From positions 2,988-66,987 of the forward strand of contig JAFGTR010000124.1 in assembly GCA_016934055.1 (NCBI GenBank): 64,000 nucleotides of DNA, written 5' to 3'. The stretch comes from Bacteroidales bacterium (lineage in GTDB: Bacteria; Bacteroidota; Bacteroidia; Bacteroidales; UBA10428). A program made the translations under genes and the position numbers. The notes beneath the pieces were generated by a model. That model was given only the letters and a program-made list of their open reading frames with translations, was not told the origin of the DNA and searched no databases. Shown piece after piece: positions 1-64,000 of the stretch (positions are counted from its first letter, which is position 1; each line of letters begins with the position of its first letter).

Positions 1-231
1 AAAAGAATGGTGGATAAGTATGCTGCCAAAAGGGCTCAGCTGAAGGCTGAAGGTGACTTTCAGGCCCTGAGCAGGCTTCCGCGCAACTCAAGTCCTGTTC
101 GCCTGCACAACCGTTGCAAACTTACGGGCAGGCCAAAGGGATATATACGTCAATTTGGCATCAGCAGGATTTCTTTCCGTGAACTGGCTTCAAAAGGTCT
201 CATCCCGGGAATTAAAAAGGCAAGTTGGTAG
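1..231 (+). CDS. rpsN: 30S ribosomal protein S14, 5' end cut by window edge
   Basis: Frame 1 is open from base 1. The string [48 protein letters not shown] is the conserved S14 C-terminus. It sits directly before S8 as in the spc operon. The ATG at 7 is probably an internal Met. Confidence 0.9.
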
Positions 232-261
232 TTATTAAGAGTATTATAAAGACTTAAACAA

Positions 262-657
262 ATGACAGATCCTATAGCAGATTATTTAAACAGGTTACGC
301 AATGCCATCCTTGCAGGTCATAAGGTGGTTCAAATTCCGGCGTCCAATCTGAAGAAGAACATGACCAAAATACTGTTTGACAAAGGGTATATCTTAAATT
401 ATAAGTTTATGGATGAAGGCCCTCAGGGAACTATAAAAATAGCCCTGAAATATCATCCTGAGACAAAACAACCTGCGATTCGTTCGTTGAAAAGGATCAG
501 CACCCCCGGCTTACGTAAATATGTCAGTGCTGAAGAATTGCCAAGAGTTCTCAACGGCCTTGGTATTTCAATTATTTCCACTTCCAAGGGTGTCATGACC
601 GACAAAGAAGCAAGGACGATGAATGTAGGTGGTGAAGTATTGTGTTATATATATTAA
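262..657 (+). CDS. rpsH: 30S ribosomal protein S8
   Basis: 131-aa [18 protein letters not shown]... and ...GGEVLCYIY are typical S8 termini. Operon order is S14-S8-L6. Confidence 0.95.
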
Positions 658-672
658 CAGGGAGGAAAACTG

Positions 673-1230
673 ATGTCACGAATAGGAAAACTTCCAATCA
701 GCATACCCCAGGGTGTGACCGTTACCGTTGAGAAGGATAATACTGTTACGGTAAAAGGTCCCGGAGGCGAATTGCATCAAAAGGTAGATCCTGATATTAA
801 AGTTGAAATCAATGAAGGACAGATTAATATAGTGCGTCCTTCCGATCAGAAAAGACACCGGTCAATGCATGGACTATACAGGGCATTGATCAATAATATG
901 GTGACAGGTGTCAGCAAGGGCTATAAAATCGAGCTTGAAGTTGTTGGTGTTGGTTATAAAGCTGAGGCCAAAGGTCAATTGCTGGATTTAAGCCTTGGTT
1001 ACTCACATGATATTGATTTTCAGTTGCCCCCCGAGGTGAAGATTGAAACCCGCACTGAAAGAAGAAGCAACCCCATTATCACGCTTACCAGTAATGATAA
1101 GCAGTTGATTGGTCAGGTAGCCGCCAAAATCAAATCGTTGCGTAAACCCGAGCCTTATAAAGGTAAAGGGATCAAATTTGTTAACGAAACCCTCAGGAAG
1201 AAAGCAGGTAAATCTGCTACAACCAAGTAA
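673..1230 (+). CDS. rplF: 50S ribosomal protein L6
   Basis: 185-aa ORF starting [15 protein letters not shown], with [10 protein letters not shown] near the C-terminus. Expected operon position. Confidence 0.95.
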
Positions 1231-1247
1231 TTTTTAATCATACGGTT

Positions 1248-1607
1248 ATGGCTCTTACAAAACAGGAAAGAAGGAAAAGAATAAAGATGCGTATCCATAA
1301 AGTTATTCGCGGCACCGGTGATAAACCGCGTTTATCGGTGTTCAGAAGCAACAAGGGTATGTATGTTCAAATGATTGATGATACAGCCGGAAAGACTTTG
1401 CTTTCGGTGTCATCAAAAAACAAAGAAATTGCTGCAAAAAAAGGTATCACCAAAACCGAACAGGCGAAGCTTGTTGGTAAAATGGCAGCAGAAAAATCAA
1501 AAGACGCAGGTATTACCAGTATCGTATTTGATCGCAACGGATATCTGTATCACGGAAGAGTTAAAGCACTGGCTGAAGCTGCCAGGGAAGGTGGACTTAA
1601 ATTTTAA
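1248..1607 (+). CDS. rplR: 50S ribosomal protein L18
   Basis: 119-aa ORF ending [26 protein letters not shown], which is L18-typical. Follows L6. Confidence 0.95.
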
Positions 1608-1613
1608 TTTATC

Positions 1614-2132
1614 ATGTCAACGGCAAGTATTCGAAGAGTAAAAACAACGGATTTAGATCTGAAAGACCGCTTGGTCAGTATTCAACGTGTGACTAAAGTC
1701 ACCAAGGGTGGACGGACATTCAGTTTTTCCGCCATTGTTGTGGTTGGTAATGAAGATGGTATTGTTGGCTTTGGCCTCGGTAAGGCCAACGAAGTCACAA
1801 CAGCCATTTCAAAAGGCGTTGAAGATGCAAAGAAAAACCTTATTAAGGTTCCGGTTTACAAGGGGACTATTCCCCATGAGCAGATAGCCAAATATGGCGG
1901 GGCACAGGTATTCCTCAAACCGGCCACCAGCGGTACGGGTGTTAAAGCCGGAGGGGCAATGCGGGCTGTACTTGAAAGTGTTGGAGTAAAAGATGTATTG
2001 GCAAAATCCAAAGGCTCTTCCAATCCGCACAACCTGGTTAAGGCCACATTCCAGGCTCTTACACAAATGCGTGATGCTTATGCTGTGGCTCAGCACAGGA
2101 GTGTTCCATTGGAAAAAGTATTCAACGGATAA
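1614..2132 (+). CDS. rpsE: 30S ribosomal protein S5
   Basis: 172-aa ORF with S5 motifs [22 protein letters not shown] and [15 protein letters not shown]. Confidence 0.95.
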
Positions 2133-2152
2133 TACAGATTAACCTTAAAGCT

Positions 2153-2332
2153 ATGGCAAAAATTAAGATAAGACAGGTAAAAAGCAGGATCGGCAGTACC
2201 ATGCGCCAGAAGAGGACGCTTCAGGCATTGGGTTTGAGAAAGACCAACGGTTCTGTTGAAGTGGAAGCCACTCCCCAGATTCTGGGAATGGTTGAAAAAG
2301 TAAGACATTTGATCGAAGTAACTGAATTATAA
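2153..2332 (+). CDS. rpmD: 50S ribosomal protein L30
   Basis: 59-aa ORF read by hand (below the ORF-track cutoff): MAKIKIRQVKSRIGSTMRQKRTLQALGLRKTNGSVEVEATPQILGMVEKVRHLIEVTEL. It is L30-like and occupies the S5-L30-L15 slot. Confidence 0.85.
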   Translation: MAKIKIRQVKSRIGSTMRQKRTLQALGLRKTNGSVEVEATPQILGMVEKVRHLIEVTEL

Positions 2333-2353
2333 TATTTAAGATATTTGCACATC

Positions 2354-2800
2354 ATGAATTTAAGCAGTCTTAAACCAGCTAAAGGTTCGGTAAAAAAGAG
2401 AAAAAGAATCGGACGGGGACAGGGGTCCGGCAGAGGTGGCACATCAACCAAAGGGCATAAAGGACATCAGTCGCGTTCAGGTTATAAAAGAAAAATTGGC
2501 TTTGAAGGCGGTCAAATGCCCCTTCAGCGCAGGGTTCCCAAATCAGGTTTTAACAATCTAAACCGTATTGAATACAAAGCCATAAACCTGTCTACTCTGC
2601 AAACCCTTGCTGAAAACAAAAAGCTTGACAGCATTGACCTGAATACATTAATTGAAGCCGGCCTTGTTGCAAAAAAAGACAGAATTAAAATATTGGGCAA
2701 TGGCAAGTTATCGCTTAAACTTGATGTAAAAGCCCATGCTTTTTCAAAATCGGCCATTGCTGCCATTGAGTCATTACAAGGATCAGCCATAAAAATATGA
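2354..2800 (+). CDS. rplO: 50S ribosomal protein L15
   Basis: The track ORF starts at TTG 2345. The ATG at 2354 gives MNLSSLKPAKGS..., the usual L15 N-terminus. The N-terminal region is G/R/K-rich. Confidence 0.93.
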   Translation: MNLSSLKPAKGSVKKRKRIGRGQGSGRGGTSTKGHKGHQSRSGYKRKIGFEGGQMPLQRRVPKSGFNNLNRIEYKAINLSTLQTLAENKKLDSIDLNTLIEAGLVAKKDRIKILGNGKLSLKLDVKAHAFSKSAIAAIESLQGSAIKI

Positions 2801-2804
2801 TTGA

Positions 2805-4133
2805 ATGAAAGAATTTATCCAAACCATAAAAAACATCTGGAAGATCGAGGAATTACGCTCAAGGATAATTTTTACCCTTGGCATAATCCTGATATACCGG
2901 CTGGGATCAAAGATAGTCCTCCCCGGTGTTGATCCGGCCATGCTTGAAGAATTCTCCAGGAGAACAACTCAGGGTGTGATGGGCCTGCTCGACATGTTTT
3001 CAGGAGGTGCTTTTTCCAATGCCTCTATTTTTGCATTGGGTATAATGCCTTACATTTCAGCATCCATTATTATCCAGTTGCTGACTATTGCAGTCCCTTA
3101 TTTTCAACGCCTGCAAAAAGAAGGAGAAAGCGGGCGCAGAAAAATAAACCAGATTACCCGGTATCTTACGCTCATCGTACTCCTTATTCAGGCCCCCTCA
3201 TACCTTACCCAGATACCCGATCAGGCGAAGGTGCTGGCGCCGACATTCTTCCTGTTTTCATCTATAATCCTGCTGACCACGGGAACCATTTTTGTTATGT
3301 GGCTTGGAGAAAAGATAACCGACAAAGGCATTGGTAATGGTATTTCACTCATTATCATGATCGGAATTATTGCACGGTTGCCTTTTGCTATATTCAGTGA
3401 ACTCGAAGCACGACTGACCGGTCAGGGCGGCGGTCTGGTAGCATTTCTCATTGAAATCGTTTTCCTGTTCCTGGTCTTTGTAGTAAGCATATTGCTTGTC
3501 CAGGGGACAAGGCGTATTCCGGTACAGTATGCAAAACGTATTGTCGGCAATAAGCAATACGGCGGGGTAAGACAATATATACCCCTTAAGGTGAATGCCG
3601 CCGGTGTAATGCCCATTATTTTTGCACAGGCCATTATGTTTCTGCCTCTTTCCTTTGCACGATACACAGGAGAAGGCATGTCGAAATTTGTTGCCGCTTT
3701 TGCCAACTACACAAGTTTCTGGTACAATCTGGTGTTTGGTCTGATGATTGTGCTGTTCACCTATTTTTACACGGCCATTATCATTAATCCCACACAGATG
3801 GCTGACGACATGAAGAAAAACGGTGGTTTCATACCGGGAATTAAACCTGGTAAAAAAACAGCCGAATTTATTGATGCCGTCATGTCGCGGATAACCCTGC
3901 CCGGATCTATATTTCTGGCACTGGTGGCCATCATGCCTGCCTTTGCAACCCTTGCCGGCGTTCAGGCTACCTTTGCACAGTTTTACGGCGGCACATCATT
4001 GCTGATTTTGGTTGGTGTTGTGCTTGATACTTTACAACAAATTGAGAGTCACCTGCTGATGAGACATTATGATGGTCTTATGAAATCAGGTCGAATTAAA
4101 GGAAGAGCCGGAGGAATTGCCTCCTCAATATAA
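2805..4133 (+). CDS. secY: preprotein translocase subunit SecY
   Basis: 442-aa multi-pass membrane ORF after L15. Contains GIMPYISASIIIQLL and GGTSLLILVGVVLD, both typical of SecY. Confidence 0.95.
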   Translation: MKEFIQTIKNIWKIEELRSRIIFTLGIILIYRLGSKIVLPGVDPAMLEEFSRRTTQGVMGLLDMFSGGAFSNASIFALGIMPYISASIIIQLLTIAVPYFQRLQKEGESGRRKINQITRYLTLIVLLIQAPSYLTQIPDQAKVLAPTFFLFSSIILLTTGTIFVMWLGEKITDKGIGNGISLIIMIGIIARLPFAIFSELEARLTGQGGGLVAFLIEIVFLFLVFVVSILLVQGTRRIPVQYAKRIVGNKQYGGVRQYIPLKVNAAGVMPIIFAQAIMFLPLSFARYTGEGMSKFVAAFANYTSFWYNLVFGLMIVLFTYFYTAIIINPTQMADDMKKNGGFIPGIKPGKKTAEFIDAVMSRITLPGSIFLALVAIMPAFATLAGVQATFAQFYGGTSLLILVGVVLDTLQQIESHLLMRHYDGLMKSGRIKGRAGGIASSI

Positions 4134-4157
4134 TAAAATGAAACAAAACGTTCTTTG

Positions 4158-4946
4158 ATGATAGCAATCAGGACATCTGAAGAAATTGAATGCCTGAGAC
4201 AATCTAATCTGCTGGTATCAAAAACATTAGCAGAAGTTGGCCGGCATATAAAGCCGGGGACAACCACAATTGAGCTGGATCATAAAGCATATGAATTCAT
4301 ACGTGACCATCAGGCGGTTCCGGCTTTTCTGGGGTACAAAGGATATCCAAAAACCCTTTGTACATCGGTAAACCATCAGGTTGTTCATGGTATTCCCTCT
4401 GATTATGTTCTGAAAGAAGGCGATATAATCTCCGTTGATTGTGGTGTTTTGATGAACGGCTATTTTGGCGATTCAGCCTATACCTTTGCCATAGGACCGG
4501 TAACGGAAAAAATCGGGCAGCTGCTGAAAGCGACGTACAAATCACTTTACCTCGGCATTGAGGCAGCCATCGAGGGAAACCGTGTCGGTGACATAGGATA
4601 TGCCATTCAGAATTACTGTGAAAAAGAGGGGTTTTCAGTTGTAAGGGAAATGGTGGGACATGGCCTCGGCAAGGCATTGCATGAGCCCCCTGAAGTACCC
4701 AACTACGGAAAATCAGGGAAAGGGCCCAAGTTAAAACGAGGCATGGTGATGTGCATAGAACCGATGATTAACATGGGACGAAAAGAGATTGTTCAGGACA
4801 AAGACGGATGGACGATACGAACATCGGACCATTTGCCTTCAGCTCATTTTGAACATGCCATAGCAGTGAACAAGGATAAAGCCGAAGTGCTTTCTACCTT
4901 TCAATATATAGAAGAAATTTATAAATTAGATGATTGCATTAACTAA
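4158..4946 (+). CDS. map: type I methionine aminopeptidase
   Basis: ATG at 4158 (the track begins at TTG 4155). MetAP metal-ligand contexts are present: ISVDCGV, FGDSAYTF, VGHGLG, MCIEPM, HFEH. Conserved position after secY. Confidence 0.93.
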   Translation: MIAIRTSEEIECLRQSNLLVSKTLAEVGRHIKPGTTTIELDHKAYEFIRDHQAVPAFLGYKGYPKTLCTSVNHQVVHGIPSDYVLKEGDIISVDCGVLMNGYFGDSAYTFAIGPVTEKIGQLLKATYKSLYLGIEAAIEGNRVGDIGYAIQNYCEKEGFSVVREMVGHGLGKALHEPPEVPNYGKSGKGPKLKRGMVMCIEPMINMGRKEIVQDKDGWTIRTSDHLPSAHFEHAIAVNKDKAEVLSTFQYIEEIYKLDDCIN

Positions 4947-4955
4947 ATTCACTTT

Positions 4956-5174
4956 ATGTCGAAACAACCGTCAATAGAACAAGATGGTATTATTAAAGAA
5001 GCTTTGTCTAATGCCATGTTTCGTGTTGAATTACAAAACGGGCATGTGATTACCGCTCATATTTCAGGAAAGATGCGGATGCATTACATCAAAATATTGC
5101 CCGGTGACAAGGTCAGGGTTGAAATGTCGCCCTATGACCTTACAAAAGGAAGAATAACATTCAGATATAAATAA
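4956..5174 (+). CDS. infA: translation initiation factor IF-1
   Basis: 72-aa S1-fold ORF: ...[51 protein letters not shown]. Confidence 0.95.
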
Positions 5175-5191
5175 AGATAACCTGTAAGGCT

Positions 5192-5308
5192 ATGAAAGTA
5201 AGAGCATCAATTCGAAAAAGAAGTCCCGAATGCAAAATCGTTCGCAGGAAAGGACGCCTTTATGTGATCAACAAAAAGAATCCCAAGTATAAACAACGGC
5301 AGGGATAA
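5192..5308 (+). CDS. rpmJ: 50S ribosomal protein L36 (single-Cys form)
   Basis: 38-aa ORF read by hand: [38 protein letters not shown]. Lies in the canonical infA-L36-S13 slot. It has one Cys, so it lacks the zinc-ribbon CxxC...CxxxxH pattern. Confidence 0.9.
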
Positions 5309-5335
5309 TTTTATAATATTTAATTAATAGCATTT

Positions 5336-5713
5336 ATGGCAAGAATTGTTGGTGTAGATTTACCCAAAAACAAAAGAGGCGAAATAGGCCTGACCTATAT
5401 ATTTGGTTTAGGCCGGAGTTCAGCCAGGAAGATTCTGGAAAAAGCCGGTGTTGATAAGGACATCAAGGTAAAAGACTGGTCTGATGACCATATTAACAGA
5501 ATCCGTAAAGTCATCAATGAAAACTTCAAAGTTGAAGGAGAATTACGTTCACTGGTTCAGCTCAATATCAAGAGGCTGATGGATATAGGCTGTTATCGTG
5601 GTATACGGCATCGCATAGGGCTTCCGGTCCGCGGACAAAGCACAAAAAATAATGCCCGTACCCGTAAAGGCAGGCGTAAAACTGTTGCTAACAAAAAGAA
5701 GGCTACCAAATAA
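5336..5713 (+). CDS. rpsM: 30S ribosomal protein S13
   Basis: 125-aa ORF with [10 protein letters not shown]... and [18 protein letters not shown]. Confidence 0.95.
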
Positions 5714-5723
5714 GGAATAAACT

Positions 5724-6113
5724 ATGGCAAAAAAAGTAGGAACTACCAGAAAGAAAGTAGTAAAAGTAGACCCTGTCGGACAGGCTCATATCCATGCTTC
5801 TTTTAACAATATTATTATTTCCATAACAAATGGACAGGGGCAGGTTATTTCATGGGCTTCGGCAGGCAAAATGGGATTCAAAGGATCAAAAAAGAATACG
5901 CCTTATGCTGCCCAGGTATCTGCAGCTGATTGTGCTAAAACGGCATATGATCTTGGACTGCGCAAAGTAAAAGTGTTTGTAAAAGGTCCGGGATCCGGCA
6001 GGGAATCAGCCATACGAACCATTCATACTTCAGGCATTGAAGTTACCGAGATCGTCGATGTTACACCTATGCCGCATAACGGGTGCAGACCTCCGGGAAG
6101 AAGAAGGGTATAA
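5724..6113 (+). CDS. rpsK: 30S ribosomal protein S11
   Basis: 129-aa ORF with [16 protein letters not shown] and C-terminal [16 protein letters not shown]. Confidence 0.95.
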
Positions 6114-6159
6114 GTATGGACAACGAATGGTTTGATTAGTATTTAACAACAAAATAAAA

Positions 6160-6765
6160 ATGGCAAGATATACAGGACCGACATCAAAAATAGCCAGAAA
6201 ATTTGGCGATCCTATTTTCGGACCGGATAAGGCACTTGAAAAAAAGAATTATCCCCCCGGTCAACACGGCATCAATAAGAAACGCCGTAAAATGTCAGAG
6301 TATGGCATTCAGCTCAAGGAAAAACAAAAAGCAAAGTATACGTATGGTATACTGGAGCGTCAGTTTGCCAATGTTTTTGATAAAGCTTCAAGAAGCAAAG
6401 GTGTTACAGGGGAAGTGCTCCTTCAACTGCTGGAATCAAGGCTCGATAACGTGGTTTACCGTCTGGGTATTGCCACCAGCAGGGCTGCAGCCAGACAACT
6501 TGTTACCCACAGACACATTGTGGTTAACAGTGAAGTTGTTAATATACCTTCATATACGCTTAAACCCGGGGATATCGTTGGCGTGAGAGAAAAATCAAAA
6601 TCGCTTGAGATCATCCAGCAGGCTGTGGCAGGAAATCGCCACAACGTATCATGGCTGGAATGGGATGCAAGCCAGCTGGCCGGTAAATATATGAACCGGC
6701 CTGAAAGGGATCAGATACCTGAGACCATTAAGGAACAACTTATCGTGGAATTATATTCAAAATAA
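6160..6765 (+). CDS. rpsD: 30S ribosomal protein S4
   Basis: 201-aa ORF starting [16 protein letters not shown], with the S4 RNA-binding domain string [26 protein letters not shown]. Confidence 0.95.
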
Positions 6766-6781
6766 TTGTAATTACAATCTT

Positions 6782-7774
6782 ATGGCCATATTAGCTTTTC
6801 AAAAGCCCGACAAAGTTATCATGCTCGAATCGGATGATCGTTACGGAAAATTCGAATTCCGTCCGCTCGAACCCGGCTACGGCATAACATTCGGTAATGC
6901 CCTTCGTCGTATCCTGCTTTCCTCGCTTGAAGGCTATGCAATAACAGCAATTAAGATCGAGGGTGTTGAACATGAATTCTCAAGCATCACCGGCGTAATT
7001 GAAGATGTCGTTGAGATAGTGCTCAACTTAAAACAGATCCGTTTTAAAAAACTTATCGATGATGTACACGATGAAAAAATTACCGTAAGCATTACCGGTC
7101 AGGAAGTATTCAAAGCCGGAGATCTCAGCCGTTTCCTCACCAGTTTTGAAGTGCTGAATCCTGAGCAGGAGATCTGCCATATGGAAACCGACGTTGAACT
7201 TCAAATGGAAATCCATATCAATAAAGGCAGAGGTTACGTGCCGGCTGAGGAAAACAAACCTTTCGATGCTGAATTCGGATTGATACCCGTGGATGCTATT
7301 TTTACACCCATCAAAAATGTAAAATATGCAGTTGAAAACTATCGTGTTGAGCAAAAGACCGACTATGAAAAGCTCATTATCGAAATTATCACTGACGGAT
7401 CTATCCATCCAAAAGAAGCACTCAAAGAAGGAGCAAAAATATTGATCTACCATTTTATGCTCTTTTCAGATGAAAAGATTACACTTGATGCAGATGAAAG
7501 AGCAGCGAATGAAGAATTTGATGAAGAGATTCTGCATATGCGGCAGTTGCTGAAATCAAAGCTTGTAGATCTGGATCTTTCCGTACGGGCACTGAATTGT
7601 CTTAAGGCAGCTGAAGTGGAAACACTGGGAGATCTTGTGAAATTTAACAAGAATGATCTGCTTAAATTCCGCAATTTTGGCAAGAAATCGTTGACTGAAC
7701 TTGATGAATTGCTGGAAGGCATGAATCTTTCGTTCGGCATGGATATTTCAAAGTATAAACTGGACAAAGATTAA
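6782..7774 (+). CDS. rpoA: DNA-directed RNA polymerase subunit alpha
   Basis: 330-aa ORF. N-terminal [17 protein letters not shown], and the C-terminal alpha-CTD string [23 protein letters not shown]. Confidence 0.95.
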
Positions 7775-7824
7775 CATTGCTGTCCCCAACAACTTAAATG
7801 ATATTATTTTAAAAGAATTGTGAA

Positions 7825-8385
7825 ATGCGACATAATAATGCTACTAATCCTTTAGGCAGAAAATCAGCACACAGAAAAGCCATGTTATCCAATATGGCAT
7901 CTTCGCTGATTCTGCATAAAAGAATTAAAACCACTACCGCAAAAGCAAAAGCACTGCGTGTCTTTGTTGAGCCCATACTGACAAAATCAAAAGAAGATTC
8001 AACACATGCGAGAAGAAGCGCTTTTGCCAGTCTGAAAGACAAAAAAGCGGTTCATGAGCTGTTCAAAGAAGTGTCTCCTAAAATTATTGACCGGCCCGGT
8101 GGTTATACCCGTATCCTGAAAATTGGGAATCGTGAAGGCGACGCGGCTGAAATATGCTTTATTGAACTTGTTGATTTTAACACAGCCATGCTCGGCGCTA
8201 AAGAATCAGCAGAAGCCAGAACAACACGTCGCAGCCGGAGAGGATCTACAAGGAAAAAGAAAACTGAGACCGTTGTCGAAGGTGCAGAAAAGACCAGGGG
8301 GTCAAAAGCAAAACCGGCAGAGGAAAAATCAGCTGTAGTCCAACCTGAATCACCTGACCAATCAGAACCTGAAAACAAAGCATAA
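7825..8385 (+). CDS. rplQ: 50S ribosomal protein L17 with a K/E/S/A-rich C-terminal tail
   Basis: MRHNNATNPLGRKSAHRKAMLSNMASSLILHKRIKTTTAKAKALR is the L17 N-terminus. A low-complexity charged tail follows the conserved core. Confidence 0.93.
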   Translation: MRHNNATNPLGRKSAHRKAMLSNMASSLILHKRIKTTTAKAKALRVFVEPILTKSKEDSTHARRSAFASLKDKKAVHELFKEVSPKIIDRPGGYTRILKIGNREGDAAEICFIELVDFNTAMLGAKESAEARTTRRSRRGSTRKKKTETVVEGAEKTRGSKAKPAEEKSAVVQPESPDQSEPENKA

Positions 8386-8410
8386 GACAACAATATGATA
8401 TGCTTCAAAA

Positions 8411-8448
8411 CAGGGATAAGGCTCATCACCTCTTTATCCCTGTTTTTT
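8411..8448 (+). terminator. intrinsic terminator after rplQ
   Basis: CAGGGATAA (8411-8419) pairs with TTATCCCTG (8434-8442). A T6 run follows (8443-8448). Confidence 0.75.
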
Positions 8449-8499
8449 GTTGATTATTTTATTACCGTGAAAATTAGTAGATTTGAATCAAAAATATAA

Positions 8500-9804
<1,305 letters not shown>

Positions 9805-9842
9805 CAAATATTTTTATTTATCATACCGGTACCAATTACCTT

Positions 9843-9909
9843 AACTGTCAGACACCTTTAGAGGCGTCTGTAACTGTCAGATGCTTTCAAAAGTGTCTGA
9901 CAGTTTTTT
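9843..9909 (+). terminator. compound intrinsic terminator after eno
   Basis: AACTGTCAGACAC (9843-9855) is perfectly complementary to GTGTCTGACAGTT (9893-9905), and the T run extends to 9909. A nested hairpin GCGTCTG/CAGATGC (9864-9884) lies inside. Confidence 0.7.
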
Positions 9910-10004
9910 ATTATACCTGTAATTATTTTCCATTTTGGTTTTGCTACTTTGCAAGAGTTAATTAAATTAGTTAATCCAACAGATATGAATCTATAAAATC
10001 CTGG

Positions 10005-13000
10005 ATGAATACCATTCGAACTAAATTATTATTATTAAGTTTATTGATTACCAGGATATTATTCTCACAACAATACCTGAAACCTGAAGTATTGTCTGCT
10101 GACAAAGGATTGCTCAATCCGGCCATAACTGCTCTTATCACTGATTACAGGGGTTTCCTTTGGGCAGGTACCGAAAATGGCCTTTATCGTTATGATGGGT
10201 ATCATTTTAAATGGATAGGGCAAACACCGGGCAAAGCAGGCATAATCGGCTCAAAAACCATCATTGAAATAGAGCAGGATAAAGATCATAATCTGTGGTT
10301 TATCACTGATAAGGGGTTGGAATTTTACGACCATAAGACAGGAATTATTACGGTCTATTCGCACCAGTTGATCCACAAGGAAAATATCCCGGCTGAAGCT
10401 TTCCTTGATTTATATGTAGCCCCTGAACAGACCATCTGGACAATAACAGAATCCAGGCTTTTAAAGATGATCTCCGGAAATGTCGTCAGTTCATTCCCTT
10501 TACCACAGGAAGAAAACAATCCACCAACCTGTATTGCGGGTGATAAAAATGGTAATCTCTGGATCGGAACCCATAACGGCCTACTCGTTTTTGACATGAA
10601 CTCCGAGAAATTCACTGAATTGTTCTCAGCAGAAAAGGATTTCAGCTCACTTCTGACCAACAGTCATGTCACATGCATTTACATTGACAGCAGGACTGAT
10701 TTGTGGATCGGCACCCGAAATGGTCTTAACCGGTTTGATCCGGTTGATGTTTCCTTTGGAAAATATTACCCTGTTTCTTTTCCGAGGGCTCACCCGGGGA
10801 ATGATATCCGTTCTATCCGGGAAGATACTAAAAGCAGTCTTGTTATCATTACCGGTGACGGTCTGTTTTCATACAATCATCATAACGGTAATTTTCACCG
10901 GCCGGAAATTCAGTTGCCCGATCCTTCCTACAGGTCACAGCTGACGTCTGTGCTAATCGACAGGCAGGGTATTTTCTGGATAGGTACACACCGCGGAATT
11001 ATTAAAGTCAGAAAGGCCCCGCTTAAAATTGAAAACATTACACCGGATAACAAAGCCAGCCTGAAATTGCCTGAAAGCAACATTACCGCTGTTGCCGAAG
11101 ATGCCAGGGGAATGATCTGGCTTGGCTATCAGCATTCAGGCGTATCAATTGCAGATCGCAACCTGATGCGCATGGTCTCATACAGTGCTAACGGTTACAG
11201 TAACCTGTCAGGCAACGCTGTCAGGTCGTTCTATACTGACAGAAAAAGCCGTTTCTATGTGATCTCTGCTCATGCTATCGACAAATTCAACTTCTCAAAC
11301 AGCCGGTTTGAAACAATTCTGGCAAATTTTCCACTTTCTGACAAAAAGATTTTCGATAATCTTGAGATTCAAGCCATGACAGAAGACAGTCTGAACAATT
11401 TTTGGATTGGTACCAGTAATGGTTTGGTTTATATAGACTTTGTCAACAGGGTTTTTAAAAAAATCAACCGCCTTCAGAGTGAATATGACAGTCTCATACT
11501 CTCAGTGATATATGATCTTAAAACTGACAATTATAATAATCTTTGGCTTGGCACAAATAATGGGCTCGTTCAGTACAACATAGCGCAAAAACAATTCAGT
11601 CGTTTTACACCCTATGACAAAGAACTGCTTAATACAGGGCATAAAAATATATACGTTATTGAAAAAGGCGTTAAAGACATTTACTGGATAGGTACTTCGG
11701 AAGGATGTTATCAGTTTGATATCAGGCAGAAAACATTTTCATCCGTTTCATCAAACCCCGATCTGTTAAGTTCAGAAATTGTGTCAATTACCGTTGATCC
11801 TTACGAAAATCTATGGATAGCCACCAGACATGACATTTTTTATTATTGTACTTCAACACAATCGTTACGCCATTTTGATTACCTCGATGGCCTCAATAAT
11901 TTCGGATTCAATATAAATGCATCCTCCGGAAAAAACGGAAGAAATGTTTACTTCGGGGGAAGCAACGGACTGACCATCATTCAAAATGATTCATTGTATG
12001 TAACAGATATCTCTCCTCCTACGACAATAAGCGGTATTACACTGCTGCACAAGGGTAAGGTGTTCAGGGAATTTATTGAAATTCCTGATACAATAAGCAT
12101 TCCCCGCGGAAACTATGCTATTCATATTAAATTTACCATGCCTGATTTCAACCGGCCTGAGCAGAATCAATACAGATATTCTATTGCCCAGCAAGGAAAG
12201 CCTTCAGAGATGATTGATCTGTATACTTCCAACAGTGTTATATTGGGAGGGCTTAGTCAGGGTAATTATTACTTCAATGTAACAGGCTCTACCGGCAATG
12301 GTGAATGGAATTCAAAACCCGCTTTTCTGATCATTACGGTTGAAGTGCCTTTCTGGCAGTCCAAACCGGCTTACACTGTGTATTTCATTCTTATTCTGGC
12401 CTTTATTATCTTTTTGTTCCGTTACTGGGCCAGACAACTGATAAAGGCTAATCAGCAATACAAAGAAAGGGAAAAAATTGCCCGCCAGATCATGTTGCAG
12501 AAGGAAGAACTCACCCTTAAAAACAAAAGCATAACCGACAGTATCAATTATGCCCGCAGAATACAGAATGCCATGCTGCCACCCATTAAGATGTTTAAAT
12601 CATATTTTCCTCAATCCTTCTTGTTTTATATGCCAAAAGATATTGTAAGCGGGGATTTTTACTGGATAAATAAGCTCTATAGCAAAATTTTCATATCAGC
12701 TGTTGATTGTACAGGTCATGGTGTCCCGGGTGCTTTCATGTCTATTATTGGTTTTGAGCTCTTCAGAAAAATAACCAATATTGAAGGATTGTCAAGACCA
12801 TCAGACATCCTCAATAAGCTGAATGAAGATTTTCATGAAATATTCAAGGATGTGGACAACGTTGTTCTGCGAGATGGTATGGATGTTGCCTTTTGTGCTA
12901 TTGATATAAATGATATGATTCTCGAATTTTCGGGAGCTTTTAATCCACTCTATCTGATCAGGGATAATAAGATTACAGAAATTAAGGGCGACAGATTTGC

Positions 13001-13289
13001 CATCGGCATTGATGAAACCAATTTTAAGGATCAGACATTTAAGAATCATATGATTCCGTTGCAGGAAGGCGATATTATATATATCTTCTCTGATGGTTTT
13101 GCTGATCAGTTTGGAGGCCCTGAAGGGAAAAAGTTTAAATACCGCAGGTTCAGGCATCTTTTGCTCAACATACATCAACTCCCTATGGATGATCAGCGAA
13201 ATATACTGGAAACAAGTCTTCGTGAATGGAAAGGCGATCTCGAACAGGTTGACGATGTTATGGTGCTGGGGATTAAGATTGATTTATAA
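10005..13289 (+). CDS. periplasmic propeller (Reg_prop repeats + Y_Y_Y-like) sensor fused to a cytoplasmic PP2C/SpoIIE-type serine phosphatase
   Basis: Signal peptide, then at least 9 repeats of the W(I/L)GT..GL..(Y/F) type (LWAGTENGLYRYD, LWIGTHNGLLVFD, LWIGTRNGLNRFD, FWIGTSNGLVYID, LWLGTNNGLVQYN and others). One TM helix (AYTVYFILILAFIIFLF). C-terminal SpoIIE motifs are SGDFYWI, AVDCTGHGVPGAFMS, SDGFADQFGG and DDVMVLGIKI. Confidence 0.85.
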   Translation: MNTIRTKLLLLSLLITRILFSQQYLKPEVLSADKGLLNPAITALITDYRGFLWAGTENGLYRYDGYHFKWIGQTPGKAGIIGSKTIIEIEQDKDHNLWFITDKGLEFYDHKTGIITVYSHQLIHKENIPAEAFLDLYVAPEQTIWTITESRLLKMISGNVVSSFPLPQEENNPPTCIAGDKNGNLWIGTHNGLLVFDMNSEKFTELFSAEKDFSSLLTNSHVTCIYIDSRTDLWIGTRNGLNRFDPVDVSFGKYYPVSFPRAHPGNDIRSIREDTKSSLVIITGDGLFSYNHHNGNFHRPEIQLPDPSYRSQLTSVLIDRQGIFWIGTHRGIIKVRKAPLKIENITPDNKASLKLPESNITAVAEDARGMIWLGYQHSGVSIADRNLMRMVSYSANGYSNLSGNAVRSFYTDRKSRFYVISAHAIDKFNFSNSRFETILANFPLSDKKIFDNLEIQAMTEDSLNNFWIGTSNGLVYIDFVNRVFKKINRLQSEYDSLILSVIYDLKTDNYNNLWLGTNNGLVQYNIAQKQFSRFTPYDKELLNTGHKNIYVIEKGVKDIYWIGTSEGCYQFDIRQKTFSSVSSNPDLLSSEIVSITVDPYENLWIATRHDIFYYCTSTQSLRHFDYLDGLNNFGFNINASSGKNGRNVYFGGSNGLTIIQNDSLYVTDISPPTTISGITLLHKGKVFREFIEIPDTISIPRGNYAIHIKFTMPDFNRPEQNQYRYSIAQQGKPSEMIDLYTSNSVILGGLSQGNYYFNVTGSTGNGEWNSKPAFLIITVEVPFWQSKPAYTVYFILILAFIIFLFRYWARQLIKANQQYKEREKIARQIMLQKEELTLKNKSITDSINYARRIQNAMLPPIKMFKSYFPQSFLFYMPKDIVSGDFYWINKLYSKIFISAVDCTGHGVPGAFMSIIGFELFRKITNIEGLSRPSDILNKLNEDFHEIFKDVDNVVLRDGMDVAFCAIDINDMILEFSGAFNPLYLIRDNKITEIKGDRFAIGIDETNFKDQTFKNHMIPLQEGDIIYIFSDGFADQFGGPEGKKFKYRRFRHLLLNIHQLPMDDQRNILETSLREWKGDLEQVDDVMVLGIKIDL

Positions 13290-13400
13290 GAGAAGTTAGT
13301 CGTTAGAAGTTAGTTAATGGTAATGGTTAATTGGTTATCAATTCAGTCTTTGATCTTTGTTCTTTTGTCTTTGGTCTTGATTCTTGGCTCTTGGTTCCAG

Positions 13401-15152
13401 CTAATCATTCACCTCCAACAGGTTCTTCATCTTCTGTACCAGGATATCTACATGAAAAGGTTTGCTGATATAATCATTCATACCAGCAGCCAGGCAGGTT
13501 TCCTTATCCCCTGACAAGGCATTGGCTGTTATGGCAATGATGGGTGTATGCGCATTGGTGGCTGACTCAAGTTCCCTGATCTTTTTGGTGGCAATGATCC
13601 CATTCATCACAGGCATCTGAATATCCATCAGAATAAGATCGTACTTGCTGGTTCCAAATTTATCCAGAGCCTCCTTACCATGATGTGCTATATCAATATT
13701 CTTTACAGCATTCTTCAGGCTCAGTATAATAATTTTCTGATTGATCGCATTATCTTCAACCAGCAATATACTGGCATTCTGAAGATCAATTTTGCGTTTC
13801 CCGGGCAACAGTTTATTGCTTTCCTTTTCTGCTTCAGGTTTACGCAAAGCCGATCTTGCATCTTTTTTTAATTCAATTGAAAACCTCAACAGGGTTTTGT
13901 TTTCTTCACTGATGATATCCAGGTCGCCTTTATAATATTGAATAATTTTTCTGGCGATGGTAAAATCGAGAAAAAATTCATCCAGCTTATCAGCACCCAA
14001 TGCAATGGAATCCGGATCGGGCTTACCGTAAAAGTTACCAAATTCATCACGGTCAATCTGAAGGGAAGGACAATTTATTGCAAATTCCAGTTCAGAGACA
14101 AATTCATTTTCTCTTATCTGGTCAACTTCAATGATAATCTCAAGATTCTCCCTTGTTTCTGATTTTATGATGTTCTCAATTATATTCAGAAAGATTTGCT
14201 TAATCCTGATAGGATCACCGATAAAATAACTTCTTATATTCTTTGAAATAATCAGATCAATGTTGAGTCTTTCCTTGTGCTGATCGCGAAATAGTTTAAG
14301 CGTATTATTAATGGTTGAAAACAGATCAAAACTGACCTGTGCACTCAGTTCTTTTTCGATTTTTACCTCTGAAACTTTTACAATGTTGTTAACAACGTTT
14401 ATCAGGTTATTGGTTGACGCAATAATGGTCTCGAACATATCCCGTTGTTCAGAATCCAGTTTTGATTTATTGATAAGGTTAGAAACAACAGTAAGATTAT
14501 TCAGAGGTGTTCTGATCTGGTGAGAGAGTTTTGAAATAAAATCATCCTTCTGCCGGCTGTCATTACGACTTTCCAGTATGGACTTCTCAAGACGTTGCCG
14601 GCTGTAACCACTGATATACTCATACAAATAAACAAGCAGAAAGACAATAAGACATACACCGATAAGGCCAATGGTAAAATCAAGGCCATAAGAAGGAATA
14701 CGATCGTAATAATTATGTATAACGATAACAGCGACAACCAATATAATGTAAAGAAATGTCGCAAGTTGTCCCCTTAAAAGACCGTATATCGGAATAATGA
14801 TGACAGGAAACAAGGCAACCAAAAACATTTCAAGCGCATTATTCCGCCCGATATACAATATAAAAAGAGAAACCAAACCGATCATTCCTGTAATCAGTAT
14901 ACCGCAAAGCCGATACCTGCGTGTAAAAGAAAGCAGCAACATGTTGGCAAAGGAAAGCAAAGATGCCGTCAATAATACCAACGAGAGCAAAGATGTCTCC
15001 TTATAAAAAAGAATGGCGCCATAAGCAAGAAACGCAATAAAACTGATCAGGCTCAAACCGTGTACAATAATTGTTTTGTTAATTATCTGTAAGTCAGCCT
15101 GTTGTTCAAGTCTGCCTGATAACCGGTTTAAAAACTTTGATAATAATTCCAT
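13401..15152 (-). CDS. membrane-bound hybrid histidine kinase/response regulator with a degenerate ATP-binding domain
   Basis: About six N-terminal TM helices. H-box FISKLSHQIRTPLNNL. C-terminal receiver with LLVEDNAINQ, DLILMDIQMPVMNG and DYISKPF. The expected DxGxG and GxGLGL boxes are not recognisable. Confidence 0.8.
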   Translation of the reverse strand: MELLSKFLNRLSGRLEQQADLQIINKTIIVHGLSLISFIAFLAYGAILFYKETSLLSLVLLTASLLSFANMLLLSFTRRYRLCGILITGMIGLVSLFILYIGRNNALEMFLVALFPVIIIPIYGLLRGQLATFLYIILVVAVIVIHNYYDRIPSYGLDFTIGLIGVCLIVFLLVYLYEYISGYSRQRLEKSILESRNDSRQKDDFISKLSHQIRTPLNNLTVVSNLINKSKLDSEQRDMFETIIASTNNLINVVNNIVKVSEVKIEKELSAQVSFDLFSTINNTLKLFRDQHKERLNIDLIISKNIRSYFIGDPIRIKQIFLNIIENIIKSETRENLEIIIEVDQIRENEFVSELEFAINCPSLQIDRDEFGNFYGKPDPDSIALGADKLDEFFLDFTIARKIIQYYKGDLDIISEENKTLLRFSIELKKDARSALRKPEAEKESNKLLPGKRKIDLQNASILLVEDNAINQKIIILSLKNAVKNIDIAHHGKEALDKFGTSKYDLILMDIQMPVMNGIIATKKIRELESATNAHTPIIAITANALSGDKETCLAAGMNDYISKPFHVDILVQKMKNLLEVND

Positions 15153-15268
15153 TGGTGTGTAAAATGCAAATTGTCAGGCTAAAGATTTATAAATATAATA
15201 AATATTGTTATTCGATCAGAAACGGACAAAAACAATATTGTAAAAAAATGACGTCTGCATAATAAATA

Positions 15269-16003
15269 ATGGATAAATTTGTTCATATTAAAGTTAGATT
15301 CGCAATCATGAATAAGGCGATTAATATAGTGTTGTGGGCTTTAATCATTTCTGTTTTTTCACTGCAGGCTCAACAGGAAAATGAAAATCTGGTAAAATAT
15401 ACCGCCGATTTTAATTTCAGGGAAGGTGTGTTCATAAATTTTGAACAGGTGAGACAAAACAATCCCATTCCAAAATCGAGCATTGTTACTTCGATTGCAT
15501 ACGATGACCCGGATTTCTTTGACAGAATCCTCGAAAACAAAAAGATATTTTACTTCAATGATCTGGGCATTAAAGAAGAAATTGCCGTTAAAAATATCTG
15601 GGGTTATTCAAGAAACGGTGTATTATATATCAGTTTGAATGATGGATATCACCGTATCACCATTGTTGGCAGCATATGTCATTTTGTTGCCAACCTTACA
15701 ACCTATTCTCCCGGTTATACGAGTCCTTATTATTATCCTTATTACGGTTACAATAATTTTTATAATCCTTACGGACTGACACCTGGATCATATGCATCAA
15801 CTGAAATGCGGCAGTATATCATGGATTTCAAAACGGGGCGTATCCTTGAATACAGTGTTGAAAGTGTAGAAGTATTGTTAATGGCCGATCCTGAACTGCA
15901 TGATGAATTTACAGGTTTGAGAAAGAAAAAAAAGAAACAACTCAAGTTCTTATACATCAGAAAATTCAATGAGAGAAATCCGTTATACTTTCCAATTAAT
16001 TAA
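15269..16003 (+). CDS. hypothetical secreted protein with a Tyr/Pro-rich segment
   Basis: 244-aa ORF. The alternative ATG at 15308 gives a cleaner signal peptide, MNKAINIVLWALIISVFSLQAQQ. Low-complexity segment YSPGYTSPYYYPYYGYNNFYNPYG. I recognise no family. Confidence 0.6.
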   Translation: MDKFVHIKVRFAIMNKAINIVLWALIISVFSLQAQQENENLVKYTADFNFREGVFINFEQVRQNNPIPKSSIVTSIAYDDPDFFDRILENKKIFYFNDLGIKEEIAVKNIWGYSRNGVLYISLNDGYHRITIVGSICHFVANLTTYSPGYTSPYYYPYYGYNNFYNPYGLTPGSYASTEMRQYIMDFKTGRILEYSVESVEVLLMADPELHDEFTGLRKKKKKQLKFLYIRKFNERNPLYFPIN

Positions 16004-16015
16004 TATTTATACATC

Positions 16016-16864
16016 ATGAAGAAGATTTTTGCCGGTCTTGTCATTCTGCTTCTTGGCGGAAAAGTATTCTCCCAGAGCTATGTGCCTTCACGAGAGGATA
16101 TTAATGCTTTTTATACAACCAAAACCCTGGTTGTACTCGAAGATAATCCACTACTTGAATACAATTACATCATCAAAGAGATTATGAAACAGGAGTGGAC
16201 TATTACTGAATATGACTTTATTTCTTCTGCCGAGTTCGAAGAAAAAAGAAAAGATCCTCAGTATTCATTCATATACCAGGCTCAGGTTACTTTTGAAAAT
16301 GATAATACGGATGCAGCGTATCGTTTTCTGCATCTCTCTTTGGGAGGCGACTATTTCAGGATGAACGAAATGCCGGATATTGTGGCTGTGCCCTTATCTT
16401 ATTACAGTGTTGAAGAAGATAATTATGCTTACAAGCTGGCTGTTTTGCTTAGATTCATGCAGAATCATGCTTTGCTTATCAGGGATAATCCTGAGATTTT
16501 ATCAGCCAATGTATTTAAACATTACAATGATAATATTAAAGACATACAGGATAAAACACTTTATATTCTTGAAAATGAACTCTCAAAGGATGTTAACTCA
16601 GCAGCCCGGATAAAAAAGGTATACCCTTACAAGTTCAGAATTGCCACAAAAGAAGAAATCGAAGAAGCTATTGAAGAAAGAAATCCCGATGTTGTGTTCC
16701 TGCATAAAGTAGGGCCTGAAGGCACCAAACTCGATGCGCGTTGTTATAAGGTCATTATAGGCGCAGCTGATGCGAATTTCTATTATTTTGATTACCATAA
16801 GATCAGTGATAAAAATCCGGATGGATTCCTTGAGAAGGATTTCAAAAGTCTGGTGAAAAAATAA
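16016..16864 (+). CDS. hypothetical secreted protein
   Basis: 282-aa ORF with signal peptide MKKIFAGLVILLLGGKVFSQ, 12 nt after the previous gene. No recognised motif. Confidence 0.6.
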   Translation: MKKIFAGLVILLLGGKVFSQSYVPSREDINAFYTTKTLVVLEDNPLLEYNYIIKEIMKQEWTITEYDFISSAEFEEKRKDPQYSFIYQAQVTFENDNTDAAYRFLHLSLGGDYFRMNEMPDIVAVPLSYYSVEEDNYAYKLAVLLRFMQNHALLIRDNPEILSANVFKHYNDNIKDIQDKTLYILENELSKDVNSAARIKKVYPYKFRIATKEEIEEAIEERNPDVVFLHKVGPEGTKLDARCYKVIIGAADANFYYFDYHKISDKNPDGFLEKDFKSLVKK

Positions 16865-17087
16865 ACCTTCAACAGTATTATAAAAATAAAGACTCTGCTG
16901 CAGGAGGCAGATAACCGCATTAAAACAATAGGCTTTCCGGCCCCTTCCTATGCAGGTCAGCCGGGGATATCATGATTATTCGGTTGTCATGTTGAAATAT
17001 TTTGATATTTGTAATAGCATAAAACAATAAGATTTATTAATTTCAAAATCAAATTTTTAACCGGTTTTCCTGAACATTGATTTTCAT

Positions 17088-17834
17088 ATGAAGACAATAA
17101 TACCCTTGTTGCTTATATTCTATTTTATATGGGCGCCCTGTTTCTCTCAGGATAATCCCAGAATTTCGGGGCTGTTGGGAGAGGCAGATTTGTTAATTGC
17201 TGAAAATCAACTTACTGAAGCTTTGGCAAAAACCGAAGAAGCTCTTTCTATTTCCGGCAGCAATAAAAAGGCACAACAATACCGGATCAATATTTATTAC
17301 CTTATGCAGAACAATAAAGAAGCTTTACGATATGCCGATGAAGCTTTAAAAAAAGATTCCAGAAATCCCGATTTCTTGTATCTCAGAGGTATTATTAATA
17401 ATTCTCTCGGAAAATATAATAAAGCACTGGATGATTTTACCGATGCTTTTAAATCAGCCAGTAATGATGATTACTACAAGCTTTTTCTTAACCGGGGTGT
17501 TGCATATTTCAACCTTTTTGAATACGATGCTGCCCTGGAGGATTTTAACCAGTCAATTGAGCTCAACGATACGGTGGCAAGTGCTTATCATAGCAGGGCC
17601 ATGCTGAATTATGAGATGAAGGATTATGCAGCTGCTGTTGATGATTTTAATAAAGTGCTGAAGCTGGGCCAGGAAAATGCTGCAATTTACTTTAACCTCG
17701 GTATGTCATATTTCCGGCTCGAGGAAAAAGAAAAAGCCTGTCCCATGTTACAGAAATCCTGTACCATGGGCAACAAGAATGCCTGCCGTATGTCACTGAT
17801 GGAATGTGTAAAGACTATACCACAGATCCCCTGA
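17088..17834 (+). CDS. secreted tetratricopeptide-repeat protein with a Cys-rich C-terminus
   Basis: Signal peptide MKTIIPLLLIFYFIWAPCFSQ. Repeated A..(Y/F)...A..D(F/L)..A(L/I) 34-residue units. C-terminal KACPMLQKSCTMGNKNACRMSLMEC. Confidence 0.75.
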   Translation: MKTIIPLLLIFYFIWAPCFSQDNPRISGLLGEADLLIAENQLTEALAKTEEALSISGSNKKAQQYRINIYYLMQNNKEALRYADEALKKDSRNPDFLYLRGIINNSLGKYNKALDDFTDAFKSASNDDYYKLFLNRGVAYFNLFEYDAALEDFNQSIELNDTVASAYHSRAMLNYEMKDYAAAVDDFNKVLKLGQENAAIYFNLGMSYFRLEEKEKACPMLQKSCTMGNKNACRMSLMECVKTIPQIP

Positions 17835-17898
17835 CGGTTTATTTACAATACTTTTACACAGAAAAAACCTACCTTTGTGCGTTGTGAAAAACACATCC

Positions 17899-19902
17899 AT
17901 GATAGACCTTTCCGTTATCATTGTAAACTATAATGTCAGATTTTTTCTCGAACAATGTCTGCATTCAGTTTACAAATCAATACATAACATTAACGCCGAG
18001 GTGATTGTTGTGGATAACAATTCGGTGGACAGATCATGTCAGATGATCAGGGAAAAATTCCCCGATGTTATCCTGATAGAGAACAAGGTAAATGCAGGAT
18101 TTTCAAGAGCAAACAACCAGGCTATCCGAAAGGCCCGCGGCCGGTATGTCCTGCTTCTCAACCCCGACACTGTTGTTCAGGAAGATACTTTTTCAGCCTG
18201 CATTCAATTCATGGACAGCCATCCTGATGCAGGATGTCTGGGCGTAAAAATGATTGACGGGAAAGGCAATTTTCTGCCTGAATCAAAGCGCGGTTTACCG
18301 ACACCTCAGGTTGCTTTTTACAAGATATTCGGACTGTCAGCCCTGTTTCCGAATTCACCAAAATTCGGCCGGTATCATCTGGGATTTCTTGACAAAGATA
18401 AAATACACCAGGTTGATGTAATTTCAGGTGCTTTCATGTTTTTGAGGAAGAGTGTTCTTGATCGTACAGGGCTTCTTGACGAAGACTTTTTCATGTATGG
18501 TGAAGATATTGATATTTCATACCGAATCACACAGGCCGGTTTTAAGAATTACTATTTCCCTGAAACCACCATCATTCATTATAAGGGCGAAAGCACGAAG
18601 AAAAGCAGTATCAATTATGTTATTGTCTTTTATAATGCCATGGCCATTTTTGCCCAGAAGCATTTTTCGAAAAACATGGCACAAACATATAATTTCCTGA
18701 TTCATCTGGCCATTTATTTCAGAGCTGCTTTTTCTATTTTGCGCAGGTTTTTTCTGACTATAATTAATCCGGTTCTCAATGCCGCCGCCATCTATGCAGG
18801 ATACAAATTTTTTCTGCCCGTTTGGGAATCTTCAGTCTTCGGCAAGGAAGGTTATTATCCCGATACTTTTATTCATATTGTTGTTCCTGTTTATATTCTC
18901 ATCTGGTTATTGTCAGTTTATTTTTCCGGCGGATATGAAAAAATGGTCAGGGGCATGGATTTAATAAAGGGAATACTTCTGGGAACATTGGCTATCCTTA
19001 TAATCTATGCTTTATTGCCTGAGAGTTTCAGATTTTCAAGGGCCCTGATCATCATGGGTACTGTATGGGTCATTTTTTCTGCAGTTGGTATTCGTTTTCT
19101 TTTAAGCCTTGCAGATAAATCGAATTTCAAATTCGGTTTTTTCAGGAGCAAAAAACACATTATAATTATTGGCACTGAAGAAGAAGGCGAAAGAGTATAT
19201 TCCATTTTAAGGCAAACCCGGATTAAACCAGAGCTGATCGGATATGTCAGCCCGGATGAATCCTGCAACAACCTGAATTTTCTTGGTTCCGTGAGTATGA
19301 TTGAAGAAATCGTGAAAATCCATAAAGTTGATGAGTTGATATTCTGTGCCAAAGATATGACTTCCCGCAATATCATAAGCACCATGCTTAAGTTTACTAA
19401 TGCTGAACTTGATTTTAAAATTGCCCCGCCTGAAAGTCTTTCTGTTATTGGCAGTAACTCTATTAATACTGCAGGTGATCTGTACGTGGTTCATTTTAAC
19501 ACTTTATCAATGAATCTGAACCGAAGGAAAAAAAGGATACTGGATTTTTTGCTGTCAATTCTTTTCCTGGCTGTTTCGCCATTAACAGCCTTTTTTGTAA
19601 TTCATCCCGGTCGCTTTATTAAAAACATCTTTACAGTTTTGTTCGGTATTCATTCCTGGGTAGGATATCACCCTGTATCCGAAGCAACCATTTCATTACT
19701 GCCCCGGCTGAGACCCGGCATATTAACACCTGTCTGCCAACTGGAAAGCACAAATCAGGACCGGAAAACTGTTGAAAAAATTAATATGCTTTATGCCAAA
19801 GATTATTCCATCTGGAATGATCTTATCATCATATGGAAAGGTCTCCGTCAGCTTGGCTCCGGGCCGAATAACATCATCTATAGTTCGCATAACGCTGATT
19901 GA
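17899..19902 (+). CDS. family 2 glycosyltransferase fused to a multi-TM region, a Rossmann-like linker and a truncated sugar-transferase (Bac_transf-like) C-terminus
   Basis: The track ORF starts at TTG 17875. The ATG at 17899 gives MIDLSVIIVNYN, a GT2 start, followed by VVDNNSVD, NAGFSRANN, NPDT and YGEDIDISYR. Then several TM helices and HIIIIGTEEEGERVY. KRILDFLLSILFLAVSPL and YAKDYSIWNDLIIIWKGL resemble the two ends of a phosphoglycosyl-transferase domain. Confidence 0.75.
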   Translation: MIDLSVIIVNYNVRFFLEQCLHSVYKSIHNINAEVIVVDNNSVDRSCQMIREKFPDVILIENKVNAGFSRANNQAIRKARGRYVLLLNPDTVVQEDTFSACIQFMDSHPDAGCLGVKMIDGKGNFLPESKRGLPTPQVAFYKIFGLSALFPNSPKFGRYHLGFLDKDKIHQVDVISGAFMFLRKSVLDRTGLLDEDFFMYGEDIDISYRITQAGFKNYYFPETTIIHYKGESTKKSSINYVIVFYNAMAIFAQKHFSKNMAQTYNFLIHLAIYFRAAFSILRRFFLTIINPVLNAAAIYAGYKFFLPVWESSVFGKEGYYPDTFIHIVVPVYILIWLLSVYFSGGYEKMVRGMDLIKGILLGTLAILIIYALLPESFRFSRALIIMGTVWVIFSAVGIRFLLSLADKSNFKFGFFRSKKHIIIIGTEEEGERVYSILRQTRIKPELIGYVSPDESCNNLNFLGSVSMIEEIVKIHKVDELIFCAKDMTSRNIISTMLKFTNAELDFKIAPPESLSVIGSNSINTAGDLYVVHFNTLSMNLNRRKKRILDFLLSILFLAVSPLTAFFVIHPGRFIKNIFTVLFGIHSWVGYHPVSEATISLLPRLRPGILTPVCQLESTNQDRKTVEKINMLYAKDYSIWNDLIIIWKGLRQLGSGPNNIIYSSHNAD

Positions 19903-20068
19903 TTTGAAATAACCGCCATCACGGGGAAAACTTCCACAATCCTCCTTTTCAATATTGAAATGAATTCTTCTGTCTGATAAAAAGTTGATAAATAGCCATG
20001 TTTAACTTACCGGCAGGTATAGATAAATTGTTTAATTTTTTTAAATTTGTTCAGCAACAATACTATCT

Positions 20069-23000
20069 ATGAATAAATTGAGTTTATCCTTATTTGTTTA
20101 TTTTTTATTCCTGTCTGTACTTTTCCCCCCCTTACCCTTACATTCACAGGATGAAGACGCCAACCTTAAGGAAATTTTTCTTGAAGCAGAATCTTATTTC
20201 CTGTTTGAAGAATTCAAGGATGCGTTGCCTTTATATCAGCGTATTTTACATGCTGATCCCGAAAATTACAGTATCAATTACAAAATTGGTGTCTGTTACC
20301 TTAACGATCCGTATCAGAAACATAAATCAATACAGTATCTTGAAAAAGCTATTCAGGGAACCAGTCCTGATTATAAGCAAAACAATTTCAAAGAAAGAAA
20401 TGCCCCGCTTGAAGCCTTTTATTACCTTGGAAATGCCTATCGCATCAATAACCGTTTGAATGAAGCTGTTAAAGCCTACAACCATTTCAAACAAATACTC
20501 GACCCTGTTGTATATGATGAAGAACTTGTTAACACACAGATTAAAGCCTGTAAGATTGCAGAGGAATTTCAATCAAGGCCAAATCATTATATTGCAGATA
20601 ATCTGGGGGAACCTGTTAACGAACGTTACGCAGAAATAAATCCTGTCATCTCAGGCAATGAAAACGTCCTGATGTTTACACGGAAACTGCCCTTTTATGA
20701 TGCCGTTTTTTATGCTGAAAAAATAAACGGGAAATGGTCTGATCCGGTCAACCTGACGGCATTTTTTGCAGTTGACGGTAACAGTTATTGTACCGGATTA
20801 TCCTATGATGGCAGGGAAGCATTTATTTACAGGCTTGACGGATTTGATGGCAATTTGTACGTCAGCACTTTCGATGGTGAAAAATGGTCAAAACTTGTTA
20901 AGCTGAACAACAATATCAACACAAAATACTGGGAATCACACGCCTCCCTTTCCAATGACGGGAAAACACTTTACTTCACGAGTAACAGGAAGGAAGGCTA
21001 TGGCGGTCTTGATATTTACATATCTGAGCGAACACGGGGAGGAGACTGGGGCCCTGCTAAAAATCTCGGACCGGTTGTAAACTCAAAATATAACGAAGAA
21101 TCACCCTTCGTGTCAGAAGACGGAAAAACATTGTTTTTCAGTTCTCTCGGCCATTATAATATGGGAGGATATGATATCTTTTACAGTGACAGGCTTGACA
21201 ACGGACAATGGACCAAGCCGGTTAACCTGGGCTATCCACTTAACACCACCGGAGATGATATCTTTTTCTCCCCGGTAAAAAATGGTGAATATGCTTATTA
21301 TTCAACTTATGACGCGTCTGACAGTCATGGACTCACTGACATTTATAAAATGGAAGTATTCTATGACAAACATCCGCGTAAATTCATCCTGAACGGTATT
21401 GCCCGTATCGAAGATGAGCTTAAAGTTGATTACGGTAAAATTCTGGTTTCTCTTGTCGACCGGAATACAAACACCATGGTTGACCAGGTTGCAGTGAACC
21501 CAAATGGCTCATTTACGTTGAATGTAACCTCAGGTGATTTTGAGATGATATTCCAGGGTGAAGGTATTCAAAAGACATCAGAAAATATTTCAATTCCCGT
21601 GGATAATCCGTCCAATATTATTGCCTACACTTCTCCTTTAATTGCTCCGGGGCTTTTGTCTGAGAAAGAACCTGACCTCACTCCCAAACCGGTTGATGAG
21701 AAAGACCTTCCTACCCTTATCAGCAATTTTGATTCAATTGAGGTCATCACCGGTGAGGCTGTTCCCATAAAACTCGAACTGGAGCGTAACAGCAAACTTA
21801 CAATTGAGACCTATAATAACGGAATTCTCCGAAAGACAGAGGAATTTGATATCAACCGTAAACGGTTCATTTACCTGTTTACGCCGGAACCGGGAGAAAA
21901 CCTGTTGCAATTGACCCTGGCCGATGAACAGGGTAACATCAATTACCGGAAAATAAGGGTAAATTATATACCGGCTGCGGAAGAACTGGCCGAAAAACAA
22001 CAGGATATTTCACAGACAAAACCAGCTGACAGTTTTTATAAAAACCTTATCGGGCTTTCACGCGGTAACCTCAGAAAATTACTTGAAAGCACAAATCCTG
22101 ATTCTCCTGGTATGACTTCAGTCCATGACCTGTATAAATACCTTATAAGCCAGGCTGAAAACCATGGATACAGCATTGGTGAAGTTGACAGTCTTTTTGT
22201 TAAAATTTTATCCGGCAAAGACAGCGACATCTTCAGGGATGAATTGCATTTTATAGCCTCCGGCAACATAAAATCCACACTTGACACACTGGATATCAAA
22301 GCAGAAAATATTTATACCCCTGTCGATCTGCTCAACCTTTTGTACAATTCGGCTTCTGAAAATGTTTTTACCCGTTCAGACATGCGTCAACTGCTTACAG
22401 CCTCCATTTCTTCGGGGAATGATGATGTTTCACGATTCATCAGTATTCTTCGGGAATACAGCCATGACTCACTCAAACGCGTCTTAGGTCAGTTAGATGC
22501 TGCAAATTTGGGAATTCATCAGCCAAATGATCTTATTGAATATTTTGTTCAACAATATCCTTCACTCGCGGATTATCTTGATACTGCTCTCATGCACTCA
22601 GCTGCCAGCCTCGATCTTATGTTTTTGCACCAGAGTCTCATCTTTATATCAGAGGACAGTCTGAAGAACATGGTCAATAAGATAAGACCTGAAAAAGAAA
22701 ACATCAATACATCTGAAGCCCTGATCGGATATCTCTGGCAGAAATCTGCAACAAATGGTTATTCCAGGGAAGAATTAATCAATACAATCGACAAAATAAG
22801 AAAAGATCCTTACAGTGTTGTTGAAATGTTTCGTGATCTGCTCTCTTCCAGAGCCAGTGGCAGTCTTAAGACCGTAATTGATGAACTGGACATCAGGGCT
22901 ATGCATATTGACACCTTTGAAGATCTGCTTGATTATCTGATACGGCAATCTGATGCTCATGATTATAACAGAGAAACTGTATACAGTTTGCTGCTGGATA

Positions 23001-23365
23001 TCATAAATCCGCTAAGTCTTGATGATTTTCTTGCCTCTCTGAAAAAGCATGCCGGTGAGAACATTCTGAATGCATTATCTTTATTGGATGTTAATGTAAT
23101 CTCCACGCCTTTTGAAGTTATCCGTTATCTGCTCAGCGTTTCTGAGGAATATGGTTATACTGAACGCGATCTCCTTAATCTGTTGCTTAAACTTGCTCTC
23201 GAAAAAGGTCCTGCCGTTGCTGATGAAACAGTTAAAAGCAAAGGCATACTTCATGTATTCCGTAAACCCGGAATGGTCAGAAACCTGATTATTGTTAACA
23301 GCATCATAATCCTTATCATCATTTTCCTTGTATTCAGAAAAAAATCCAAAAAAGAAGAACGCTAA
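20069..23365 (+). CDS. TPR + PD40 (TolB-like) beta-propeller protein, paralog 1: two beta-sandwich regions, six helical repeats and a C-terminal TM anchor
   Basis: Signal peptide, then the TPR-like NYKIGVCYLN, YLEKA and NAPLEAFYYLGNAYRINNRLNEA. PD40-type repeats ESHASLSNDGKTLYFTSNRKEGYGGLDIY and EESPFVSEDGKTLFFSSLGHYNMGGYDIF. C-terminal hydrophobic helix LIIVNSIIILIIIFLVF followed by RKKSKKEER. Confidence 0.8.
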   Translation: MNKLSLSLFVYFLFLSVLFPPLPLHSQDEDANLKEIFLEAESYFLFEEFKDALPLYQRILHADPENYSINYKIGVCYLNDPYQKHKSIQYLEKAIQGTSPDYKQNNFKERNAPLEAFYYLGNAYRINNRLNEAVKAYNHFKQILDPVVYDEELVNTQIKACKIAEEFQSRPNHYIADNLGEPVNERYAEINPVISGNENVLMFTRKLPFYDAVFYAEKINGKWSDPVNLTAFFAVDGNSYCTGLSYDGREAFIYRLDGFDGNLYVSTFDGEKWSKLVKLNNNINTKYWESHASLSNDGKTLYFTSNRKEGYGGLDIYISERTRGGDWGPAKNLGPVVNSKYNEESPFVSEDGKTLFFSSLGHYNMGGYDIFYSDRLDNGQWTKPVNLGYPLNTTGDDIFFSPVKNGEYAYYSTYDASDSHGLTDIYKMEVFYDKHPRKFILNGIARIEDELKVDYGKILVSLVDRNTNTMVDQVAVNPNGSFTLNVTSGDFEMIFQGEGIQKTSENISIPVDNPSNIIAYTSPLIAPGLLSEKEPDLTPKPVDEKDLPTLISNFDSIEVITGEAVPIKLELERNSKLTIETYNNGILRKTEEFDINRKRFIYLFTPEPGENLLQLTLADEQGNINYRKIRVNYIPAAEELAEKQQDISQTKPADSFYKNLIGLSRGNLRKLLESTNPDSPGMTSVHDLYKYLISQAENHGYSIGEVDSLFVKILSGKDSDIFRDELHFIASGNIKSTLDTLDIKAENIYTPVDLLNLLYNSASENVFTRSDMRQLLTASISSGNDDVSRFISILREYSHDSLKRVLGQLDAANLGIHQPNDLIEYFVQQYPSLADYLDTALMHSAASLDLMFLHQSLIFISEDSLKNMVNKIRPEKENINTSEALIGYLWQKSATNGYSREELINTIDKIRKDPYSVVEMFRDLLSSRASGSLKTVIDELDIRAMHIDTFEDLLDYLIRQSDAHDYNRETVYSLLLDIINPLSLDDFLASLKKHAGENILNALSLLDVNVISTPFEVIRYLLSVSEEYGYTERDLLNLLLKLALEKGPAVADETVKSKGILHVFRKPGMVRNLIIVNSIIILIIIFLVFRKKSKKEER

Positions 23366-23373
23366 GCAAAGTC

Positions 23374-25377
23374 ATGATCCCCCGCCTGCCTTTAAAAATA
23401 AAAATCCTGCCTGTTTTCCTTTCTCTGGTTATGCAGGCAAGTACTCAGATCATCATACCTACTCATGCTGATTTGTACACCGAAGCAGAGGAATATATGC
23501 TTGCGGGAGAATACAAGGAAGCCCTTCCTTTATATCTGGATCTTTATGATAAGGGTTATGCTACCGCTAATCTTAATTTTAAAATCGGGGAGTGTTATCT
23601 TAACCTGCCCGGACAAAAAGATAAAGCTGTACCATACCTTGAAAAAGCATGCTCAAAAATATCTGCTGCATACACAGGAACAGATCTTAATGAAGAAAAT
23701 GCCCCCCTGGTTGCTTATCTTTATCTCGGAATAGCTTATCGCCTCGGTTATGATTTTAATAAGGCCGGAGAATCATTTATGACCATGCTCTCAAAAGTTG
23801 ACACTGCTGATCATCAAACGCGTATCCTGCTGGAATATCATATTAACCGCTGTCATAATGCTGAGGAGCTGATTCATTCACCTGCCATTGTAAACCGCAA
23901 AGTTTTACCCGGAAACATCAACACGGCCTATTCAAATTCCAATGCCCTGGTGCTGGCCGACGAAAAGACCATGTTTTATATGAATGAGTTAAAGTTTTAT
24001 GATGCTGTGATGCAAGCCGTAAAAACAGGTGAAGGCTGGCAGGAACCGACAAACATAACCCCTATGATCAAATCAGACGGAGATCATTTTATTACCGGCA
24101 TTTCGGCTGATGGGACCACACTGTTTCTAACTTTTTATGATCCTTACAACAGCGGTGAGATTTTCTCAAGCCATCTTGTCAACGATAAATGGACACCTGT
24201 CACAAAGCTCAATAATAATATCAACACCGTTTTCAATGAAACACATGCCAGTCTTTCAGCCGATGGAAAAACACTGTATTTCACAAGCGACCGTAAAGGA
24301 GGTTATGGAGGACTTGATCTTTATAAATCTGAGTTTATACAGGATGAATGGGGTCCTGCTAAAAATCTCGGACCGGCGATTAACACCATTTTTGATGAAG
24401 AGACACCTTTTCTGACACCTGACGGTAAAAAGCTTTTTTTTAGTTCCCAGGGCCATTATAACATGGGAGGTTTTGATATTTTCTGCAGCGAAAATAATCA
24501 TGGCAACTGGTTGCCCCCGGCAAATATTGGTTTTCCGGTTAACACCACCGATGATGACCTTTTCTTTTATCCTGTCGATACCGGATCGGTAGCCTACATG
24601 GCTTTGAGAGACAAAGGCGCCGGGGAATCAGACATCTACAGGTTTGAGCTGAGTCAATTTGCCAATCCTTCGCGTTATAAACTTATGGGGCAGGTGACCC
24701 CTGATTCAGGTGAAAGTAAAGATATTGACAAAATAAAGGTTGTCTTTATTGAAAAAGAGAACATGGACACCATTGCATCTCAGCATCTTGATAAAGAAGG
24801 GAAATTCAACCAAAAGCTGACCTGTGGAAATTTTGATCTTTTTTTTACAAACAACGAGGGAGATCTTATTGACAGAAAAGAATTGGCCATACCGCCTAAT
24901 TTCCCGCAGGATCAACTTGTTTTTAACACACAGATATCATTGCCGGTAAAGGTTAAAGCTGATACTTTCCGGCTTGAAAACATATTATTTGCTTTTGATA
25001 ACAGCACTATTCCACCTCAATCAGAAAAATATCTAAATTCATTGATTGATATGATGTTACGCTATCCTGACACAAGGCTGGAGGTAACAGGATTCACAGA
25101 TGCAATCGGCAAACAAGACTATAACATGAAACTATCCTACCGCCGTGCCATGTCAGTAACTGATTTCATCATCAGGCAGAATATCAATCCATCCCGTGTC
25201 ATCACCAAAGGTCTGGGAGAGTCAAGGCCGGTAGCATTGAATTGCAATGCCGACGGCACTGATAATCCTGAAGGCAGAAAATTCAACAGACGGGCAGAAA
25301 TAGAAATTTTCATGCTTCCTGACCATTGGGTACTGATAAAAAAAGATGAAGTGCCTGATTATTTAAAAAGTAAATGA
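23374..25377 (+). CDS. TPR + PD40 beta-propeller + OmpA-like peptidoglycan-binding protein, paralog 2
   Basis: Same N-terminal module as paralog 1: NFKIGECYLN, PYLEKA, ETHASLSADGKTLYFTSDRKGGYGGLDLY, EETPFLTPDGKKLFFSSQGHYNMGGFDIF. C-terminal OmpA_C motifs are ILFAFDNSTI, VTGFTDAIGKQDYNMKLSYRRA, GLGESRPV and NRRAEIEI. Starts 8 nt after paralog 1. Confidence 0.85.
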   Translation: MIPRLPLKIKILPVFLSLVMQASTQIIIPTHADLYTEAEEYMLAGEYKEALPLYLDLYDKGYATANLNFKIGECYLNLPGQKDKAVPYLEKACSKISAAYTGTDLNEENAPLVAYLYLGIAYRLGYDFNKAGESFMTMLSKVDTADHQTRILLEYHINRCHNAEELIHSPAIVNRKVLPGNINTAYSNSNALVLADEKTMFYMNELKFYDAVMQAVKTGEGWQEPTNITPMIKSDGDHFITGISADGTTLFLTFYDPYNSGEIFSSHLVNDKWTPVTKLNNNINTVFNETHASLSADGKTLYFTSDRKGGYGGLDLYKSEFIQDEWGPAKNLGPAINTIFDEETPFLTPDGKKLFFSSQGHYNMGGFDIFCSENNHGNWLPPANIGFPVNTTDDDLFFYPVDTGSVAYMALRDKGAGESDIYRFELSQFANPSRYKLMGQVTPDSGESKDIDKIKVVFIEKENMDTIASQHLDKEGKFNQKLTCGNFDLFFTNNEGDLIDRKELAIPPNFPQDQLVFNTQISLPVKVKADTFRLENILFAFDNSTIPPQSEKYLNSLIDMMLRYPDTRLEVTGFTDAIGKQDYNMKLSYRRAMSVTDFIIRQNINPSRVITKGLGESRPVALNCNADGTDNPEGRKFNRRAEIEIFMLPDHWVLIKKDEVPDYLKSK

Positions 25378-25507
25378 AGTTCATAAACTGTATATTATTT
25401 TTAAAAATCAGTATTGAATTAAGGAGAGGCCTTTTAATAATTGAAAAAGAATTGTTGGCAAAGCAAGATTTTAATTGTTAAATTTGTTTAGACAAAAACC
25501 CTTCCTC

Positions 25508-27508
25508 ATGAAAAAACTAATACTCATTTCTATAATTCTGTTGACCGCTTTTTGTATAACGGGGCAACCCATGAGCAAGACCGAATTAAAGGAATACTTC
25601 CTCGATGCAGAATTCTTTTTTGCCCAGGAAGAATATACAGATGCTTTATATGATTATATGGAGCTCTATAATAACGGTTATAATGAAAATGCCAATATCA
25701 ATTACCGTATTGGCGTATGTTATCTTAACATAACCGGACAAAAAGAAAAGTCCATTCCCTTTCTCAACTATGCAGTGCAGAATACCACACGAAGATACAG
25801 GAACGGTTCTTTCAAAGAGACCCGTGCACCCCTTGACGCCTGGTTATTTCTGGGAAATGCTTACAGGATTAATAATCAACTTGACAAGGCCATTGAAATC
25901 TATAACAAGTATAAGAGCATTGCAAAATCTACCGATGAAATCAATTATGCCGATCAGCAAATAAAAGCCTGCCAGGTTGCCAAAACATTTATGGCTGATC
26001 CATTACCGGTTCGCAGAACGAATCTGGGATCGCCAGTCAATACAAATTCTTCGAATTTCAAAGCTGTGGTGTCCGGAGACGGCAAAACCCTTGTTTATAT
26101 GAATGAACTCCCGTTTTACGATGCTGTATATTACTCCACTTATCAAAACAATAACTGGACTGAACCCGTCAACATCACACCGCAATTGCAATCTGATGGC
26201 GATCAATATGTAAGTTCCATTTCATACGACGGAAAAACACTGTATCTCACCCGGGAGGGTAATTTTGACAGCGATATACTGATCAGCCGGTATGAAAACG
26301 GAAAATGGACAAAATCGGTTCTTCTCGGCGGAAATATAAATACCAAATACTGGGAATCACATGCTTCAGTGTCAAAGGATGGCAATACACTTTATTTTAC
26401 CAGCAACCGTAAGGGAGGACCAGGGTCCATGGATATTTTTAAGGCCAAACGTGATGCTTCGGGTGCATGGAGCGAGCCTGTTCCCCTGGATGAAAAAGTC
26501 AATACATTGCTGAATGAAGATACGCCCTTTATAACCGATAGCGACAGTCTATTATTTTTCAGTTCTCAGGGACATGTTACCATGGGAGGATATGATATTC
26601 AAATGGTAAGACTGACACCTTCCGGCACCTGGTCTGAACCGGAAAATCTGAGATATCCCATCAATACCACCGATGATGATCTTTTTTATTATCCCTGGCA
26701 TAATGGTAAAATAGGCTATGTTTCAATTTATGACAAGGATGGTGCCGGTAAAGAGGATATTTATGCCATTCAGCCTGAAACCGCAAAGGCTTATGACCTG
26801 GTGCTGGCTGACCTAATTAAAGAAGAGATGTCAGAAGTCAAACCCGAATTCGTCACAACTCCCCGGGAAGAACCGGACGTAGAAGTCTCTGAAGAAACTG
26901 ACGTGGAAGAAAAACCGGCTGAAACACTGGCCCCGCAACAAGTTGAAACAATTGAAGAACAACCTGCCGAAGAAGCTGAACCGGTTGTTGAAAAAGAAAT
27001 CCTGGCACAGGAAGGTGTTGAAACTATTGAAGAACAGCCTGCTGAAGAAGCTGAACCTGTTGTGGCCGAAACAAAAACCATGGTTGAAGAATTGTTTCTT
27101 AATCCGGTATACTTTGCCTTTGATAAGTATTCTTTATCTGAAACAGGTAAGAATGAACTTAAAAAACTGGCAGAAGTCATGAAAAATCGCCCGGCATCCA
27201 CCCTTAAACTTGTTGGTTATGCCGATGCCGTAGGTCCTGCTCCATATAACCTAACCCTTTCTGAAAAACGCGCTGTCACAGCCATGAAATTCCTTGTAAG
27301 CCTGGGTATCGAAGCCAGTCGCCTTTCTGCTGTCGGACTGGGTGAAACAAATTTTGCCGCCATCAACAAAAATCCTAACGGCACCGATAATCCTGAAGGA
27401 CGAAGGCTTAACCGCAGGGTTGAATTCGAAATATTGGGCATCGGTTCTGATGAGTTGTTGATTAAAAGACCGGTTATACCGGAAAAACTAAGGTATAAAG
27501 AAAACTAA
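25508..27508 (+). CDS. TPR + PD40 beta-propeller + acidic repeat linker + OmpA-like protein, paralog 3
   Basis: The track ORF starts at TTG 25475. The ATG at 25508 gives signal peptide MKKLILISIILLTAF. Shared module: NYRIGVCYLN, APLDAWLFLGNAYRINNQLDKA, ESHASVSKDGNTLYFTSNRKGGPGSMDIF. OmpA_C: VYFAFDKYSL, LVGYADAVGPAPYNLTLSEKRA, GLGETNF, NRRVEFEI. Confidence 0.85.
   Translation: MKKLILISIILLTAFCITGQPMSKTELKEYFLDAEFFFAQEEYTDALYDYMELYNNGYNENANINYRIGVCYLNITGQKEKSIPFLNYAVQNTTRRYRNGSFKETRAPLDAWLFLGNAYRINNQLDKAIEIYNKYKSIAKSTDEINYADQQIKACQVAKTFMADPLPVRRTNLGSPVNTNSSNFKAVVSGDGKTLVYMNELPFYDAVYYSTYQNNNWTEPVNITPQLQSDGDQYVSSISYDGKTLYLTREGNFDSDILISRYENGKWTKSVLLGGNINTKYWESHASVSKDGNTLYFTSNRKGGPGSMDIFKAKRDASGAWSEPVPLDEKVNTLLNEDTPFITDSDSLLFFSSQGHVTMGGYDIQMVRLTPSGTWSEPENLRYPINTTDDDLFYYPWHNGKIGYVSIYDKDGAGKEDIYAIQPETAKAYDLVLADLIKEEMSEVKPEFVTTPREEPDVEVSEETDVEEKPAETLAPQQVETIEEQPAEEAEPVVEKEILAQEGVETIEEQPAEEAEPVVAETKTMVEELFLNPVYFAFDKYSLSETGKNELKKLAEVMKNRPASTLKLVGYADAVGPAPYNLTLSEKRAVTAMKFLVSLGIEASRLSAVGLGETNFAAINKNPNGTDNPEGRRLNRRVEFEILGIGSDELLIKRPVIPEKLRYKEN
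26942..27064 (+). repeat. 75-nt in-frame tandem duplication in the acidic linker of paralog 3
   Basis: GTTGAAAC(A/T)ATTGAAGAACA(A/G)CCTGC(C/T)GAAGAAGCTGAACC(G/T)GTTGT occurs at 26942 and again at 27017. It encodes VETIEEQPAEEAEPVV twice. The copies differ only at synonymous positions. Confidence 0.85.
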
Positions 27509-27587
27509 CAACTGTTGTCTTATCAATATGTGTGATTGTCGGTTTTCATTTTGTTTCACAGTCTGACATGTCTCAAAATCAAATAAT

Positions 27588-28883
27588 ATGCGACAAATTC
27601 TCACCCTGGCCTGCTTCCTGTTTTTTATTGCTTCAGCTGTTTCCCAAACCAGTGAGGAAATAAAGGAGCATTTTGATGAAGCAGAATACTTTTTTAACCG
27701 CAAAGATTTTGAAGAAGCCGCCTATTATTATAAAAAGGTTCTGGCTCAATATCCTGACAACGCAAATTTTAATTTTAAGCTGGGAGAATGCTATCTGAAC
27801 ATCCCCGGAGCAGAGTCACAGGCCGTCCCTTATCTGGAAAAAGCTGTTGAAAGAACAATAGAGAAAAACAAGTATAAATCAAAATCATTTGAAGAAAAAA
27901 ATGCGCCTTTACATGCCTATTTTTACCTTGGTAACGCATACAGGATCAACAATCAGCTCGATAAAGCACTTACAGCATATAACACTTTCATCAATTCTCC
28001 TTATTACTATGGAAACTATAATGAAACCATTGTCGAGAATGAGATAAAAGCCTGTGAGCGTGCAAAGATCATCCAGGACAGCCCTGTTAACCTTACCGAG
28101 GAATTGCTGCCCGAACCGGTAAACAGTGATGCGTCTGAAATTCGACCGGTTGTTTCGGGAAACGAAAAAACCATCGTTTTTATCAGAAAACTTAAATTTT
28201 ATGATGCAATCCTGTTATGCAAAAAAGAAGGCGAAGAATGGAGCCAGCCTCTTAACCTCAACCCACTGGTTGGCTCAGACGGCGATTTTTATCCGGCTTT
28301 CCTGTCTCATGATGGCAAAGAACTCTATCTGATCAGAAACTTTTCAGAAAATGGTGACCTGTATGTCAGTTTCTTCAGGGAAAATACATGGACTAAAGCA
28401 GAAAAACTGCAGGGCCCTGTTAATACCAATGCCAATGAAGCATCTGCCTGCCTTTCAGAAGACGGACAATGGCTGTATTTCTCAAGTGACCGCATGGGCG
28501 GGAAAGGTGGGCTTGACATCTATGTTGCAAAACGAAAAGCAAAAAACGAGTGGGTAAAAATAAAAAATCTTGGAAAAACCATTAATTCGGAATTCGATGA
28601 AGACAGTCCATGCCTGACCAACCAGGGTAAAACATTATATTTCTGCTCGAAGGGCCATTACAGCATGGGCGGATTTGATCTTTTCTATGCCAACAAAGAG
28701 GGTAAGAAATGGTCAACTCCGGTTAATGCGGGTTATCCTGTTAATACCACGGCTGATAATAATAATATGACAGTTATGCAGGGAGGAAAGATCATTTATC
28801 TCTCAAAGATCGATACAACAGGCAGCGAGAACGAAAACCTGTATAAATTAAAGATCTTGTCCTACCTGCCCCTTCCCCGATAA
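27588..28883 (+). CDS. TPR + PD40 beta-propeller protein, paralog 4 (core module only, no anchoring domain)
   Basis: Signal peptide MRQILTLACFLFFIASAVSQ. Shared motifs: NFKLGECYLN, PYLEKA, NAPLHAYFYLGNAYRINNQLDKA, SACLSEDGQWLYFSSDRMGGKGGLDIY, EDSPCLTNQGKTLYFCSKGHYSMGGFDLF. The protein ends right after the propeller. Confidence 0.8.
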   Translation: MRQILTLACFLFFIASAVSQTSEEIKEHFDEAEYFFNRKDFEEAAYYYKKVLAQYPDNANFNFKLGECYLNIPGAESQAVPYLEKAVERTIEKNKYKSKSFEEKNAPLHAYFYLGNAYRINNQLDKALTAYNTFINSPYYYGNYNETIVENEIKACERAKIIQDSPVNLTEELLPEPVNSDASEIRPVVSGNEKTIVFIRKLKFYDAILLCKKEGEEWSQPLNLNPLVGSDGDFYPAFLSHDGKELYLIRNFSENGDLYVSFFRENTWTKAEKLQGPVNTNANEASACLSEDGQWLYFSSDRMGGKGGLDIYVAKRKAKNEWVKIKNLGKTINSEFDEDSPCLTNQGKTLYFCSKGHYSMGGFDLFYANKEGKKWSTPVNAGYPVNTTADNNNMTVMQGGKIIYLSKIDTTGSENENLYKLKILSYLPLPR

Positions 28884-28932
28884 TACCTTAAGCTATACTG
28901 AAAACAATACAAAAACTAAATCAACGCAACCG

Positions 28933-29496
28933 GTGCCCGATATAAATAAAATATATCCATCCATAAGTCTTAGGGCTTTGGAACCTGAAGACGTTGAAGT
29001 ATTGTTCCGATGGGAAAATGATCCTGAAATATGGAAGGTCAGTAATACCATTGCGCCTTTTTCACGGTATACACTGGAAAAATATATCGAAAATTCCCAT
29101 CTTGATATCTACCAGGTAAAACAATTAAGAATGATGATCGATGTTAAAGAATCGGCCAGGAAAAAAATACGACCTGTCGGAACCATAGATCTTTTTGATT
29201 TCGATGCGTTTCACAACCGCGCGGGCATAGGCATTTTAATAGGAGATAAATCTGACAGGAAAAAGGGTTATGCTTCTGAAGCCCTTGCACAATTCATCCG
29301 GTATACTTTCGATACGCTTCAATTGCATCAGCTTTATTGCAATATCGCAACTGATAATCATGAGAGCATAGGACTCTTTACCAGGAACGGTTTTATTATC
29401 TGCGGAGAAAAAAAAGACTGGCTCAAAACATTTAATGGATATAAAAATGAATATATCCTTCAACTCATTAATTCTTCTGATGCATTATACAGGTAA
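28933..29496 (+). CDS. GNAT family N-acetyltransferase (RimJ/RimL-like)
   Basis: 187-aa ORF with a GTG start. LRALEPEDVEVLFRWENDPE is an N-terminus typical of the Acetyltransf_3 type. The GIGILIGDKSDRKKGYASEAL region looks like the acetyl-CoA binding site. Confidence 0.7.
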   Translation: MPDINKIYPSISLRALEPEDVEVLFRWENDPEIWKVSNTIAPFSRYTLEKYIENSHLDIYQVKQLRMMIDVKESARKKIRPVGTIDLFDFDAFHNRAGIGILIGDKSDRKKGYASEALAQFIRYTFDTLQLHQLYCNIATDNHESIGLFTRNGFIICGEKKDWLKTFNGYKNEYILQLINSSDALYR

Positions 29497-29691
29497 GATT
29501 ACAGCAAGGCGATCAAACTGATAAAGGCCGGTAAAAACATATTCACAATTGCAGTTCATTAAAATATTGTGCCAAAATAAAACCGGCATTATATTAATAT
29601 GCTGAATCATAATATTTTAACAAACAGAATAATGAACATAACCTTAAAAACACTACTTCTTTATTTCTGGTAATTAACAATTACACGATTT

Positions 29692-31791
29692 TTGCACTTT
29701 GAAAAATCTATTTTTTTTATATTTTTATATATTGGACTAATAACCTTATCCTTGAATAATCTTATTAAAGGCCGCAGAATCTGCAGGTTATTCATTTCTG
29801 TAGCAATCCTTAACCTGTTACTGACAGGTTCCGGCATAGCGCAAAATGAAGACAAAATACAAACCATTCTTGAGACATCCGATGTAAAGAAACTTGTTAA
29901 GGCTGATAAATATATAGATGATGCTGACAGGCTCATCGAAGAAGCAAATCAATTGTATCTCGAGACATTTTCAGTGCAGGGCGATTATAACCTTGATGAA
30001 AAAACCAAAGGTAAAAAAGTTGAAAAACTTGAAGAGCAGGCCCGGGGAAAAATAACCGAAGCCTCTGTATTTTACCAGAAAGGACATGAAATAAAGTATG
30101 GTGTATACAAAACCTATATTGAAAAATTCTGGTCAGATTATGAAGGAGATGGTTCGGCCTATGTAAACGCAAAACTTATTGAAGAACAATCTAATGACTT
30201 CTATTTTCAGGCATTGACAAACCGTACCGAAGCCAATAAAATGCCTGACGGCAATGAAAAAATTCAAAAGCTTAATCAGGCCACCGATCTTGAAAACCAG
30301 GCTATCGATAAACAGATTACCGCACTTGGCCTGTATTATGATATAGATCTCGAAGAAGCAACTGCTGAGGGATTACCGGCACCTGTTGATGAATATGAGC
30401 CCTATCAGGCGGAAACTCCGGTTGCAGAGCAGCCAGCGGAAATCTATCAACCTGATATTACCGGGCAGACTGAACTATCACAGCCTGATGAACACTATGA
30501 ACCTGTTGTTGAAAAAGAGCCTGAAGCTGCAAAACCGGAGGTACAATATCAACCATATGCAACCGTACAACCCGAAACTGCAACATCAGACCAGGTTGTG
30601 ATCAACCAGCAGATGATTGATATGTATAACCGTTATGTTATTTCGCAGGGCAGGCCCGAAGATTCAGTTCCCACCACAGGTTTTGCAAATGTCAGCGCTT
30701 TTGAGATCGAAAAGATCCTTGATCTGTGGAACGCTTTTCTCAGCCGGTCGGTCACAGAAGAAGCTCAACTCCCCCAACCAACTGCTGTTATTGACACAAC
30801 AGCGCCTGTTTTTGCTGAAGAAACGGCTCCGGCATTGCCGGAAATTAAGCCGGAACAGCAGGAAATCACAGAAGAACAGGTTGCAATAGTTGACAATGAA
30901 AGGCAGGCACAGCAGATCCCGTCTGATGATAAAATTATCTACCGTGTGCAAGTCGCTGCCAACAAAACCGAGCTTAGCCAGGGCGCTCTTCAGCGTATTT
31001 ATTATGGCAATAAATCTGTAGAGATGCTTGAAGAGAATGGCTGGTATAAGTATTCAGTCGGTGATTTTAACACCTATGCCGAAGCCAATAAATTCAGAAA
31101 ATCCAGTGGCGTGAAGAATGCCTTTATTGTCGCATATCGCCAGGGTAAGCGTTTTATGCCGGGAATTTCTGAAAAAACCGATTTAACGGCTGAATCAATG
31201 GCACCCACCGGTGAAGGCAATATGCCGGCAGGCCTTATATTCCGTATCCAGGTTGCAGCAGCAAGAGCACAACTGACAAAAGAACAACTTACCAGAATAT
31301 ATGCCGGTGCGTATGCCGTTGAAGTCATAGAAGAAGACGGCTGGTACAAATACCAGCTCTTTGGCGTGCGCCTTTATTCCGATGCAATAAGGATTCTGAA
31401 AGATATACCGGTGAAAGGTGCTTTTATTTCCGCTTATGAAGACGGCAACCTCACTAACCTGTATAAGGCTGTAGTTAAGAACCGTACCCTTGAAAGGACA
31501 GTTATAAGCTCCGGCCGTAAAAATCTGCGTGAAATTGAATTTCATGTGCAGCTTGCTGCCTCAAAATTTCCCATTAAACAAGATGATTTTTCACAATTGT
31601 ATTCAGGGTCCGAACCTGTGGCCCTGGTTATTGAAGATGGATGGTACAAATACCGTATCAAAGCAGGCAATTCTTATAACCTGGCAAAACAAATTAAAGC
31701 CGGATGCGGCGTTGAAAAAGCATTTATCGTTTCCTATAAACAAGCCCGGAAAATTAATCTGTATGAAGCAATTCGTAATGTCAATCCATAG
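29692..31791 (+). CDS. secreted protein with a coiled N-terminal region, an E/P/Q-rich linker and three SPOR-like (peptidoglycan-binding) repeats
   Basis: The repeat (Y/F)R(V/I)Q(V/L)AA...L...Q(L/R)IY.G...VE..EE(N/D)GWYKY...G....Y..A.......VK.AFI.(A/S)Y occurs three times. There is no in-frame ATG near the 5' end. Candidate starts are TTG 29692 or TTG 29752. The latter gives MNNLIKGRRICRLFISVAILNLLLTGSGIAQ, a good signal peptide. Confidence 0.7.
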   Translation: MHFEKSIFFIFLYIGLITLSLNNLIKGRRICRLFISVAILNLLLTGSGIAQNEDKIQTILETSDVKKLVKADKYIDDADRLIEEANQLYLETFSVQGDYNLDEKTKGKKVEKLEEQARGKITEASVFYQKGHEIKYGVYKTYIEKFWSDYEGDGSAYVNAKLIEEQSNDFYFQALTNRTEANKMPDGNEKIQKLNQATDLENQAIDKQITALGLYYDIDLEEATAEGLPAPVDEYEPYQAETPVAEQPAEIYQPDITGQTELSQPDEHYEPVVEKEPEAAKPEVQYQPYATVQPETATSDQVVINQQMIDMYNRYVISQGRPEDSVPTTGFANVSAFEIEKILDLWNAFLSRSVTEEAQLPQPTAVIDTTAPVFAEETAPALPEIKPEQQEITEEQVAIVDNERQAQQIPSDDKIIYRVQVAANKTELSQGALQRIYYGNKSVEMLEENGWYKYSVGDFNTYAEANKFRKSSGVKNAFIVAYRQGKRFMPGISEKTDLTAESMAPTGEGNMPAGLIFRIQVAAARAQLTKEQLTRIYAGAYAVEVIEEDGWYKYQLFGVRLYSDAIRILKDIPVKGAFISAYEDGNLTNLYKAVVKNRTLERTVISSGRKNLREIEFHVQLAASKFPIKQDDFSQLYSGSEPVALVIEDGWYKYRIKAGNSYNLAKQIKAGCGVEKAFIVSYKQARKINLYEAIRNVNP

Positions 31792-31823
31792 AAAAACAGA
31801 GTATAACCATTAATAAAAAGGCT

Positions 31824-32606
31824 ATGAAAATGAGTGTTAATCGAATCATCAGAATCAATGCACGAATATTGCTGATTATCGGCATTGTTTTTTCATCCTG
31901 CATTTCACAGAATAAGGTCAAACTGATTCAGGAAAGAACCACGAAGACACCAACCACCGATTTCCCTAATTCCAAGGTTACAACTTACAGACTCCAGACA
32001 GGTGATCACCTGTACATAGAGGTGTACAGTGTTGATCCTAAAACCAGCAAGTTTTTCCAGACTGATTTTCCCGACCTTATGAATCCCACTTATCTCTATC
32101 TGAAGTCATATTCAGTTGACGAGTTCGGATTTATCAACTTTTCCTTTATCGACAAAATGTATGTTAAAGGATTAACGGTGGTTGAGGTCAAAGACCTCCT
32201 GCAAAAAACCCTTAACGATTATTTCAAGGAATCAACCGTGGTGATCAAGCTGGTGAATTTTGAAGTATCGGTTATAGGTGAGGTCAATGATCCCGGCAGT
32301 TTTACCATTTACCGTGACCAGATCAACATCTTCCAGGCCATCGGTCTTGCCGGCGGATTTAAAGATTTCGGCAACCCGAAAAAGGTTAAACTGGTCAGAC
32401 AGGTGCCCACAGGATCAAACCTTGTTGAACTCGACCTGTCGGACAATAAAATACTGGAATCCCAATATTTTTATATGCAACCAAATGATGTTCTTTATAT
32501 TGAACCGCTGAATGCCAAATCAGTTGCATATCAACGATTCCCATACGAACTGCTGCTTGTAATTATTTCTACAGCAACACTTGTTTATAGTGTTTTTATT
32601 GAATAG
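31824..32606 (+). CDS. polysaccharide export protein (Wza-like; Poly_export + SLBB)
   Basis: 260-aa ORF with a signal/anchor sequence. YRLQTGDHLYIEVYS is the Poly_export motif. SVIGEVNDPGSF and NIFQAIGLAGG are also present. A C-terminal hydrophobic helix follows. Confidence 0.8.
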   Translation: MKMSVNRIIRINARILLIIGIVFSSCISQNKVKLIQERTTKTPTTDFPNSKVTTYRLQTGDHLYIEVYSVDPKTSKFFQTDFPDLMNPTYLYLKSYSVDEFGFINFSFIDKMYVKGLTVVEVKDLLQKTLNDYFKESTVVIKLVNFEVSVIGEVNDPGSFTIYRDQINIFQAIGLAGGFKDFGNPKKVKLVRQVPTGSNLVELDLSDNKILESQYFYMQPNDVLYIEPLNAKSVAYQRFPYELLLVIISTATLVYSVFIE

Positions 32607-32667
32607 TTTTGCCCATAAGTTGTATGCTCATGCCAGGCAACATCCGGTTCAATAAAACATTTTTCCG

Positions 32668-35082
32668 ATGGATGAAAGGTTTTACCAGCTCGACGAGGAT
32701 GAAACAATTGATATTAAATCATTTGTCATCAAATGCCTTCATAGCTGGCCTTATTTTATCATCATACTGGTCATTGCCTTAATTATAGCCTTTTTTATTA
32801 ATGAGTTCACATCGCCTGTCTACAGAGTCAAAACATGGGTATTAATTCGCGATGAGGAGAATCCCCTTGATCCGCAAAAGTTTGTCGGTTCATCATTGTA
32901 TGGTAATCCTTACAAGCTTGAGAACGAAATTGGCATACTGAAATCAAAGCAGTTAACTGAAAAGACCATCAATGAATTAGATTTTCTGGTTTCTTATCAT
33001 CAGGTTGAACGATTTAAATCAACGGCCTTATACAGGAACAGCCCGTTTATTGTACACTCCGACACCTTATTTCAGCAGCCTGTCAATGTTGCCTTTCATC
33101 TTCATTTTATTGCTGATACTCTTATGATCGTGGAATCAGAAGCTGAAAACGTAACTTTATACGATTATGTAAATCCCCGTAATTCATCTTATTTACAATA
33201 CTTTCAATTCTATGACACATTGTCATTCGGACAGTTTGCCGGGAACCGGTATTGCCGGTTCATGATACTGCCCAATTTCAATGAATTGTACCGCATCGGA
33301 GAACATAAAAATTATTCATTTCAGTTTAACAGTGTGGGTCAGCTTGTAAAGCAGTTCAGGAATGTTGATATTACTTCATCAAAGAGTTCATCAATTCTTG
33401 AGATCTCACTCAAATGTTCTAATGTTGAACAGGGTGTAGACTATCTTAACAGGCTCACATCACTTTACCTTCAAAAGGGTATAGAAAGAGATGACAGAAT
33501 TGCCACCACCACCCTTGCATTTATTGACGCGCAACTTGAAGATATTTCCGATTCATTAAGGTTTTCAGAAGACAGATTACAACGATTCAAAACTTCAAAA
33601 AAATTAATGAATCCCGATTTTCAGGTTCAACAGGTTTACCAGCAGATGGAAAACCTGCAAAACCAAAAAGCTCATCTTGTGGTTAAGTCAAAATATTACA
33701 ATTACCTTAAAGAATATCTTGAGAACAATACCAACATCAATGAATTAATTGCACCTTCTTCAATGGACATCAATGATCCGTTGCTGAACAGTTTAATCAT
33801 GGAACTCTCAAAACTGTCATCTGAGCGAACCGAGATGTCATTTAACACCATAAGGGATAATCCCTATTTAAGTTCACTGGAATCAAAAATAGAGGATATC
33901 AGGGCTAAACTTCTTGAAAATGTGGAGAATATAATAAAATCGTCTGCCATCTCTTTGCAGGAAATGAATACCAGAATTGCAGCCATTGAAAGTACCATCC
34001 ACAAATTACCAAAAGATCAGCGGGAGTATTTTGTCATTGAACGTAAGTTTAAATTCAATGATGCCATTTACACATATCTGCTCACAAAGCGTTCAGAAGT
34101 GCAGATATCCAAGGCATCCAATCTGCCTTCAAACGAAATTCTTGATCCGGCTGCGTATGACGATTACACGCTGATAAGCCCCAATAAACGGTTGAATTAT
34201 ATCATTGCATTGCTGCTGGGTTTGTTCGTGCCTGTTACGTTCATATACATAAAAGACTTCTTCAGAAATAAAATTGGTGACAAAAAAGATATTCAGGAAG
34301 TTACTGATGCTCCTGTCCTGGGCCATATTATTCACAATAATTATAAGACCACTACAGTCGTCAGAGATAATCCAATGTCCTTGATAGCTGAATCTTTCAG
34401 GTCATTGCGCACAAATTTTCAGTTTATCGCCGATGAAGCTGAGAAAAATATCGTACTGATCACATCGGTTATTACCGGTGAAGGAAAAAGTTTTACAGCT
34501 GTTAACCTGGGGACTGTTTTCGCACAAAATCAAAAGAAAGTCGTGGTCATTGATTTTGACCTCCGGAAATCAAAAATGGACCAGTATCTGGGCATTGAAA
34601 CAAATGAAGGTTTAAGCAATTTTCTGAGCAACCGTGCAGATCTTAATGCCATAATCTACCCATCGGGTATCGAAAACCTTGATATCATTCCCTCCGGATC
34701 TATACCCCCTAACCCCACAGAGCTTATTTCATCTGACAAAACCGCTGATCTGTTTTCCAGGCTTAAACTCACCTATGATATCATCTTTATTGACTCCCCT
34801 CCTATCGGGTTGGTTTCAGATGCTTTGTTGCTGCTAAAATATGCCAATGTCAGAATGCTGATCCTAAGGCATAATTACACCCCCAGAAACCTGTTTTCCA
34901 ATATTATGGAAGATCTGACACAACGTCATGTTAAAAATATCAACCTTATAGTCAATGATCTGAAAAGAAACATGAACGGATATGGGTACGGATATGGCTA
35001 TGCTTATGGCTACGGATATGGCAACGATGATCAGAAAAAATCAACAGGTAAACGTCTGGCCCAACTATTTACGAGCAATTAA
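32668..35082 (+). CDS. polysaccharide co-polymerase / tyrosine autokinase (Wzc/Ptk-like)
   Basis: N-terminal Wzz-type TM helix and chain-length-determinant region with a coiled coil, then a second TM. Walker A is SVITGEGKSFTAVNLG, Walker A' is VVVIDFDLRKS and Walker B is IIFIDSPPIG. C-terminal tyrosine cluster NGYGYGYGYAYGYGYG. Confidence 0.88.
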   Translation: MDERFYQLDEDETIDIKSFVIKCLHSWPYFIIILVIALIIAFFINEFTSPVYRVKTWVLIRDEENPLDPQKFVGSSLYGNPYKLENEIGILKSKQLTEKTINELDFLVSYHQVERFKSTALYRNSPFIVHSDTLFQQPVNVAFHLHFIADTLMIVESEAENVTLYDYVNPRNSSYLQYFQFYDTLSFGQFAGNRYCRFMILPNFNELYRIGEHKNYSFQFNSVGQLVKQFRNVDITSSKSSSILEISLKCSNVEQGVDYLNRLTSLYLQKGIERDDRIATTTLAFIDAQLEDISDSLRFSEDRLQRFKTSKKLMNPDFQVQQVYQQMENLQNQKAHLVVKSKYYNYLKEYLENNTNINELIAPSSMDINDPLLNSLIMELSKLSSERTEMSFNTIRDNPYLSSLESKIEDIRAKLLENVENIIKSSAISLQEMNTRIAAIESTIHKLPKDQREYFVIERKFKFNDAIYTYLLTKRSEVQISKASNLPSNEILDPAAYDDYTLISPNKRLNYIIALLLGLFVPVTFIYIKDFFRNKIGDKKDIQEVTDAPVLGHIIHNNYKTTTVVRDNPMSLIAESFRSLRTNFQFIADEAEKNIVLITSVITGEGKSFTAVNLGTVFAQNQKKVVVIDFDLRKSKMDQYLGIETNEGLSNFLSNRADLNAIIYPSGIENLDIIPSGSIPPNPTELISSDKTADLFSRLKLTYDIIFIDSPPIGLVSDALLLLKYANVRMLILRHNYTPRNLFSNIMEDLTQRHVKNINLIVNDLKRNMNGYGYGYGYAYGYGYGNDDQKKSTGKRLAQLFTSN

Positions 35083-35543
35083 CCTGTAAGTAAATCATAT
35101 GATGGAATGTCATGAAGGAATTCAAAGCCATGATTTTCCGTATTGACCTTGCAGCAAAAATGTTTGTTTCCGTTGGTTATGAGCAGATAAGGGGCATTAA
35201 ACTGCTGATTATAACGACTTGCCTGATCAAATACCTGCTGGCCAATCTCAATTGACGGCGCTTTGCATTCAGCCACCAGCAATGGATTTCCCTGACGGTC
35301 GTATACAATAAAATCACACCGGCGGACCATCCGGTTATGAACATGCTTTTTTTCAATAGAAAACAATGTAAGAGGGAAATGGCGATCGACGATCAGAAAT
35401 TTTATCATATGCTGTCTTACCCATTCTTCGGGTGTTAAGACGACAAATCTCCGTCTGATTTCATCAAAAATATATTTTTTACTGTTAACTTCCTTTATCC
35501 TGAAAAAATATGTTGGTAAATTTAAGGCCTCCATGTGGAGCAA
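35079..35543 (-). CDS. HsdR_N-like PD-(D/E)XK nuclease-fold protein (stand-alone)
   Basis: 154-aa ORF with EEWVRQHMIKFL, CDFIVYD and LLVAECKAP (a D...ExK arrangement), then ITNG. It resembles the type I restriction enzyme R-subunit N-terminal domain family. No hsdM or hsdS lies nearby. Confidence 0.6.
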   Translation of the reverse strand: MLHMEALNLPTYFFRIKEVNSKKYIFDEIRRRFVVLTPEEWVRQHMIKFLIVDRHFPLTLFSIEKKHVHNRMVRRCDFIVYDRQGNPLLVAECKAPSIEIGQQVFDQASRYNQQFNAPYLLITNGNKHFCCKVNTENHGFEFLHDIPSYDLLTG

Positions 35544-35720
35544 TTATGATTATGTTGAAAAGTTGACTTAAAGTTTACAGTTCACACTTCGCGGCATTTT
35601 CTCTGAATAAGTATGATATGGTGATCTGATAACTGTGAACTTTTATTTGGTCCTGATTCCTGGTTCCTGATTCTATTCACTAAAGATAATTAAAATACAA
35701 CTGCAGTAAACCATTTCACG

Positions 35721-36719
35721 ATGAAATACGAGCAAATTTTTTCGGAATTGAAAAACGGTCGTTACAGTCCTTTATATTTTTTTATGGGAGAAGAGCCATA
35801 TTTCATTGACCGCCTGACAGATTATATAGCAGAAAATGTTCTGACCGAAACCGAAAAAACTTTTAATCAAATGATCCTGTATGGAAAAGATACTGATATT
35901 AAAAACATCATCAATACGGCCCGGCGTTTCCCCATGATGGCACAACATCAGGTCATCATTGTAAAAGAGGCTCAGCACGTAAAAAACATCGAAGAATTAC
36001 AGCATTATATCCATCAGCCACTTGCATCAACCATACTGGTGATCAATTACAAATATAAAAAGATCGATAAACGCACCCGTTTTTTCAAGTTACTGGATGA
36101 AAAGGCAGTTGTATTCGAATCAATGAAAATACAGGACTATAAGATGCCTTCATGGATTACAGCTTATCTCCAACAAAAAAAAATTAAGATCGAGCCTAAA
36201 GCTTCTTCCATGTTAACAGATTACCTTGGCAATGATATTGGTAAAATTGTTAATGAACTTGAAAAACTTCTGTTGGTTATGCCGCAGGGATCCGGCAATA
36301 TAACAGCCCTGCAGGTAGAACAGAACATAGGAATCAGTAAGGATTATAATACATTTGAACTCAACAATGCCATGATGGCAAAAGATGTTCTTAAGGCCAA
36401 CCGTATCATAGATTATTTTGCGAAAAACCCGAAAAATAACCCGATGGTTTTAACCCTGTCTTCCCTTTTTTATCTTTTTAGCAAAGTATTGCTTTTGCAC
36501 AGCATAAAAGATAAATCACAGGATAATCTGACCAAAGCCCTGGGTATAAAACCCTTTTTTTTACGGGAGTATCAAATGGCCGCAAGAAACTATTCAATGA
36601 ATAAAGTAATCAGTATCATAGGTTTACTGAGAGAATATGATCTGAAAACAAAGGGAGCAGGCAGTATGGCATCAGAAAGTGAATTGCTGAAAGAACTGAC
36701 ATTTAAAATCATTCATTAG
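35721..36719 (+). CDS. holA: DNA polymerase III subunit delta
   Basis: 332-aa ORF. LKNGRYSPLYFFMGEEPYFIDRL is a HolA-type N-terminus. Clamp-loader delta family length and layout. Confidence 0.8.
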   Translation: MKYEQIFSELKNGRYSPLYFFMGEEPYFIDRLTDYIAENVLTETEKTFNQMILYGKDTDIKNIINTARRFPMMAQHQVIIVKEAQHVKNIEELQHYIHQPLASTILVINYKYKKIDKRTRFFKLLDEKAVVFESMKIQDYKMPSWITAYLQQKKIKIEPKASSMLTDYLGNDIGKIVNELEKLLLVMPQGSGNITALQVEQNIGISKDYNTFELNNAMMAKDVLKANRIIDYFAKNPKNNPMVLTLSSLFYLFSKVLLLHSIKDKSQDNLTKALGIKPFFLREYQMAARNYSMNKVISIIGLLREYDLKTKGAGSMASESELLKELTFKIIH

Positions 36720-36770
36720 GCTTTTTTATTGCGTGCATCGTATATTTGCACCATGTAAAATTCATTTATA

Positions 36771-37388
36771 ATGACATATATCTTAATTGCTTTTACGGTC
36801 ATCATTACCATCACAGCCTTTCGCAGGGAAGAGTGGTTTTCAAGGCTTCAGTTCAACGCTTACCAGGTATACCACCGCAAAGAGATATACCGGCTGCTGA
36901 CCCATGGATTCCTTCATGCCAGCTGGATGCACCTTATCGTGAATATGATCGTATTATTCTTTTTCGGACCTTATGTTGAAGAATACCTGAAACAGATCCT
37001 GCCCGGAAACATGCCGGGCTTAAGCCGGATTGTCTATTTTCTTTTTTATTTTGCGGCCATAATCGTTTCTTCACTGCTAAGCTTATACAAACAAAAAGAC
37101 AATGCATGGTACAATGCTGTAGGTGCATCAGGTGCTGTTTCGGCAGTACTTTTCTTTTTCATCTTTTTCAGACCCTGGGAAATGCTTTATTTTTACGGGA
37201 TTATTCCAATCCCGGGAATTATCATGGGTGTTTTGTACCTGATTTATTCTTATTATATGAGCAGAAGAGGTATAGACAACATCAACCATGACGCCCATTT
37301 CATAGGCGCTGTATTTGGATTTATCTTTCCGCTGTTCATTGACGCAAGACTGATATTATATTTCCTAAACCAGTTAAAATCAATATAA
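36771..37388 (+). CDS. rhomboid family intramembrane serine protease
   Basis: 205-aa, six-TM ORF. Contains HGFLHASWMHLIVNM, the catalytic GASGAVSAVL (GxSG) and a downstream H in NHDAHFIGAVFG. Confidence 0.8.
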   Translation: MTYILIAFTVIITITAFRREEWFSRLQFNAYQVYHRKEIYRLLTHGFLHASWMHLIVNMIVLFFFGPYVEEYLKQILPGNMPGLSRIVYFLFYFAAIIVSSLLSLYKQKDNAWYNAVGASGAVSAVLFFFIFFRPWEMLYFYGIIPIPGIIMGVLYLIYSYYMSRRGIDNINHDAHFIGAVFGFIFPLFIDARLILYFLNQLKSI

Positions 37389-37400
37389 AACAGGCAATAT

Positions 37401-38267
37401 ATGACCATTTCCGGGGGAAAGTATATTTGTTATAACGGAGACTTCATCAATGCTGCAGACAAGATCATTTCACCCAATAACCGGTCATTCCGATATGGCG
37501 ATGCCCTGTTTGAAAGCATCCGCGCCTGTGGTACCGAAGCTCAATTCCTTGATCTGCATCTCAACAGGCTTAAGCATAGTATGCAATGGCTGAAAATGAC
37601 TATCCCGGCTTATTTTACCTCTGAAAACCTATCACTTCTGATCACAAAACTCCTGAATAAGAACCGTATCTTCGGGGGTGCACGCATAAGATTGACTGTC
37701 ATTCGAAATCCGGGGGGATTATATGCCCCTGAAGATAATACTGTTTCATTTGTGCTTGAATCAGAAACCCTTGAATCGGATCATTATAGTCTTAATCCTC
37801 ATGGATTGATAATTGACCTGTATACCGAAATGCCCAAACCTGTTTACAGACTATCGTCTGTCAAAAGTACCAGTGCCTTGTTTCATGTATTGGCAGGAAT
37901 TTATAAAACTGAAAACAAACTGGATGATTGTATACTGGTTAATACAAAAGGCCATCTTGTTGAATCAATAAGTTCGAATATATTTATTCTAAGGGAAGGA
38001 CATGTATTCACGCCCGGAACTGAAGAAGGCTGTCTTCCGGGCATTATGCGTCAGGTCATCATCTCCTGTTTCCGGACGAATAACCAAAAATTCAGTGATA
38101 ATATACCATTGATGGTATCCGATCTGCTTTCTGCCGATGAAGTATTCTTCACCAATGCCATTGCAGGTATCCGGTGGGTGGGAGCATTTCGTAAAAAAAG
38201 GTATTACAGGGATTTCTCACAGAAACTTATACAGCAACTTAATCAAAAGGCTTTCGGACAACAATAG
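37401..38267 (+). CDS. class IV aminotransferase family protein (aminodeoxychorismate lyase / BCAT-like)
   Basis: 288-aa ORF with NRSFRYGDALFESIR, an N-terminal fold-type IV motif, and EGCLPGIMRQ near the C-terminus. Confidence 0.7.
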   Translation: MTISGGKYICYNGDFINAADKIISPNNRSFRYGDALFESIRACGTEAQFLDLHLNRLKHSMQWLKMTIPAYFTSENLSLLITKLLNKNRIFGGARIRLTVIRNPGGLYAPEDNTVSFVLESETLESDHYSLNPHGLIIDLYTEMPKPVYRLSSVKSTSALFHVLAGIYKTENKLDDCILVNTKGHLVESISSNIFILREGHVFTPGTEEGCLPGIMRQVIISCFRTNNQKFSDNIPLMVSDLLSADEVFFTNAIAGIRWVGAFRKKRYYRDFSQKLIQQLNQKAFGQQ

Positions 38268-38274
38268 CGGAATA

Positions 38275-38862
38275 TCAGTTCATCTGCGGATTTTCAGGAA
38301 AATTAGACCACATCTGATATTTTTGCCCCATCCTGTTAAGGGTTTTATTCCAGAAATGCTTGTTCATAGGACTCATAATCTCCTGTGGATTCAGTTCTGT
38401 AACAATCCATGCATTCTCAGCCAGCTCGCCGTCAAGCTGGTGAGCACTCCATCCTGAGTATCCGAGGAAAAAACGTATATTACCCGGCACCAGATTACCC
38501 GACTCAAGTAAACGTTTAACTATTTCAAAATCACCTGCCCAGTAAATGTTTTCAAATACCTTCACACTGTTGGGAATAATGTCACCCAGTGTGTGTATAT
38601 AATGGAGCGTATTGGTTTGCACAGGGCCACCAAGTGAAACCATGGCACCGGTTTCGGGAAAATCAGCAATAACTTCGTTAATCTTCAGATTAACAGGTTT
38701 ATTTAAAACAAATCCCACAGTCCCCTCTTCGGAATGCTCAGTGATTAAAACGATTGACCGTTTGAAGTAATTATCCAGCAGGAAAGGCTCAGAAATCAGA
38801 ATCCTTCCTTTCTGCGGTGCAAGATTCTGATCGGTACCGAAAAAATCATAATTGATTTGCAT
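38275..38862 (-). CDS. YqgE/AlgH family protein (UPF0301)
   Basis: 195-aa ORF. GRILISEPFLLDNYFKRSIVLITEHSEEGTVGFVLNKP and FLGYSGWSAHQLDGEL are typical of this family. Confidence 0.8.
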   Translation of the reverse strand: MQINYDFFGTDQNLAPQKGRILISEPFLLDNYFKRSIVLITEHSEEGTVGFVLNKPVNLKINEVIADFPETGAMVSLGGPVQTNTLHYIHTLGDIIPNSVKVFENIYWAGDFEIVKRLLESGNLVPGNIRFFLGYSGWSAHQLDGELAENAWIVTELNPQEIMSPMNKHFWNKTLNRMGQKYQMWSNFPENPQMN

Positions 38863-38992
38863 AATGCTGAATTTTTATACAGTAGTACAAAAACCATTCC
38901 ATGACAAAATCAAAGTTAGTAAAAACAAAAACTATTGTGAAATAAATAATGAGCCTGATGCGAAAAGAATAAAATTTCATAATGGCTGAAAA

Positions 38993-39913
38993 TCAGACTG
39001 ATTCTGCTTTGTGACCCATACGGATTTTTATACGAAAATTAAGTTGTGTCAGGAAAAGACCGCCAATAACGACCACAATACCAGAAAGCTTAAAAAAAGT
39101 AAACCTGTCCTTTAAAACAAAATATGAAAATACAGCAGTAAATACCGGGATCAGGTTGGGAAAAACCGATGCCCTGGCAACACCCAATTGCTTTATGGAA
39201 TAAGTAAAAAAAACAAAAGCCAGGGCAGAACCGAACAGAGCCAGTTCAAACAGCGGAATAATCACCTGCATGGTCCATTTTATTTGCATAACATGATCCC
39301 ATTCAAAAAAAACAACCAGGGGTACAAAATAGAGTAATCCGATGAAATTCTGCCAGCTGACAATTGAAAATGAATTATACGAGAAAGTTAACCTTTTCAC
39401 CAGTACAGAATACCCGACAGCTGAAAAAACAGCAACAAACATAAGCAAGACACCCCATACAGTTGTGCCGGAAAATCCACTTTCACCGGTAATCACAATG
39501 GAAATGCCTATTATAGAAATAACAATCCCTGTGAAATTAAGCAGCGTAAAGCGTTCATGAAAAAAGATCAGGGCTGCAATGGGTGTAAAAAATGGCACTG
39601 TGGCAATAATAACCGATGCAAGTGTTGAAGAGATCATTTTAATACCGAAGCTCTCCCCTACAAAATAAAGAAATGGTTCAAAAAAGGCCAGAAACATGAA
39701 AACAGGCAGATCCTTACGATTGATCCGCTGCAACTTCCCTGCAAAAAAAGAAAAAACGAGAAGTACAGGGGTGGCAATCAACAATCGCAGAAACACCATT
39801 GACAGAGGGCGCAGAACAACATACACCTGCTTGTACCAAATATAAGTCATGCCCCAGAACATCATAGCCAATATAACGGCTGTATAAACAATAAAACGTT
39901 GCTTATTACTCAT
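38993..39913 (-). CDS. EamA/DMT-family transporter
   Basis: 306-aa ORF with about ten TM helices arranged as two similar halves, which is the drug/metabolite transporter architecture. Confidence 0.7.
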   Translation of the reverse strand: MSNKQRFIVYTAVILAMMFWGMTYIWYKQVYVVLRPLSMVFLRLLIATPVLLVFSFFAGKLQRINRKDLPVFMFLAFFEPFLYFVGESFGIKMISSTLASVIIATVPFFTPIAALIFFHERFTLLNFTGIVISIIGISIVITGESGFSGTTVWGVLLMFVAVFSAVGYSVLVKRLTFSYNSFSIVSWQNFIGLLYFVPLVVFFEWDHVMQIKWTMQVIIPLFELALFGSALAFVFFTYSIKQLGVARASVFPNLIPVFTAVFSYFVLKDRFTFFKLSGIVVVIGGLFLTQLNFRIKIRMGHKAESV

Positions 39914-40270
39914 GGCATGCTTTTTGTGCTACATATTGGTTTTAAAAGAAAAGAATTATAACGGATAAAGAACTGACAAATATATCAGAAGAAAAACATC
40001 TGAACAAAAAGCCCCGGCAGGTATTGAATTCCTGTAAGGTCTCTGGTTCAATACAACTGATAAATGTATGCATTTTATGGTGGTGTTTGTTGACTATTAT
40101 CTGAATTATTTTCAGAACAAAATTTTGATTTCCGGTAAAAAATTCTTAATTTGAGAATAATTATTTCGGAATCAGGTTTATATAGAATTTCCACTGGTAA
40201 GTATGCAACAAAAATGGTTTTTTTTTGTTATTGTTAAACAGAAGGTAATTATAACAAGCAGGAGGATAAG

Positions 40271-41131
40271 ATGAGGCAGTTAAAGATCACAAAATCAATC
40301 ACAAACAGGAACAGCGATTCGTTGGAGAAGTACCTGCACGATATTGGTAAGGAAGAACTTATTACACCGGAAGAAGAAGTTGAACTTGCCAAACGCATTA
40401 AAATGGGCGATCAGGAGGCTCTTGAGAAACTTACCAAGGCCAACCTGCGGTTTGTTGTTTCCGTAGCCAAACAGTATCAGCACCAGGGTCTCAGTTTACC
40501 TGACCTTATCAATGAGGGCAATCTTGGTCTGATTAAGGCTGCAAAGAAATTTGACGAAACCAAGGGATTCAAATTCATATCTTATGCAGTATGGTGGATC
40601 CGTCAATGCATTTTACAGGCGCTTGCTGAACAGTCGAGAATTGTTCGCCTGCCCCTTAACAAAATAGGGGCTTTAAACAAAATCAATAAAGCTTTTTCAC
40701 AGCTTGAACAACAGCACGAACGCGAACCATCTCCTGACGAGGTAGCATCTATGCTAGAACTCCCGGAAGAAAAGGTGTCCAACACACTCGAACTATCCGG
40801 CAGGCATCTCTCTGTTGATGCACCTTTCCAGGATGGAGAAGATAACAGCCTGCTTGATGTACTGCCAAGCGCCGATACTCCCACCACCGACAGCAAGCTC
40901 CTTGAAGAATCGCTTATGGTGGAAATAGAAAGAACCCTCAATACTCTGCCTGATAAGGAAAGCAGCGTAATAAGGGCATTCTATGGCATCGGCACAAAAC
41001 CCTTATCCCTCGAGGAAATAGGGCAGTCGATAGGCATTTCAAGGGAAAGAACACGACAGATCAAGGAAAAAGCCATCAAACATCTGAGGCAGAAGACAAA
41101 AAATAAGCTGTTAAAAGCCTATCTGGGATAA
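40271..41131 (+). CDS. rpoD: primary RNA polymerase sigma factor (Bacteroidota-type short RpoD/SigA)
   Basis: 286-aa ORF. Region 2 is [35 protein letters not shown]. Region 4 is [29 protein letters not shown]. Confidence 0.92.
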
Positions 41132-41137
41132 ACAACC

Positions 41138-41175
41138 AAATGTCAGACATCCTCACAGGCGTCTGACATTTTTTT
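41138..41175 (+). terminator. intrinsic terminator after rpoD, possibly bidirectional for trpA
   Basis: AAATGTCAGAC (41138-41148) pairs with GTCTGACATTT (41161-41171), and a T run follows. The trpA stop codon (41174-41176, minus strand) lies inside the T run. Confidence 0.75.
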
Positions 41176-41950
41176 ATTTCTTCAAAATCCTGTGGCAGAA
41201 CTTCCTGATCTTTTCCTCCGGGTCACCTACTCCATGCAATGCTTTCACAAAGGCACTCCCAATAATTGCCCCCTGAGCATAACGGCAGGCAACAGAAAAG
41301 GTGTCATGTGAAGAGATACCAAAGCCAATCAGCCTCGGATTTCTTAATTTCATATTATCTATTCGCTCAAAATAATCGATCTGGGCAGTAGAAAAACCTT
41401 TCCTGACACCGGTCGTGGAAGAAGCCGATACCATATATATAAAACCATTGCTTACCTTATCAATAAGACGTATGCGGTTTTCAGCCGTCTGAGGTGAGAT
41501 AAGGAATACAAATTTTAAGTGATATTTTGCAAAAACACTTTTATATTCTTCCAGATACAGGTCCAGCGGCAAATCGGGCAATATAACGCCATCAATACCC
41601 GCTTCGCTGCATCTGAGGCAGAAATTTTCCATGCCAAACTGCATAACAGGATTCAGATAACCCATCATGATCAAAGGAATCGTAACCTCTTTACGCAGGT
41701 CTATAAGCTGTTCAAAAAGCAGATTGAGTGTCATCCCGTTTTTTAATGCCCTGTCACTGCTTTTTTGAATAACAGGACCGTCAGCCATGGGATCGGAAAA
41801 AGGAATACCGATTTCTATCATATCTGCACCTGCTTTAGCCAACGCTTTAATAATAAAAGCTGTTGAATCGAGCAACGGGTAACCTGCTGTACAATAAACT
41901 GACAATATGTTCCCTTGTTTTTGCTGAAAAAGTTTGTTAATACGATTCAT
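41174..41950 (-). CDS. trpA: tryptophan synthase alpha chain
   Basis: 258-aa ORF with IEIGIPFSDPMADGPVIQ and GFGISS motifs. Last gene of the trp operon. Confidence 0.93.
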   Translation of the reverse strand: MNRINKLFQQKQGNILSVYCTAGYPLLDSTAFIIKALAKAGADMIEIGIPFSDPMADGPVIQKSSDRALKNGMTLNLLFEQLIDLRKEVTIPLIMMGYLNPVMQFGMENFCLRCSEAGIDGVILPDLPLDLYLEEYKSVFAKYHLKFVFLISPQTAENRIRLIDKVSNGFIYMVSASSTTGVRKGFSTAQIDYFERIDNMKLRNPRLIGFGISSHDTFSVACRYAQGAIIGSAFVKALHGVGDPEEKIRKFCHRILKK

Positions 41951-41955
41951 TATTA

Positions 41956-42023
41956 TTTGTTGATTTGTTGACCTGCCTGCCGGCAGGCAGGTTTGTTGAT
42001 TTGCTGGCCTGCCTGCCGTCAGG
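41956..42023. repeat. two copies of a 32-nt direct repeat (period 36), the first containing a perfect 22-nt palindrome, in the trpB-trpA spacer
   Basis: TTTGTTGATTTGTTGACCTGCCTGCCGGCAGG (41956-41987) and TTTGTTGATTTGCTGGCCTGCCTGCCGTCAGG (41992-42023) match at 29 of 32 positions. ACCTGCCTGCCGGCAGGCAGGT (41971-41992) is its own reverse complement. Confidence 0.85.
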
Positions 42024-42083
42024 TTGTCAGTCTTATGGTTACAATTCTAAATCCTTCCATCTTCGATCTTCCTTCTTCGATCT

Positions 42084-43274
42084 TTAATCTTTAATTTCCT
42101 CCATATACTTTATATAAGTTGCCATATCTTTATCTCCCCTGCCCGAAAGATTTATGATCACCACATCCTCCGGTTTAAATGTATATTTATCAAGAAATGC
42201 AAGAGCATGAGCCGATTCAAGAGCCGGAATAATGCCTTCGAGTCTGGTCAGCCGATATGCTGCTGTCAGGGCTTCCTCATCGGTAGCATTTTCAAAAACT
42301 GCCCGTCCGATCTTATACAGATATGAATGTATCGGGCCGATTCCAGGATAATCGAGTCCGGCTGATAGTGAATACGGCTCAATGATCTGTCCGTCATCAG
42401 TTTGCATAAGCATGCTTCTGCAACCATGCAGAATACCGGGCCTTCCGGTAACCATTGTGGCAGCAGATTCACCACTGTCAATACCCTTGCCGCCTGCCTC
42501 AACAGCGATCAGTTTAACATCTTCATTATCCAGATAATGATAGAATGCCCCTGCAGCATTGCTTCCACCACCAACACAGGCAATGATATAATCAGGGTTT
42601 TCATTTCCTGTCTGCTCTTTCAACTGCCACCTGATCTCTTCGCTGATGATTGACTGCAGGCGTGTTACCAGATCAGGATATGGATGAGGGCCAACGACTG
42701 ATCCGATGATATAATGTGTATCCACAGGATTGTTGATCCAGTCTCTTATAGCTTCATTTGTAGCATCTTTAAGTGTCATATTGCCACTGTAAACAGGGAC
42801 AACTTCAGCTCCAAGCATTTTCATCCGCAACACATTGGGCGCCTGACGTTCAACATCGAGCTTCCCCATGTAAACAACACATTTTAAACCCATCAACGCA
42901 CATACCGTAGCCGTGGCAACGCCATGCTGTCCTGCACCTGTTTCAGCAATGATCCTTGTTTTTCCCAGCCTGCGTGCAATGATGATCTGTCCGATTGTAT
43001 TGTTGATCTTATGAGCACCTGTATGCGTTAAATCCTCCCTTTTAAGATAGACCTGCGTTTTATAATAGTCTGATAATCTTTTGGCATAATATAATGGTGT
43101 TGGCCGGCCGACATAGTCCTTCAACAACTTTCTGAACTCCTGCTGAAAGTCATTATCCTTTAGTATTGTAAGATAATGATGCTGCAGTTCCCTGACATTC
43201 GGATATAACATTTCGGGAATAAATGCGCCTCCGTATTCACCATAAAAGCCTTTTTTGTTTACCTCATAATTCAT
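42084..43274 (-). CDS. trpB: tryptophan synthase beta chain
   Basis: 396-aa ORF with the PLP-lysine context LKREDLTHTGAHKINN, GAGQHGVATA and GGGSNAAG. Confidence 0.95.
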   Translation of the reverse strand: MNYEVNKKGFYGEYGGAFIPEMLYPNVRELQHHYLTILKDNDFQQEFRKLLKDYVGRPTPLYYAKRLSDYYKTQVYLKREDLTHTGAHKINNTIGQIIIARRLGKTRIIAETGAGQHGVATATVCALMGLKCVVYMGKLDVERQAPNVLRMKMLGAEVVPVYSGNMTLKDATNEAIRDWINNPVDTHYIIGSVVGPHPYPDLVTRLQSIISEEIRWQLKEQTGNENPDYIIACVGGGSNAAGAFYHYLDNEDVKLIAVEAGGKGIDSGESAATMVTGRPGILHGCRSMLMQTDDGQIIEPYSLSAGLDYPGIGPIHSYLYKIGRAVFENATDEEALTAAYRLTRLEGIIPALESAHALAFLDKYTFKPEDVVIINLSGRGDKDMATYIKYMEEIKD

Positions 43275-43277
43275 GAA

Positions 43278-43904
43278 TTATATGTTTTTAATTGTTTTAA
43301 TAAATTCGTTTACCTTAAAAACATCTTTCATACCCGGACTAATCTCAAATCCACTGTTGATATCAACACCAATCAGGGCAGAATGCTTCAGGGCAGTAAT
43401 CTGAGCTGTGTCTTCAGGATTTATGCCTCCACTCAGAAGAAATGGTTTAACGCCACCATAACCCTGCAATATATCCCAATTGAATTTGTCGCCACTGCCC
43501 CCGTACAGTTCTGTTCTGGTATCAAACAGAAAATAATCACAATAGGGCAAAAAAGACTCAGTCATCTGAAAATCAGTTTTCTCATCAACCCTGAAAGATT
43601 TGATAATGCTTATTCTTCTTGACTTTAACGAAGCAACATAGGAAGGATCCTCTTCGCCGTGAAGCTGCACATAATCAAGACCATAACGTTCAACCCGCTT
43701 TAACAGGATTTCCTGATCTTCATTCACAAACACTCCGACTTTATTGATATAAGGTGGCACATGCCGCAACAACCGGGGATCAAAACTATCCCCCACATAA
43801 CGCCGGGACTGAGGATAAAAGATAAAGCCTATGAAATCAGGCTTACAGGCGATTATTTCACGAATGTTTTCACGGTTTTTCAAACCGCATACTTTTACTT
43901 TCAT
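43278..43904 (-). CDS. trpF: phosphoribosylanthranilate isomerase
   Basis: 208-aa ORF starting MKVKVCGL, with DFIGFIFYPQSRRYV and GGSG..F.W. Lies between trpC and trpB. Confidence 0.9.
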   Translation of the reverse strand: MKVKVCGLKNRENIREIIACKPDFIGFIFYPQSRRYVGDSFDPRLLRHVPPYINKVGVFVNEDQEILLKRVERYGLDYVQLHGEEDPSYVASLKSRRISIIKSFRVDEKTDFQMTESFLPYCDYFLFDTRTELYGGSGDKFNWDILQGYGGVKPFLLSGGINPEDTAQITALKHSALIGVDINSGFEISPGMKDVFKVNEFIKTIKNI

Positions 43905-44692
43905 CAGATCTGTATTAGTTTTTTTATAAAAGATGAGAATGCAGTGGCCGGGTCAGGTTCCTGCATGAATTTCTCACCAATCAGAAAACCATTATAACCA
44001 CAAGCTTTCAATTGTTTTATCACCAGGGGTGAATGGATGCCGCTTTCTGTAATTTTCAGGAAATCGTGTGGGATGAGAGGTGCAATTTCAACCGAACGGT
44101 TTGTATCAACTGAAAAATTCCGCAGATCACGGTTATTAATACCAATAACCGCTATTTGTTCATTAACCATCTCAAGTTCAACAGCTTCATGTATTTCCAG
44201 AATGACCTGCAGCTCTATAGAACGGGCCAGAGCCGCCAGTTGCTTTATCCTGGCCTTATCCAGCGCCGCAGCAATTAAAAGAATAACATCGGCTCCCATG
44301 GCCCTGGACTCCTCCACCTGGTACCCGCTGATGATAAAATCCTTTCTCAGAATGGGAATAGGATTGATTTCGCGGGCACGGATCAGGTCTTCATCTGTAC
44401 CACCAAAAAATTCATTGTCGGTGAGGACTGAGAGAGCGGAAGCCCCTGCACGGAAATAACCCGTTGTGACTTCTTCAATGGTTGCCTGATCGTTAATAAT
44501 ACCCTTCGACGGAGATTTCCGTTTAAATTCAGCGATAATTCCGGTACTTTCTTTATCCAGCAGAGCCCTTTCAAGAGAAACCGTCTTCCTCATGTATGCG
44601 GGCTTCTTCCTCAACTGCTCCAGGGGTGTTCTTTCCATCCTTACCGCCAGTTCACGTTTTTTATGTTCTATTATCCTGTCAAGTATTGTCAT
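43904..44692 (-). CDS. trpC: indole-3-glycerol phosphate synthase
   Basis: 262-aa ORF with IIAEFKRKSPSKG, LSVLTD..FF.G and ILRKDFI motifs. Overlaps trpD by 4 nt and trpF by 1 nt. Confidence 0.93.
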   Translation of the reverse strand: MTILDRIIEHKKRELAVRMERTPLEQLRKKPAYMRKTVSLERALLDKESTGIIAEFKRKSPSKGIINDQATIEEVTTGYFRAGASALSVLTDNEFFGGTDEDLIRAREINPIPILRKDFIISGYQVEESRAMGADVILLIAAALDKARIKQLAALARSIELQVILEIHEAVELEMVNEQIAVIGINNRDLRNFSVDTNRSVEIAPLIPHDFLKITESGIHSPLVIKQLKACGYNGFLIGEKFMQEPDPATAFSSFIKKLIQI

Positions 44693-45684
44693 GACTGCAT
44701 TGTAATGAGTTTTTTAAACGTTTCATATGCTTTTCCGCTTTCCAAAGAATGCCTGGCCAGATCAACGCACTCATTTAATGATTTGCCGGGAAAATAACAT
44801 TGCAGGGCCAGTGCGCTGTTTGCAATCACCACCATTTGCTGCGCCCCAGTACCCTTACCCTCAAGAATTTTGCTGAAGATTTCTGCTGCCTTTTCAATGG
44901 TTTCACCATTCTTCAGGTCTGTGTTTCTCACATGACTGAAACCAAGGGCTTCGGGTGAAGCAATCTGTTCAACACCATTGAAAATCACCTTCACATCATC
45001 TGTAAGAGAAACCTCATCATATCCGTCAAGACTGTGCACGATCATAAATTGCTTTCCCGATCGCTGGTAAAGATAATTATATAATCTTGCCAGTTCGAGG
45101 CTAAACACACCTACAAATTGCTTTTGCGGAAAGCTGGGATTAATCATTGGCCCGAGAATATTTATAAATGTTTTGATTTTCAATGCCTTTCTAACAGGCA
45201 CCACGTTTTTCATGGCAGGATTAAAAAGAGGAGCATGCAAAAAACAGACTCCGGTTTTCTCCATTTCACGTTTTAACTTACCGGGATCAGCAGAAAACCT
45301 GTAGCCGAAATATTCCATAATATTCGATGATCCACAGATGGAAGAAACACCGTAATTTCCATGCTTTGCCACCGAAGCGCCGGCGCCCGCTAACACAAAA
45401 GTGGTCAGTGTGGAAATATTAAATGTGTCCTTATTATCCCCGCCGGTTCCGCAAACATCAATTGTATCAAAGTCCGAAAGATCAATTCTGGTGCAAAGGT
45501 TGAGCAATGCATCCCTAAAGCCGCTGAGCTCATCAACGGTTATGCTCCGCATAAGATAGACGGTAAGAAAAGCAGCAATTTCAGCATCGCTGTAATTACC
45601 TTTGGCAATATTGGTCAGCACTTCTTCAGCTTCAGTGCGTGATAGCGTTTTATGCTCGAATAAATAATTCAGAATTTTTCGCAT
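44689..45684 (-). CDS. trpD: anthranilate phosphoribosyltransferase
   Basis: 331-aa ORF with DVCGTGGDNKDTFNIST and KHGN..VSS.CGS motifs. Confidence 0.93.
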   Translation of the reverse strand: MRKILNYLFEHKTLSRTEAEEVLTNIAKGNYSDAEIAAFLTVYLMRSITVDELSGFRDALLNLCTRIDLSDFDTIDVCGTGGDNKDTFNISTLTTFVLAGAGASVAKHGNYGVSSICGSSNIMEYFGYRFSADPGKLKREMEKTGVCFLHAPLFNPAMKNVVPVRKALKIKTFINILGPMINPSFPQKQFVGVFSLELARLYNYLYQRSGKQFMIVHSLDGYDEVSLTDDVKVIFNGVEQIASPEALGFSHVRNTDLKNGETIEKAAEIFSKILEGKGTGAQQMVVIANSALALQCYFPGKSLNECVDLARHSLESGKAYETFKKLITMQS

Positions 45685-45738
45685 GGGTTAATGTATTTAA
45701 AATCGGTTTATTACTGAATTTATAACAGATATGGGATA

Positions 45739-46311
45739 TTAAATATCAAGCCAGTTCTTCATAATGTCGAGACCCCTTTCTGTCAGTACGGATTCCGGAT
45801 GATACTGTACTCCTCTGACATCGTATTGCTTATGGCTTATGCCCATGATGAGTCCTTTATCATCAACACAGGTGACATCAAGGCATTCGGGCAGATTACC
45901 CGGATTGATGATCCAGGAATGATATCGTCCGGCTTCAAACTCCCGCGGTATTCCCTTATATAACAGATCATCGGTTCTGGTAATGTTAACACGACCGGCT
46001 ACACCGTGATAGACCTTGTTTAGATTGATCAGCGAGCCGCCAAATGCCTCTCCAATAGCCTGATGGCCAAGACAAACACCCAGAATGCTTTTAACCGGTG
46101 CGTAATGGCGGATCAGATCGAGACAGATGCCGGCCTCAACCGGAATACCCGGTCCGGGTGACAAAAGGATCTTATCATATTCCGCAACATCTTCAAGCAA
46201 CAGCTCATCATTACGGAAAACTTTCAACGGATCATTTGTAAGCATACCGAGATAATGAACAAGGTTGTATGTAAAAGAATCATAGTTGTCAATGACCAGT
46301 ATTTTTTTCAT
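45739..46311 (-). CDS. trpG: anthranilate synthase component II (glutamine amidotransferase)
   Basis: 190-aa ORF with IDNYDSFTYNL, GVCLGHQAIG (catalytic Cys) and GVQYHPES. Confidence 0.9.
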   Translation of the reverse strand: MKKILVIDNYDSFTYNLVHYLGMLTNDPLKVFRNDELLLEDVAEYDKILLSPGPGIPVEAGICLDLIRHYAPVKSILGVCLGHQAIGEAFGGSLINLNKVYHGVAGRVNITRTDDLLYKGIPREFEAGRYHSWIINPGNLPECLDVTCVDDKGLIMGISHKQYDVRGVQYHPESVLTERGLDIMKNWLDI

Positions 46312-46329
46312 AAGTCTTTTGTTAATGTA

Positions 46330-47733
46330 TTAGCGTATTTCGGTTGCCATTTCAATAGCCTTTTTCAAGGCCCCTAATTTATTATTCACTTCCTGCAGCT
46401 CACTTTCTTCCCTTGACACAGCAACAATACCTGCCCCGGCCTGATAATACAGATGGTTGTTCTTACTCAGGAAAGTCCTTATAAGGATAGCATGATTGAG
46501 GTTGCCGTTGAAGTCGAGAAAACCGATGGCGCCACCGTAAAAGCCACGGAATTGGTTTTCGAACTCATCAATCAATTGCATAGCCTTATACTTCGGTGCG
46601 CCCGAAAGGGTTCCGGCAGGAAAAGTGGCTGTCATCATATCAACCATATCGGCATCTTTATTAAGTTCCCCAGAGACAGTGGAAACCATATGCAGTACAT
46701 GTGAATAATACTGAATTTCGCGGTAGCTGTCAACTTTCACGTTACCCGAATGACGGCTAAGATCATTTCTGGCCAGGTCGACCAGCATAACATGTTCGGC
46801 ATTCTCTTTCAAATCGGTCGATAGTTGCTGAGCCAGCAATTTGTCTTTCTCATCATCGCCGGTTCGTCTGAATGTGCCGGCGATCGGATTTATTATTGCC
46901 CTTCTTTGTTGGATTTTTAGTTGTGCTTCCGGTGAAGAACCAAATATTTTATAATTGCCATAATCAAAGAAAAACAAATAGGGTGAAGGATTAATGGAGC
47001 GCAAAGCCCGGTATACATTAAATTCATCTCCTGAAAAACGCTGTGAGTACTGGCGCGAAAGTACAATCTGGAATACATCACCACGGTAACAATGCTCCTT
47101 TCCGCGGGTTACCATTTTCATATATTCCTCATCGGTGATGTTGGAATGCTCGTCTCCTTCAGGATGAAACGGATAAGATGCAAAGTTCCTGCTTCCAAGC
47201 AGTGATGCAATCTTTTCACACTCACTGAATTCACCATCAAACTGGTTCTCGATGATGTACAACACATTCTGAAAGTGGTTGATTGCAATAATATAGCTGT
47301 AAAAACCATAACAGATCTCCGGAATTTTGCATTCTTCCCTGACAGGGGCCTTTAAAGAAATCTTTTCAAAATAACGAACCGCATCATAGCTTGTATAACC
47401 AAAGAAACCATTGACCGGTATTTTATCTTCCGTTGCTGACGGTTTAAAACAAGACATAAATTCTTTAAACCGTTTTTCAAATGAATCAAGCTGACCCCCG
47501 GACGAAGATCCATCAGGATAAGCAGCTGTATACTCACCTTTGTCAACTATAAAAGTGGCAACGGGTTTAAGGCATATAAAGGAATAGCTATTCTCATTAC
47601 CGTGATAATCAGAGCTTTCCAGTAATATGCTGTTGGGATAAATGTCCCTGATCTTTAGAAAGATACTCACCGGCGTTATTGTATCTGCCAGGAGGCGCTT
47701 TGAGGTTGTTCGGAAGGTAAATGTCTTCATCAT
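46330..47733 (-). CDS. trpE: anthranilate synthase component I
   Basis: 467-aa ORF with the chorismate-binding domain motifs NPSPYLFFF, TFPAGTLSGAPK and GFYGGAIGF. Confidence 0.93.
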   Translation of the reverse strand: MMKTFTFRTTSKRLLADTITPVSIFLKIRDIYPNSILLESSDYHGNENSYSFICLKPVATFIVDKGEYTAAYPDGSSSGGQLDSFEKRFKEFMSCFKPSATEDKIPVNGFFGYTSYDAVRYFEKISLKAPVREECKIPEICYGFYSYIIAINHFQNVLYIIENQFDGEFSECEKIASLLGSRNFASYPFHPEGDEHSNITDEEYMKMVTRGKEHCYRGDVFQIVLSRQYSQRFSGDEFNVYRALRSINPSPYLFFFDYGNYKIFGSSPEAQLKIQQRRAIINPIAGTFRRTGDDEKDKLLAQQLSTDLKENAEHVMLVDLARNDLSRHSGNVKVDSYREIQYYSHVLHMVSTVSGELNKDADMVDMMTATFPAGTLSGAPKYKAMQLIDEFENQFRGFYGGAIGFLDFNGNLNHAILIRTFLSKNNHLYYQAGAGIVAVSREESELQEVNNKLGALKKAIEMATEIR

Positions 47734-47797
47734 TTAGTGTATTTTATAGAGTACTTATATACAGTCCGGTCAAAAGGCTCCTGAAAGCTGAGCCTCA

Positions 47798-47839
47798 TTA
47801 AAAACACAAGCGGCCTACCGTGAGTACGATAGGCCGCTT
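47798..47839 (-). terminator. intrinsic terminator between the trp leader ORF and trpE (candidate attenuator; also the only terminator seen after clpX)
   Basis: Minus strand: AAGCGGCCTA-tcgtactcacgg-TAGGCCGCTT (47839-47808), followed by GTGTTTTTAA (47807-47798). Confidence 0.7.
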
Positions 47840-47869
47840 CTATTTGTATTATACAATAGTGTCAGGGTC

Positions 47870-47929
47870 TCACGGTTTTATGAGAAAACAGCTTAACCAC
47901 CACCACCATGTTGTATAAAATATCTTCAC
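47870..47929 (-). CDS. candidate trp operon leader peptide with four consecutive Trp codons
   Basis: Minus strand: GTG AAG ATA TTT TAT ACA ACA TGG TGG TGG TGG TTA AGC TGT TTT CTC ATA AAA CCG TGA = MKIFYTTWWWWLSCFLIKP. It lies between a consensus promoter and the terminator upstream of trpE. The start codon is GTG, preceded by an A6 run. Confidence 0.55.
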   Translation of the reverse strand: MKIFYTTWWWWLSCFLIKP

Positions 47930-47949
47930 TTTTTTATCTCTTATGCATG

Positions 47950-47980
47950 CAAATATACGCGATGAAATGAAAAAAACAAA
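47950..47980 (-). promoter_or_regulatory. Bacteroidota-type promoter (-33 TTTG / -7 TAnnTTTG) for the trp leader
   Basis: Minus strand: TTTG (47980-47977), a 19-nt spacer, then TATATTTG (47957-47950). The -33 element begins 3 nt after the clpX stop codon. Confidence 0.55.
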
Positions 47981-47983
47981 TAA

Positions 47984-49204
47984 TCAGGCTGCTTTTAATC
48001 TTTGAAGGTTCACTTTTTCAATCTTTGCCCGGGCATAATCTGCTGTAATATTAATTTCGCTTTCATCTCCTGAAGGCAGTTCAAACATAGCATCAATCAT
48101 AATGGCTTCACAAATGGAACGCAATCCACGGGCTCCGAGTTTAAACTCAATGGCTTTATCAACAATATAATTCAGTGATCCTTCCTCAAAGTTCAGCTTT
48201 ATACCGTCGAGCTCAAAAAGTCTGATATACTGTTTGATAATAGCATTTTTTGGTTCTGTAAGAATGCTGCGTAAGGCTTTCCGGTCTAACGGATGCAGAT
48301 AGGTTAACATGGGCAGACGGCCGATTATTTCGGGGATCATCCCATAAGCACGGAGGTCCTGTGGTGCAATATATTGCATGAGGTTATTCCTGTCAATGAT
48401 ATCAGACTTCCGAACAGCATTATACCCAACAACTGTTGTGTTGAGGCGTTGTGCAATTTTTCTTTCAATACCTTCAAAAGCCCCGCCGCAAATAAAGAGT
48501 ATATTGCGGGTATCCACAGGTATCATTTTCTGATCGGGATGTTTGCGGCCTCCCTGAGGCGGCACATTAACAACCGATCCTTCCAGGAGCTTCAGTAAAC
48601 CTTGTTGTACACCTTCTCCTGATACATCACGTGTAATTGAAGGATTATCGCCTTTACGCGCAATTTTATCAATTTCATCAATGAATACAATGCCCTTTTC
48701 AGCTGCTTCAAGGTTATAATCGGCCACCTGAAGCAGACGTGTAAGAATGCTCTCTATATCTTCACCAACATAGCCGGCTTCGGTAAGGACCGTTGCATCC
48801 ACTATGGTAAAAGGCACATGCAGTAACTTGGCTATTGTTCTTGCCAACAGAGTCTTACCTGTACCCGTTTCTCCCACAAGGATAATGTTTGCCTTTTCAA
48901 TCTCAACATCATCTGTGTCTTTCCGGTTGGCCTGCAATAACCGTTTATAATGATTATAAACAGCAACAGAAATGATCTTTTTCGCTTCTTCCTGACCAAT
49001 AACATAAAGATCAAGAAATTTTTTTATCTCCTTTGGCTTAAGCAGCTTAATTGAATTAAGATCAAAAGGATGAGTCTTTTTCAACTCTTCCTGCACTATT
49101 TCATAAGCCTGTTCCACACAGCTGTCGCATATATGTCCCGAAATGCCAGCTATCAGCAGATTGGTCTCCCTCTTGTCACGCCCGCAAAAAGAACATTTGT
49201 CCAT
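47984..49204 (-). CDS. clpX: ATP-dependent Clp protease ATP-binding subunit ClpX
   Basis: 406-aa ORF. N-terminal zinc ribbon CSFCGR...CDSC. Walker A is [11 protein letters not shown] and Walker B is [10 protein letters not shown]. Confidence 0.96.
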
Positions 49205-49279
49205 CGATATAACCTATTTATTTACTTATTTTTAACGTAAGCCGTTCAACAAAGTTACTATACCTGTTTTAAATAATCA

Positions 49280-49960
49280 CTATTTCTTTTTAGTTCTTTC
49301 CAACACTTCATCAATCATTCCATATTCCCTGGCTTCATTAGCGGTCATCCAGTAATCGCGATCAGAATCCTTTTCAACTTTTTCAACCGGTTTACCGGTA
49401 TGAAGAGAGATGATATTGTACAGTTCCGTTCTTAGCTTCAGTATCTCACGGGTAGTGATTTCAATATCGGTAGCGGGGCCCTGGACACCACCGGCAGGGT
49501 GGTGTATCATAATCCGCGAGTGCTTAAGTGCCGACCTTTTCCCTTTTTCTCCTGCACACAGCAGCACTGCACCCATCGAAGCGGCCATACCTGTGCAAAT
49601 TGTGGCCACATCGCATGATATATATTGCATGGTGTCATATATGCCTAAACCGGCATGCACGGCTCCTCCCGGTGTATTGAAATATATCTGGATATCCTTT
49701 CCGGGATCAGCCGAATCAAGATAAAGAAGCTGGGCCTGAATGACATTGGCCACAAAATCATCAATAGGCAAACCCAGGAAAATGATCCTGTCCATCATCA
49801 GGCGGGAAAACACATCCATCTGGGCAACATTCAGTTGCCTTTCCTCAATGATGGTCGGGGAAATATAACTGTTGGTGACCGAAGTATACCGGTTAAGGCT
49901 CATACTGCTGATACCGTTACGATCAGATGCATATTTGCTAAAATCTCTGTATATATCCAT
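49280..49960 (-). CDS. clpP: ATP-dependent Clp protease proteolytic subunit ClpP
   Basis: 226-aa ORF with the catalytic contexts [11 protein letters not shown] (Ser) and IMIHHP (His). Confidence 0.95.
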
Positions 49961-50114
49961 AGTCTTAATGTTTTAATGAATTTATTCTGAACACCCGCAA
50001 GGTATATGATTAACCAAATTTAACAATTGTTGTTCAATTAATTCCGGGCCAACATGTTGATTTATCAAATAAAGTTCATGGTAAATCTTTGAACTGTCAA
50101 CTGTGTACTATATC

Positions 50115-51473
50115 TTATTTCTCCAGCATCTTATTAAATTTTTCAAGTGTGACCTCTTTCTCATCGAGTTTCACATTTTTCCTGACCAGGTCAAACACCT
50201 TATTCTCATTTAGTTTTTCGGCATACCGCCGGATCTCAGATTTATTCTTCAAAGCTTCTTCAACATAATTGGCGAGTGTTTCTTCGGGCACATTGGCAAT
50301 GCCATAATACTGCATAAACTGCATCCGGTAATTATACTGAATAAACGCCCTTAACTCTTCTTCTTTAATCTGAATGTCATTTTCCCGGGTTATCTTCGAT
50401 TTAATCAATTGCCATTTAAGATCCCCGGTGAACTGTTCAAAGTCCTTTTCCAACTGTTCTTCATTGAGTTTTCCTTCGTTGACCTTTAAAAGCCATCTTT
50501 TAAGAAAGTCAGCCGGCAGATTCTTTTTGAACTTTTTCAGATAATAATCTTTCACATCCAGGGAGAATTTGTATTCACTTTCGCGCTCAAAAGTAGCGGT
50601 AAGTTCTTTATCGATTTGCTGAGTGAATTCCTCAGGGGTTTTCACCACATCATTCCCGTATACTTTATCATAGAATTCCTGGTTTAATTCAGGTTTCTCA
50701 AATACAGAAACCGATTTAATTGTAAGCCTGAATTCATCCCTGATCTCTTTGAGTTTCTCCTTGTCAGTCTTAAGCATGGCAGCCAGATCGACTTCATTGG
50801 GGTATGCCCTGACAAGATCAACAACAAGCTGATCTCCTGCCCGTTTTCCCTTTAACCTTTTTCTGATTTTCTCATCTTTCATGTAGTCAAGGTGCATTGA
50901 AACATCCTCCACCTTAATCCCTTCAGGCACAGGTTCACCATCTTTATCCACCTGAACGATATCAGCCTTTATCATTTCATTGCCGGAAACCTCCTGTGTT
51001 TCCCTGAAGCTTCCGAAGCGGAATCTAAGCCTGTCGATATGCTGATTACGGGCTTCGTTGTCAATTTTAATCTTATAAAACGGTATCTTTTCCTTGTTGT
51101 TTACAGGTGCGTCAAAGTCGGGGGCAATACCGATATCAAATACAAATTCAAATTCGGTTTGCGTATCCCAGTCTATTTCAGGAGCATTATCTTCGTGCGG
51201 TAGAGGATCTCCCAAAATCATGAGGTTTTCTTTCCTGAAATAATCATTCAGCGATTCTTCCAGTATTTTGTTGACCTCTTCGGCAAGGACCTGTTTACCG
51301 GCTATTTTCCTTATCATGCCCATGGGAACCATTCCCGGCCTGAAACCATCTATTTTGGCTTTCTTCCTGTAGTCTTTCAGGATGCTTTCAACTTTCTGCC
51401 CGTAATCTGACTTCTCAATAATAATTTTCACTACTGCATTCAGCTCATCAATGTTGTTTCTTGTAATATTCAT
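50115..51473 (-). CDS. tig: trigger factor
   Basis: 452-aa acidic ORF with FRPGMVPMGMIRK (the GFRxGxxP ribosome-binding loop). Lies upstream of clpP-clpX as in many bacteria. Confidence 0.88.
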   Translation of the reverse strand: MNITRNNIDELNAVVKIIIEKSDYGQKVESILKDYRKKAKIDGFRPGMVPMGMIRKIAGKQVLAEEVNKILEESLNDYFRKENLMILGDPLPHEDNAPEIDWDTQTEFEFVFDIGIAPDFDAPVNNKEKIPFYKIKIDNEARNQHIDRLRFRFGSFRETQEVSGNEMIKADIVQVDKDGEPVPEGIKVEDVSMHLDYMKDEKIRKRLKGKRAGDQLVVDLVRAYPNEVDLAAMLKTDKEKLKEIRDEFRLTIKSVSVFEKPELNQEFYDKVYGNDVVKTPEEFTQQIDKELTATFERESEYKFSLDVKDYYLKKFKKNLPADFLKRWLLKVNEGKLNEEQLEKDFEQFTGDLKWQLIKSKITRENDIQIKEEELRAFIQYNYRMQFMQYYGIANVPEETLANYVEEALKNKSEIRRYAEKLNENKVFDLVRKNVKLDEKEVTLEKFNKMLEK

Positions 51474-51569
51474 CCAATGCCTTCTTAATATGTTTAACCA
51501 ATGAATTAAATCTCAAAATACTTTAAGGTATTATATACACCATTCCTTATCCTTTAAAACTCTTTTTCG

Positions 51570-51632
51570 TCAAACAGCACAGCTTGTTGTCTCTCTTTTG
51601 GCTATCCTGAATGTGTGCGGATGAAGGGACTC
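51570..51632 (-). repeat. duplicate of the tRNA-Leu 3' end plus 46 nt of its downstream flank (truncated pseudo-tRNA fragment)
   Basis: 51570-51632 matches 51720-51782 at 62 of 63 positions (C/T at 51580/51730). The last 17 nt (51616-51632) equal the 3' acceptor/T-arm end of the tRNA at 51766-51782. Confidence 0.85.
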
Positions 51633-51765
51633 CCCGATCGTGCAGTTCTAACTCATCTTAATGATTTCGCAGAACTGCATCATCGTGGTAAACTTCTCGT
51701 CCCTTTGCTCCTTTTGTTATCAAACAGCATAGCTTGTTGTCTCTCTTTTGGCTATCCTGAATGTG

Positions 51766-51847
51766 TGCGGATGAAGGGACTCGAACCCCCACGCCTTTCG
51801 GCACAAGATCCTAAGTCTTGCGCGGCTACCAATTACGCCACATCCGC
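51766..51847 (-). tRNA. tRNA-Leu (anticodon UAG), class II with a long variable arm
   Basis: Minus strand: GCGGATG-TG-GCGTAATTGGTAGCCGC-G-CAAGA-CT TAG GA-TCTTG-TGCCGAAAGGCGTG-GGGGG-TTCGAGT-CCCTT-CATCCGC-A. There is a 7-bp acceptor stem, a 5-bp anticodon stem and a TTCGAGT T-loop. CCA is not encoded. Confidence 0.85.
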
Positions 51848-51878
51848 ATATCCTGATAACATACCTGCAAAACCGGCG

Positions 51879-51907
51879 CAAAGTTATTATTTTTTCGCTG
51901 AACCAAA
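51879..51907 (-). promoter_or_regulatory. possible promoter for tRNA-Leu
   Basis: Minus strand: TTTG (51907-51904), a 17-nt spacer, then TAACTTTG (51886-51879), about 30 nt upstream of the tRNA 5' end. The spacer is shorter than the 19-21 nt consensus. Confidence 0.35.
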
Positions 51908-52050
51908 AGCATTCAAAAAAGCTTTATTTAGCGTCTGTATTTTTTTGCCTGAAAATAGCAGGATGTAACAAAATGACATAAGAGACAGGACATATTATTT
52001 TCGTATCAGGTTTCAGGTGTAAAAGGATTTCTGTTAACAAATAAATCCAG

Positions 52051-52071
52051 CCCTGCCCCTCCCGGGAGGGG
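52051..52071 (-). repeat. short GC-rich hairpin element (C-rich arm / G-rich arm followed by CAGGG)
   Basis: Minus strand: CCCCTC-CCGG-GAGGGG-CAGGG. A related element lies at 63474-63497 on the plus strand. It sits about 85 nt downstream of the lptB stop, so it may act as a terminator. Confidence 0.5.
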
Positions 52072-52155
52072 ATTATCAGTTATCACCCCAGCGTTAAGAC
52101 CAAAGCCTGTATAAAACCGTTCACCTTTCACTGTTTACCGAACACCCTTTCATCT

Positions 52156-52878
52156 CTATCTCAGCTCAAAATTCTTCCCCAGATAGACCCGCCTTACCTG
52201 TTCATCTTCAGCCAACTCCTGTGACGTGCCCTGCTTCAGAATTTCCCCTTCGAACAACAGGTAAGCCCTGTCAGTTATTGACAAGGTTTCATGAACATTA
52301 TGATCGGTTATTAATATTCCTATATTTTTAACTTTAAGGCTTGAAACTATATTCTGGATGTCCTCTACTGCAATTGGGTCAACACCGGCAAAAGGTTCAT
52401 CAAGCAGGATAAAACTGGGTTTTAAAGCCAGAGCCCTGGCTATCTCAGTACGTCGTCTTTCTCCCCCTGACAATTGTATGCCCAGACTTTTTCTGATCTT
52501 CTGCAAACCAAATTCATTGATCAGCGATTCCACCCTTGACCGTTGTTCTTCTTTTGACAAACTGGTCATTTCAAGTATAGCCTTGAGGTTGTCTTCCACG
52601 CTGAGTCTGCGAAAAACAGAAGCTTCCTGCGCCAGATATCCGATACCTTTCTGGGCCCTGCGATATACCGGTTCGTGTGTGATATTCTCATTGTCGAGAT
52701 AGATGTTCCCTTCATTGGGAGAGATAAGCCCGACAATCATATAAAATGATGTCGTCTTGCCGGCACCATTCGGTCCGAGCAGTCCCACAATCTCACCCTG
52801 CTCAACATGAATGGAAACGTTTTTAACCACTGTCCGTGACCGGTACCTCTTAACCAGATTATCTGTTCTGAGAATCAT
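52156..52878 (-). CDS. lptB: LPS export ABC transporter ATP-binding protein LptB
   Basis: 240-aa ORF. Walker A is GPNGAGKTT, the signature is LSGGERRR and Walker B is ILLDEPFAG. The length and termini match the LptB type rather than a generic ABC ATPase. Confidence 0.82.
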
Positions 52879-52896
52879 ATAATTTTTTTTTATTAG

Positions 52897-53715
52897 CTAT
52901 CCGGCCAAATCAGCACTTTCTTTCTGATATGTACGCCTGGATATTAAAATGCTTATCTCATAAAGGAAAAATAAGGGAAACGCAACCAGCAACTGGCTGA
53001 AAACATCGGGAGAAGGTGTGATTATAGCTGCCAGAAGGAGGATGGCCACAATGGCATGTTTTCTGAATTTTTTCAGGAAATCCGGTGTGACAAGTCCGAT
53101 CCTGGTTAAAAAATAAACCACAGCCGGCAGTTCAAAAACAACGCCTGCCGCCATGCCAATGCCGGTAATGGTTGAAACATAAGACATCAACTTGATATTA
53201 TTCTGGGCCATATCGCTTACACGATAATTAAAAAGGAAATTGACTGTAAGAGGGCAAATTACATAATAACCAAATAAAACACCTGTAAAGAACAAAAATG
53301 AGACAGCCAGAACAGCTCCCCTTGCTGCTCTGCGCTCTTTACTGTATAACGCAGGCCTTACAAACTTCCAGAACTCATAAAACACATAGGGAGAAGCTAT
53401 AACAAGCCCGGCAATAACAGAGATCTTTATATGGGTGGTAAACTGGCCTGCCATCTCTATGCTTTGCAACACCATCGGCCTGGTATTGAGGCATAATTTC
53501 GGAATATCCAGGGCAACACCAAGCCTGCAAAGTAATCTGTTTGTTAAAAAATCAGCTCTGCTGGGTCCCAGAATAATCAAATCAAAGACAATGTGCTTAT
53601 ACATAAAAGCCAATACAGCAATAACAACAATAGCCACAGCTGAACGGATCAAATGCCAGCGCAACTCCTCAAGGTGCTCAAGAAAAGTCATATCCCCCTT
53701 ATGTTTGTCTGTCAT
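52897..53715 (-). CDS. tatC: twin-arginine translocase subunit TatC
   Basis: 272-aa, six-TM ORF with MTFLEHLEELRWHLIRS, the TatC N-terminal motif. Confidence 0.88.
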   Translation of the reverse strand: MTDKHKGDMTFLEHLEELRWHLIRSAVAIVVIAVLAFMYKHIVFDLIILGPSRADFLTNRLLCRLGVALDIPKLCLNTRPMVLQSIEMAGQFTTHIKISVIAGLVIASPYVFYEFWKFVRPALYSKERRAARGAVLAVSFLFFTGVLFGYYVICPLTVNFLFNYRVSDMAQNNIKLMSYVSTITGIGMAAGVVFELPAVVYFLTRIGLVTPDFLKKFRKHAIVAILLLAAIITPSPDVFSQLLVAFPLFFLYEISILISRRTYQKESADLAG

Positions 53716-53945
53716 TTTTGATACAGCCTATAATAATACACCACTAAAAAATAGCGTTTCAATGCTGGTCAATGTGTAAAAAAATTACTAATTTAGTTTA
53801 CAAATGTATTGATTATTCTGAATTTTCAAGATCATCAGATGATTTGAAAAAGCTTTTCTTCCACACGATAACAATTTTATCATTATTATCGTATATCATC
53901 TGTTAAATGATCATATTATAACCGGTTGTTGTTTTATCATCTCCT

Positions 53946-56165
53946 GTGGATAATTTGAAAAATACGCCAGAAATGAGTGTCGGAACTGAAATTTCATTAA
54001 TTGAAGTTTTAAAGAAGCATTTTGGATTCACAAGTTTTAAAGGGAATCAGGAGCTTATTATCCGCAATGTAATGGCCGGTAATGATACCTTTGTTTTGAT
54101 GCCGACCGGAGGGGGCAAGTCTCTTTGTTATCAGCTTCCGGCGCTGATACTGGAAGGAACCGCCATTGTTATTTCACCACTGATAGCCTTAATGAAAAAC
54201 CAGGTTGATTCAATGCGCAGTTTCAGTGAAGATGACGGCGTTGCCCATTTTCTGAACTCTTCATTGAACAAAGCCGCTATTGCCAAAGTCAAACATGATA
54301 TAATTGAAGGCAGGACCAAACTGCTTTACATTGCCCCTGAATCATTGACAAAAGAAGATAATATTCAGTTTCTCAAACAGGTTAAGATTTCCTTCTATGC
54401 CATTGATGAAGCCCATTGTATTTCGGAATGGGGCCATGATTTCAGACCGGAATACCGCCGTATAAGGCCTATTATCAATGATATCGGCCCGGCGCCTACC
54501 ATTGCATTAACTGCCACGGCAACACCTAAAGTTCAACATGACATTCAGAAAAACCTGGGCATGCTGGATGCCAATGTTTTTAAGTCATCTTTCAGAAGAC
54601 CTAATCTTTATTATGAAGTCAGGCCCAAAAAAAATGTAACCAAGGAGATCATCAAATATATCAAGAACAACCACGGTAAATCAGGTATTATTTATTGCCT
54701 CAGCCGAAAAAAGGTGGAAGAACTTGCAGAAACCTTAAAGGTGAACGGCATCAAAGTCCTGCCTTATCATGCAGGTCTTGATTCAGCCACACGAAGCACA
54801 AACCAGGATAAATTCCTCCTTGAAGAAGTGGATGTTATCGTTGCTACTATTGCTTTTGGTATGGGAATTGACAAACCTGATGTGCGCTTTGTCATTCATT
54901 ACGACATCCCCAAAAGCCTTGAAGGTTATTACCAGGAAACAGGAAGGGCAGGCCGCGATGGCGGAGAAGGAAAATGTATTGCTTTTTACAGCTATAAGGA
55001 TATACAGAAACTGGAAAAATTCATGCAGGGGAAACCCATTGCAGAACAAGAGATCGGAAAGCAATTATTGCTTGAAACCGTGGCCTACGCTGAGTCATCA
55101 GTATGCCGGCCAAAAATGCTGCTCAATTATTTTGGTGAAGAAATGAAAGGCAGATGCGAAAATTGTGATAACTGCCTGCATCCCAAAACAAATTTCGAAG
55201 GAAAAGACTATATCATCAAAGTTTTAAAAGTTATAATCGCAGCCGGCGAAAAATTCAAAGCCGATCATATATCAGCAATAATATCCGGTGTTAAAACCAG
55301 TGCGATCAAATCATACAATCATCATCTCCTTGATGAATTCGGATCGGGAAAAGACAAAGATGAAAAATTCTGGAAAATGGTCATCCGCCAGGCCCTCATC
55401 GCCCGGCTGATACAAAAGGATATTGAGAATTACGGATTATTGAAGGTCACTGCAAAAGGATTGGAATACATAAAGAATCCTTTCTCTGTTATGCTATCAG
55501 AAGATCACGACTATTCAGATACAGACGAAGAAGTAGAAAGTATGGCCGGACCCGAAAGGCCGGGGACTGTTGACGAAGAATTGTTTAATATCCTTAAAAA
55601 CCTGCGAAAAAAAATCTCAAAACAGTTTAATCTTCCGCCTTTTGTGATATTCCAGGATCCTTCACTCGAAGATATGGCCATCCAGTATCCTGTTACTATT
55701 GAAGAACTGCAGAATATCACCGGCGTTGGAGCCGGAAAAGCCAAACGCTACGGGAAAGAATTCATTGAACTCATAAAGAGTTACGTAGACGAAAAAGAAA
55801 TCATCAGACCGCAGGATATGGTGGTAAAATCTGTTGTTAACAAAAGCGGTCTGAAAGTCTATATCATACAAAGCATCGACCGGAAAATGGACCTCGAAGA
55901 TATTGCCTCAGCTAAAAATCTGGAAATGAGTAATCTGCTTGACGAAATTGAGGCTATCGTCAACTCAGGCACACGTCTGAACCTCGATTATTATATTAAC
56001 AGCATCCTCGATGATGAACATCAGCAGGAAGTATTTGACTACTTTCGCGAAGAAGCTGAGACCGAATCTCTGGAGGCAGCCTTGCAGGAACTCGGGGAAG
56101 ACAATTACACCGAAGAGGAAATAAGGCTGATGCGGATCAAATTTATATCGGAAATGGGAAATTAA
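53946..56165 (+). CDS. recQ: ATP-dependent DNA helicase RecQ
   Basis: Helicase motifs: MPTGGGKSLCYQLPA, AIDEAHCISEWGHDFRPEY, TATAT and QETGRAGRDG. RecQ zinc-binding Cys cluster CR...CENCDNC. HRDC-like region FVIFQDPSLEDMA. Start is GTG 53946 or ATG 53973. Confidence 0.93.
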   Translation: MDNLKNTPEMSVGTEISLIEVLKKHFGFTSFKGNQELIIRNVMAGNDTFVLMPTGGGKSLCYQLPALILEGTAIVISPLIALMKNQVDSMRSFSEDDGVAHFLNSSLNKAAIAKVKHDIIEGRTKLLYIAPESLTKEDNIQFLKQVKISFYAIDEAHCISEWGHDFRPEYRRIRPIINDIGPAPTIALTATATPKVQHDIQKNLGMLDANVFKSSFRRPNLYYEVRPKKNVTKEIIKYIKNNHGKSGIIYCLSRKKVEELAETLKVNGIKVLPYHAGLDSATRSTNQDKFLLEEVDVIVATIAFGMGIDKPDVRFVIHYDIPKSLEGYYQETGRAGRDGGEGKCIAFYSYKDIQKLEKFMQGKPIAEQEIGKQLLLETVAYAESSVCRPKMLLNYFGEEMKGRCENCDNCLHPKTNFEGKDYIIKVLKVIIAAGEKFKADHISAIISGVKTSAIKSYNHHLLDEFGSGKDKDEKFWKMVIRQALIARLIQKDIENYGLLKVTAKGLEYIKNPFSVMLSEDHDYSDTDEEVESMAGPERPGTVDEELFNILKNLRKKISKQFNLPPFVIFQDPSLEDMAIQYPVTIEELQNITGVGAGKAKRYGKEFIELIKSYVDEKEIIRPQDMVVKSVVNKSGLKVYIIQSIDRKMDLEDIASAKNLEMSNLLDEIEAIVNSGTRLNLDYYINSILDDEHQQEVFDYFREEAETESLEAALQELGEDNYTEEEIRLMRIKFISEMGN

Positions 56166-56256
56166 TGTTGTGTAAATAAGATAAAACCCGGAATCAATCA
56201 ACAGGTTTTATTCTCTTTTTTTAGGATCTCAACATCATTTTTATAAAAGAAAAGCC

Positions 56257-57288
56257 ATGAAAAAATTTGTACTTGTTATTGCAGGGCTTGGTCTCTTAAC
56301 AAATTCATTATTGCCGCAACAATCTCCTGTATTGACCTTTGAGACCCATGCCCTTAAAGCCGGGATTAATAACAACATGACACTTTGTCGTTATGCTGAT
56401 CCCGGGAGCGGCGGTGAGAACGTTGTCTGGGATTTTTCATCGCTGCAATCAACAAATGATTTTACCGGAAAACTCACTCCTCACACGCGGTCAAAAGCTT
56501 CAGAAGCTTTCAGTACGGCCAATACCATTCTGAATGAATTTAACACCCTGTTTTACCTCAGCGTCAGTCCATACAAGATAGAGCAAACCGGTTATTCAAC
56601 ACTGGACAATTCTGTTATGGTAACGTATAACAAACCATTTGTAAAAATGATGTTCCCCTTTGCTATGGGTGACAGCTATTCTGGTGAACTGTATGGATCA
56701 ATGAAGACAGGCAGCTTTGAATTTCCGCTGACAGGAAACTATGATGTAACAGCCGACGGTTACGGAAAACTAATATTGCCCGGTGATATAACCGTTGAAA
56801 ACACCCTCAGGGTAAAGACAGTAAAATCATATGAAATTGAGGCAACCGGATCAAAACAAAAAACCGAAGTGACAGTCTTCCGCTGGTATAACAGCTGCAA
56901 TCGCTATCCCCTGTTGGTGCTGGCCGCCATACAAACATCTTATGGTTCACGCACAAACTGTAAATACCAGGCTGCATATAATAATGTCATCAGTTTGCAG
57001 CCAACAGAAGCTGACAGTGAATTATTACCCTCTGTCCGCGTATTCCCGAATCCCGCTGTTGATTATCTGACACTGGAATATACTTTAACAGCCCCCGGAG
57101 ATGCGGTCATCGATGTATACAGCATCAACGGATCAAAAATGATTACCCTGCTTAATAAACAAATGGATGCAGGCTTATACCGGATCACCATTTCACCCGA
57201 AAAAGAAGGCCTTACCCCCGGCCATTATGTGATAAAGGCCAGTCTGCAAAAAACGGTGATTACGGAAGAAATCATTATTTCCAAATAA
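56257..57288 (+). CDS. secreted protein with a T9SS (Por) C-terminal sorting domain
   Basis: Signal peptide MKKFVLVIAGLGLLTNSLL. C-terminal VRVFPNPAVDYLTLEY...IDVYSINGSKMITLL...GLYRITIS...GHYVIKA is a type-A T9SS CTD pattern. The N-terminal body is unassigned. Confidence 0.75.
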   Translation: MKKFVLVIAGLGLLTNSLLPQQSPVLTFETHALKAGINNNMTLCRYADPGSGGENVVWDFSSLQSTNDFTGKLTPHTRSKASEAFSTANTILNEFNTLFYLSVSPYKIEQTGYSTLDNSVMVTYNKPFVKMMFPFAMGDSYSGELYGSMKTGSFEFPLTGNYDVTADGYGKLILPGDITVENTLRVKTVKSYEIEATGSKQKTEVTVFRWYNSCNRYPLLVLAAIQTSYGSRTNCKYQAAYNNVISLQPTEADSELLPSVRVFPNPAVDYLTLEYTLTAPGDAVIDVYSINGSKMITLLNKQMDAGLYRITISPEKEGLTPGHYVIKASLQKTVITEEIIISK

Positions 57289-57407
57289 CGGCTGATTTTA
57301 AAGATCCCCGGTTAACCTGGTATTTCAAACACCTGCAAGCAGGCTTTCATCTGCAGGAAAAAGGAGTGTTGTTTTGTGCTTTTGCCCTGTTTGCAGCATT
57401 TTTCCAT

Positions 57408-58526
57408 CTATAACTTCCTGTTCTTCCATGATATTGGGGCAAAAAAAGCTCTGATTGTAACCAACAACAAATAAAAAGGGTAAACAATACCCGACACCGC
57501 ATACACGGCCAGGTTGAATTTAAACCCGGCATAGTCTGATAAAGAGAACAAAAAGTAACCATCAGTCAGCAGCTTTATCATTATCATAACTGCAAAGAAC
57601 CATGGATGGTATCCGGCCATCATTAAACCCATGGCTGTCAACATTGCCATGTTTGCAAGAAATACCACCAGGGCAGAATACAGGATTTCTCTGTCGCGGT
57701 AACGGGTACTTTTTGAAATCCATCTTGACCTCTGCTGTATAAATCCGGCAAAGTTTGCTTCAGATTTGGTTGTTACAAAGGATAACCTGGATTTGAGGAC
57801 CCTGATATCCTTGCGAAAAGACTGTTTCATTTGCAGCAACAGGAAAGTATCATCGCCTGATGCTATTGCTTTTTGCATTGGATCATGAATGCCGGAATAT
57901 AACTCTTTGCGGTAACATAGATTTGCCCCGCTGCAAAATATGGGCTTCCCTCCCAGGGCTGAAGCCGCCCCGGCCCCTGTCAGGCTGATCAGTTCAAGCT
58001 GCTGAAAAAAATCAGGGAAACTCCTCCCTGATGACTCCGGCCTGACAAGTCCTATAACCATAGCCGGTGAAAAATCATTGCAGAATGAAGCCATAACCGA
58101 CAACCATTGTCTACCGGCCCTGCAATCAGCATCAGTTGTAATTATATAATCATGCCGGGCGTCTTTGATACCGGTATCAATAGCATTCTTTTTACCTGAT
58201 TTTCCGGCAGAAAGCGGTATCAAACTGAAATTGCCCTGCCGGCCGCAATATTCACCGGCAATCTCTGTTGATTTATCACGTGAATGATCATCAACAAGGA
58301 TAACCTCAAATTTCTCAACAGGATAATCCTGTAAAACAAGATCATGCAATATTCCCCCAAGGCGGGCTTCTTCATCACGAAAGGGTATGATCACAGAAAA
58401 GCAGGGGCCAGTTGCTTTTCCTTCCGGTATGTAGTCAGATGTTTTATTCCATCGGCAGATATAACCGCCAATCAACACAACATAAAGTAACCAGAACAGA
58501 AATGTGATCAGTGTAACGATAAGCAT
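57408..58526 (-). CDS. membrane-embedded family 2 glycosyltransferase of the processive (D,D,D,QxxRW) type
   Basis: An N-terminal TM helix, then FSVIIPFRDEE, ILVDDHSRD, TDADC, GDDTFLL and QQRSRWISK (a Q(R/Q)xRW-type motif), then C-terminal TM helices. Confidence 0.8.
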   Translation of the reverse strand: MLIVTLITFLFWLLYVVLIGGYICRWNKTSDYIPEGKATGPCFSVIIPFRDEEARLGGILHDLVLQDYPVEKFEVILVDDHSRDKSTEIAGEYCGRQGNFSLIPLSAGKSGKKNAIDTGIKDARHDYIITTDADCRAGRQWLSVMASFCNDFSPAMVIGLVRPESSGRSFPDFFQQLELISLTGAGAASALGGKPIFCSGANLCYRKELYSGIHDPMQKAIASGDDTFLLLQMKQSFRKDIRVLKSRLSFVTTKSEANFAGFIQQRSRWISKSTRYRDREILYSALVVFLANMAMLTAMGLMMAGYHPWFFAVMIMIKLLTDGYFLFSLSDYAGFKFNLAVYAVSGIVYPFYLLLVTIRAFFAPISWKNRKL

Positions 58527-58550
58527 GGGTAAAGGTAAAAGACAAATCCA

Positions 58551-61500
58551 TCAAATATGCTTAACTGACAGCCATTTATCAATTTTGTCATACAACTCGT
58601 TGATATTTATTGGTTTGGAAATAAAATCATCACATCCGGCCTGGAGGCATTTCTGCCGTTCTTCAACAATGGCATTAGCCGTCTGGGCAATAACAGGAAT
58701 GGACTTATTTATTTTTTTTATGGCTTCGGTTGCTTCGAGACCATTCATCTCAGGCATCTGGATGTCCATTAATATCAGGTCGATATGGGCATTGCTCCGG
58801 CACAGGTTAACCGCTTCAATCCCGTCGGCAGCATGAATGACTTCAGCCCGTGTTTGTTTAAGGAATCCTTCAAGAAACTTATAACTGAATTTATCATCTT
58901 CAGCAATCAGAAAAGTTTTTCCTTCCCAGCAATAACTGGCTTTCATTTTTTTCTTCTCCACAAAATCTTCTTCCTTTTTATCTACGGGAGAATAAGGAAT
59001 GGTAAAATAAAAAGTGGAACCAACATCCACAGTCGATTCAGCCCACATCTTACCACCAAGCAATTCAATCAGTCCTTTTGAAATGGCCAGACCTAAGCCC
59101 GAGCCCCCGTATTTTCTGGTAGAAGAGCTGTCAGCCTGCATAAATCTTTCAAAGATCAGGTCCAGTTTTTCCTTGGGAATACCAATGCCGGTATCTTTAA
59201 CATAAAATAAAAGATTATCAGGCTCATCACATTTGTATCCGAATTCAATGTAACCCATGTGAGTAAACTTAATGGAGTTACCGATAAGGTTCATGAGTAT
59301 CTGCCTGAGACGGTTCGGATCGGTATTGATATAACAGTGGTCGTTATCAAAAGCTTTCCGTATGCGTATTTTGACACCTGATTTTTCTCTCTGGAGTTTT
59401 CCTGTTAAAAATGAAGAATGTACCTCACTGAGTAAATTATTCAGTGAAAAATCACTTTTGATGATATTGATCTGACCGGCTTCAATTTTAGCAAAATCAA
59501 TGATGTCATCAATCAGGTTGATGAGCATTTTACCATTGCTGTTTATGATCTCCAGATATTTCTTGCGATTGGAAGGAGCCAGGCTTTCATCATTCAGCAT
59601 CTCGGCAAATCCCAGAATACCGTTCATGGGGGTCCTGATTTCATGTGACATATTAGCCAGGAAAGCCGTTTTCAGTTTATCCGATTCTTCAGCCTTAACC
59701 TTCGCCTGAACAAGTTCATGTTCGAGCAGACTTCTGTGCAACACCACCGATACCTGATGAATAAATGTTTCAATGATATGCTTGAATTTGATAATACTTT
59801 TGTTAAGGGTCAGTATGGTAACGTTACCCAGAAGCTTGTTGTGGCGGGCAAGACCTATAACATATATTTTATGAACTTTAAGCAGTTCGCGTATCTGTGC
59901 CATCTGTTCACCCGAAATATCACCAATGCTTTCATTCAATGCTTCATCTTTAATGGTCATGATGGTTCCGGCATTCTCAACACTGCCCAGAATACTTTTG
60001 AAATCAAACCGTATACCTTTAATCGGGTAGCCTAACAGTCGGGAGATATTATCAATATCTTCGGAATGACCTCCTGTTCGTTCAACATAAAATCCATTAT
60101 CTTCTTCCCTGTATGATGAGACAATAATGATAGCATTCTCAAGAAAACCAAAAAGTTTTTCAGCAATATAGGCATAAATATCGTCTTTTGAAGATAGTCC
60201 CAACAAATCCAGAGCTGAATTACTGAGAAATATGAGGTTATCATGATAAACCCTTTCTTTCAGTTCACTCATTTTCCTTTCAGTAATATCCCTGGAATTA
60301 ACAATAATGCCCTTAATAAACGGATTGGACAGCTGGTTTGAAAAAATGCTTTCCACATAAATCCAACGTTTGTTCTTGTGCAGGCTTCTGTATTCCTTCT
60401 TAATCTGTTTCTTGGGATTCACAAGCACCTCTGCAAAGGTTCGCCTGAACGATTCAACGTCATCCGGATGGACAGTTTTAAAGATAGGTTTGTTCAGCAA
60501 TTCTTCCCTGTCAAAATCAAGAATCTTGTTATGATATGAGCTTTCAAAAATAATGGTACCAGCTTGATCAAGAATTGAAATGGCGTCAGAGGAATTCTGA
60601 AGCAAGGCCCTGAAATGTTCTTCACGTTCCCGCAATGTTTCTTCCATAACCTTCCGTTCAGAGATATCTCTTGAAATACCGGTTATCCCAATGACCTCTC
60701 CCCTTTCATTGTATATAGGTGTTTTAAATGTCTCTGACCATACATGTCCTTTCGGAAACTCTTCTACCTGTTCAAGCAATTGCCTTTTACCACTTTTTTT
60801 AACCTCTTCATCATTGCGTTCATAATCTTCCGCCAGTTCAAAAGAACATAAATCATAATCTGACTTTCCGATGATATCGGCAACATCTTTATTGTATAGT
60901 TTTGCAAATGGTTCATTTACTATTATGTATCTTCCTTTGTTATCTTTAAGCCAGGCCAGGTAAGGTATGTTATCAAGAATAGCCTTTTGCTGATTCCTGG
61001 TATTGATAATGGCCGATTCAAGTTCTTTAAGTTCGGTCATATCGCTGGTCACATACACATAACGATAAATTTTTCCCCGGTTATCCTTAACGGGATATAT
61101 GCGTGTCCATACATTTTTAATCTCACCCCCGGGTTGCTGAATACGGTATTGCAGGCCTTTGCTTCTTTCTTTGCCGGTAAGCTCCCTTTTTATAAGCCGC
61201 AGGTATTCCTTTTTGTCGGGAGGATATATTGATTCAACCAACAGTGAAGAATTGGCGATCAGCTCATCAACGCCTCTTCCATAAACACGTTCAAAGGATG
61301 GATTGGCATAAAGAACAGAGGATTTATCTGATAATACAAAGACGTCTGTTGTATTTTCAGCCAGTTGTCTGAATATTTCCTCACTTTCACGAATCGCATC
61401 TTCGGTTATTTTCCTTTCAGTTATGTTTGCAGAGATAATTGTAATACCGGTGATATGATGATCATCATCAAGAATAGGATAAAAGGTATCTTCATAAAAG

Positions 61501-62618
61501 ATAATAATTTCATCCATCTGATAGCTTTCCTCCCTGGTAAATTGTTCTCCCTTCAGTGCTTTGCTGTAAAGCGATTTCCATTTTGAACGGTCGGGCTCAG
61601 GTAAAGCCTTGATAATACTATCCCCTATTTCAATTTCCTTTTTATAATGCTTACGGAAGAAATCCCTGAAAGGATTATTAGCCGTTATAATTCTGAAACT
61701 TTTATCAATCGACCAAATGAGGTTGCGTGTACTTTCAAGCACAGCTGTAAGGTTGGCCTGACTGATACTGATTTGCTGCTGAGCCGTTTTGATAGCTGTT
61801 ATGTCGCGGCCAATTCCAAGCAATCCCGTCACCCGGCCTTTATGATCAGTGAGTGGTACTTTACTGCTAAAGAAATATTGTGTTTTTTTCTTTCCTTTGT
61901 CGAAAAAAGAGATCTCATGGTTGACAACCGATTTACCTTTATTCAAAACAAGACTGTCATTTTTGAGAAAATCCGCTGCAAAGGGTGATAATTTTAGTTC
62001 ATCATCTGATTTGCCAAGAAGGTCAGCCCCATCTGATATGTCCAATAACTTTTCAAATGCCTGGTTGAATAACATGAATCTGCCGTCAATATCTTTCAGA
62101 TAAACGAAATCAGGAATTGAATCAATCAGTGTTTTTAATTGATTGCGTTCCTGTATAAGAAATTCCTCAGAATTTTTCTGTTCGGTAATATCTTCAACGA
62201 TGCCGGATAAATAAAGGCTTTTATTATCTTTTCCGCGTATAAGGTTAAAGAAAAGATTCACCGGGAAAATAGTGCCGTCATTCCGTCTGAAATAGGTTTC
62301 ATGTTTCAGAAATCCTTTCCCTTTTATCAGTCTTCTGACGATTTTCTTTCTTTCTGAATTGCTTATATAAACTTCACTGCCAATATCCTTAATGGCCCTG
62401 ATCAGTTCTACAGGGTCATTATGTCCCAGCATCCGGGCAAATGTATTGTTAACTTCAATGTATTTACCCCCCAGGGTCGCCCTGAATAGTCCAAGAGGTG
62501 CATCATCAAAGAAAGTGTGGAATTTTTCTATGTCGGTATTAAGAATCGCATTCTGATGTTCAAGATCCTTAATCTTTGAAATCTGGTCAATATAATCATC
62601 TTGTCCCTTCATATCCAA
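58551..62618 (-). CDS. cytoplasmic multi-PAS hybrid sensor histidine kinase/response regulator
   Basis: 1355-aa ORF with multiple PAS/PAC units (repeated ...GI.RDITE(Q/R)K... ends). H-box is FLANMSHEIRTPMNGILGF, N-box is LMNLIGNSIKFT, G1 is VKDTGIGIP and G2 is GGSGLGLAISKGL. C-terminal receiver has FLIAEDD and DLILMDIQMPEMNG. Confidence 0.9.
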   Translation of the reverse strand: MDMKGQDDYIDQISKIKDLEHQNAILNTDIEKFHTFFDDAPLGLFRATLGGKYIEVNNTFARMLGHNDPVELIRAIKDIGSEVYISNSERKKIVRRLIKGKGFLKHETYFRRNDGTIFPVNLFFNLIRGKDNKSLYLSGIVEDITEQKNSEEFLIQERNQLKTLIDSIPDFVYLKDIDGRFMLFNQAFEKLLDISDGADLLGKSDDELKLSPFAADFLKNDSLVLNKGKSVVNHEISFFDKGKKKTQYFFSSKVPLTDHKGRVTGLLGIGRDITAIKTAQQQISISQANLTAVLESTRNLIWSIDKSFRIITANNPFRDFFRKHYKKEIEIGDSIIKALPEPDRSKWKSLYSKALKGEQFTREESYQMDEIIIFYEDTFYPILDDDHHITGITIISANITERKITEDAIRESEEIFRQLAENTTDVFVLSDKSSVLYANPSFERVYGRGVDELIANSSLLVESIYPPDKKEYLRLIKRELTGKERSKGLQYRIQQPGGEIKNVWTRIYPVKDNRGKIYRYVYVTSDMTELKELESAIINTRNQQKAILDNIPYLAWLKDNKGRYIIVNEPFAKLYNKDVADIIGKSDYDLCSFELAEDYERNDEEVKKSGKRQLLEQVEEFPKGHVWSETFKTPIYNERGEVIGITGISRDISERKVMEETLREREEHFRALLQNSSDAISILDQAGTIIFESSYHNKILDFDREELLNKPIFKTVHPDDVESFRRTFAEVLVNPKKQIKKEYRSLHKNKRWIYVESIFSNQLSNPFIKGIIVNSRDITERKMSELKERVYHDNLIFLSNSALDLLGLSSKDDIYAYIAEKLFGFLENAIIIVSSYREEDNGFYVERTGGHSEDIDNISRLLGYPIKGIRFDFKSILGSVENAGTIMTIKDEALNESIGDISGEQMAQIRELLKVHKIYVIGLARHNKLLGNVTILTLNKSIIKFKHIIETFIHQVSVVLHRSLLEHELVQAKVKAEESDKLKTAFLANMSHEIRTPMNGILGFAEMLNDESLAPSNRKKYLEIINSNGKMLINLIDDIIDFAKIEAGQINIIKSDFSLNNLLSEVHSSFLTGKLQREKSGVKIRIRKAFDNDHCYINTDPNRLRQILMNLIGNSIKFTHMGYIEFGYKCDEPDNLLFYVKDTGIGIPKEKLDLIFERFMQADSSSTRKYGGSGLGLAISKGLIELLGGKMWAESTVDVGSTFYFTIPYSPVDKKEEDFVEKKKMKASYCWEGKTFLIAEDDKFSYKFLEGFLKQTRAEVIHAADGIEAVNLCRSNAHIDLILMDIQMPEMNGLEATEAIKKINKSIPVIAQTANAIVEERQKCLQAGCDDFISKPININELYDKIDKWLSVKHI

Positions 62619-62669
62619 ACCTGAGGATGATAAAGTAAAACCCGGTAAAGTAAATTAACACTTACAAAA

Positions 62670-63290
62670 TTACTCCTTTTTTCGCCGTTTTATTTCGTCA
62701 CGAATCATGGATGCTTTCTCGTAATCCTCGTCCTTAACGGCATCATTGAGCATTTCCTGCAATTCGGCAAGATTAACTTTCCTGATTTCATCGGTAAAAG
62801 TCTTGTTCTCAACCGGGATATTTTTTGAGGTTGTGGACCTTTCAGAAGAACCGCTTACAGCCGATTCCTTTTCAAAATCGAGAATAATGCCGGCTTTTCG
62901 CATAATTTCTTCAGTTGTAAAAATCGGGCATTTGAAACGAAGCGCAAGGGCTATGGCATCTGATGTACGTGCATCAATTTCTATTATTCTTTTACCGTCA
63001 TCACATGTGAGCTTTGAAGAAAACACACCTTCTTCCAACTTGTAAACTGTCACTTCCAGAAGATCGATATTAAAAGTCCTGGCGAAATTAAGAAAAAGAT
63101 CGTGAGTAAGTGGTCTTGGAGGTTTCAGTCCTTCAAGCTGAATGGCTATGGCTTGTGCTTCAAAGCCGCCAACAATTATTGGGATTCTTCTGTTTCCGTC
63201 CTCTTCTGCCAATACAAGTGCGTAAGCCCCGGTTTGTGTCTGACTGTATGAAATTCCTAAAACGTTAAGCTTTATTTTGTTCATTATCAA
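62670..63290 (-). CDS. bifunctional nuclease family protein (DUF151-like) with a C-terminal UVR motif
   Basis: 206-aa ORF with GAYALVLAEEDGNRRIPIIVGGFEAQAIA and PRPLTHDL. The C-terminal DEDYEKASMIRDEIKRRK resembles a UvrB/UvrC-type UVR helix. Confidence 0.7.
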   Translation of the reverse strand: MIMNKIKLNVLGISYSQTQTGAYALVLAEEDGNRRIPIIVGGFEAQAIAIQLEGLKPPRPLTHDLFLNFARTFNIDLLEVTVYKLEEGVFSSKLTCDDGKRIIEIDARTSDAIALALRFKCPIFTTEEIMRKAGIILDFEKESAVSGSSERSTTSKNIPVENKTFTDEIRKVNLAELQEMLNDAVKDEDYEKASMIRDEIKRRKKE

Positions 63291-63432
63291 TAAAAAACTA
63301 TTAAACGCCCACCCAATGATAATACAAATATAATGATTTCATTATATCATTACAGACTTTCACTCATAAACCACAGATCACCTTGCACTAACATAGTGTT
63401 GAAAAACAACCCGGTGCATCAAAATAATTTTA

Positions 63433-63539
63433 TACCTGGCAATCAATGTCGTTAAATTAAGACCGAATTATGTCCCTCTCGCAGAGAGGGGGCAGGGAGA
63501 GGACAAAAAAATCCTTAACTTAACAACATTGACCAGGTA
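63433..63539. repeat. 107-nt imperfect palindromic element with a GC-rich core hairpin in the divergent nuclease/rplU intergenic region
   Basis: The left arm is TACCTGGCAATCAATGTCGTTAAATTAAG (63433-63461). The right arm is CTTAACTTAACAACATTGACCAGGTA (63514-63539). Within them, 18-nt cores match at 16 of 18 positions as an inverted repeat, with outer TACCTGG/CCAGGTA. The core is CCCTCTC-GCA-GAGAGGG followed by GGCAGGG (63474-63497). Confidence 0.7.
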
Positions 63540-63561
63540 ATTTGAATAAATTATACATTAA

Positions 63562-63592
63562 TTTGTTGTTAAATCAAACTTTTATATCTTTG
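63562..63592 (+). promoter_or_regulatory. Bacteroidota-type promoter for rplU
   Basis: TTTG (63562-63565), a 19-nt spacer, then TATCTTTG (63585-63592). It ends 34 nt upstream of the rplU ATG. Confidence 0.55.
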
Positions 63593-63626
63593 CAATCCCG
63601 AAATTAACAGTTGTAATTCAAATTCA

Positions 63627-64000
63627 ATGTACGCCATTGTTACGATAGCAGGTCAACAATTTAAAGTTGAAAAAGGAAAAAAAGTGATTGTTCATCAGCT
63701 GCAGTCTGATGTTGGAAATGAAGTGACTTTTGAAAAAGTTTTGTTAATTGACAACAACGGAAAGATCAGCATTGGAACTCCTTACCTTAAAGATGCAGCT
63801 GTCACCGCGCAGGTGATTTCACATTTGAGAGGCGATAAAATAAAGGTATTCAAGAAGAAAAGAAGAAAAGGATACCAGGTATTGAACGGACACCGTCAGT
63901 GTTTTACGGAGATCTTAATCGAGGAGATTATTGAGAAAGGTTTTGTTAAAAAGGCAGCAAAAATAGAAAAGGAAGAAAAGCCTGTTGCTGAAGAGAAGGC
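63627..64000 (+). CDS. rplU: 50S ribosomal protein L21 (3' end beyond window)
   Basis: Hand-read open frame MYAIVTIAGQQFKVEKGKKVIVHQL...HLRGDKIKVFKKKRRKGYQVLNGHRQCFTEILIEEI, which is a typical L21. No stop codon occurs before base 64000. Confidence 0.88.
   Translation, partial: MYAIVTIAGQQFKVEKGKKVIVHQLQSDVGNEVTFEKVLLIDNNGKISIGTPYLKDAAVTAQVISHLRGDKIKVFKKKRRKGYQVLNGHRQCFTEILIEEIIEKGFVKKAAKIEKEEKPVAEEK

Follow-up and report, generated by a model that had tools for sequence, protein, structure and literature searches.

The window, the whole 64,000-nucleotide stretch of DNA analyzed here from an uncultured Bacteroidales bacterium, contains four neighboring + strand genes (P1 to P4) whose products join one core, a TPR region followed by a PD40 propeller, to four different tails. 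We give an even chance to the reading that the PorE/CHU_0125 family has expanded here in a lineage-specific way and that the members of the array act as envelope tethers showing one head from different layers. The array features and promoter boxes located below all lie on this same strand.

One head and four tails

P1 (20069-23365; 1098 aa; PD40 E 5e-18) is followed by P2 (23374-25377), a predicted periplasmic paralog of 667 aa that starts 8 nt past the P1 stop, by P3 (25508-27508), a predicted periplasmic paralog of 666 aa counted from its ATG, and by P4 (27588-28883), a predicted soluble periplasmic paralog of 431 aa that has only the core (TPR and propeller). The ORF tool starts P3 at an upstream TTG (25475). 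We used the ATG at 25508, because the N termini of the orthologs and the -7 box at 25479-25486 support it, and with this start the gaps of 8, 130, and 79 nt given in the preliminary description for the four same-strand ORFs are right. The common module, put at about 420 aa in that description, was found as a core of ~430 aa with 36-46% identity and E values of 1e-93 to 1e-131 (pairwise BLASTP), with 90+ invariant columns in the alignment. The motifs initially quoted for it can be seen in this alignment, with P2 and P4 differing at some positions. Its second half was correctly assigned to the PD40/TolB type: in the Pfam search, PF07676 matches all four proteins with 49-66 bits, above the gathering score of 20.9 bits. 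The TPR-like character proposed for the first half agrees with helices in the AF2 model of P1, while the Pfam TPR matches are weak except in P4.

Signal peptides with SPase-I sites ending in (A/S/G)-Q are present in all four families (31-37 orthologs each), that of P4 itself being of the SPase-I type and ending in Q. No conserved lipobox Cys occurs in these families among the same orthologs, and none of the four proteins is a predicted lipoprotein. Beyond the core, the C termini diverge in the manner first described, with P4 stopping directly after it.

A predicted inner-membrane member with a rare helical stalk

P1, represented by >100 full-length ortholog clusters, is a predicted type-I inner-membrane protein, with a SPase-I signal, a C-terminal TM helix, and a basic tail. 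Its AF2 model (pLDDT 80.5 for the whole protein) shows helices in the TPR-like region (aa 27-168; 20147-20572), where the Pfam TPR matches are all below gathering scores, and strands in the PD40 beta-propeller (aa 176-430; 20594-21358). In Foldseek, the propeller matches the YVTN propeller 1l0q (E 1.9e-10) and TolB (2hqs and 7mx5, E ~1e-7). TolB is thus among the best structural matches, and the TolB-like propeller suggested at the outset stands, as a likeness of fold only. The next domain in the model is a CRD-like beta-sandwich (aa 438-524; 21380-21640) homologous to that of P2: the BLASTP alignment of P1 with P2 extends to aa 527/524, and CarboxypepD_reg matches were seen in relatives. A second beta-sandwich is modeled at aa 550-633 (21716-21967; pLDDT 83-90).

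The helical-repeat stalk of P1 (aa 637-1045; 21977-23203) was delimited by repeat alignment and by a separate AF2 model (pLDDT 84.7, pTM 0.80). It has a half unit first and then six units of ~66 aa with about four helices each, the last one being truncated. Neither its sequence nor its fold (best E 0.13) has a match in the PDB, and the module is rare, with only 132 representative clusters among 1.84 billion. The C-terminal TM helix (aa 1067-1090; 23267-23338) has a hydropathy of 2.66, is a helix in the AF2 model, and precedes the tail RKKSKKEER; among 51 orthologs, N1077, R1090, and K1094 of this helix and tail reach a conservation of 90% or more. All parts of the tail as first described (two beta-sandwiches, six helical repeats, C-terminal TM helix, and basic tail) were recovered in the AF2 model or the repeat alignment, and the identification of a membrane-anchored helical protein in the array stands.

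Two members with predicted peptidoglycan-binding domains

The tails of P2 and P3 end in the OmpA-like domains previously reported for them (PF00691; P2, 24985-25245, 61.4 bits; P3, 27110-27382, 66.4 bits; gathering score 27.2 bits). In the PDB, the P2 domain has OmpA-like matches, among them PorE 6TOP at E 4e-13. Across 68 P2/P3 sequences, the predicted peptidoglycan-binding motif G..D..G...YN..LS..RA...NRRVE shows a conservation of 90% or more, and its binding residues are intact in P2 and P3. The two proteins differ in what precedes it. P2 has the order TPR, propeller, CRD-like sandwich, and OmpA_C. P3 has TPR, propeller, an acidic Glu/Pro-rich linker, and OmpA_C; this low-complexity linker (26795-27082; 29% Glu) contains a duplicated VETIEEQPAEEAEPVV segment and stands where the CRD would be. 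The P3 orthologs range from 612 to 684 aa in length.

Conservation of the array and of its operons

When co-location was surveyed across relatives, the order of the array proved strongly conserved: P1-P2-P3-P4 is kept in ~37 genomes of uncultured Bacteroidales, at 41-74% identity. The paralogs form four ancient, monophyletic orthogroups. Part of the conservation may simply come from kinship inside one order. Membership of the array is more variable. P2 is absent in L027, L038, and L044, only one OmpA paralog being present in L044, and a divergent P1 with 41% identity occurs alone in L041. In L040, L042, and L044, the array includes a fifth paralog, whose tail is a SPOR domain. A protein encoded downstream in the window (29692-31791) also carries SPOR-type domains. 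In these proteins, SPOR (a marginal Pfam score, 22 bits for a gathering score of 21) is either fused to a TPR-propeller head or present as a triple repeat after a coiled coil and a Pro/Glu linker. Since array membership varies in these ways, an obligate four-part complex is unlikely.

The array is divided into two operons, both conserved: one holds P1-P2, and the other holds P3-P4 and a GNAT gene. A conserved -7 promoter box precedes each of them. A -7 box of the Bacteroidota type, TAAATTTG, can be read at 20042-20049, 19 nt 5' of the P1 start codon, and the same box lies at 25479-25486, 21 nt 5' of the P3 ATG. Across orthologous loci, TAnnTTTG ends 13-22 nt (mostly 19-22) 5' of the P1 start in 32/34 cases, against a background rate of about 0.03 per interval searched, and the box is found 5' of P3 in 32/35 loci versus 1/31 for P2. 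P1 and P2 either overlap or are separated by no more than a few nt, the P3-P4 gap has a median of ~10 nt, and P4 is separated by at most 56 nt (median 18) in 27/28 loci from the gene of a GNAT acetyltransferase (28933-29496; Acetyltransf_3, distantly PseH-like; Pfam E 5e-23). No intergenic terminators were found in the array. Metatranscriptome contigs, which are of low depth and may include DNA carry-over, map to P1, the P1/P2 junction (crossed by a contig at 23091-23383), and P2.

These observations bear on whether the four proteins work together. They could instead be tandem duplicates that were sub-functionalized and act independently on different targets, with no joint machine. The plastic membership of the array would fit this idea, as would its two separate promoters, the identity of only 35-43% between families, and the uneven conservation within them. 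Still, adjacency and order have been held across the ~37 genomes at roughly 50% identity, and the core of P1, P3, and P4 is found in every complete array locus, the lone P1 of L041 being divergent. Furthermore, the P1-P2 overlap and the tight P3-P4 gaps suggest translational coupling and matched dosage. Independent action thus seems unlikely to us.

The neighborhood of the array offers another possibility. Much of the flanking synteny is unrelated in function; this applies to holA, to rhomboid, and to an E2 acyltransferase gene placed between GT2 and P1. Each array locus that extends far enough has TPR and GT2 genes on its upstream side, and this holds for L040 too, where the context further upstream differs. 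The GT2 protein has a WbaP-like membrane and CoA_binding_3 region, the GNAT gene is tightly coupled to P4, and Wza-Wzc genes lie downstream in the window and in ~10 related loci. The array could encode a periplasmic scaffold for the synthesis or export of a surface polysaccharide, by analogy with TPR scaffolds such as AlgK, PelB, PgaA, and BcsC. Its partners would be the TPR protein encoded upstream and the membrane protein of the GT2/sugar-transferase-like type, together with the co-transcribed GNAT and, where present, Wza/Wzc. Yet the E2 acyltransferase gene between GT2 and P1 in ~20 loci is unrelated, P1 is served by a conserved promoter box of its own, and most loci lack Wza/Wzc. Proteins with PD40 and OmpA_C take part in no known polysaccharide pathway, and the anchors (OmpA_C, SPOR) indicate peptidoglycan rather than a glycan conduit. 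We find this explanation quite improbable.

Relation to PorE and type IX secretion

The best family matches of all four paralogs are NF053607 (CHU_0125), with 156, 234, 218, and 136 bits for P1 to P4, and NF052230 (PorE), with 113, 232, 179, and 132 bits; all of these scores lie far below the respective cut-offs of 620 and 600. The CHU_0125 model aligns end to end with P2 (aa 28-645 onto profile positions 16-636 of 639) and with P3 (aa 20-655 onto 9-638 of 639). The PorE model also aligns along the whole of both proteins, covering aa 35-622 in the case of P2.

This kinship raises the question of whether the paralogs are accessory T9SS components, i.e., extra PorE paralogs that anchor T9SS subcomplexes or PorP-like barrels with type-B cargo to the wall and also, by way of P1, to the inner membrane. 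The alignment of the PorE model along the full length of P2 would be expected in this case. The organism does have a T9SS, with a Por_Secre_tail cargo gene at 56257-57288 and another in L001. The WD40 domain of PorE likely takes part in PorP binding (PMC12773672), and Flavobacterium johnsoniae has several porE-like genes (PMC9143113). However, these adjoin porP-like genes, unlike the array: no PorP_SprF-family (porP/sprF-like) gene, type-B CTD gene, or other por/gld gene was found in the window neighborhood or in the annotated loci L001, L002, L040, L042, and L044. The scores of 113-232 bits are far under the PorE cut-off, with the CHU_0125 model scoring equally well or better, and P1 to P4 have no conserved lipobox Cys, whereas PorE is a lipoprotein. 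An accessory role in type IX secretion therefore has, in our view, a low probability.

A proposed set of envelope tethers

The hosts of the array are uncultured. Our observations cover the identities of the domains, the signals of topology, the orthogroups and their synteny, the layout of the operons, and transcription in situ; the physical association of the paralogs, the partner of the head, and the physiological role are what we infer. In the tether reading that we favor, the head, a TPR region with a six-blade-type PD40 propeller, would be exported by Sec through the SPase-I signal peptides. P1 would be held in the inner membrane by its TM helix, with the basic tail in the cytoplasm, and would carry its head on a stalk that combines the six helical repeats with the two Ig-like sandwiches. 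The OmpA_C domains would fix P2 and P3 to peptidoglycan, the link being a rigid CRD sandwich in P2 and a flexible acidic linker in P3. P4 would be a free periplasmic head, and sister lineages have a fifth copy of the head with a SPOR-domain tail. The most likely job of such a set is to couple, both mechanically and in organization, the inner membrane and the peptidoglycan with some partner to which all the heads bind, either one another or a component of the outer membrane. Such a role in envelope integrity would resemble that of Pal and CHU_0125 but would take in the inner membrane as well. Any link to the outer membrane is hypothetical, since no outer-membrane partner was identified and there is no lipid anchor.

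Bacteroidota couple the outer membrane, the wall, and the inner membrane without a recognizable Tol-Pal system, and PorE-family proteins were proposed as the missing tether only in 2025. The array would add to that proposal an inner-membrane-anchored member, a septal-type (SPOR) member, and a free head, kept together in conserved operons. The tether idea thereby gains predictions: binding of heads to each other or to a partner, localization specific to each layer, and recruitment to the division site. In addition, the array brings to light a rare module of helical repeats without a solved relative.

Comparison with known systems

Bacteroidota lack recognizable tol-pal loci (PMC12204202). The array has in common with the Tol-Pal system of Proteobacteria (TolQRA-TolB-Pal-CpoB) the fold types of a TolB-like propeller, a Pal-like OmpA_C, and a CpoB-like TPR, here fused on one repeated scaffold, and P1 can be loosely compared with TolA domain II as an inner-membrane-anchored, mostly helical element predicted to span the periplasm. 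The array could be a complete trans-envelope machine that replaces Tol-Pal and is built from one repeated head. P1 would then be its inner-membrane-anchored spanning element, with a previously undescribed fold as stalk and a conserved intramembrane Asn that mediates assembly with itself or with another membrane partner; P2 and P3 would be Pal-like wall anchors, P4 a mobile TolB-like head, and the SPOR-tailed paralog would bring the system to the division septum. We consider such a full replacement of Tol-Pal rather unlikely. The topology of P1 is opposite to that of TolA, with a C-terminal TM where that of TolA is N-terminal, and P1 lacks the TolA/TonB C-terminal domain (Pfam, NCBIfam). The TolB N-terminal domain is missing from the array, as is a counterpart of the lipoprotein Pal, and no motor genes of the TolQ/TolR type (MotA/ExbB, ExbD) lie near the array, neither among those genes of the window that were scanned nor in the related loci with annotation. 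The family models all score far below their cut-offs: 21 bits in P4 for TolB (TIGR02800, cut-off 343), 54-58 bits in P2 and P3 for Pal (TIGR02802, cut-off 125), and 20 bits in P4 for YbgF/CpoB (TIGR02795, cut-off 90).

SPOR domains bind denuded, typically septal, peptidoglycan glycan. The fifth paralog and the protein at 29692-31791 share this type of domain with the division proteins FtsN, DamX, DedD, and RlpA, which hints, by analogy, that the SPOR-tailed paralog may be targeted to the division site, as Tol-Pal is.

The tether reading places the array closest to PorE and CHU_0125. PorE of Porphyromonas gingivalis (PGN_1296/PG1058, T9SS; NF052230; PDB 6TOP for the structure of its C-terminal domain) has the published architecture TPR-propeller-CRD-OmpA_C (PMC7192894, PMC12773672) and forms a bridge between peptidoglycan and PorP (PMC9143113). 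In 2025 it was proposed to be a "compact Tol-Pal system" in which CpoB, TolB, and Pal are fused (PMC12204202). The fusion of Tol-Pal domain types on one scaffold, presented as new in the preliminary description, had therefore been recognized before. P2 shares the conserved peptidoglycan-binding motif, in the same phylum and order, and it alone has the same four-domain order: P3 lacks the CRD, and P1 and P4 lack OmpA_C. PorE is a lone gene encoding a lipoprotein, whose published four-domain architecture includes neither the inner-membrane anchor nor the helical stalk of P1, whereas the array is a conserved multigene set of non-lipoproteins. Hence, the claim of a layout without characterized precedent fails for the domain architecture, published for PorE and CHU_0125. 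What appears to be new is the conserved ordered array with its four ancient orthogroups, its two-operon layout, a predicted inner-membrane P1 with rare repeats, the SPOR-tailed fifth paralog, and the lack of any lipoprotein among four members that all score far below both family cut-offs. CHU_0125 of Cytophaga hutchinsonii, a TPR-propeller-OmpA_C protein whose deletion impairs outer-membrane integrity (PMC5891637), gives the top-scoring curated family for all four paralogs; its TPR, PD40, and OmpA_C architecture is matched end to end by P2 and P3, and not by P1 and P4. It is a single gene, with no inner-membrane-anchored, SPOR-tailed, or core-only partners described, and its published role in Pal-like envelope integrity is the function that we propose for the array.

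The P1-P4 array and its common core

The array comprises four ORFs on the + strand: P1 (20069-23365, 1098 aa), P2 (23374-25377, 667 aa), P3 (25508-27508, 666 aa), and P4 (27588-28883, 431 aa). The ORF lister starts P3 at a TTG (25475) upstream of the ATG at 25508. We favor the latter because of the N termini of the orthologs and the promoter box at 25479-25486, and with this start the genes are separated by gaps of 8, 130, and 79 nt, as the preliminary description had it. That description also proposed that the four proteins share a module, TPR-like in its first half and a PD40 propeller in its second, and that they diverge at their C termini. All of this holds. Pairwise BLASTP aligns the cores at 36-46% identity across 400-650 residues (E 1e-93 to 1e-131) and more than 90 columns are invariant in the four-way alignment, a similarity that, judged on sequence, is far beyond chance. 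Pfam recognizes PD40 repeats in all four paralogs (49-66 bits), OmpA domains in P2 (61 bits) and P3 (66 bits), and weak TPR matches in P1-P3, P4 being the exception. The peptidoglycan-binding motif is conserved in the OmpA_C domains of P2 and P3. The linker of P3 is 29% Glu and has a 16-residue segment present in duplicate, and Tandem Repeats Finder detected no DNA tandem repeat in it.

The stalk and topology of P1

The layout of P1 that had been read from the sequence is the same in an AlphaFold2 model built on 51 orthologs (pLDDT 80.5): TPR-like helices (aa 27-168), a propeller (aa 176-430), a pair of beta-sandwiches (aa 438-524 and 550-633), a helical array, or stalk (aa 637-1045), and a TM helix (aa 1067-1090), then a basic tail. 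The stalk consists of a half unit followed by six units of ~66 aa with the motif D....I.T..DL..YL..QS...GY.R...L..I...F...L...S..LK..L..L. These repeats are missed by BLASTP self-comparison and are clear solely in the model-guided alignment. Modeled by itself, the stalk reaches a pLDDT of 84.7 and a pTM of 0.80. It has no significant structural neighbor in the PDB (Foldseek, best E 0.13), no sequence relatives there in a profile search, and no family in Pfam or NCBIfam. When 1.84 billion cluster representatives were searched exhaustively with phmmer, only 132 matched at E <=1e-3, almost all at positions ~650-1100 of proteins 950-1500 aa long. The PD40 N terminus is kept in five of the seven distant carriers checked, four of which also have matches to TPR or to the CRD, the beta-sandwich domain of the PorE architecture. 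Hence, the stalk is rare, variable in repeat number, and essentially tied to the P1 architecture. Orthologs of P1 form more than 100 full-length clusters (~1096 aa, 45-71% identity) from Bacteroidales MAGs, annotated just as "PD40 domain-containing" or "TPR repeat."

The topology signals of P1, namely a signal peptide cleaved from the N terminus, one C-terminal TM helix, and, after it, a Lys/Arg tail, indicate a type-I inner-membrane protein, in which the stalk adjoins the membrane and the TPR-propeller head lies at the distal end. Conservation is at least 90% at Asn1077, within the TM helix, and at the basic residues that follow the helix. Helix-helix association is commonly driven by a polar Asn inside a TM segment, and by analogy the TM helix of P1 may associate via Asn1077. 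We also considered a C-terminal sorting signal of the sortase, exosortase, or rhombosortase types; no NCBIfam sorting domain matched, and we therefore keep the reading of a plain membrane anchor.

A conserved gene for a rhomboid intramembrane protease (36771-37388, +; 67-86% identity) lies a few genes downstream, and most P1 orthologs carry, where the TM helix meets the periplasm, a conserved (K/R)P(A/G)L...VN(G/S/A) motif (P1 C terminus, 23240-23365). Rhomboids cleave proteins of type-I single-pass topology, which is that of P1. P1 might be a rhomboid substrate that is shed, or the linkage could be plain synteny. A full-length P1 homolog (41% identical) in metagenome DRR082460 (locus L041, 2134-5403) has no P2-P4 neighbors, is flanked by a GH97 glycosidase and a polysaccharide deacetylase, and its TM helix is without the conserved Asn.

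Conservation and plasticity of the array

Scanning GTDB species genomes with the P1 stalk alignment yielded 35 loci, all in MAGs of an uncultured "Bacteroidales/Bacteroidota bacterium" that come from metagenomes of sediments, springs, and soils; the window itself matches MAG GCA_016937675.1. By ORF calling and BLASTP against the window proteins, every sufficiently long locus has the same order: a histidine kinase gene on the - strand, unkA, unkB, a TPR gene, the GT2 gene, an E2 gene in ~20 loci, P1, P2, P3, and P4, then usually a GNAT gene, a SPOR-like protein, and sometimes Wza-Wzc. The co-location of the four genes, first noted in the window, is thus conserved. In a neighbor-joining tree of 139 cores, P1, P2, P3, and P4 form four clades with no foreign members. 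Mean identity within families is 69% for P1, 53% for P2, 62% for P3, and 56% for P4, against 35-43% between the cores of different families. The duplications are therefore older than the divergence of these genomes.

The membership of the array is plastic. P2 is truly absent from L027 and L038, L044 has one OmpA paralog only, and L040, L042, and L044 encode an extra, SPOR-tailed paralog, P5 (PF05036, 22.6 bits), whose tail aligns to the SPOR repeats of the window protein downstream of P4. The constant core is P1, P3, and P4. Across the family, the head comes with five tails: a TM stalk, CRD plus OmpA_C, an acidic linker plus OmpA_C, none, and a linker plus SPOR. Such plasticity would suit a set of independent, sub-functionalised duplicates, a reading that the tight coupling of the genes and their long-term adjacency make unlikely in our view.

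In L013, L016, and L033, all MFD long-read MAGs, the block genes for HK, GT2, P1, and P2 appear to be broken into two or three ORFs, which no other assembly shows. Indel errors of long-read assembly are the probable cause, rather than pseudogene formation.

Two transcription units

The sequence TAAATTTG occurs 19 nt ahead of the ATG of P1 (20042-20049, +) and, as read from the sequence, 21 nt ahead of that of P3 (25479-25486). It fits TAnnTTTG, the -7 promoter consensus of Bacteroidota. Counting boxes that end ~13-26 nt (mostly 19-23 nt) upstream of the start, we found one ahead of P1 in 32 of 34 loci and ahead of P3 in 32 of 35, as compared to 1/31 for P2 and 10/33 for P4, with a background of ~0.03 per 60-nt window. 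The median gap is -8 nt between P1 and P2 (many loci have 8-nt overlaps; that of L043 is 4 nt), 98 nt between P2 and P3, ~10 nt between P3 and P4, and 18 nt between P4 and GNAT (<=56 nt in 27/28 loci). The intergenic gaps of the array have no terminator-like hairpins on the + strand. Together, boxes, gaps, and lack of hairpins define two conserved transcription units, P1-P2 and P3-P4-GNAT. The informative promoter test was the -7 box alone, by position across loci: a sigma-70 scan (68 sites vs 52 expected) is uninformative for a Bacteroidota genome, and the two-part TTTG...TAnnTTTG pattern is at chance level over the whole window. Low-depth contigs in a metatranscriptome of the same study lie on unkB, GT2, P1, and P2, and one of these contigs (23091-23383) spans the P1/P2 junction. 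This shows that these genes are transcribed in situ, at the level of contigs and with DNA carry-over being possible.

In the source sediment metagenome (DNA run X1), one contig joins 15450 to 30114, skipping 14.6 kb, with 22 letters on its shorter side. The likeliest explanation is a short match by chance or an artefact of assembly involving another strain.

Neighboring genes

The GT2 gene upstream of the array (17875-19902, +) encodes a fusion of an N-terminal GT2 glycosyltransferase, four TM helices, and a CoA_binding_3 region, with a partial, weak Bac_transf match (profile 93-175 of 179, E 2.8e-4). From these domains, it looks like a WbaP-type phosphoglycosyl transferase with a truncated or degenerate catalytic domain. 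It is kept in all related loci (57-80% identity). Most relatives have, between GT2 and P1, a stand-alone gene for a lipoyl-domain E2 acyltransferase (Biotin_lipoyl, E3_binding, 2-oxoacid_dh; L001, L002, L042, L044, and about 20 other loci), which is absent in the sub-lineage of the window (GT2-P1 gap, 19903-20068). The GT2-P1 spacing is bimodal, at ~100-260 nt or ~1400-1700 nt. Further upstream, the conserved genes unkA (15269-16003, +) and unkB (16016-16864, +) have no family in Pfam or NCBIfam, and Pfam at E <=10 gives noise only. UnkA combines a signal anchor with a segment rich in Tyr, Pro, and Gly; UnkB is secreted, is ~282 aa long, and has the top conservation in the block (63-85% identity).

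Downstream of P4, a 699-aa protein (29692-31791, +) is anchored in the membrane at its N terminus and contains a coiled-coil-like region, a linker rich in Pro and Glu, and three SPOR-like repeats (SPOR, 22 bits in Pfam). Its homologs come in a long form (~640-700 aa), behind which Wza-Wzc nearly always follow, and a short form (~375-470 aa), directly followed by HSDR_N/holA.

The window also encodes signaling proteins. A large sensor phosphatase (10005-13289, +), with Reg_prop/Y_Y_Y propellers, one TM helix, a SpoIIE/PP2C domain, and a SiaA-like C terminus, is conserved wherever the related locus reaches far enough. It adjoins, in opposite orientation, a hybrid histidine kinase with five TM helices (13401-15152, -), which almost every related locus of sufficient length retains upstream of the block. 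Another hybrid histidine kinase (58551-62618, -; 1355 aa) has at least five PAS domains plus HisKA, HATPase, and receiver domains.

P1-P4 could be a scaffold for polysaccharide synthesis or export, given the constant TPR-GT2 pair upstream, the co-transcribed GNAT, and the recurrent Wza-Wzc. However, most loci have the E2 gene inserted between GT2 and P1, a separate promoter serves P1, and the anchors are of types that suggest peptidoglycan; we regard this role as rather improbable.

Possible envelope tethers related to PorE and CHU_0125

For all of P1-P4, the two best NCBIfam matches are NF053607 (CHU_0125 family OmpA-like outer-membrane integrity protein) and NF052230 (PorE family T9SS, i.e., type IX secretion system, protein). 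P2 and P3 are collinear with both models end to end (e.g., aa 28-645 of P2 match profile 16-636 of 639). The P2/P3-type architecture is therefore already known and laid out in three papers, which excludes a novel architecture; the statement that no characterized system has such a layout was wrong at the level of the family. In PorE, the OmpA_C domain binds peptidoglycan and the WD40 domain likely contacts the outer-membrane barrel PorP (PMC7192894, PMC9143113, PMC12773672). CHU_0125 of Cytophaga hutchinsonii (TPR, PD40, OmpA_C) behaves like Pal, and the deletion mutant is hypersensitive to harmful compounds and has ~six-fold more vesicles (PMC5891637).

Orthology of P1-P4 to PorE or CHU_0125 was rejected: they score 113-234 bits against cut-offs of 600-620, about one-third, and have neither a lipobox nor a porP neighbor. 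The signal peptides of each family, compared across 31-37 orthologs, end in (A/S/G)-Q, the SPase-I "Q-rule" pattern of Bacteroidota, and a conserved lipobox cysteine is absent. By this signature, none of P1-P4 is a lipoprotein. The window neighborhood and five annotated related loci contain no porP/sprF-like, type-B CTD, or other por/gld genes. The host does have a T9SS, because a 343-aa protein (56257-57288, +) carries a C-terminal Por_Secre_tail (T9SS type-A CTD) sorting domain, and a canonical PorE may thus sit elsewhere in the genome. This T9SS and the family tie to PorE would fit T9SS accessory proteins, which we find quite unlikely given PorE-model scores below threshold, the missing lipid anchor, and the absence of a porP context.

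The best-supported reading, to which we give about even chances, is that P1-P4 are a set of PorE/CHU_0125-type tethers coupling the layers of the envelope. P1 would present the conserved head from the inner membrane, P2 (rigid) and P3 (flexible) would present it from peptidoglycan at two reaches, and P4 would leave it free in the periplasm; in sister lineages, P5 would add a septal-glycan anchor. By analogy with PorE-PorP binding, CHU_0125, and Pal, the heads probably share a binding partner, either an outer-membrane protein or one another, and the set would in this way couple the envelope layers. The data show the domains, the topology signals, the conserved peptidoglycan-binding motif, the orthogroups, the synteny, the operons, and transcription, whereas any physical complex of the paralogs, the partner of the head, and the phenotype are inferences.

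Our literature search found no report of a conserved multi-anchor array, of the two-operon layout, of a SPOR-tailed member, or of an inner-membrane-anchored member with a rare, structurally unmatched stalk. P1-P4 differ from PorE and CHU_0125 in reaching only about a third of either curated cut-off. In Flavobacterium johnsoniae there are several porE copies (PMC12204202) and porE-like genes adjoin porP-like ones (PMC9143113), whereas no porP-like gene adjoins P1-P4 in the window or in the five annotated loci. The Tol-Pal-like reading of the array stands as far as domain calls and co-location are concerned; its novelty does not. A 2025 study, which reports that tol-pal loci are not recognisable in Bacteroidetes, presents PorE as a CpoB-TolB-CP-Pal fusion that could be a "compact Tol-Pal system"; in that proposal, PorE might move to the septum and rely on a transducer resembling TolA/TonB (PMC12204202). 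The central idea of the preliminary description had thus already been published for this family.

Follow-up and report, generated by a model that had tools for sequence, protein, structure and literature searches.

The closest described relative of the leader examined here is the Bacteroid-trp motif. It has been described as a leader controlling trpB and trpE, and as 'a loosely conserved hairpin' for which neither a consensus diagram nor an antiterminator is given (Weinberg et al. 2010, Genome Biol 11:R31, PMC2864571, Additional file 1). Later papers contain citations of the motif or transcriptome hints in Flavobacterium psychrophilum (PMC6414381, PMC9723704). The transcriptome paper on Bacteroides thetaiotaomicron mentions leader-like small ORFs in generic terms alone (PMC7366714). 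Since 2010 the case for tryptophan leader attenuation in the Bacteroidota has come from comparative genomics, and a literature search found no experimental test of any member of the family. An earlier note on this DNA had regarded such attenuation as a proposal from comparative genomics with no experimental demonstration in Bacteroidetes. The lack of an experimental demonstration agrees with the literature. One correction is that the leader falls into a family catalogued since 2010, which Rfam lists as 'Bacteroidete tryptophan peptide leader RNA' (RF01692, Bacteroid-trp), and so is not a fresh proposal.

A second point of comparison is the trpL leader of the proteobacteria (RF00513; E. coli, Yanofsky). 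Its Trp codons stand in tandem and are included in a 1:2 anti-antiterminator hairpin; its stop codon falls within the antiterminator strand or at the edge of it; and trpE is preceded by an intrinsic terminator. In the Firmicutes, T-box and TRAP attenuators are also premature-termination switches before trp genes, with competing terminator and antiterminator structures. They sense tRNA or act through protein binding.

The locus considered here lies in a stretch of 64,000 nucleotides (the window) from an uncultured Bacteroidales, known from a metagenome-assembled genome (MAG). The nearest relatives of its TrpE likewise come from uncultured Bacteroidales MAGs. NCBIfam matches place tig, clpP and clpX upstream of the leader and trpE, trpG, trpD, trpC, trpF, trpB and trpA downstream. 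On the minus strand, clpX occupies 47984-49204 and ends in a TGA at 47986-47984. The trpE gene occupies 46330-47733 on the same strand, with its ATG at 47733, 64 nt past the end of the terminator tail. The regulated unit would be the trpE-trpG-trpD-trpC-trpF-trpB-trpA operon (41174..47733, minus strand), as given by the NCBIfam matches and the ORF list.

Between clpX and trpEGDCFBA, on the minus strand, lies an attenuator candidate. The four elements that the earlier note had described in it (a promoter, an ORF with a run of Trp codons, a hairpin and an octamer) are all found where it had placed them. The 212-nt leader region folds better than each of 200 shuffled versions (z = -4.97). It is very probable, on the evidence of sequence comparison, that this region is a ribosome-mediated transcription attenuator of trpEGDCFBA and a diverged member of the Bacteroid-trp leader family of the Bacteroidota.

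Several features are shared with RF01692. The window leader stands directly upstream of tryptophan-biosynthesis genes in a Bacteroidota genome, ahead of trpE; it contains a short ORF with consecutive UGG codons (four here, two or more in the family); and its Trp codons lie in the 5' arm of a hairpin. The RF01692 model aligns over its full length (model positions 1-131) to 47828-47952. The Trp codons are in register, and the 3' end of the model falls at the beginning of the window's terminator hairpin. The score is 36.3 bits (E = 0.02), below the gathering score of 49 bits, which is an operational threshold and not a biological feature. At gathering thresholds, Rfam finds only a tRNA in the window. 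Compared with a typical member of RF01692, the window leader has a GTG start, four Trp codons where three are more usual, and a sub-threshold score.

Low scores are found throughout the genus. One sub-threshold match each, scoring 28-47 bits, is present in 23 of 25 same-genus genomes, the window's own included. Rfam-based annotation therefore misses the whole lineage: none of the 25 genomes reaches the threshold, though 22 are confirmed carriers. The same is true of a set of 41 genomes drawn from the genus and from other families of the order, with the window's own among them, none of which reaches the cut-off; the top score among those checked against leader loci is 48.8. A Bacteroides thetaiotaomicron control passed the threshold. 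Order-wide, 15 of 201 genomes lie above it, the best at 90.7 bits, and scores run continuously from there down to the window's lineage.

Because architecture and context argue for homology, the sub-threshold leader is filed as a diverged member of RF01692. Judged from its sequence, it is a genuine but diverged member of a known family, one that cannot at present be annotated. As regards the genome itself the finding is ordinary, in that it explains the probable regulation of the trp operon. The gain in novelty is modest. It lies in the lineage-wide sub-threshold status and in a covariation-supported scheme of terminator and antiterminator, with the stop codon embedded in the latter, which goes beyond the published description of the motif.

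The leader is preceded by a promoter of the Bacteroides primary-sigma type. Its -33 box, TTTG (47977..47980, minus strand), begins 4 nt past the clpX stop, and its -7 box, TATATTTG (47950..47957, minus strand; consensus TAnnTTTG), follows 19 nt after it. Transcription would start at about 47945-47942, which would give a 5' UTR of about 12-16 nt. As a pattern alone the promoter does not reach significance in the window (4 matches, where 1.85 +/- 1.26 are expected), so the case for it was rested on conservation among genus relatives. Here and below, genus counts on the leader refer to the 22 same-genus loci that could be oriented. A TAnnTTTG box is found 18-24 nt 5' of the leader start in every one of them, and a TTTG stands 18-20 nt from the -7 box in 16 (at 19 nt in 14). 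The Bacteroides-type promoter first recognized by its TTTG, 19-nt spacing and -7 box is thus present, and its -7 box is kept across the genus.

The leader ORF (trpL-like; 47870..47929, minus strand) starts with a GTG at 47929, 20 nt past the -7 box. It has 19 codons, encodes VKIFYTTWWWWLSCFLIKP* and ends in a TGA at 47872-47870. Within it, UGG x4 (47897..47908, minus strand) is the putative site at which scarcity of charged tRNA-Trp would be sensed. The frame containing the Trp (W) run is kept as an ORF of 18-19 codons in all 22 same-genus genomes. Its start codon always lies exactly 7 codons ahead of the W run, and its UGA stop always falls within CCGUGAGAC, in a CCGUGAG context (22/22 for both). 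The peptide follows the pattern M[NK][KR][VI]YT[NT]WWW(W)xxxxLI[KN]P* with fixed geometry in the same 22 genomes. In the genus alignment (A1) the first three Trp codons are invariant columns; residues 12-15 of the peptide vary even within the genus.

Conservation of the W-run frame had been set beforehand as a check on the proposed mini-ORF of four Trp codons and a GTG start, and the relatives confirm that frame and not the one that overlaps it. The overlapping frame, ATG-GTG-GTG-GTG, would encode MVVVVKLFSHKTVRP* (ATG-VVVV). It was rejected because its ATG is absent from the relatives, most of which read AAU UGG.

The start of the leader ORF lies in an A-rich context without a Shine-Dalgarno sequence, as is usual in the Bacteroidota. 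The start codon is ATG in 20 of the 22 genus genomes and GTG in two, the window's and one other. Beside the ATG of these relatives, the window's GTG is a weak start.

A simpler reading of the locus would make the hairpin a mere terminator of clpX and the WWWW ORF a chance frame in the spacer. No separate terminator was found in the interval from clpX to the leader, as the earlier note had cautioned, and this would suit such a reading, as would the GTG start and the promoter pattern that does not stand out in the window. Against it, the ORF, the W run, the stop context and the -7 box are kept in 22/22 genus genomes. The full-length alignment of the RF01692 model also speaks against it. Runs of (TGG)4 or longer occur just 5 times in the whole 4.54-Mb assembly, and the trpE leader is the sole case that combines a short ORF with a terminator after it. 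Furthermore, leaders with W codons and terminators also precede trpE in lineages that have no clpX upstream. This reading is therefore extremely improbable and, as far as sequence conservation can decide, effectively refuted. By the same comparison, the ORF, the -7 box and the terminator recur too consistently in the genus (22/22 genomes) to be due to chance.

The arrangement extends across the phylum. Eighty trpE loci were collected from Bacteroidales, Marinilabiliales, Saprospiraceae, Chitinophagales, Cytophagales and Chryseobacterium. The regions upstream of trpE contain a short ORF with 2-4 consecutive W codons in 78 of them. The remaining two are also W-rich: L036, from a Rikenella-labelled MAG, reads WCWC..W (MKVFFTNWCWCSAWFIKPRE*), and the partial locus L078 has WWW. 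Counting these, a W-rich short ORF precedes trpE in 80/80 Bacteroidota loci. Among the leaders put through the terminator detector, all but two are followed by a terminator hairpin and a T-run.

Terminator and attenuator are one structure in the window (47798..47839, minus strand). The stem occupies 47839-47808 with the loop ACUC, and the tail GUGUUUUUAA follows at 47807-47798. The arms AAGCGGCCUAUCGU and ACGGUAGGCCGCUU form 14 bp with an energy of -23.9 kcal/mol. A hairpin with a U-tract had been described at this place with a 10-bp stem; the hairpin and its U-tract are there, and the stem is 4 bp longer than had been reported. Farther downstream, a second hairpin in the interval between the terminator and trpE is not significant as a structure (z = -0.41), and no counterpart of it was seen in the downstream sequences of relatives.

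RNAalifold finds two elements in the genus alignment A1: the terminator and a hairpin here called P1, a third conserved structure that the earlier note had missed. P1 spans 47850..47917 on the minus strand (-21.4 kcal/mol) and corresponds to an anti-antiterminator. In its outer stem UAUACAA (47917-47911) pairs with UUGUAUA (47856-47850), and in its inner stem UCUCA (47885-47881) pairs with UGAGA (47872-47868). A CC past the stop is the partner of GG in the Trp codons. P1 thus includes the regulatory Trp codons and buries CCGUGAG. According to the cmscan alignment and RNAalifold, it is the hairpin of the RF01692 model, with the Trp codons in its 5' arm.

Both elements are supported by covariation. 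In A1, 98.1% of the cells of P1 and the terminator pair, against 34-48% in slid controls, and 0/500 shuffles score as high. Both partners have changed in four pairs, of which 3 belong to P1. For instance, UAUAC:GUAUA is replaced by GUUC:GAAC in L026. For the terminator, an order-wide alignment (A3) gives 97.2% of cells paired and compensatory changes in 10/12 pairs, again with 0/500 shuffles as high.

The leader accordingly resembles trpL in having a leader ORF with tandem Trp codons, an intrinsic terminator between this ORF and trpE, a 1:2 hairpin that includes the Trp codons, and a stop codon within or at the edge of the antiterminator strand. The resemblance is one of design: RF00513 gives no match at E <= 10, and the window leader has no sequence or covariance-model (CM) similarity to it. 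It also differs from trpL in lacking a Shine-Dalgarno sequence and in having the Bacteroides TTTG/TAnnTTTG promoter. The T-box model (RF00230), which takes in the specifier loop and the T-box antiterminator bulge, has no match at E <= 10 in 47500-48200, and no TRAP-type array of (G/U)AG repeats is seen in the leader. Where T-box and TRAP systems bind tRNA or protein, sensing in the window would be done by a ribosome translating the UGG codons.

A further conserved pairing is the candidate antiterminator. Its 5' strand, ACCGUGAG(AC), occupies 47867..47876 on the minus strand with the stop UGA embedded in it, and its core CGUGAG is invariant in the genus. Its 3' strand, CUCACGGU (47817..47824, minus strand), consists of the terminator loop CUC and the uppermost 5 nt of the 3' arm. 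ACCGUGAG at 47876-47869 is complementary to CUCACGGU at 47824-47817, and the duplex has an energy of -14.2 kcal/mol. The octamer over the stop codon and its complement had been pointed out before; both are present, and the pairing covaries across the order. The caution that the overlap with the terminator arm is small also holds, as the pairing takes up the loop and no more than 5 of 14 positions in the 3' arm. The partner differs from that in trpL, where the antiterminator pairs with the 5' arm of the terminator (2:3) and not with the loop and upper 3' arm.

The core CGUGAG:CUCACG does not covary within the genus, where it is invariant. The genus is thus uninformative on this point, and two order-wide alignments were used. 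In A2 (21 sequences), 78.7% of antiterminator cells pair; shuffles give 72.8 +/- 1.3, and 0/500 are as high. This figure is conservative, because 4 divergent rows are misaligned in the 5' strand and were scored as unpaired. In A3 (31 sequences, including canonical RF01692 members above threshold), 84.2% of cells pair, against 78.1 +/- 1.0 in shuffles (0/500 as high) and 22-54% in slid controls. Changes on both sides occur in 5/9 pairs and 29 cells. The pair types are AU 12 / GC 12, UA 15 / CG 8, GC 29 / AU 2 and GC 18 / AU 3. Two covarying columns are also under the constraint of the terminator stem; the covarying loop column pairs 24:89 and 22:91 are free of it. The covariation in trpE upstream regions of relatives that had been suggested as a check is therefore found for P1, for the terminator and, order-wide, for the antiterminator.

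Different lineages keep the complementarity with different sequences. The window has CCGUGAG:CUCACGG, and UCGUGAA:UUCACGA is a further variant. The highest-scoring canonical RF01692 matches have GUCGUAAG:CUUGCGGC, with the stop UAA, so that above-threshold members in the same order show the same complementarity between stop codon and terminator loop as the window. CCGGGAG:CUCCCGG is found in Marinilabiliaceae and CCGAGUAA:UUACUCGG in Saprospiraceae.

These variants bear on a possible role of the leader peptide itself. A Pro codon before a stop is a slow termination context, and the TnaC peptide uses W12...P24-UGA. The leader peptide ends in Pro-UGA genus-wide. It might be thought, then, that the peptide is a nascent-peptide sensor like TnaC, in which free tryptophan would stall the ribosome at Pro-UGA, mask the antiterminator strand and increase termination. 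Order-wide, however, the last residue becomes Ser exactly where the helix changes from CCG to UCG, the stop lies outside the helix altogether in L118, L133 and L043, and residues 12-15 are variable within the genus. The C-terminal residue thus tracks the RNA helix, which argues for a constraint on the RNA and not on the peptide. Peptide sensing of this kind was rejected on these grounds and is considered very improbable.

Folding energies describe when the antiterminator could form. When the Trp codons are masked by a ribosome and the RNA ends at ...CUCACGGU, the antiterminator closes the minimum-energy structure in 22/22 genus sequences. Once four more bases (GUAGG) are out, the terminator takes over as the structure of lowest energy under every mask. 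The constrained folding of alternative structures that had been recommended thus places the antiterminator lowest in energy throughout the genus, and only transiently. Because the terminator always wins at full length, equilibrium thermodynamics alone cannot explain read-through. Moreover, the antiterminator leaves a 9-10-bp GC-rich lower terminator stem unpaired with the leader, so it would have to act kinetically or by steric conflict.

Two local features of the pairing may be added. In 16/22 genus members, a position that forms C-G in the antiterminator forms a U.G wobble in the terminator. An extension of the antiterminator onto the terminator 5' arm, CCGU:GCGG, pairs in 86% of cells, shows no compensatory changes and is absent in the window.

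The choice of partner can be compared directly by duplex energies. Between the 3' part of the leader and the terminator loop and 3' arm, the best duplex is the proposed pairing in most genus members. Against dinucleotide shuffles its median z in the genus is -2.8 (-2.82), and p <= 0.05 holds for 90%. For the 5' arm, the classical target, the median z is -1.39. In the window itself, z is -0.75 for the 5'-arm duplex and -2.82 for the duplex with the loop and 3' arm.

It is possible that the locus is a real tryptophan attenuator in which ACCGUGAG:CUCACGGU is not a functional antiterminator and the complementarity comes from other constraints. Candidate routes to read-through would then be another helix with the 5' arm, loss of P1 as a pause hairpin, a protein, or Rho. 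The thermodynamic lead of the terminator in all full-length states fits this explanation, as do the small overlap with the 3' arm, at its top alone, the invariant core within the genus, and the better match to the 5' arm in the leaders of Chryseobacterium and of Chitinophagales/Cytophagales. It does not fit the order-wide covariation at the loop positions that are free of the stem (24:89 and 22:91), nor the retention of complementarity in five distinct sequence versions. The position of the stop codon inside the antiterminator strand in 22/22 genus members and the weak 5'-arm duplex of the window also count against it. On balance this explanation is unlikely. That the antiterminator pairing is conserved and covaries across the order is observed; that it would functionally exclude the terminator is inferred.

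With ACCGUGAG:CUCACGGU as the antiterminator, the attenuator would work as follows. Transcription would begin at the TTTG/TAnnTTTG promoter just past clpX, or arrive by read-through from clpX, and the 19-codon leader would be translated while it is being transcribed. When no ribosome is on the leader, the Trp codons and UAUACAA would pair with the region past the stop to form P1. Since P1 buries CCGUGAG, the terminator would then form.

When tryptophan is plentiful, the ribosome would reach the UGA within ACCGUGAG and cover this strand. The 14-bp terminator would fold and transcription would stop before trpE. When charged tRNA-Trp is scarce, the ribosome would stall on UGG x4 and open P1. ACCGUGAG lies outside the footprint of the ribosome, with its start 21 nt from the last Trp codon, and so should stay free during the stall. 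The free ACCGUGAG would pair with the emerging CUCACGGU, the folding of the terminator would be delayed, and the polymerase would enter trpE. In a kinetic route, GUGAG:CUCAC would nucleate while just two apical base pairs of the terminator are possible; alternatively, the antiterminator would act through steric conflict with the lower terminator stem. From the sequence we infer that ribosomes stall on the leader, that the antiterminator wins kinetically and that the operon responds to tryptophan. The classical trpL-type logic that had been read into this locus is supported by the conserved W frame, the -7 box, the terminator and the order-wide covariation.

The leader family may not share one universal design. 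Chryseobacterium and Chitinophagales/Cytophagales show the opposite preference to the genus: the median z is -1.7 and -2.1, respectively, for the 5' arm and -0.7 and +0.3 for the loop and 3' arm. The chances are about even that two designs coexist, with a stop-codon strand that pairs with the loop and upper 3' arm in Bacteroidales and Saprospiraceae (a '2:4'-type pairing, which would need to exist side by side with the lower terminator stem in a strained pseudoknot) and a 5'-arm design in Chryseobacterium and Chitinophagales. If so, one leader family would have evolved two different antiterminator designs. In the non-classical geometry, occupancy of the stop codon by the ribosome would itself be the direct on/off element.

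Trp leaders are nearly universal wherever trpE occurs, both in the genus and throughout the order, against few above-threshold matches to RF01692, the Rfam model of the Bacteroid-trp leader. Of 201 genomes searched across the order, only 15 exceed its gathering threshold, and none of the 25 from the genus does. The sensitivity of RF01692 is low at both ranks, and its seed could be enlarged.

The leaders also occur in more than one form. In the Chryseobacterium trpE loci (L057-L110), the peptide is strongly kept past the Trp run, as WWW[LH]SNSSSGL[KE][LV]LSCC followed by a stop codon. The codons for SSSG contain UCUUCGUCGGG, a mimic of the 5' arm of the terminator that pairs with the entire 3' arm. 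The predicted antiterminator layout in Chryseobacterium differs from that of the window's lineage.

Another variant is found in a metagenome-assembled genome labelled Rikenella microfusus (L036:1200-1360). Its leader peptide, MKVFFTNWCWCSAWFIKPRE and then a stop, has Trp codons that are interspersed rather than consecutive. Despite this, the terminator loop UACUCACG is complementary to CGUGAGUA in the leader.

Some Bacteroidota carry two Trp leaders in tandem upstream of trpE (L017 from genome G028, L037, L039, and L055). The carriers are metagenome-assembled genomes of Prolixibacteraceae, Draconibacterium, and Flammeovirgaceae, together with one further genome of the same order. At the tandem loci whose flanking sequence was inspected, each leader has its own hairpin and T-run.

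Two further features were seen in the window, both on the minus strand. An ATG in the second frame, formed from ACA UGG (47907-47909), opens MVVVVKLFSHKTVRP up to a stop codon and overlaps the leader; it is present in the window only, and is not kept in relatives. A second hairpin, weaker than that of the attenuator, lies between it and trpE at 47772-47796, where GGCUC...GAGCC runs into UUUU. At z = -0.41 its folding is not significant, and nothing equivalent was seen downstream in relatives.

The same interval is longer in a relative of the same genus (L012, genome G011), where at least about 190 extra nt, beginning with CGTGAGACTCAGATATCAGAGGCGGAGCG, separate the terminator from trpE. This extra sequence may be an inserted element.
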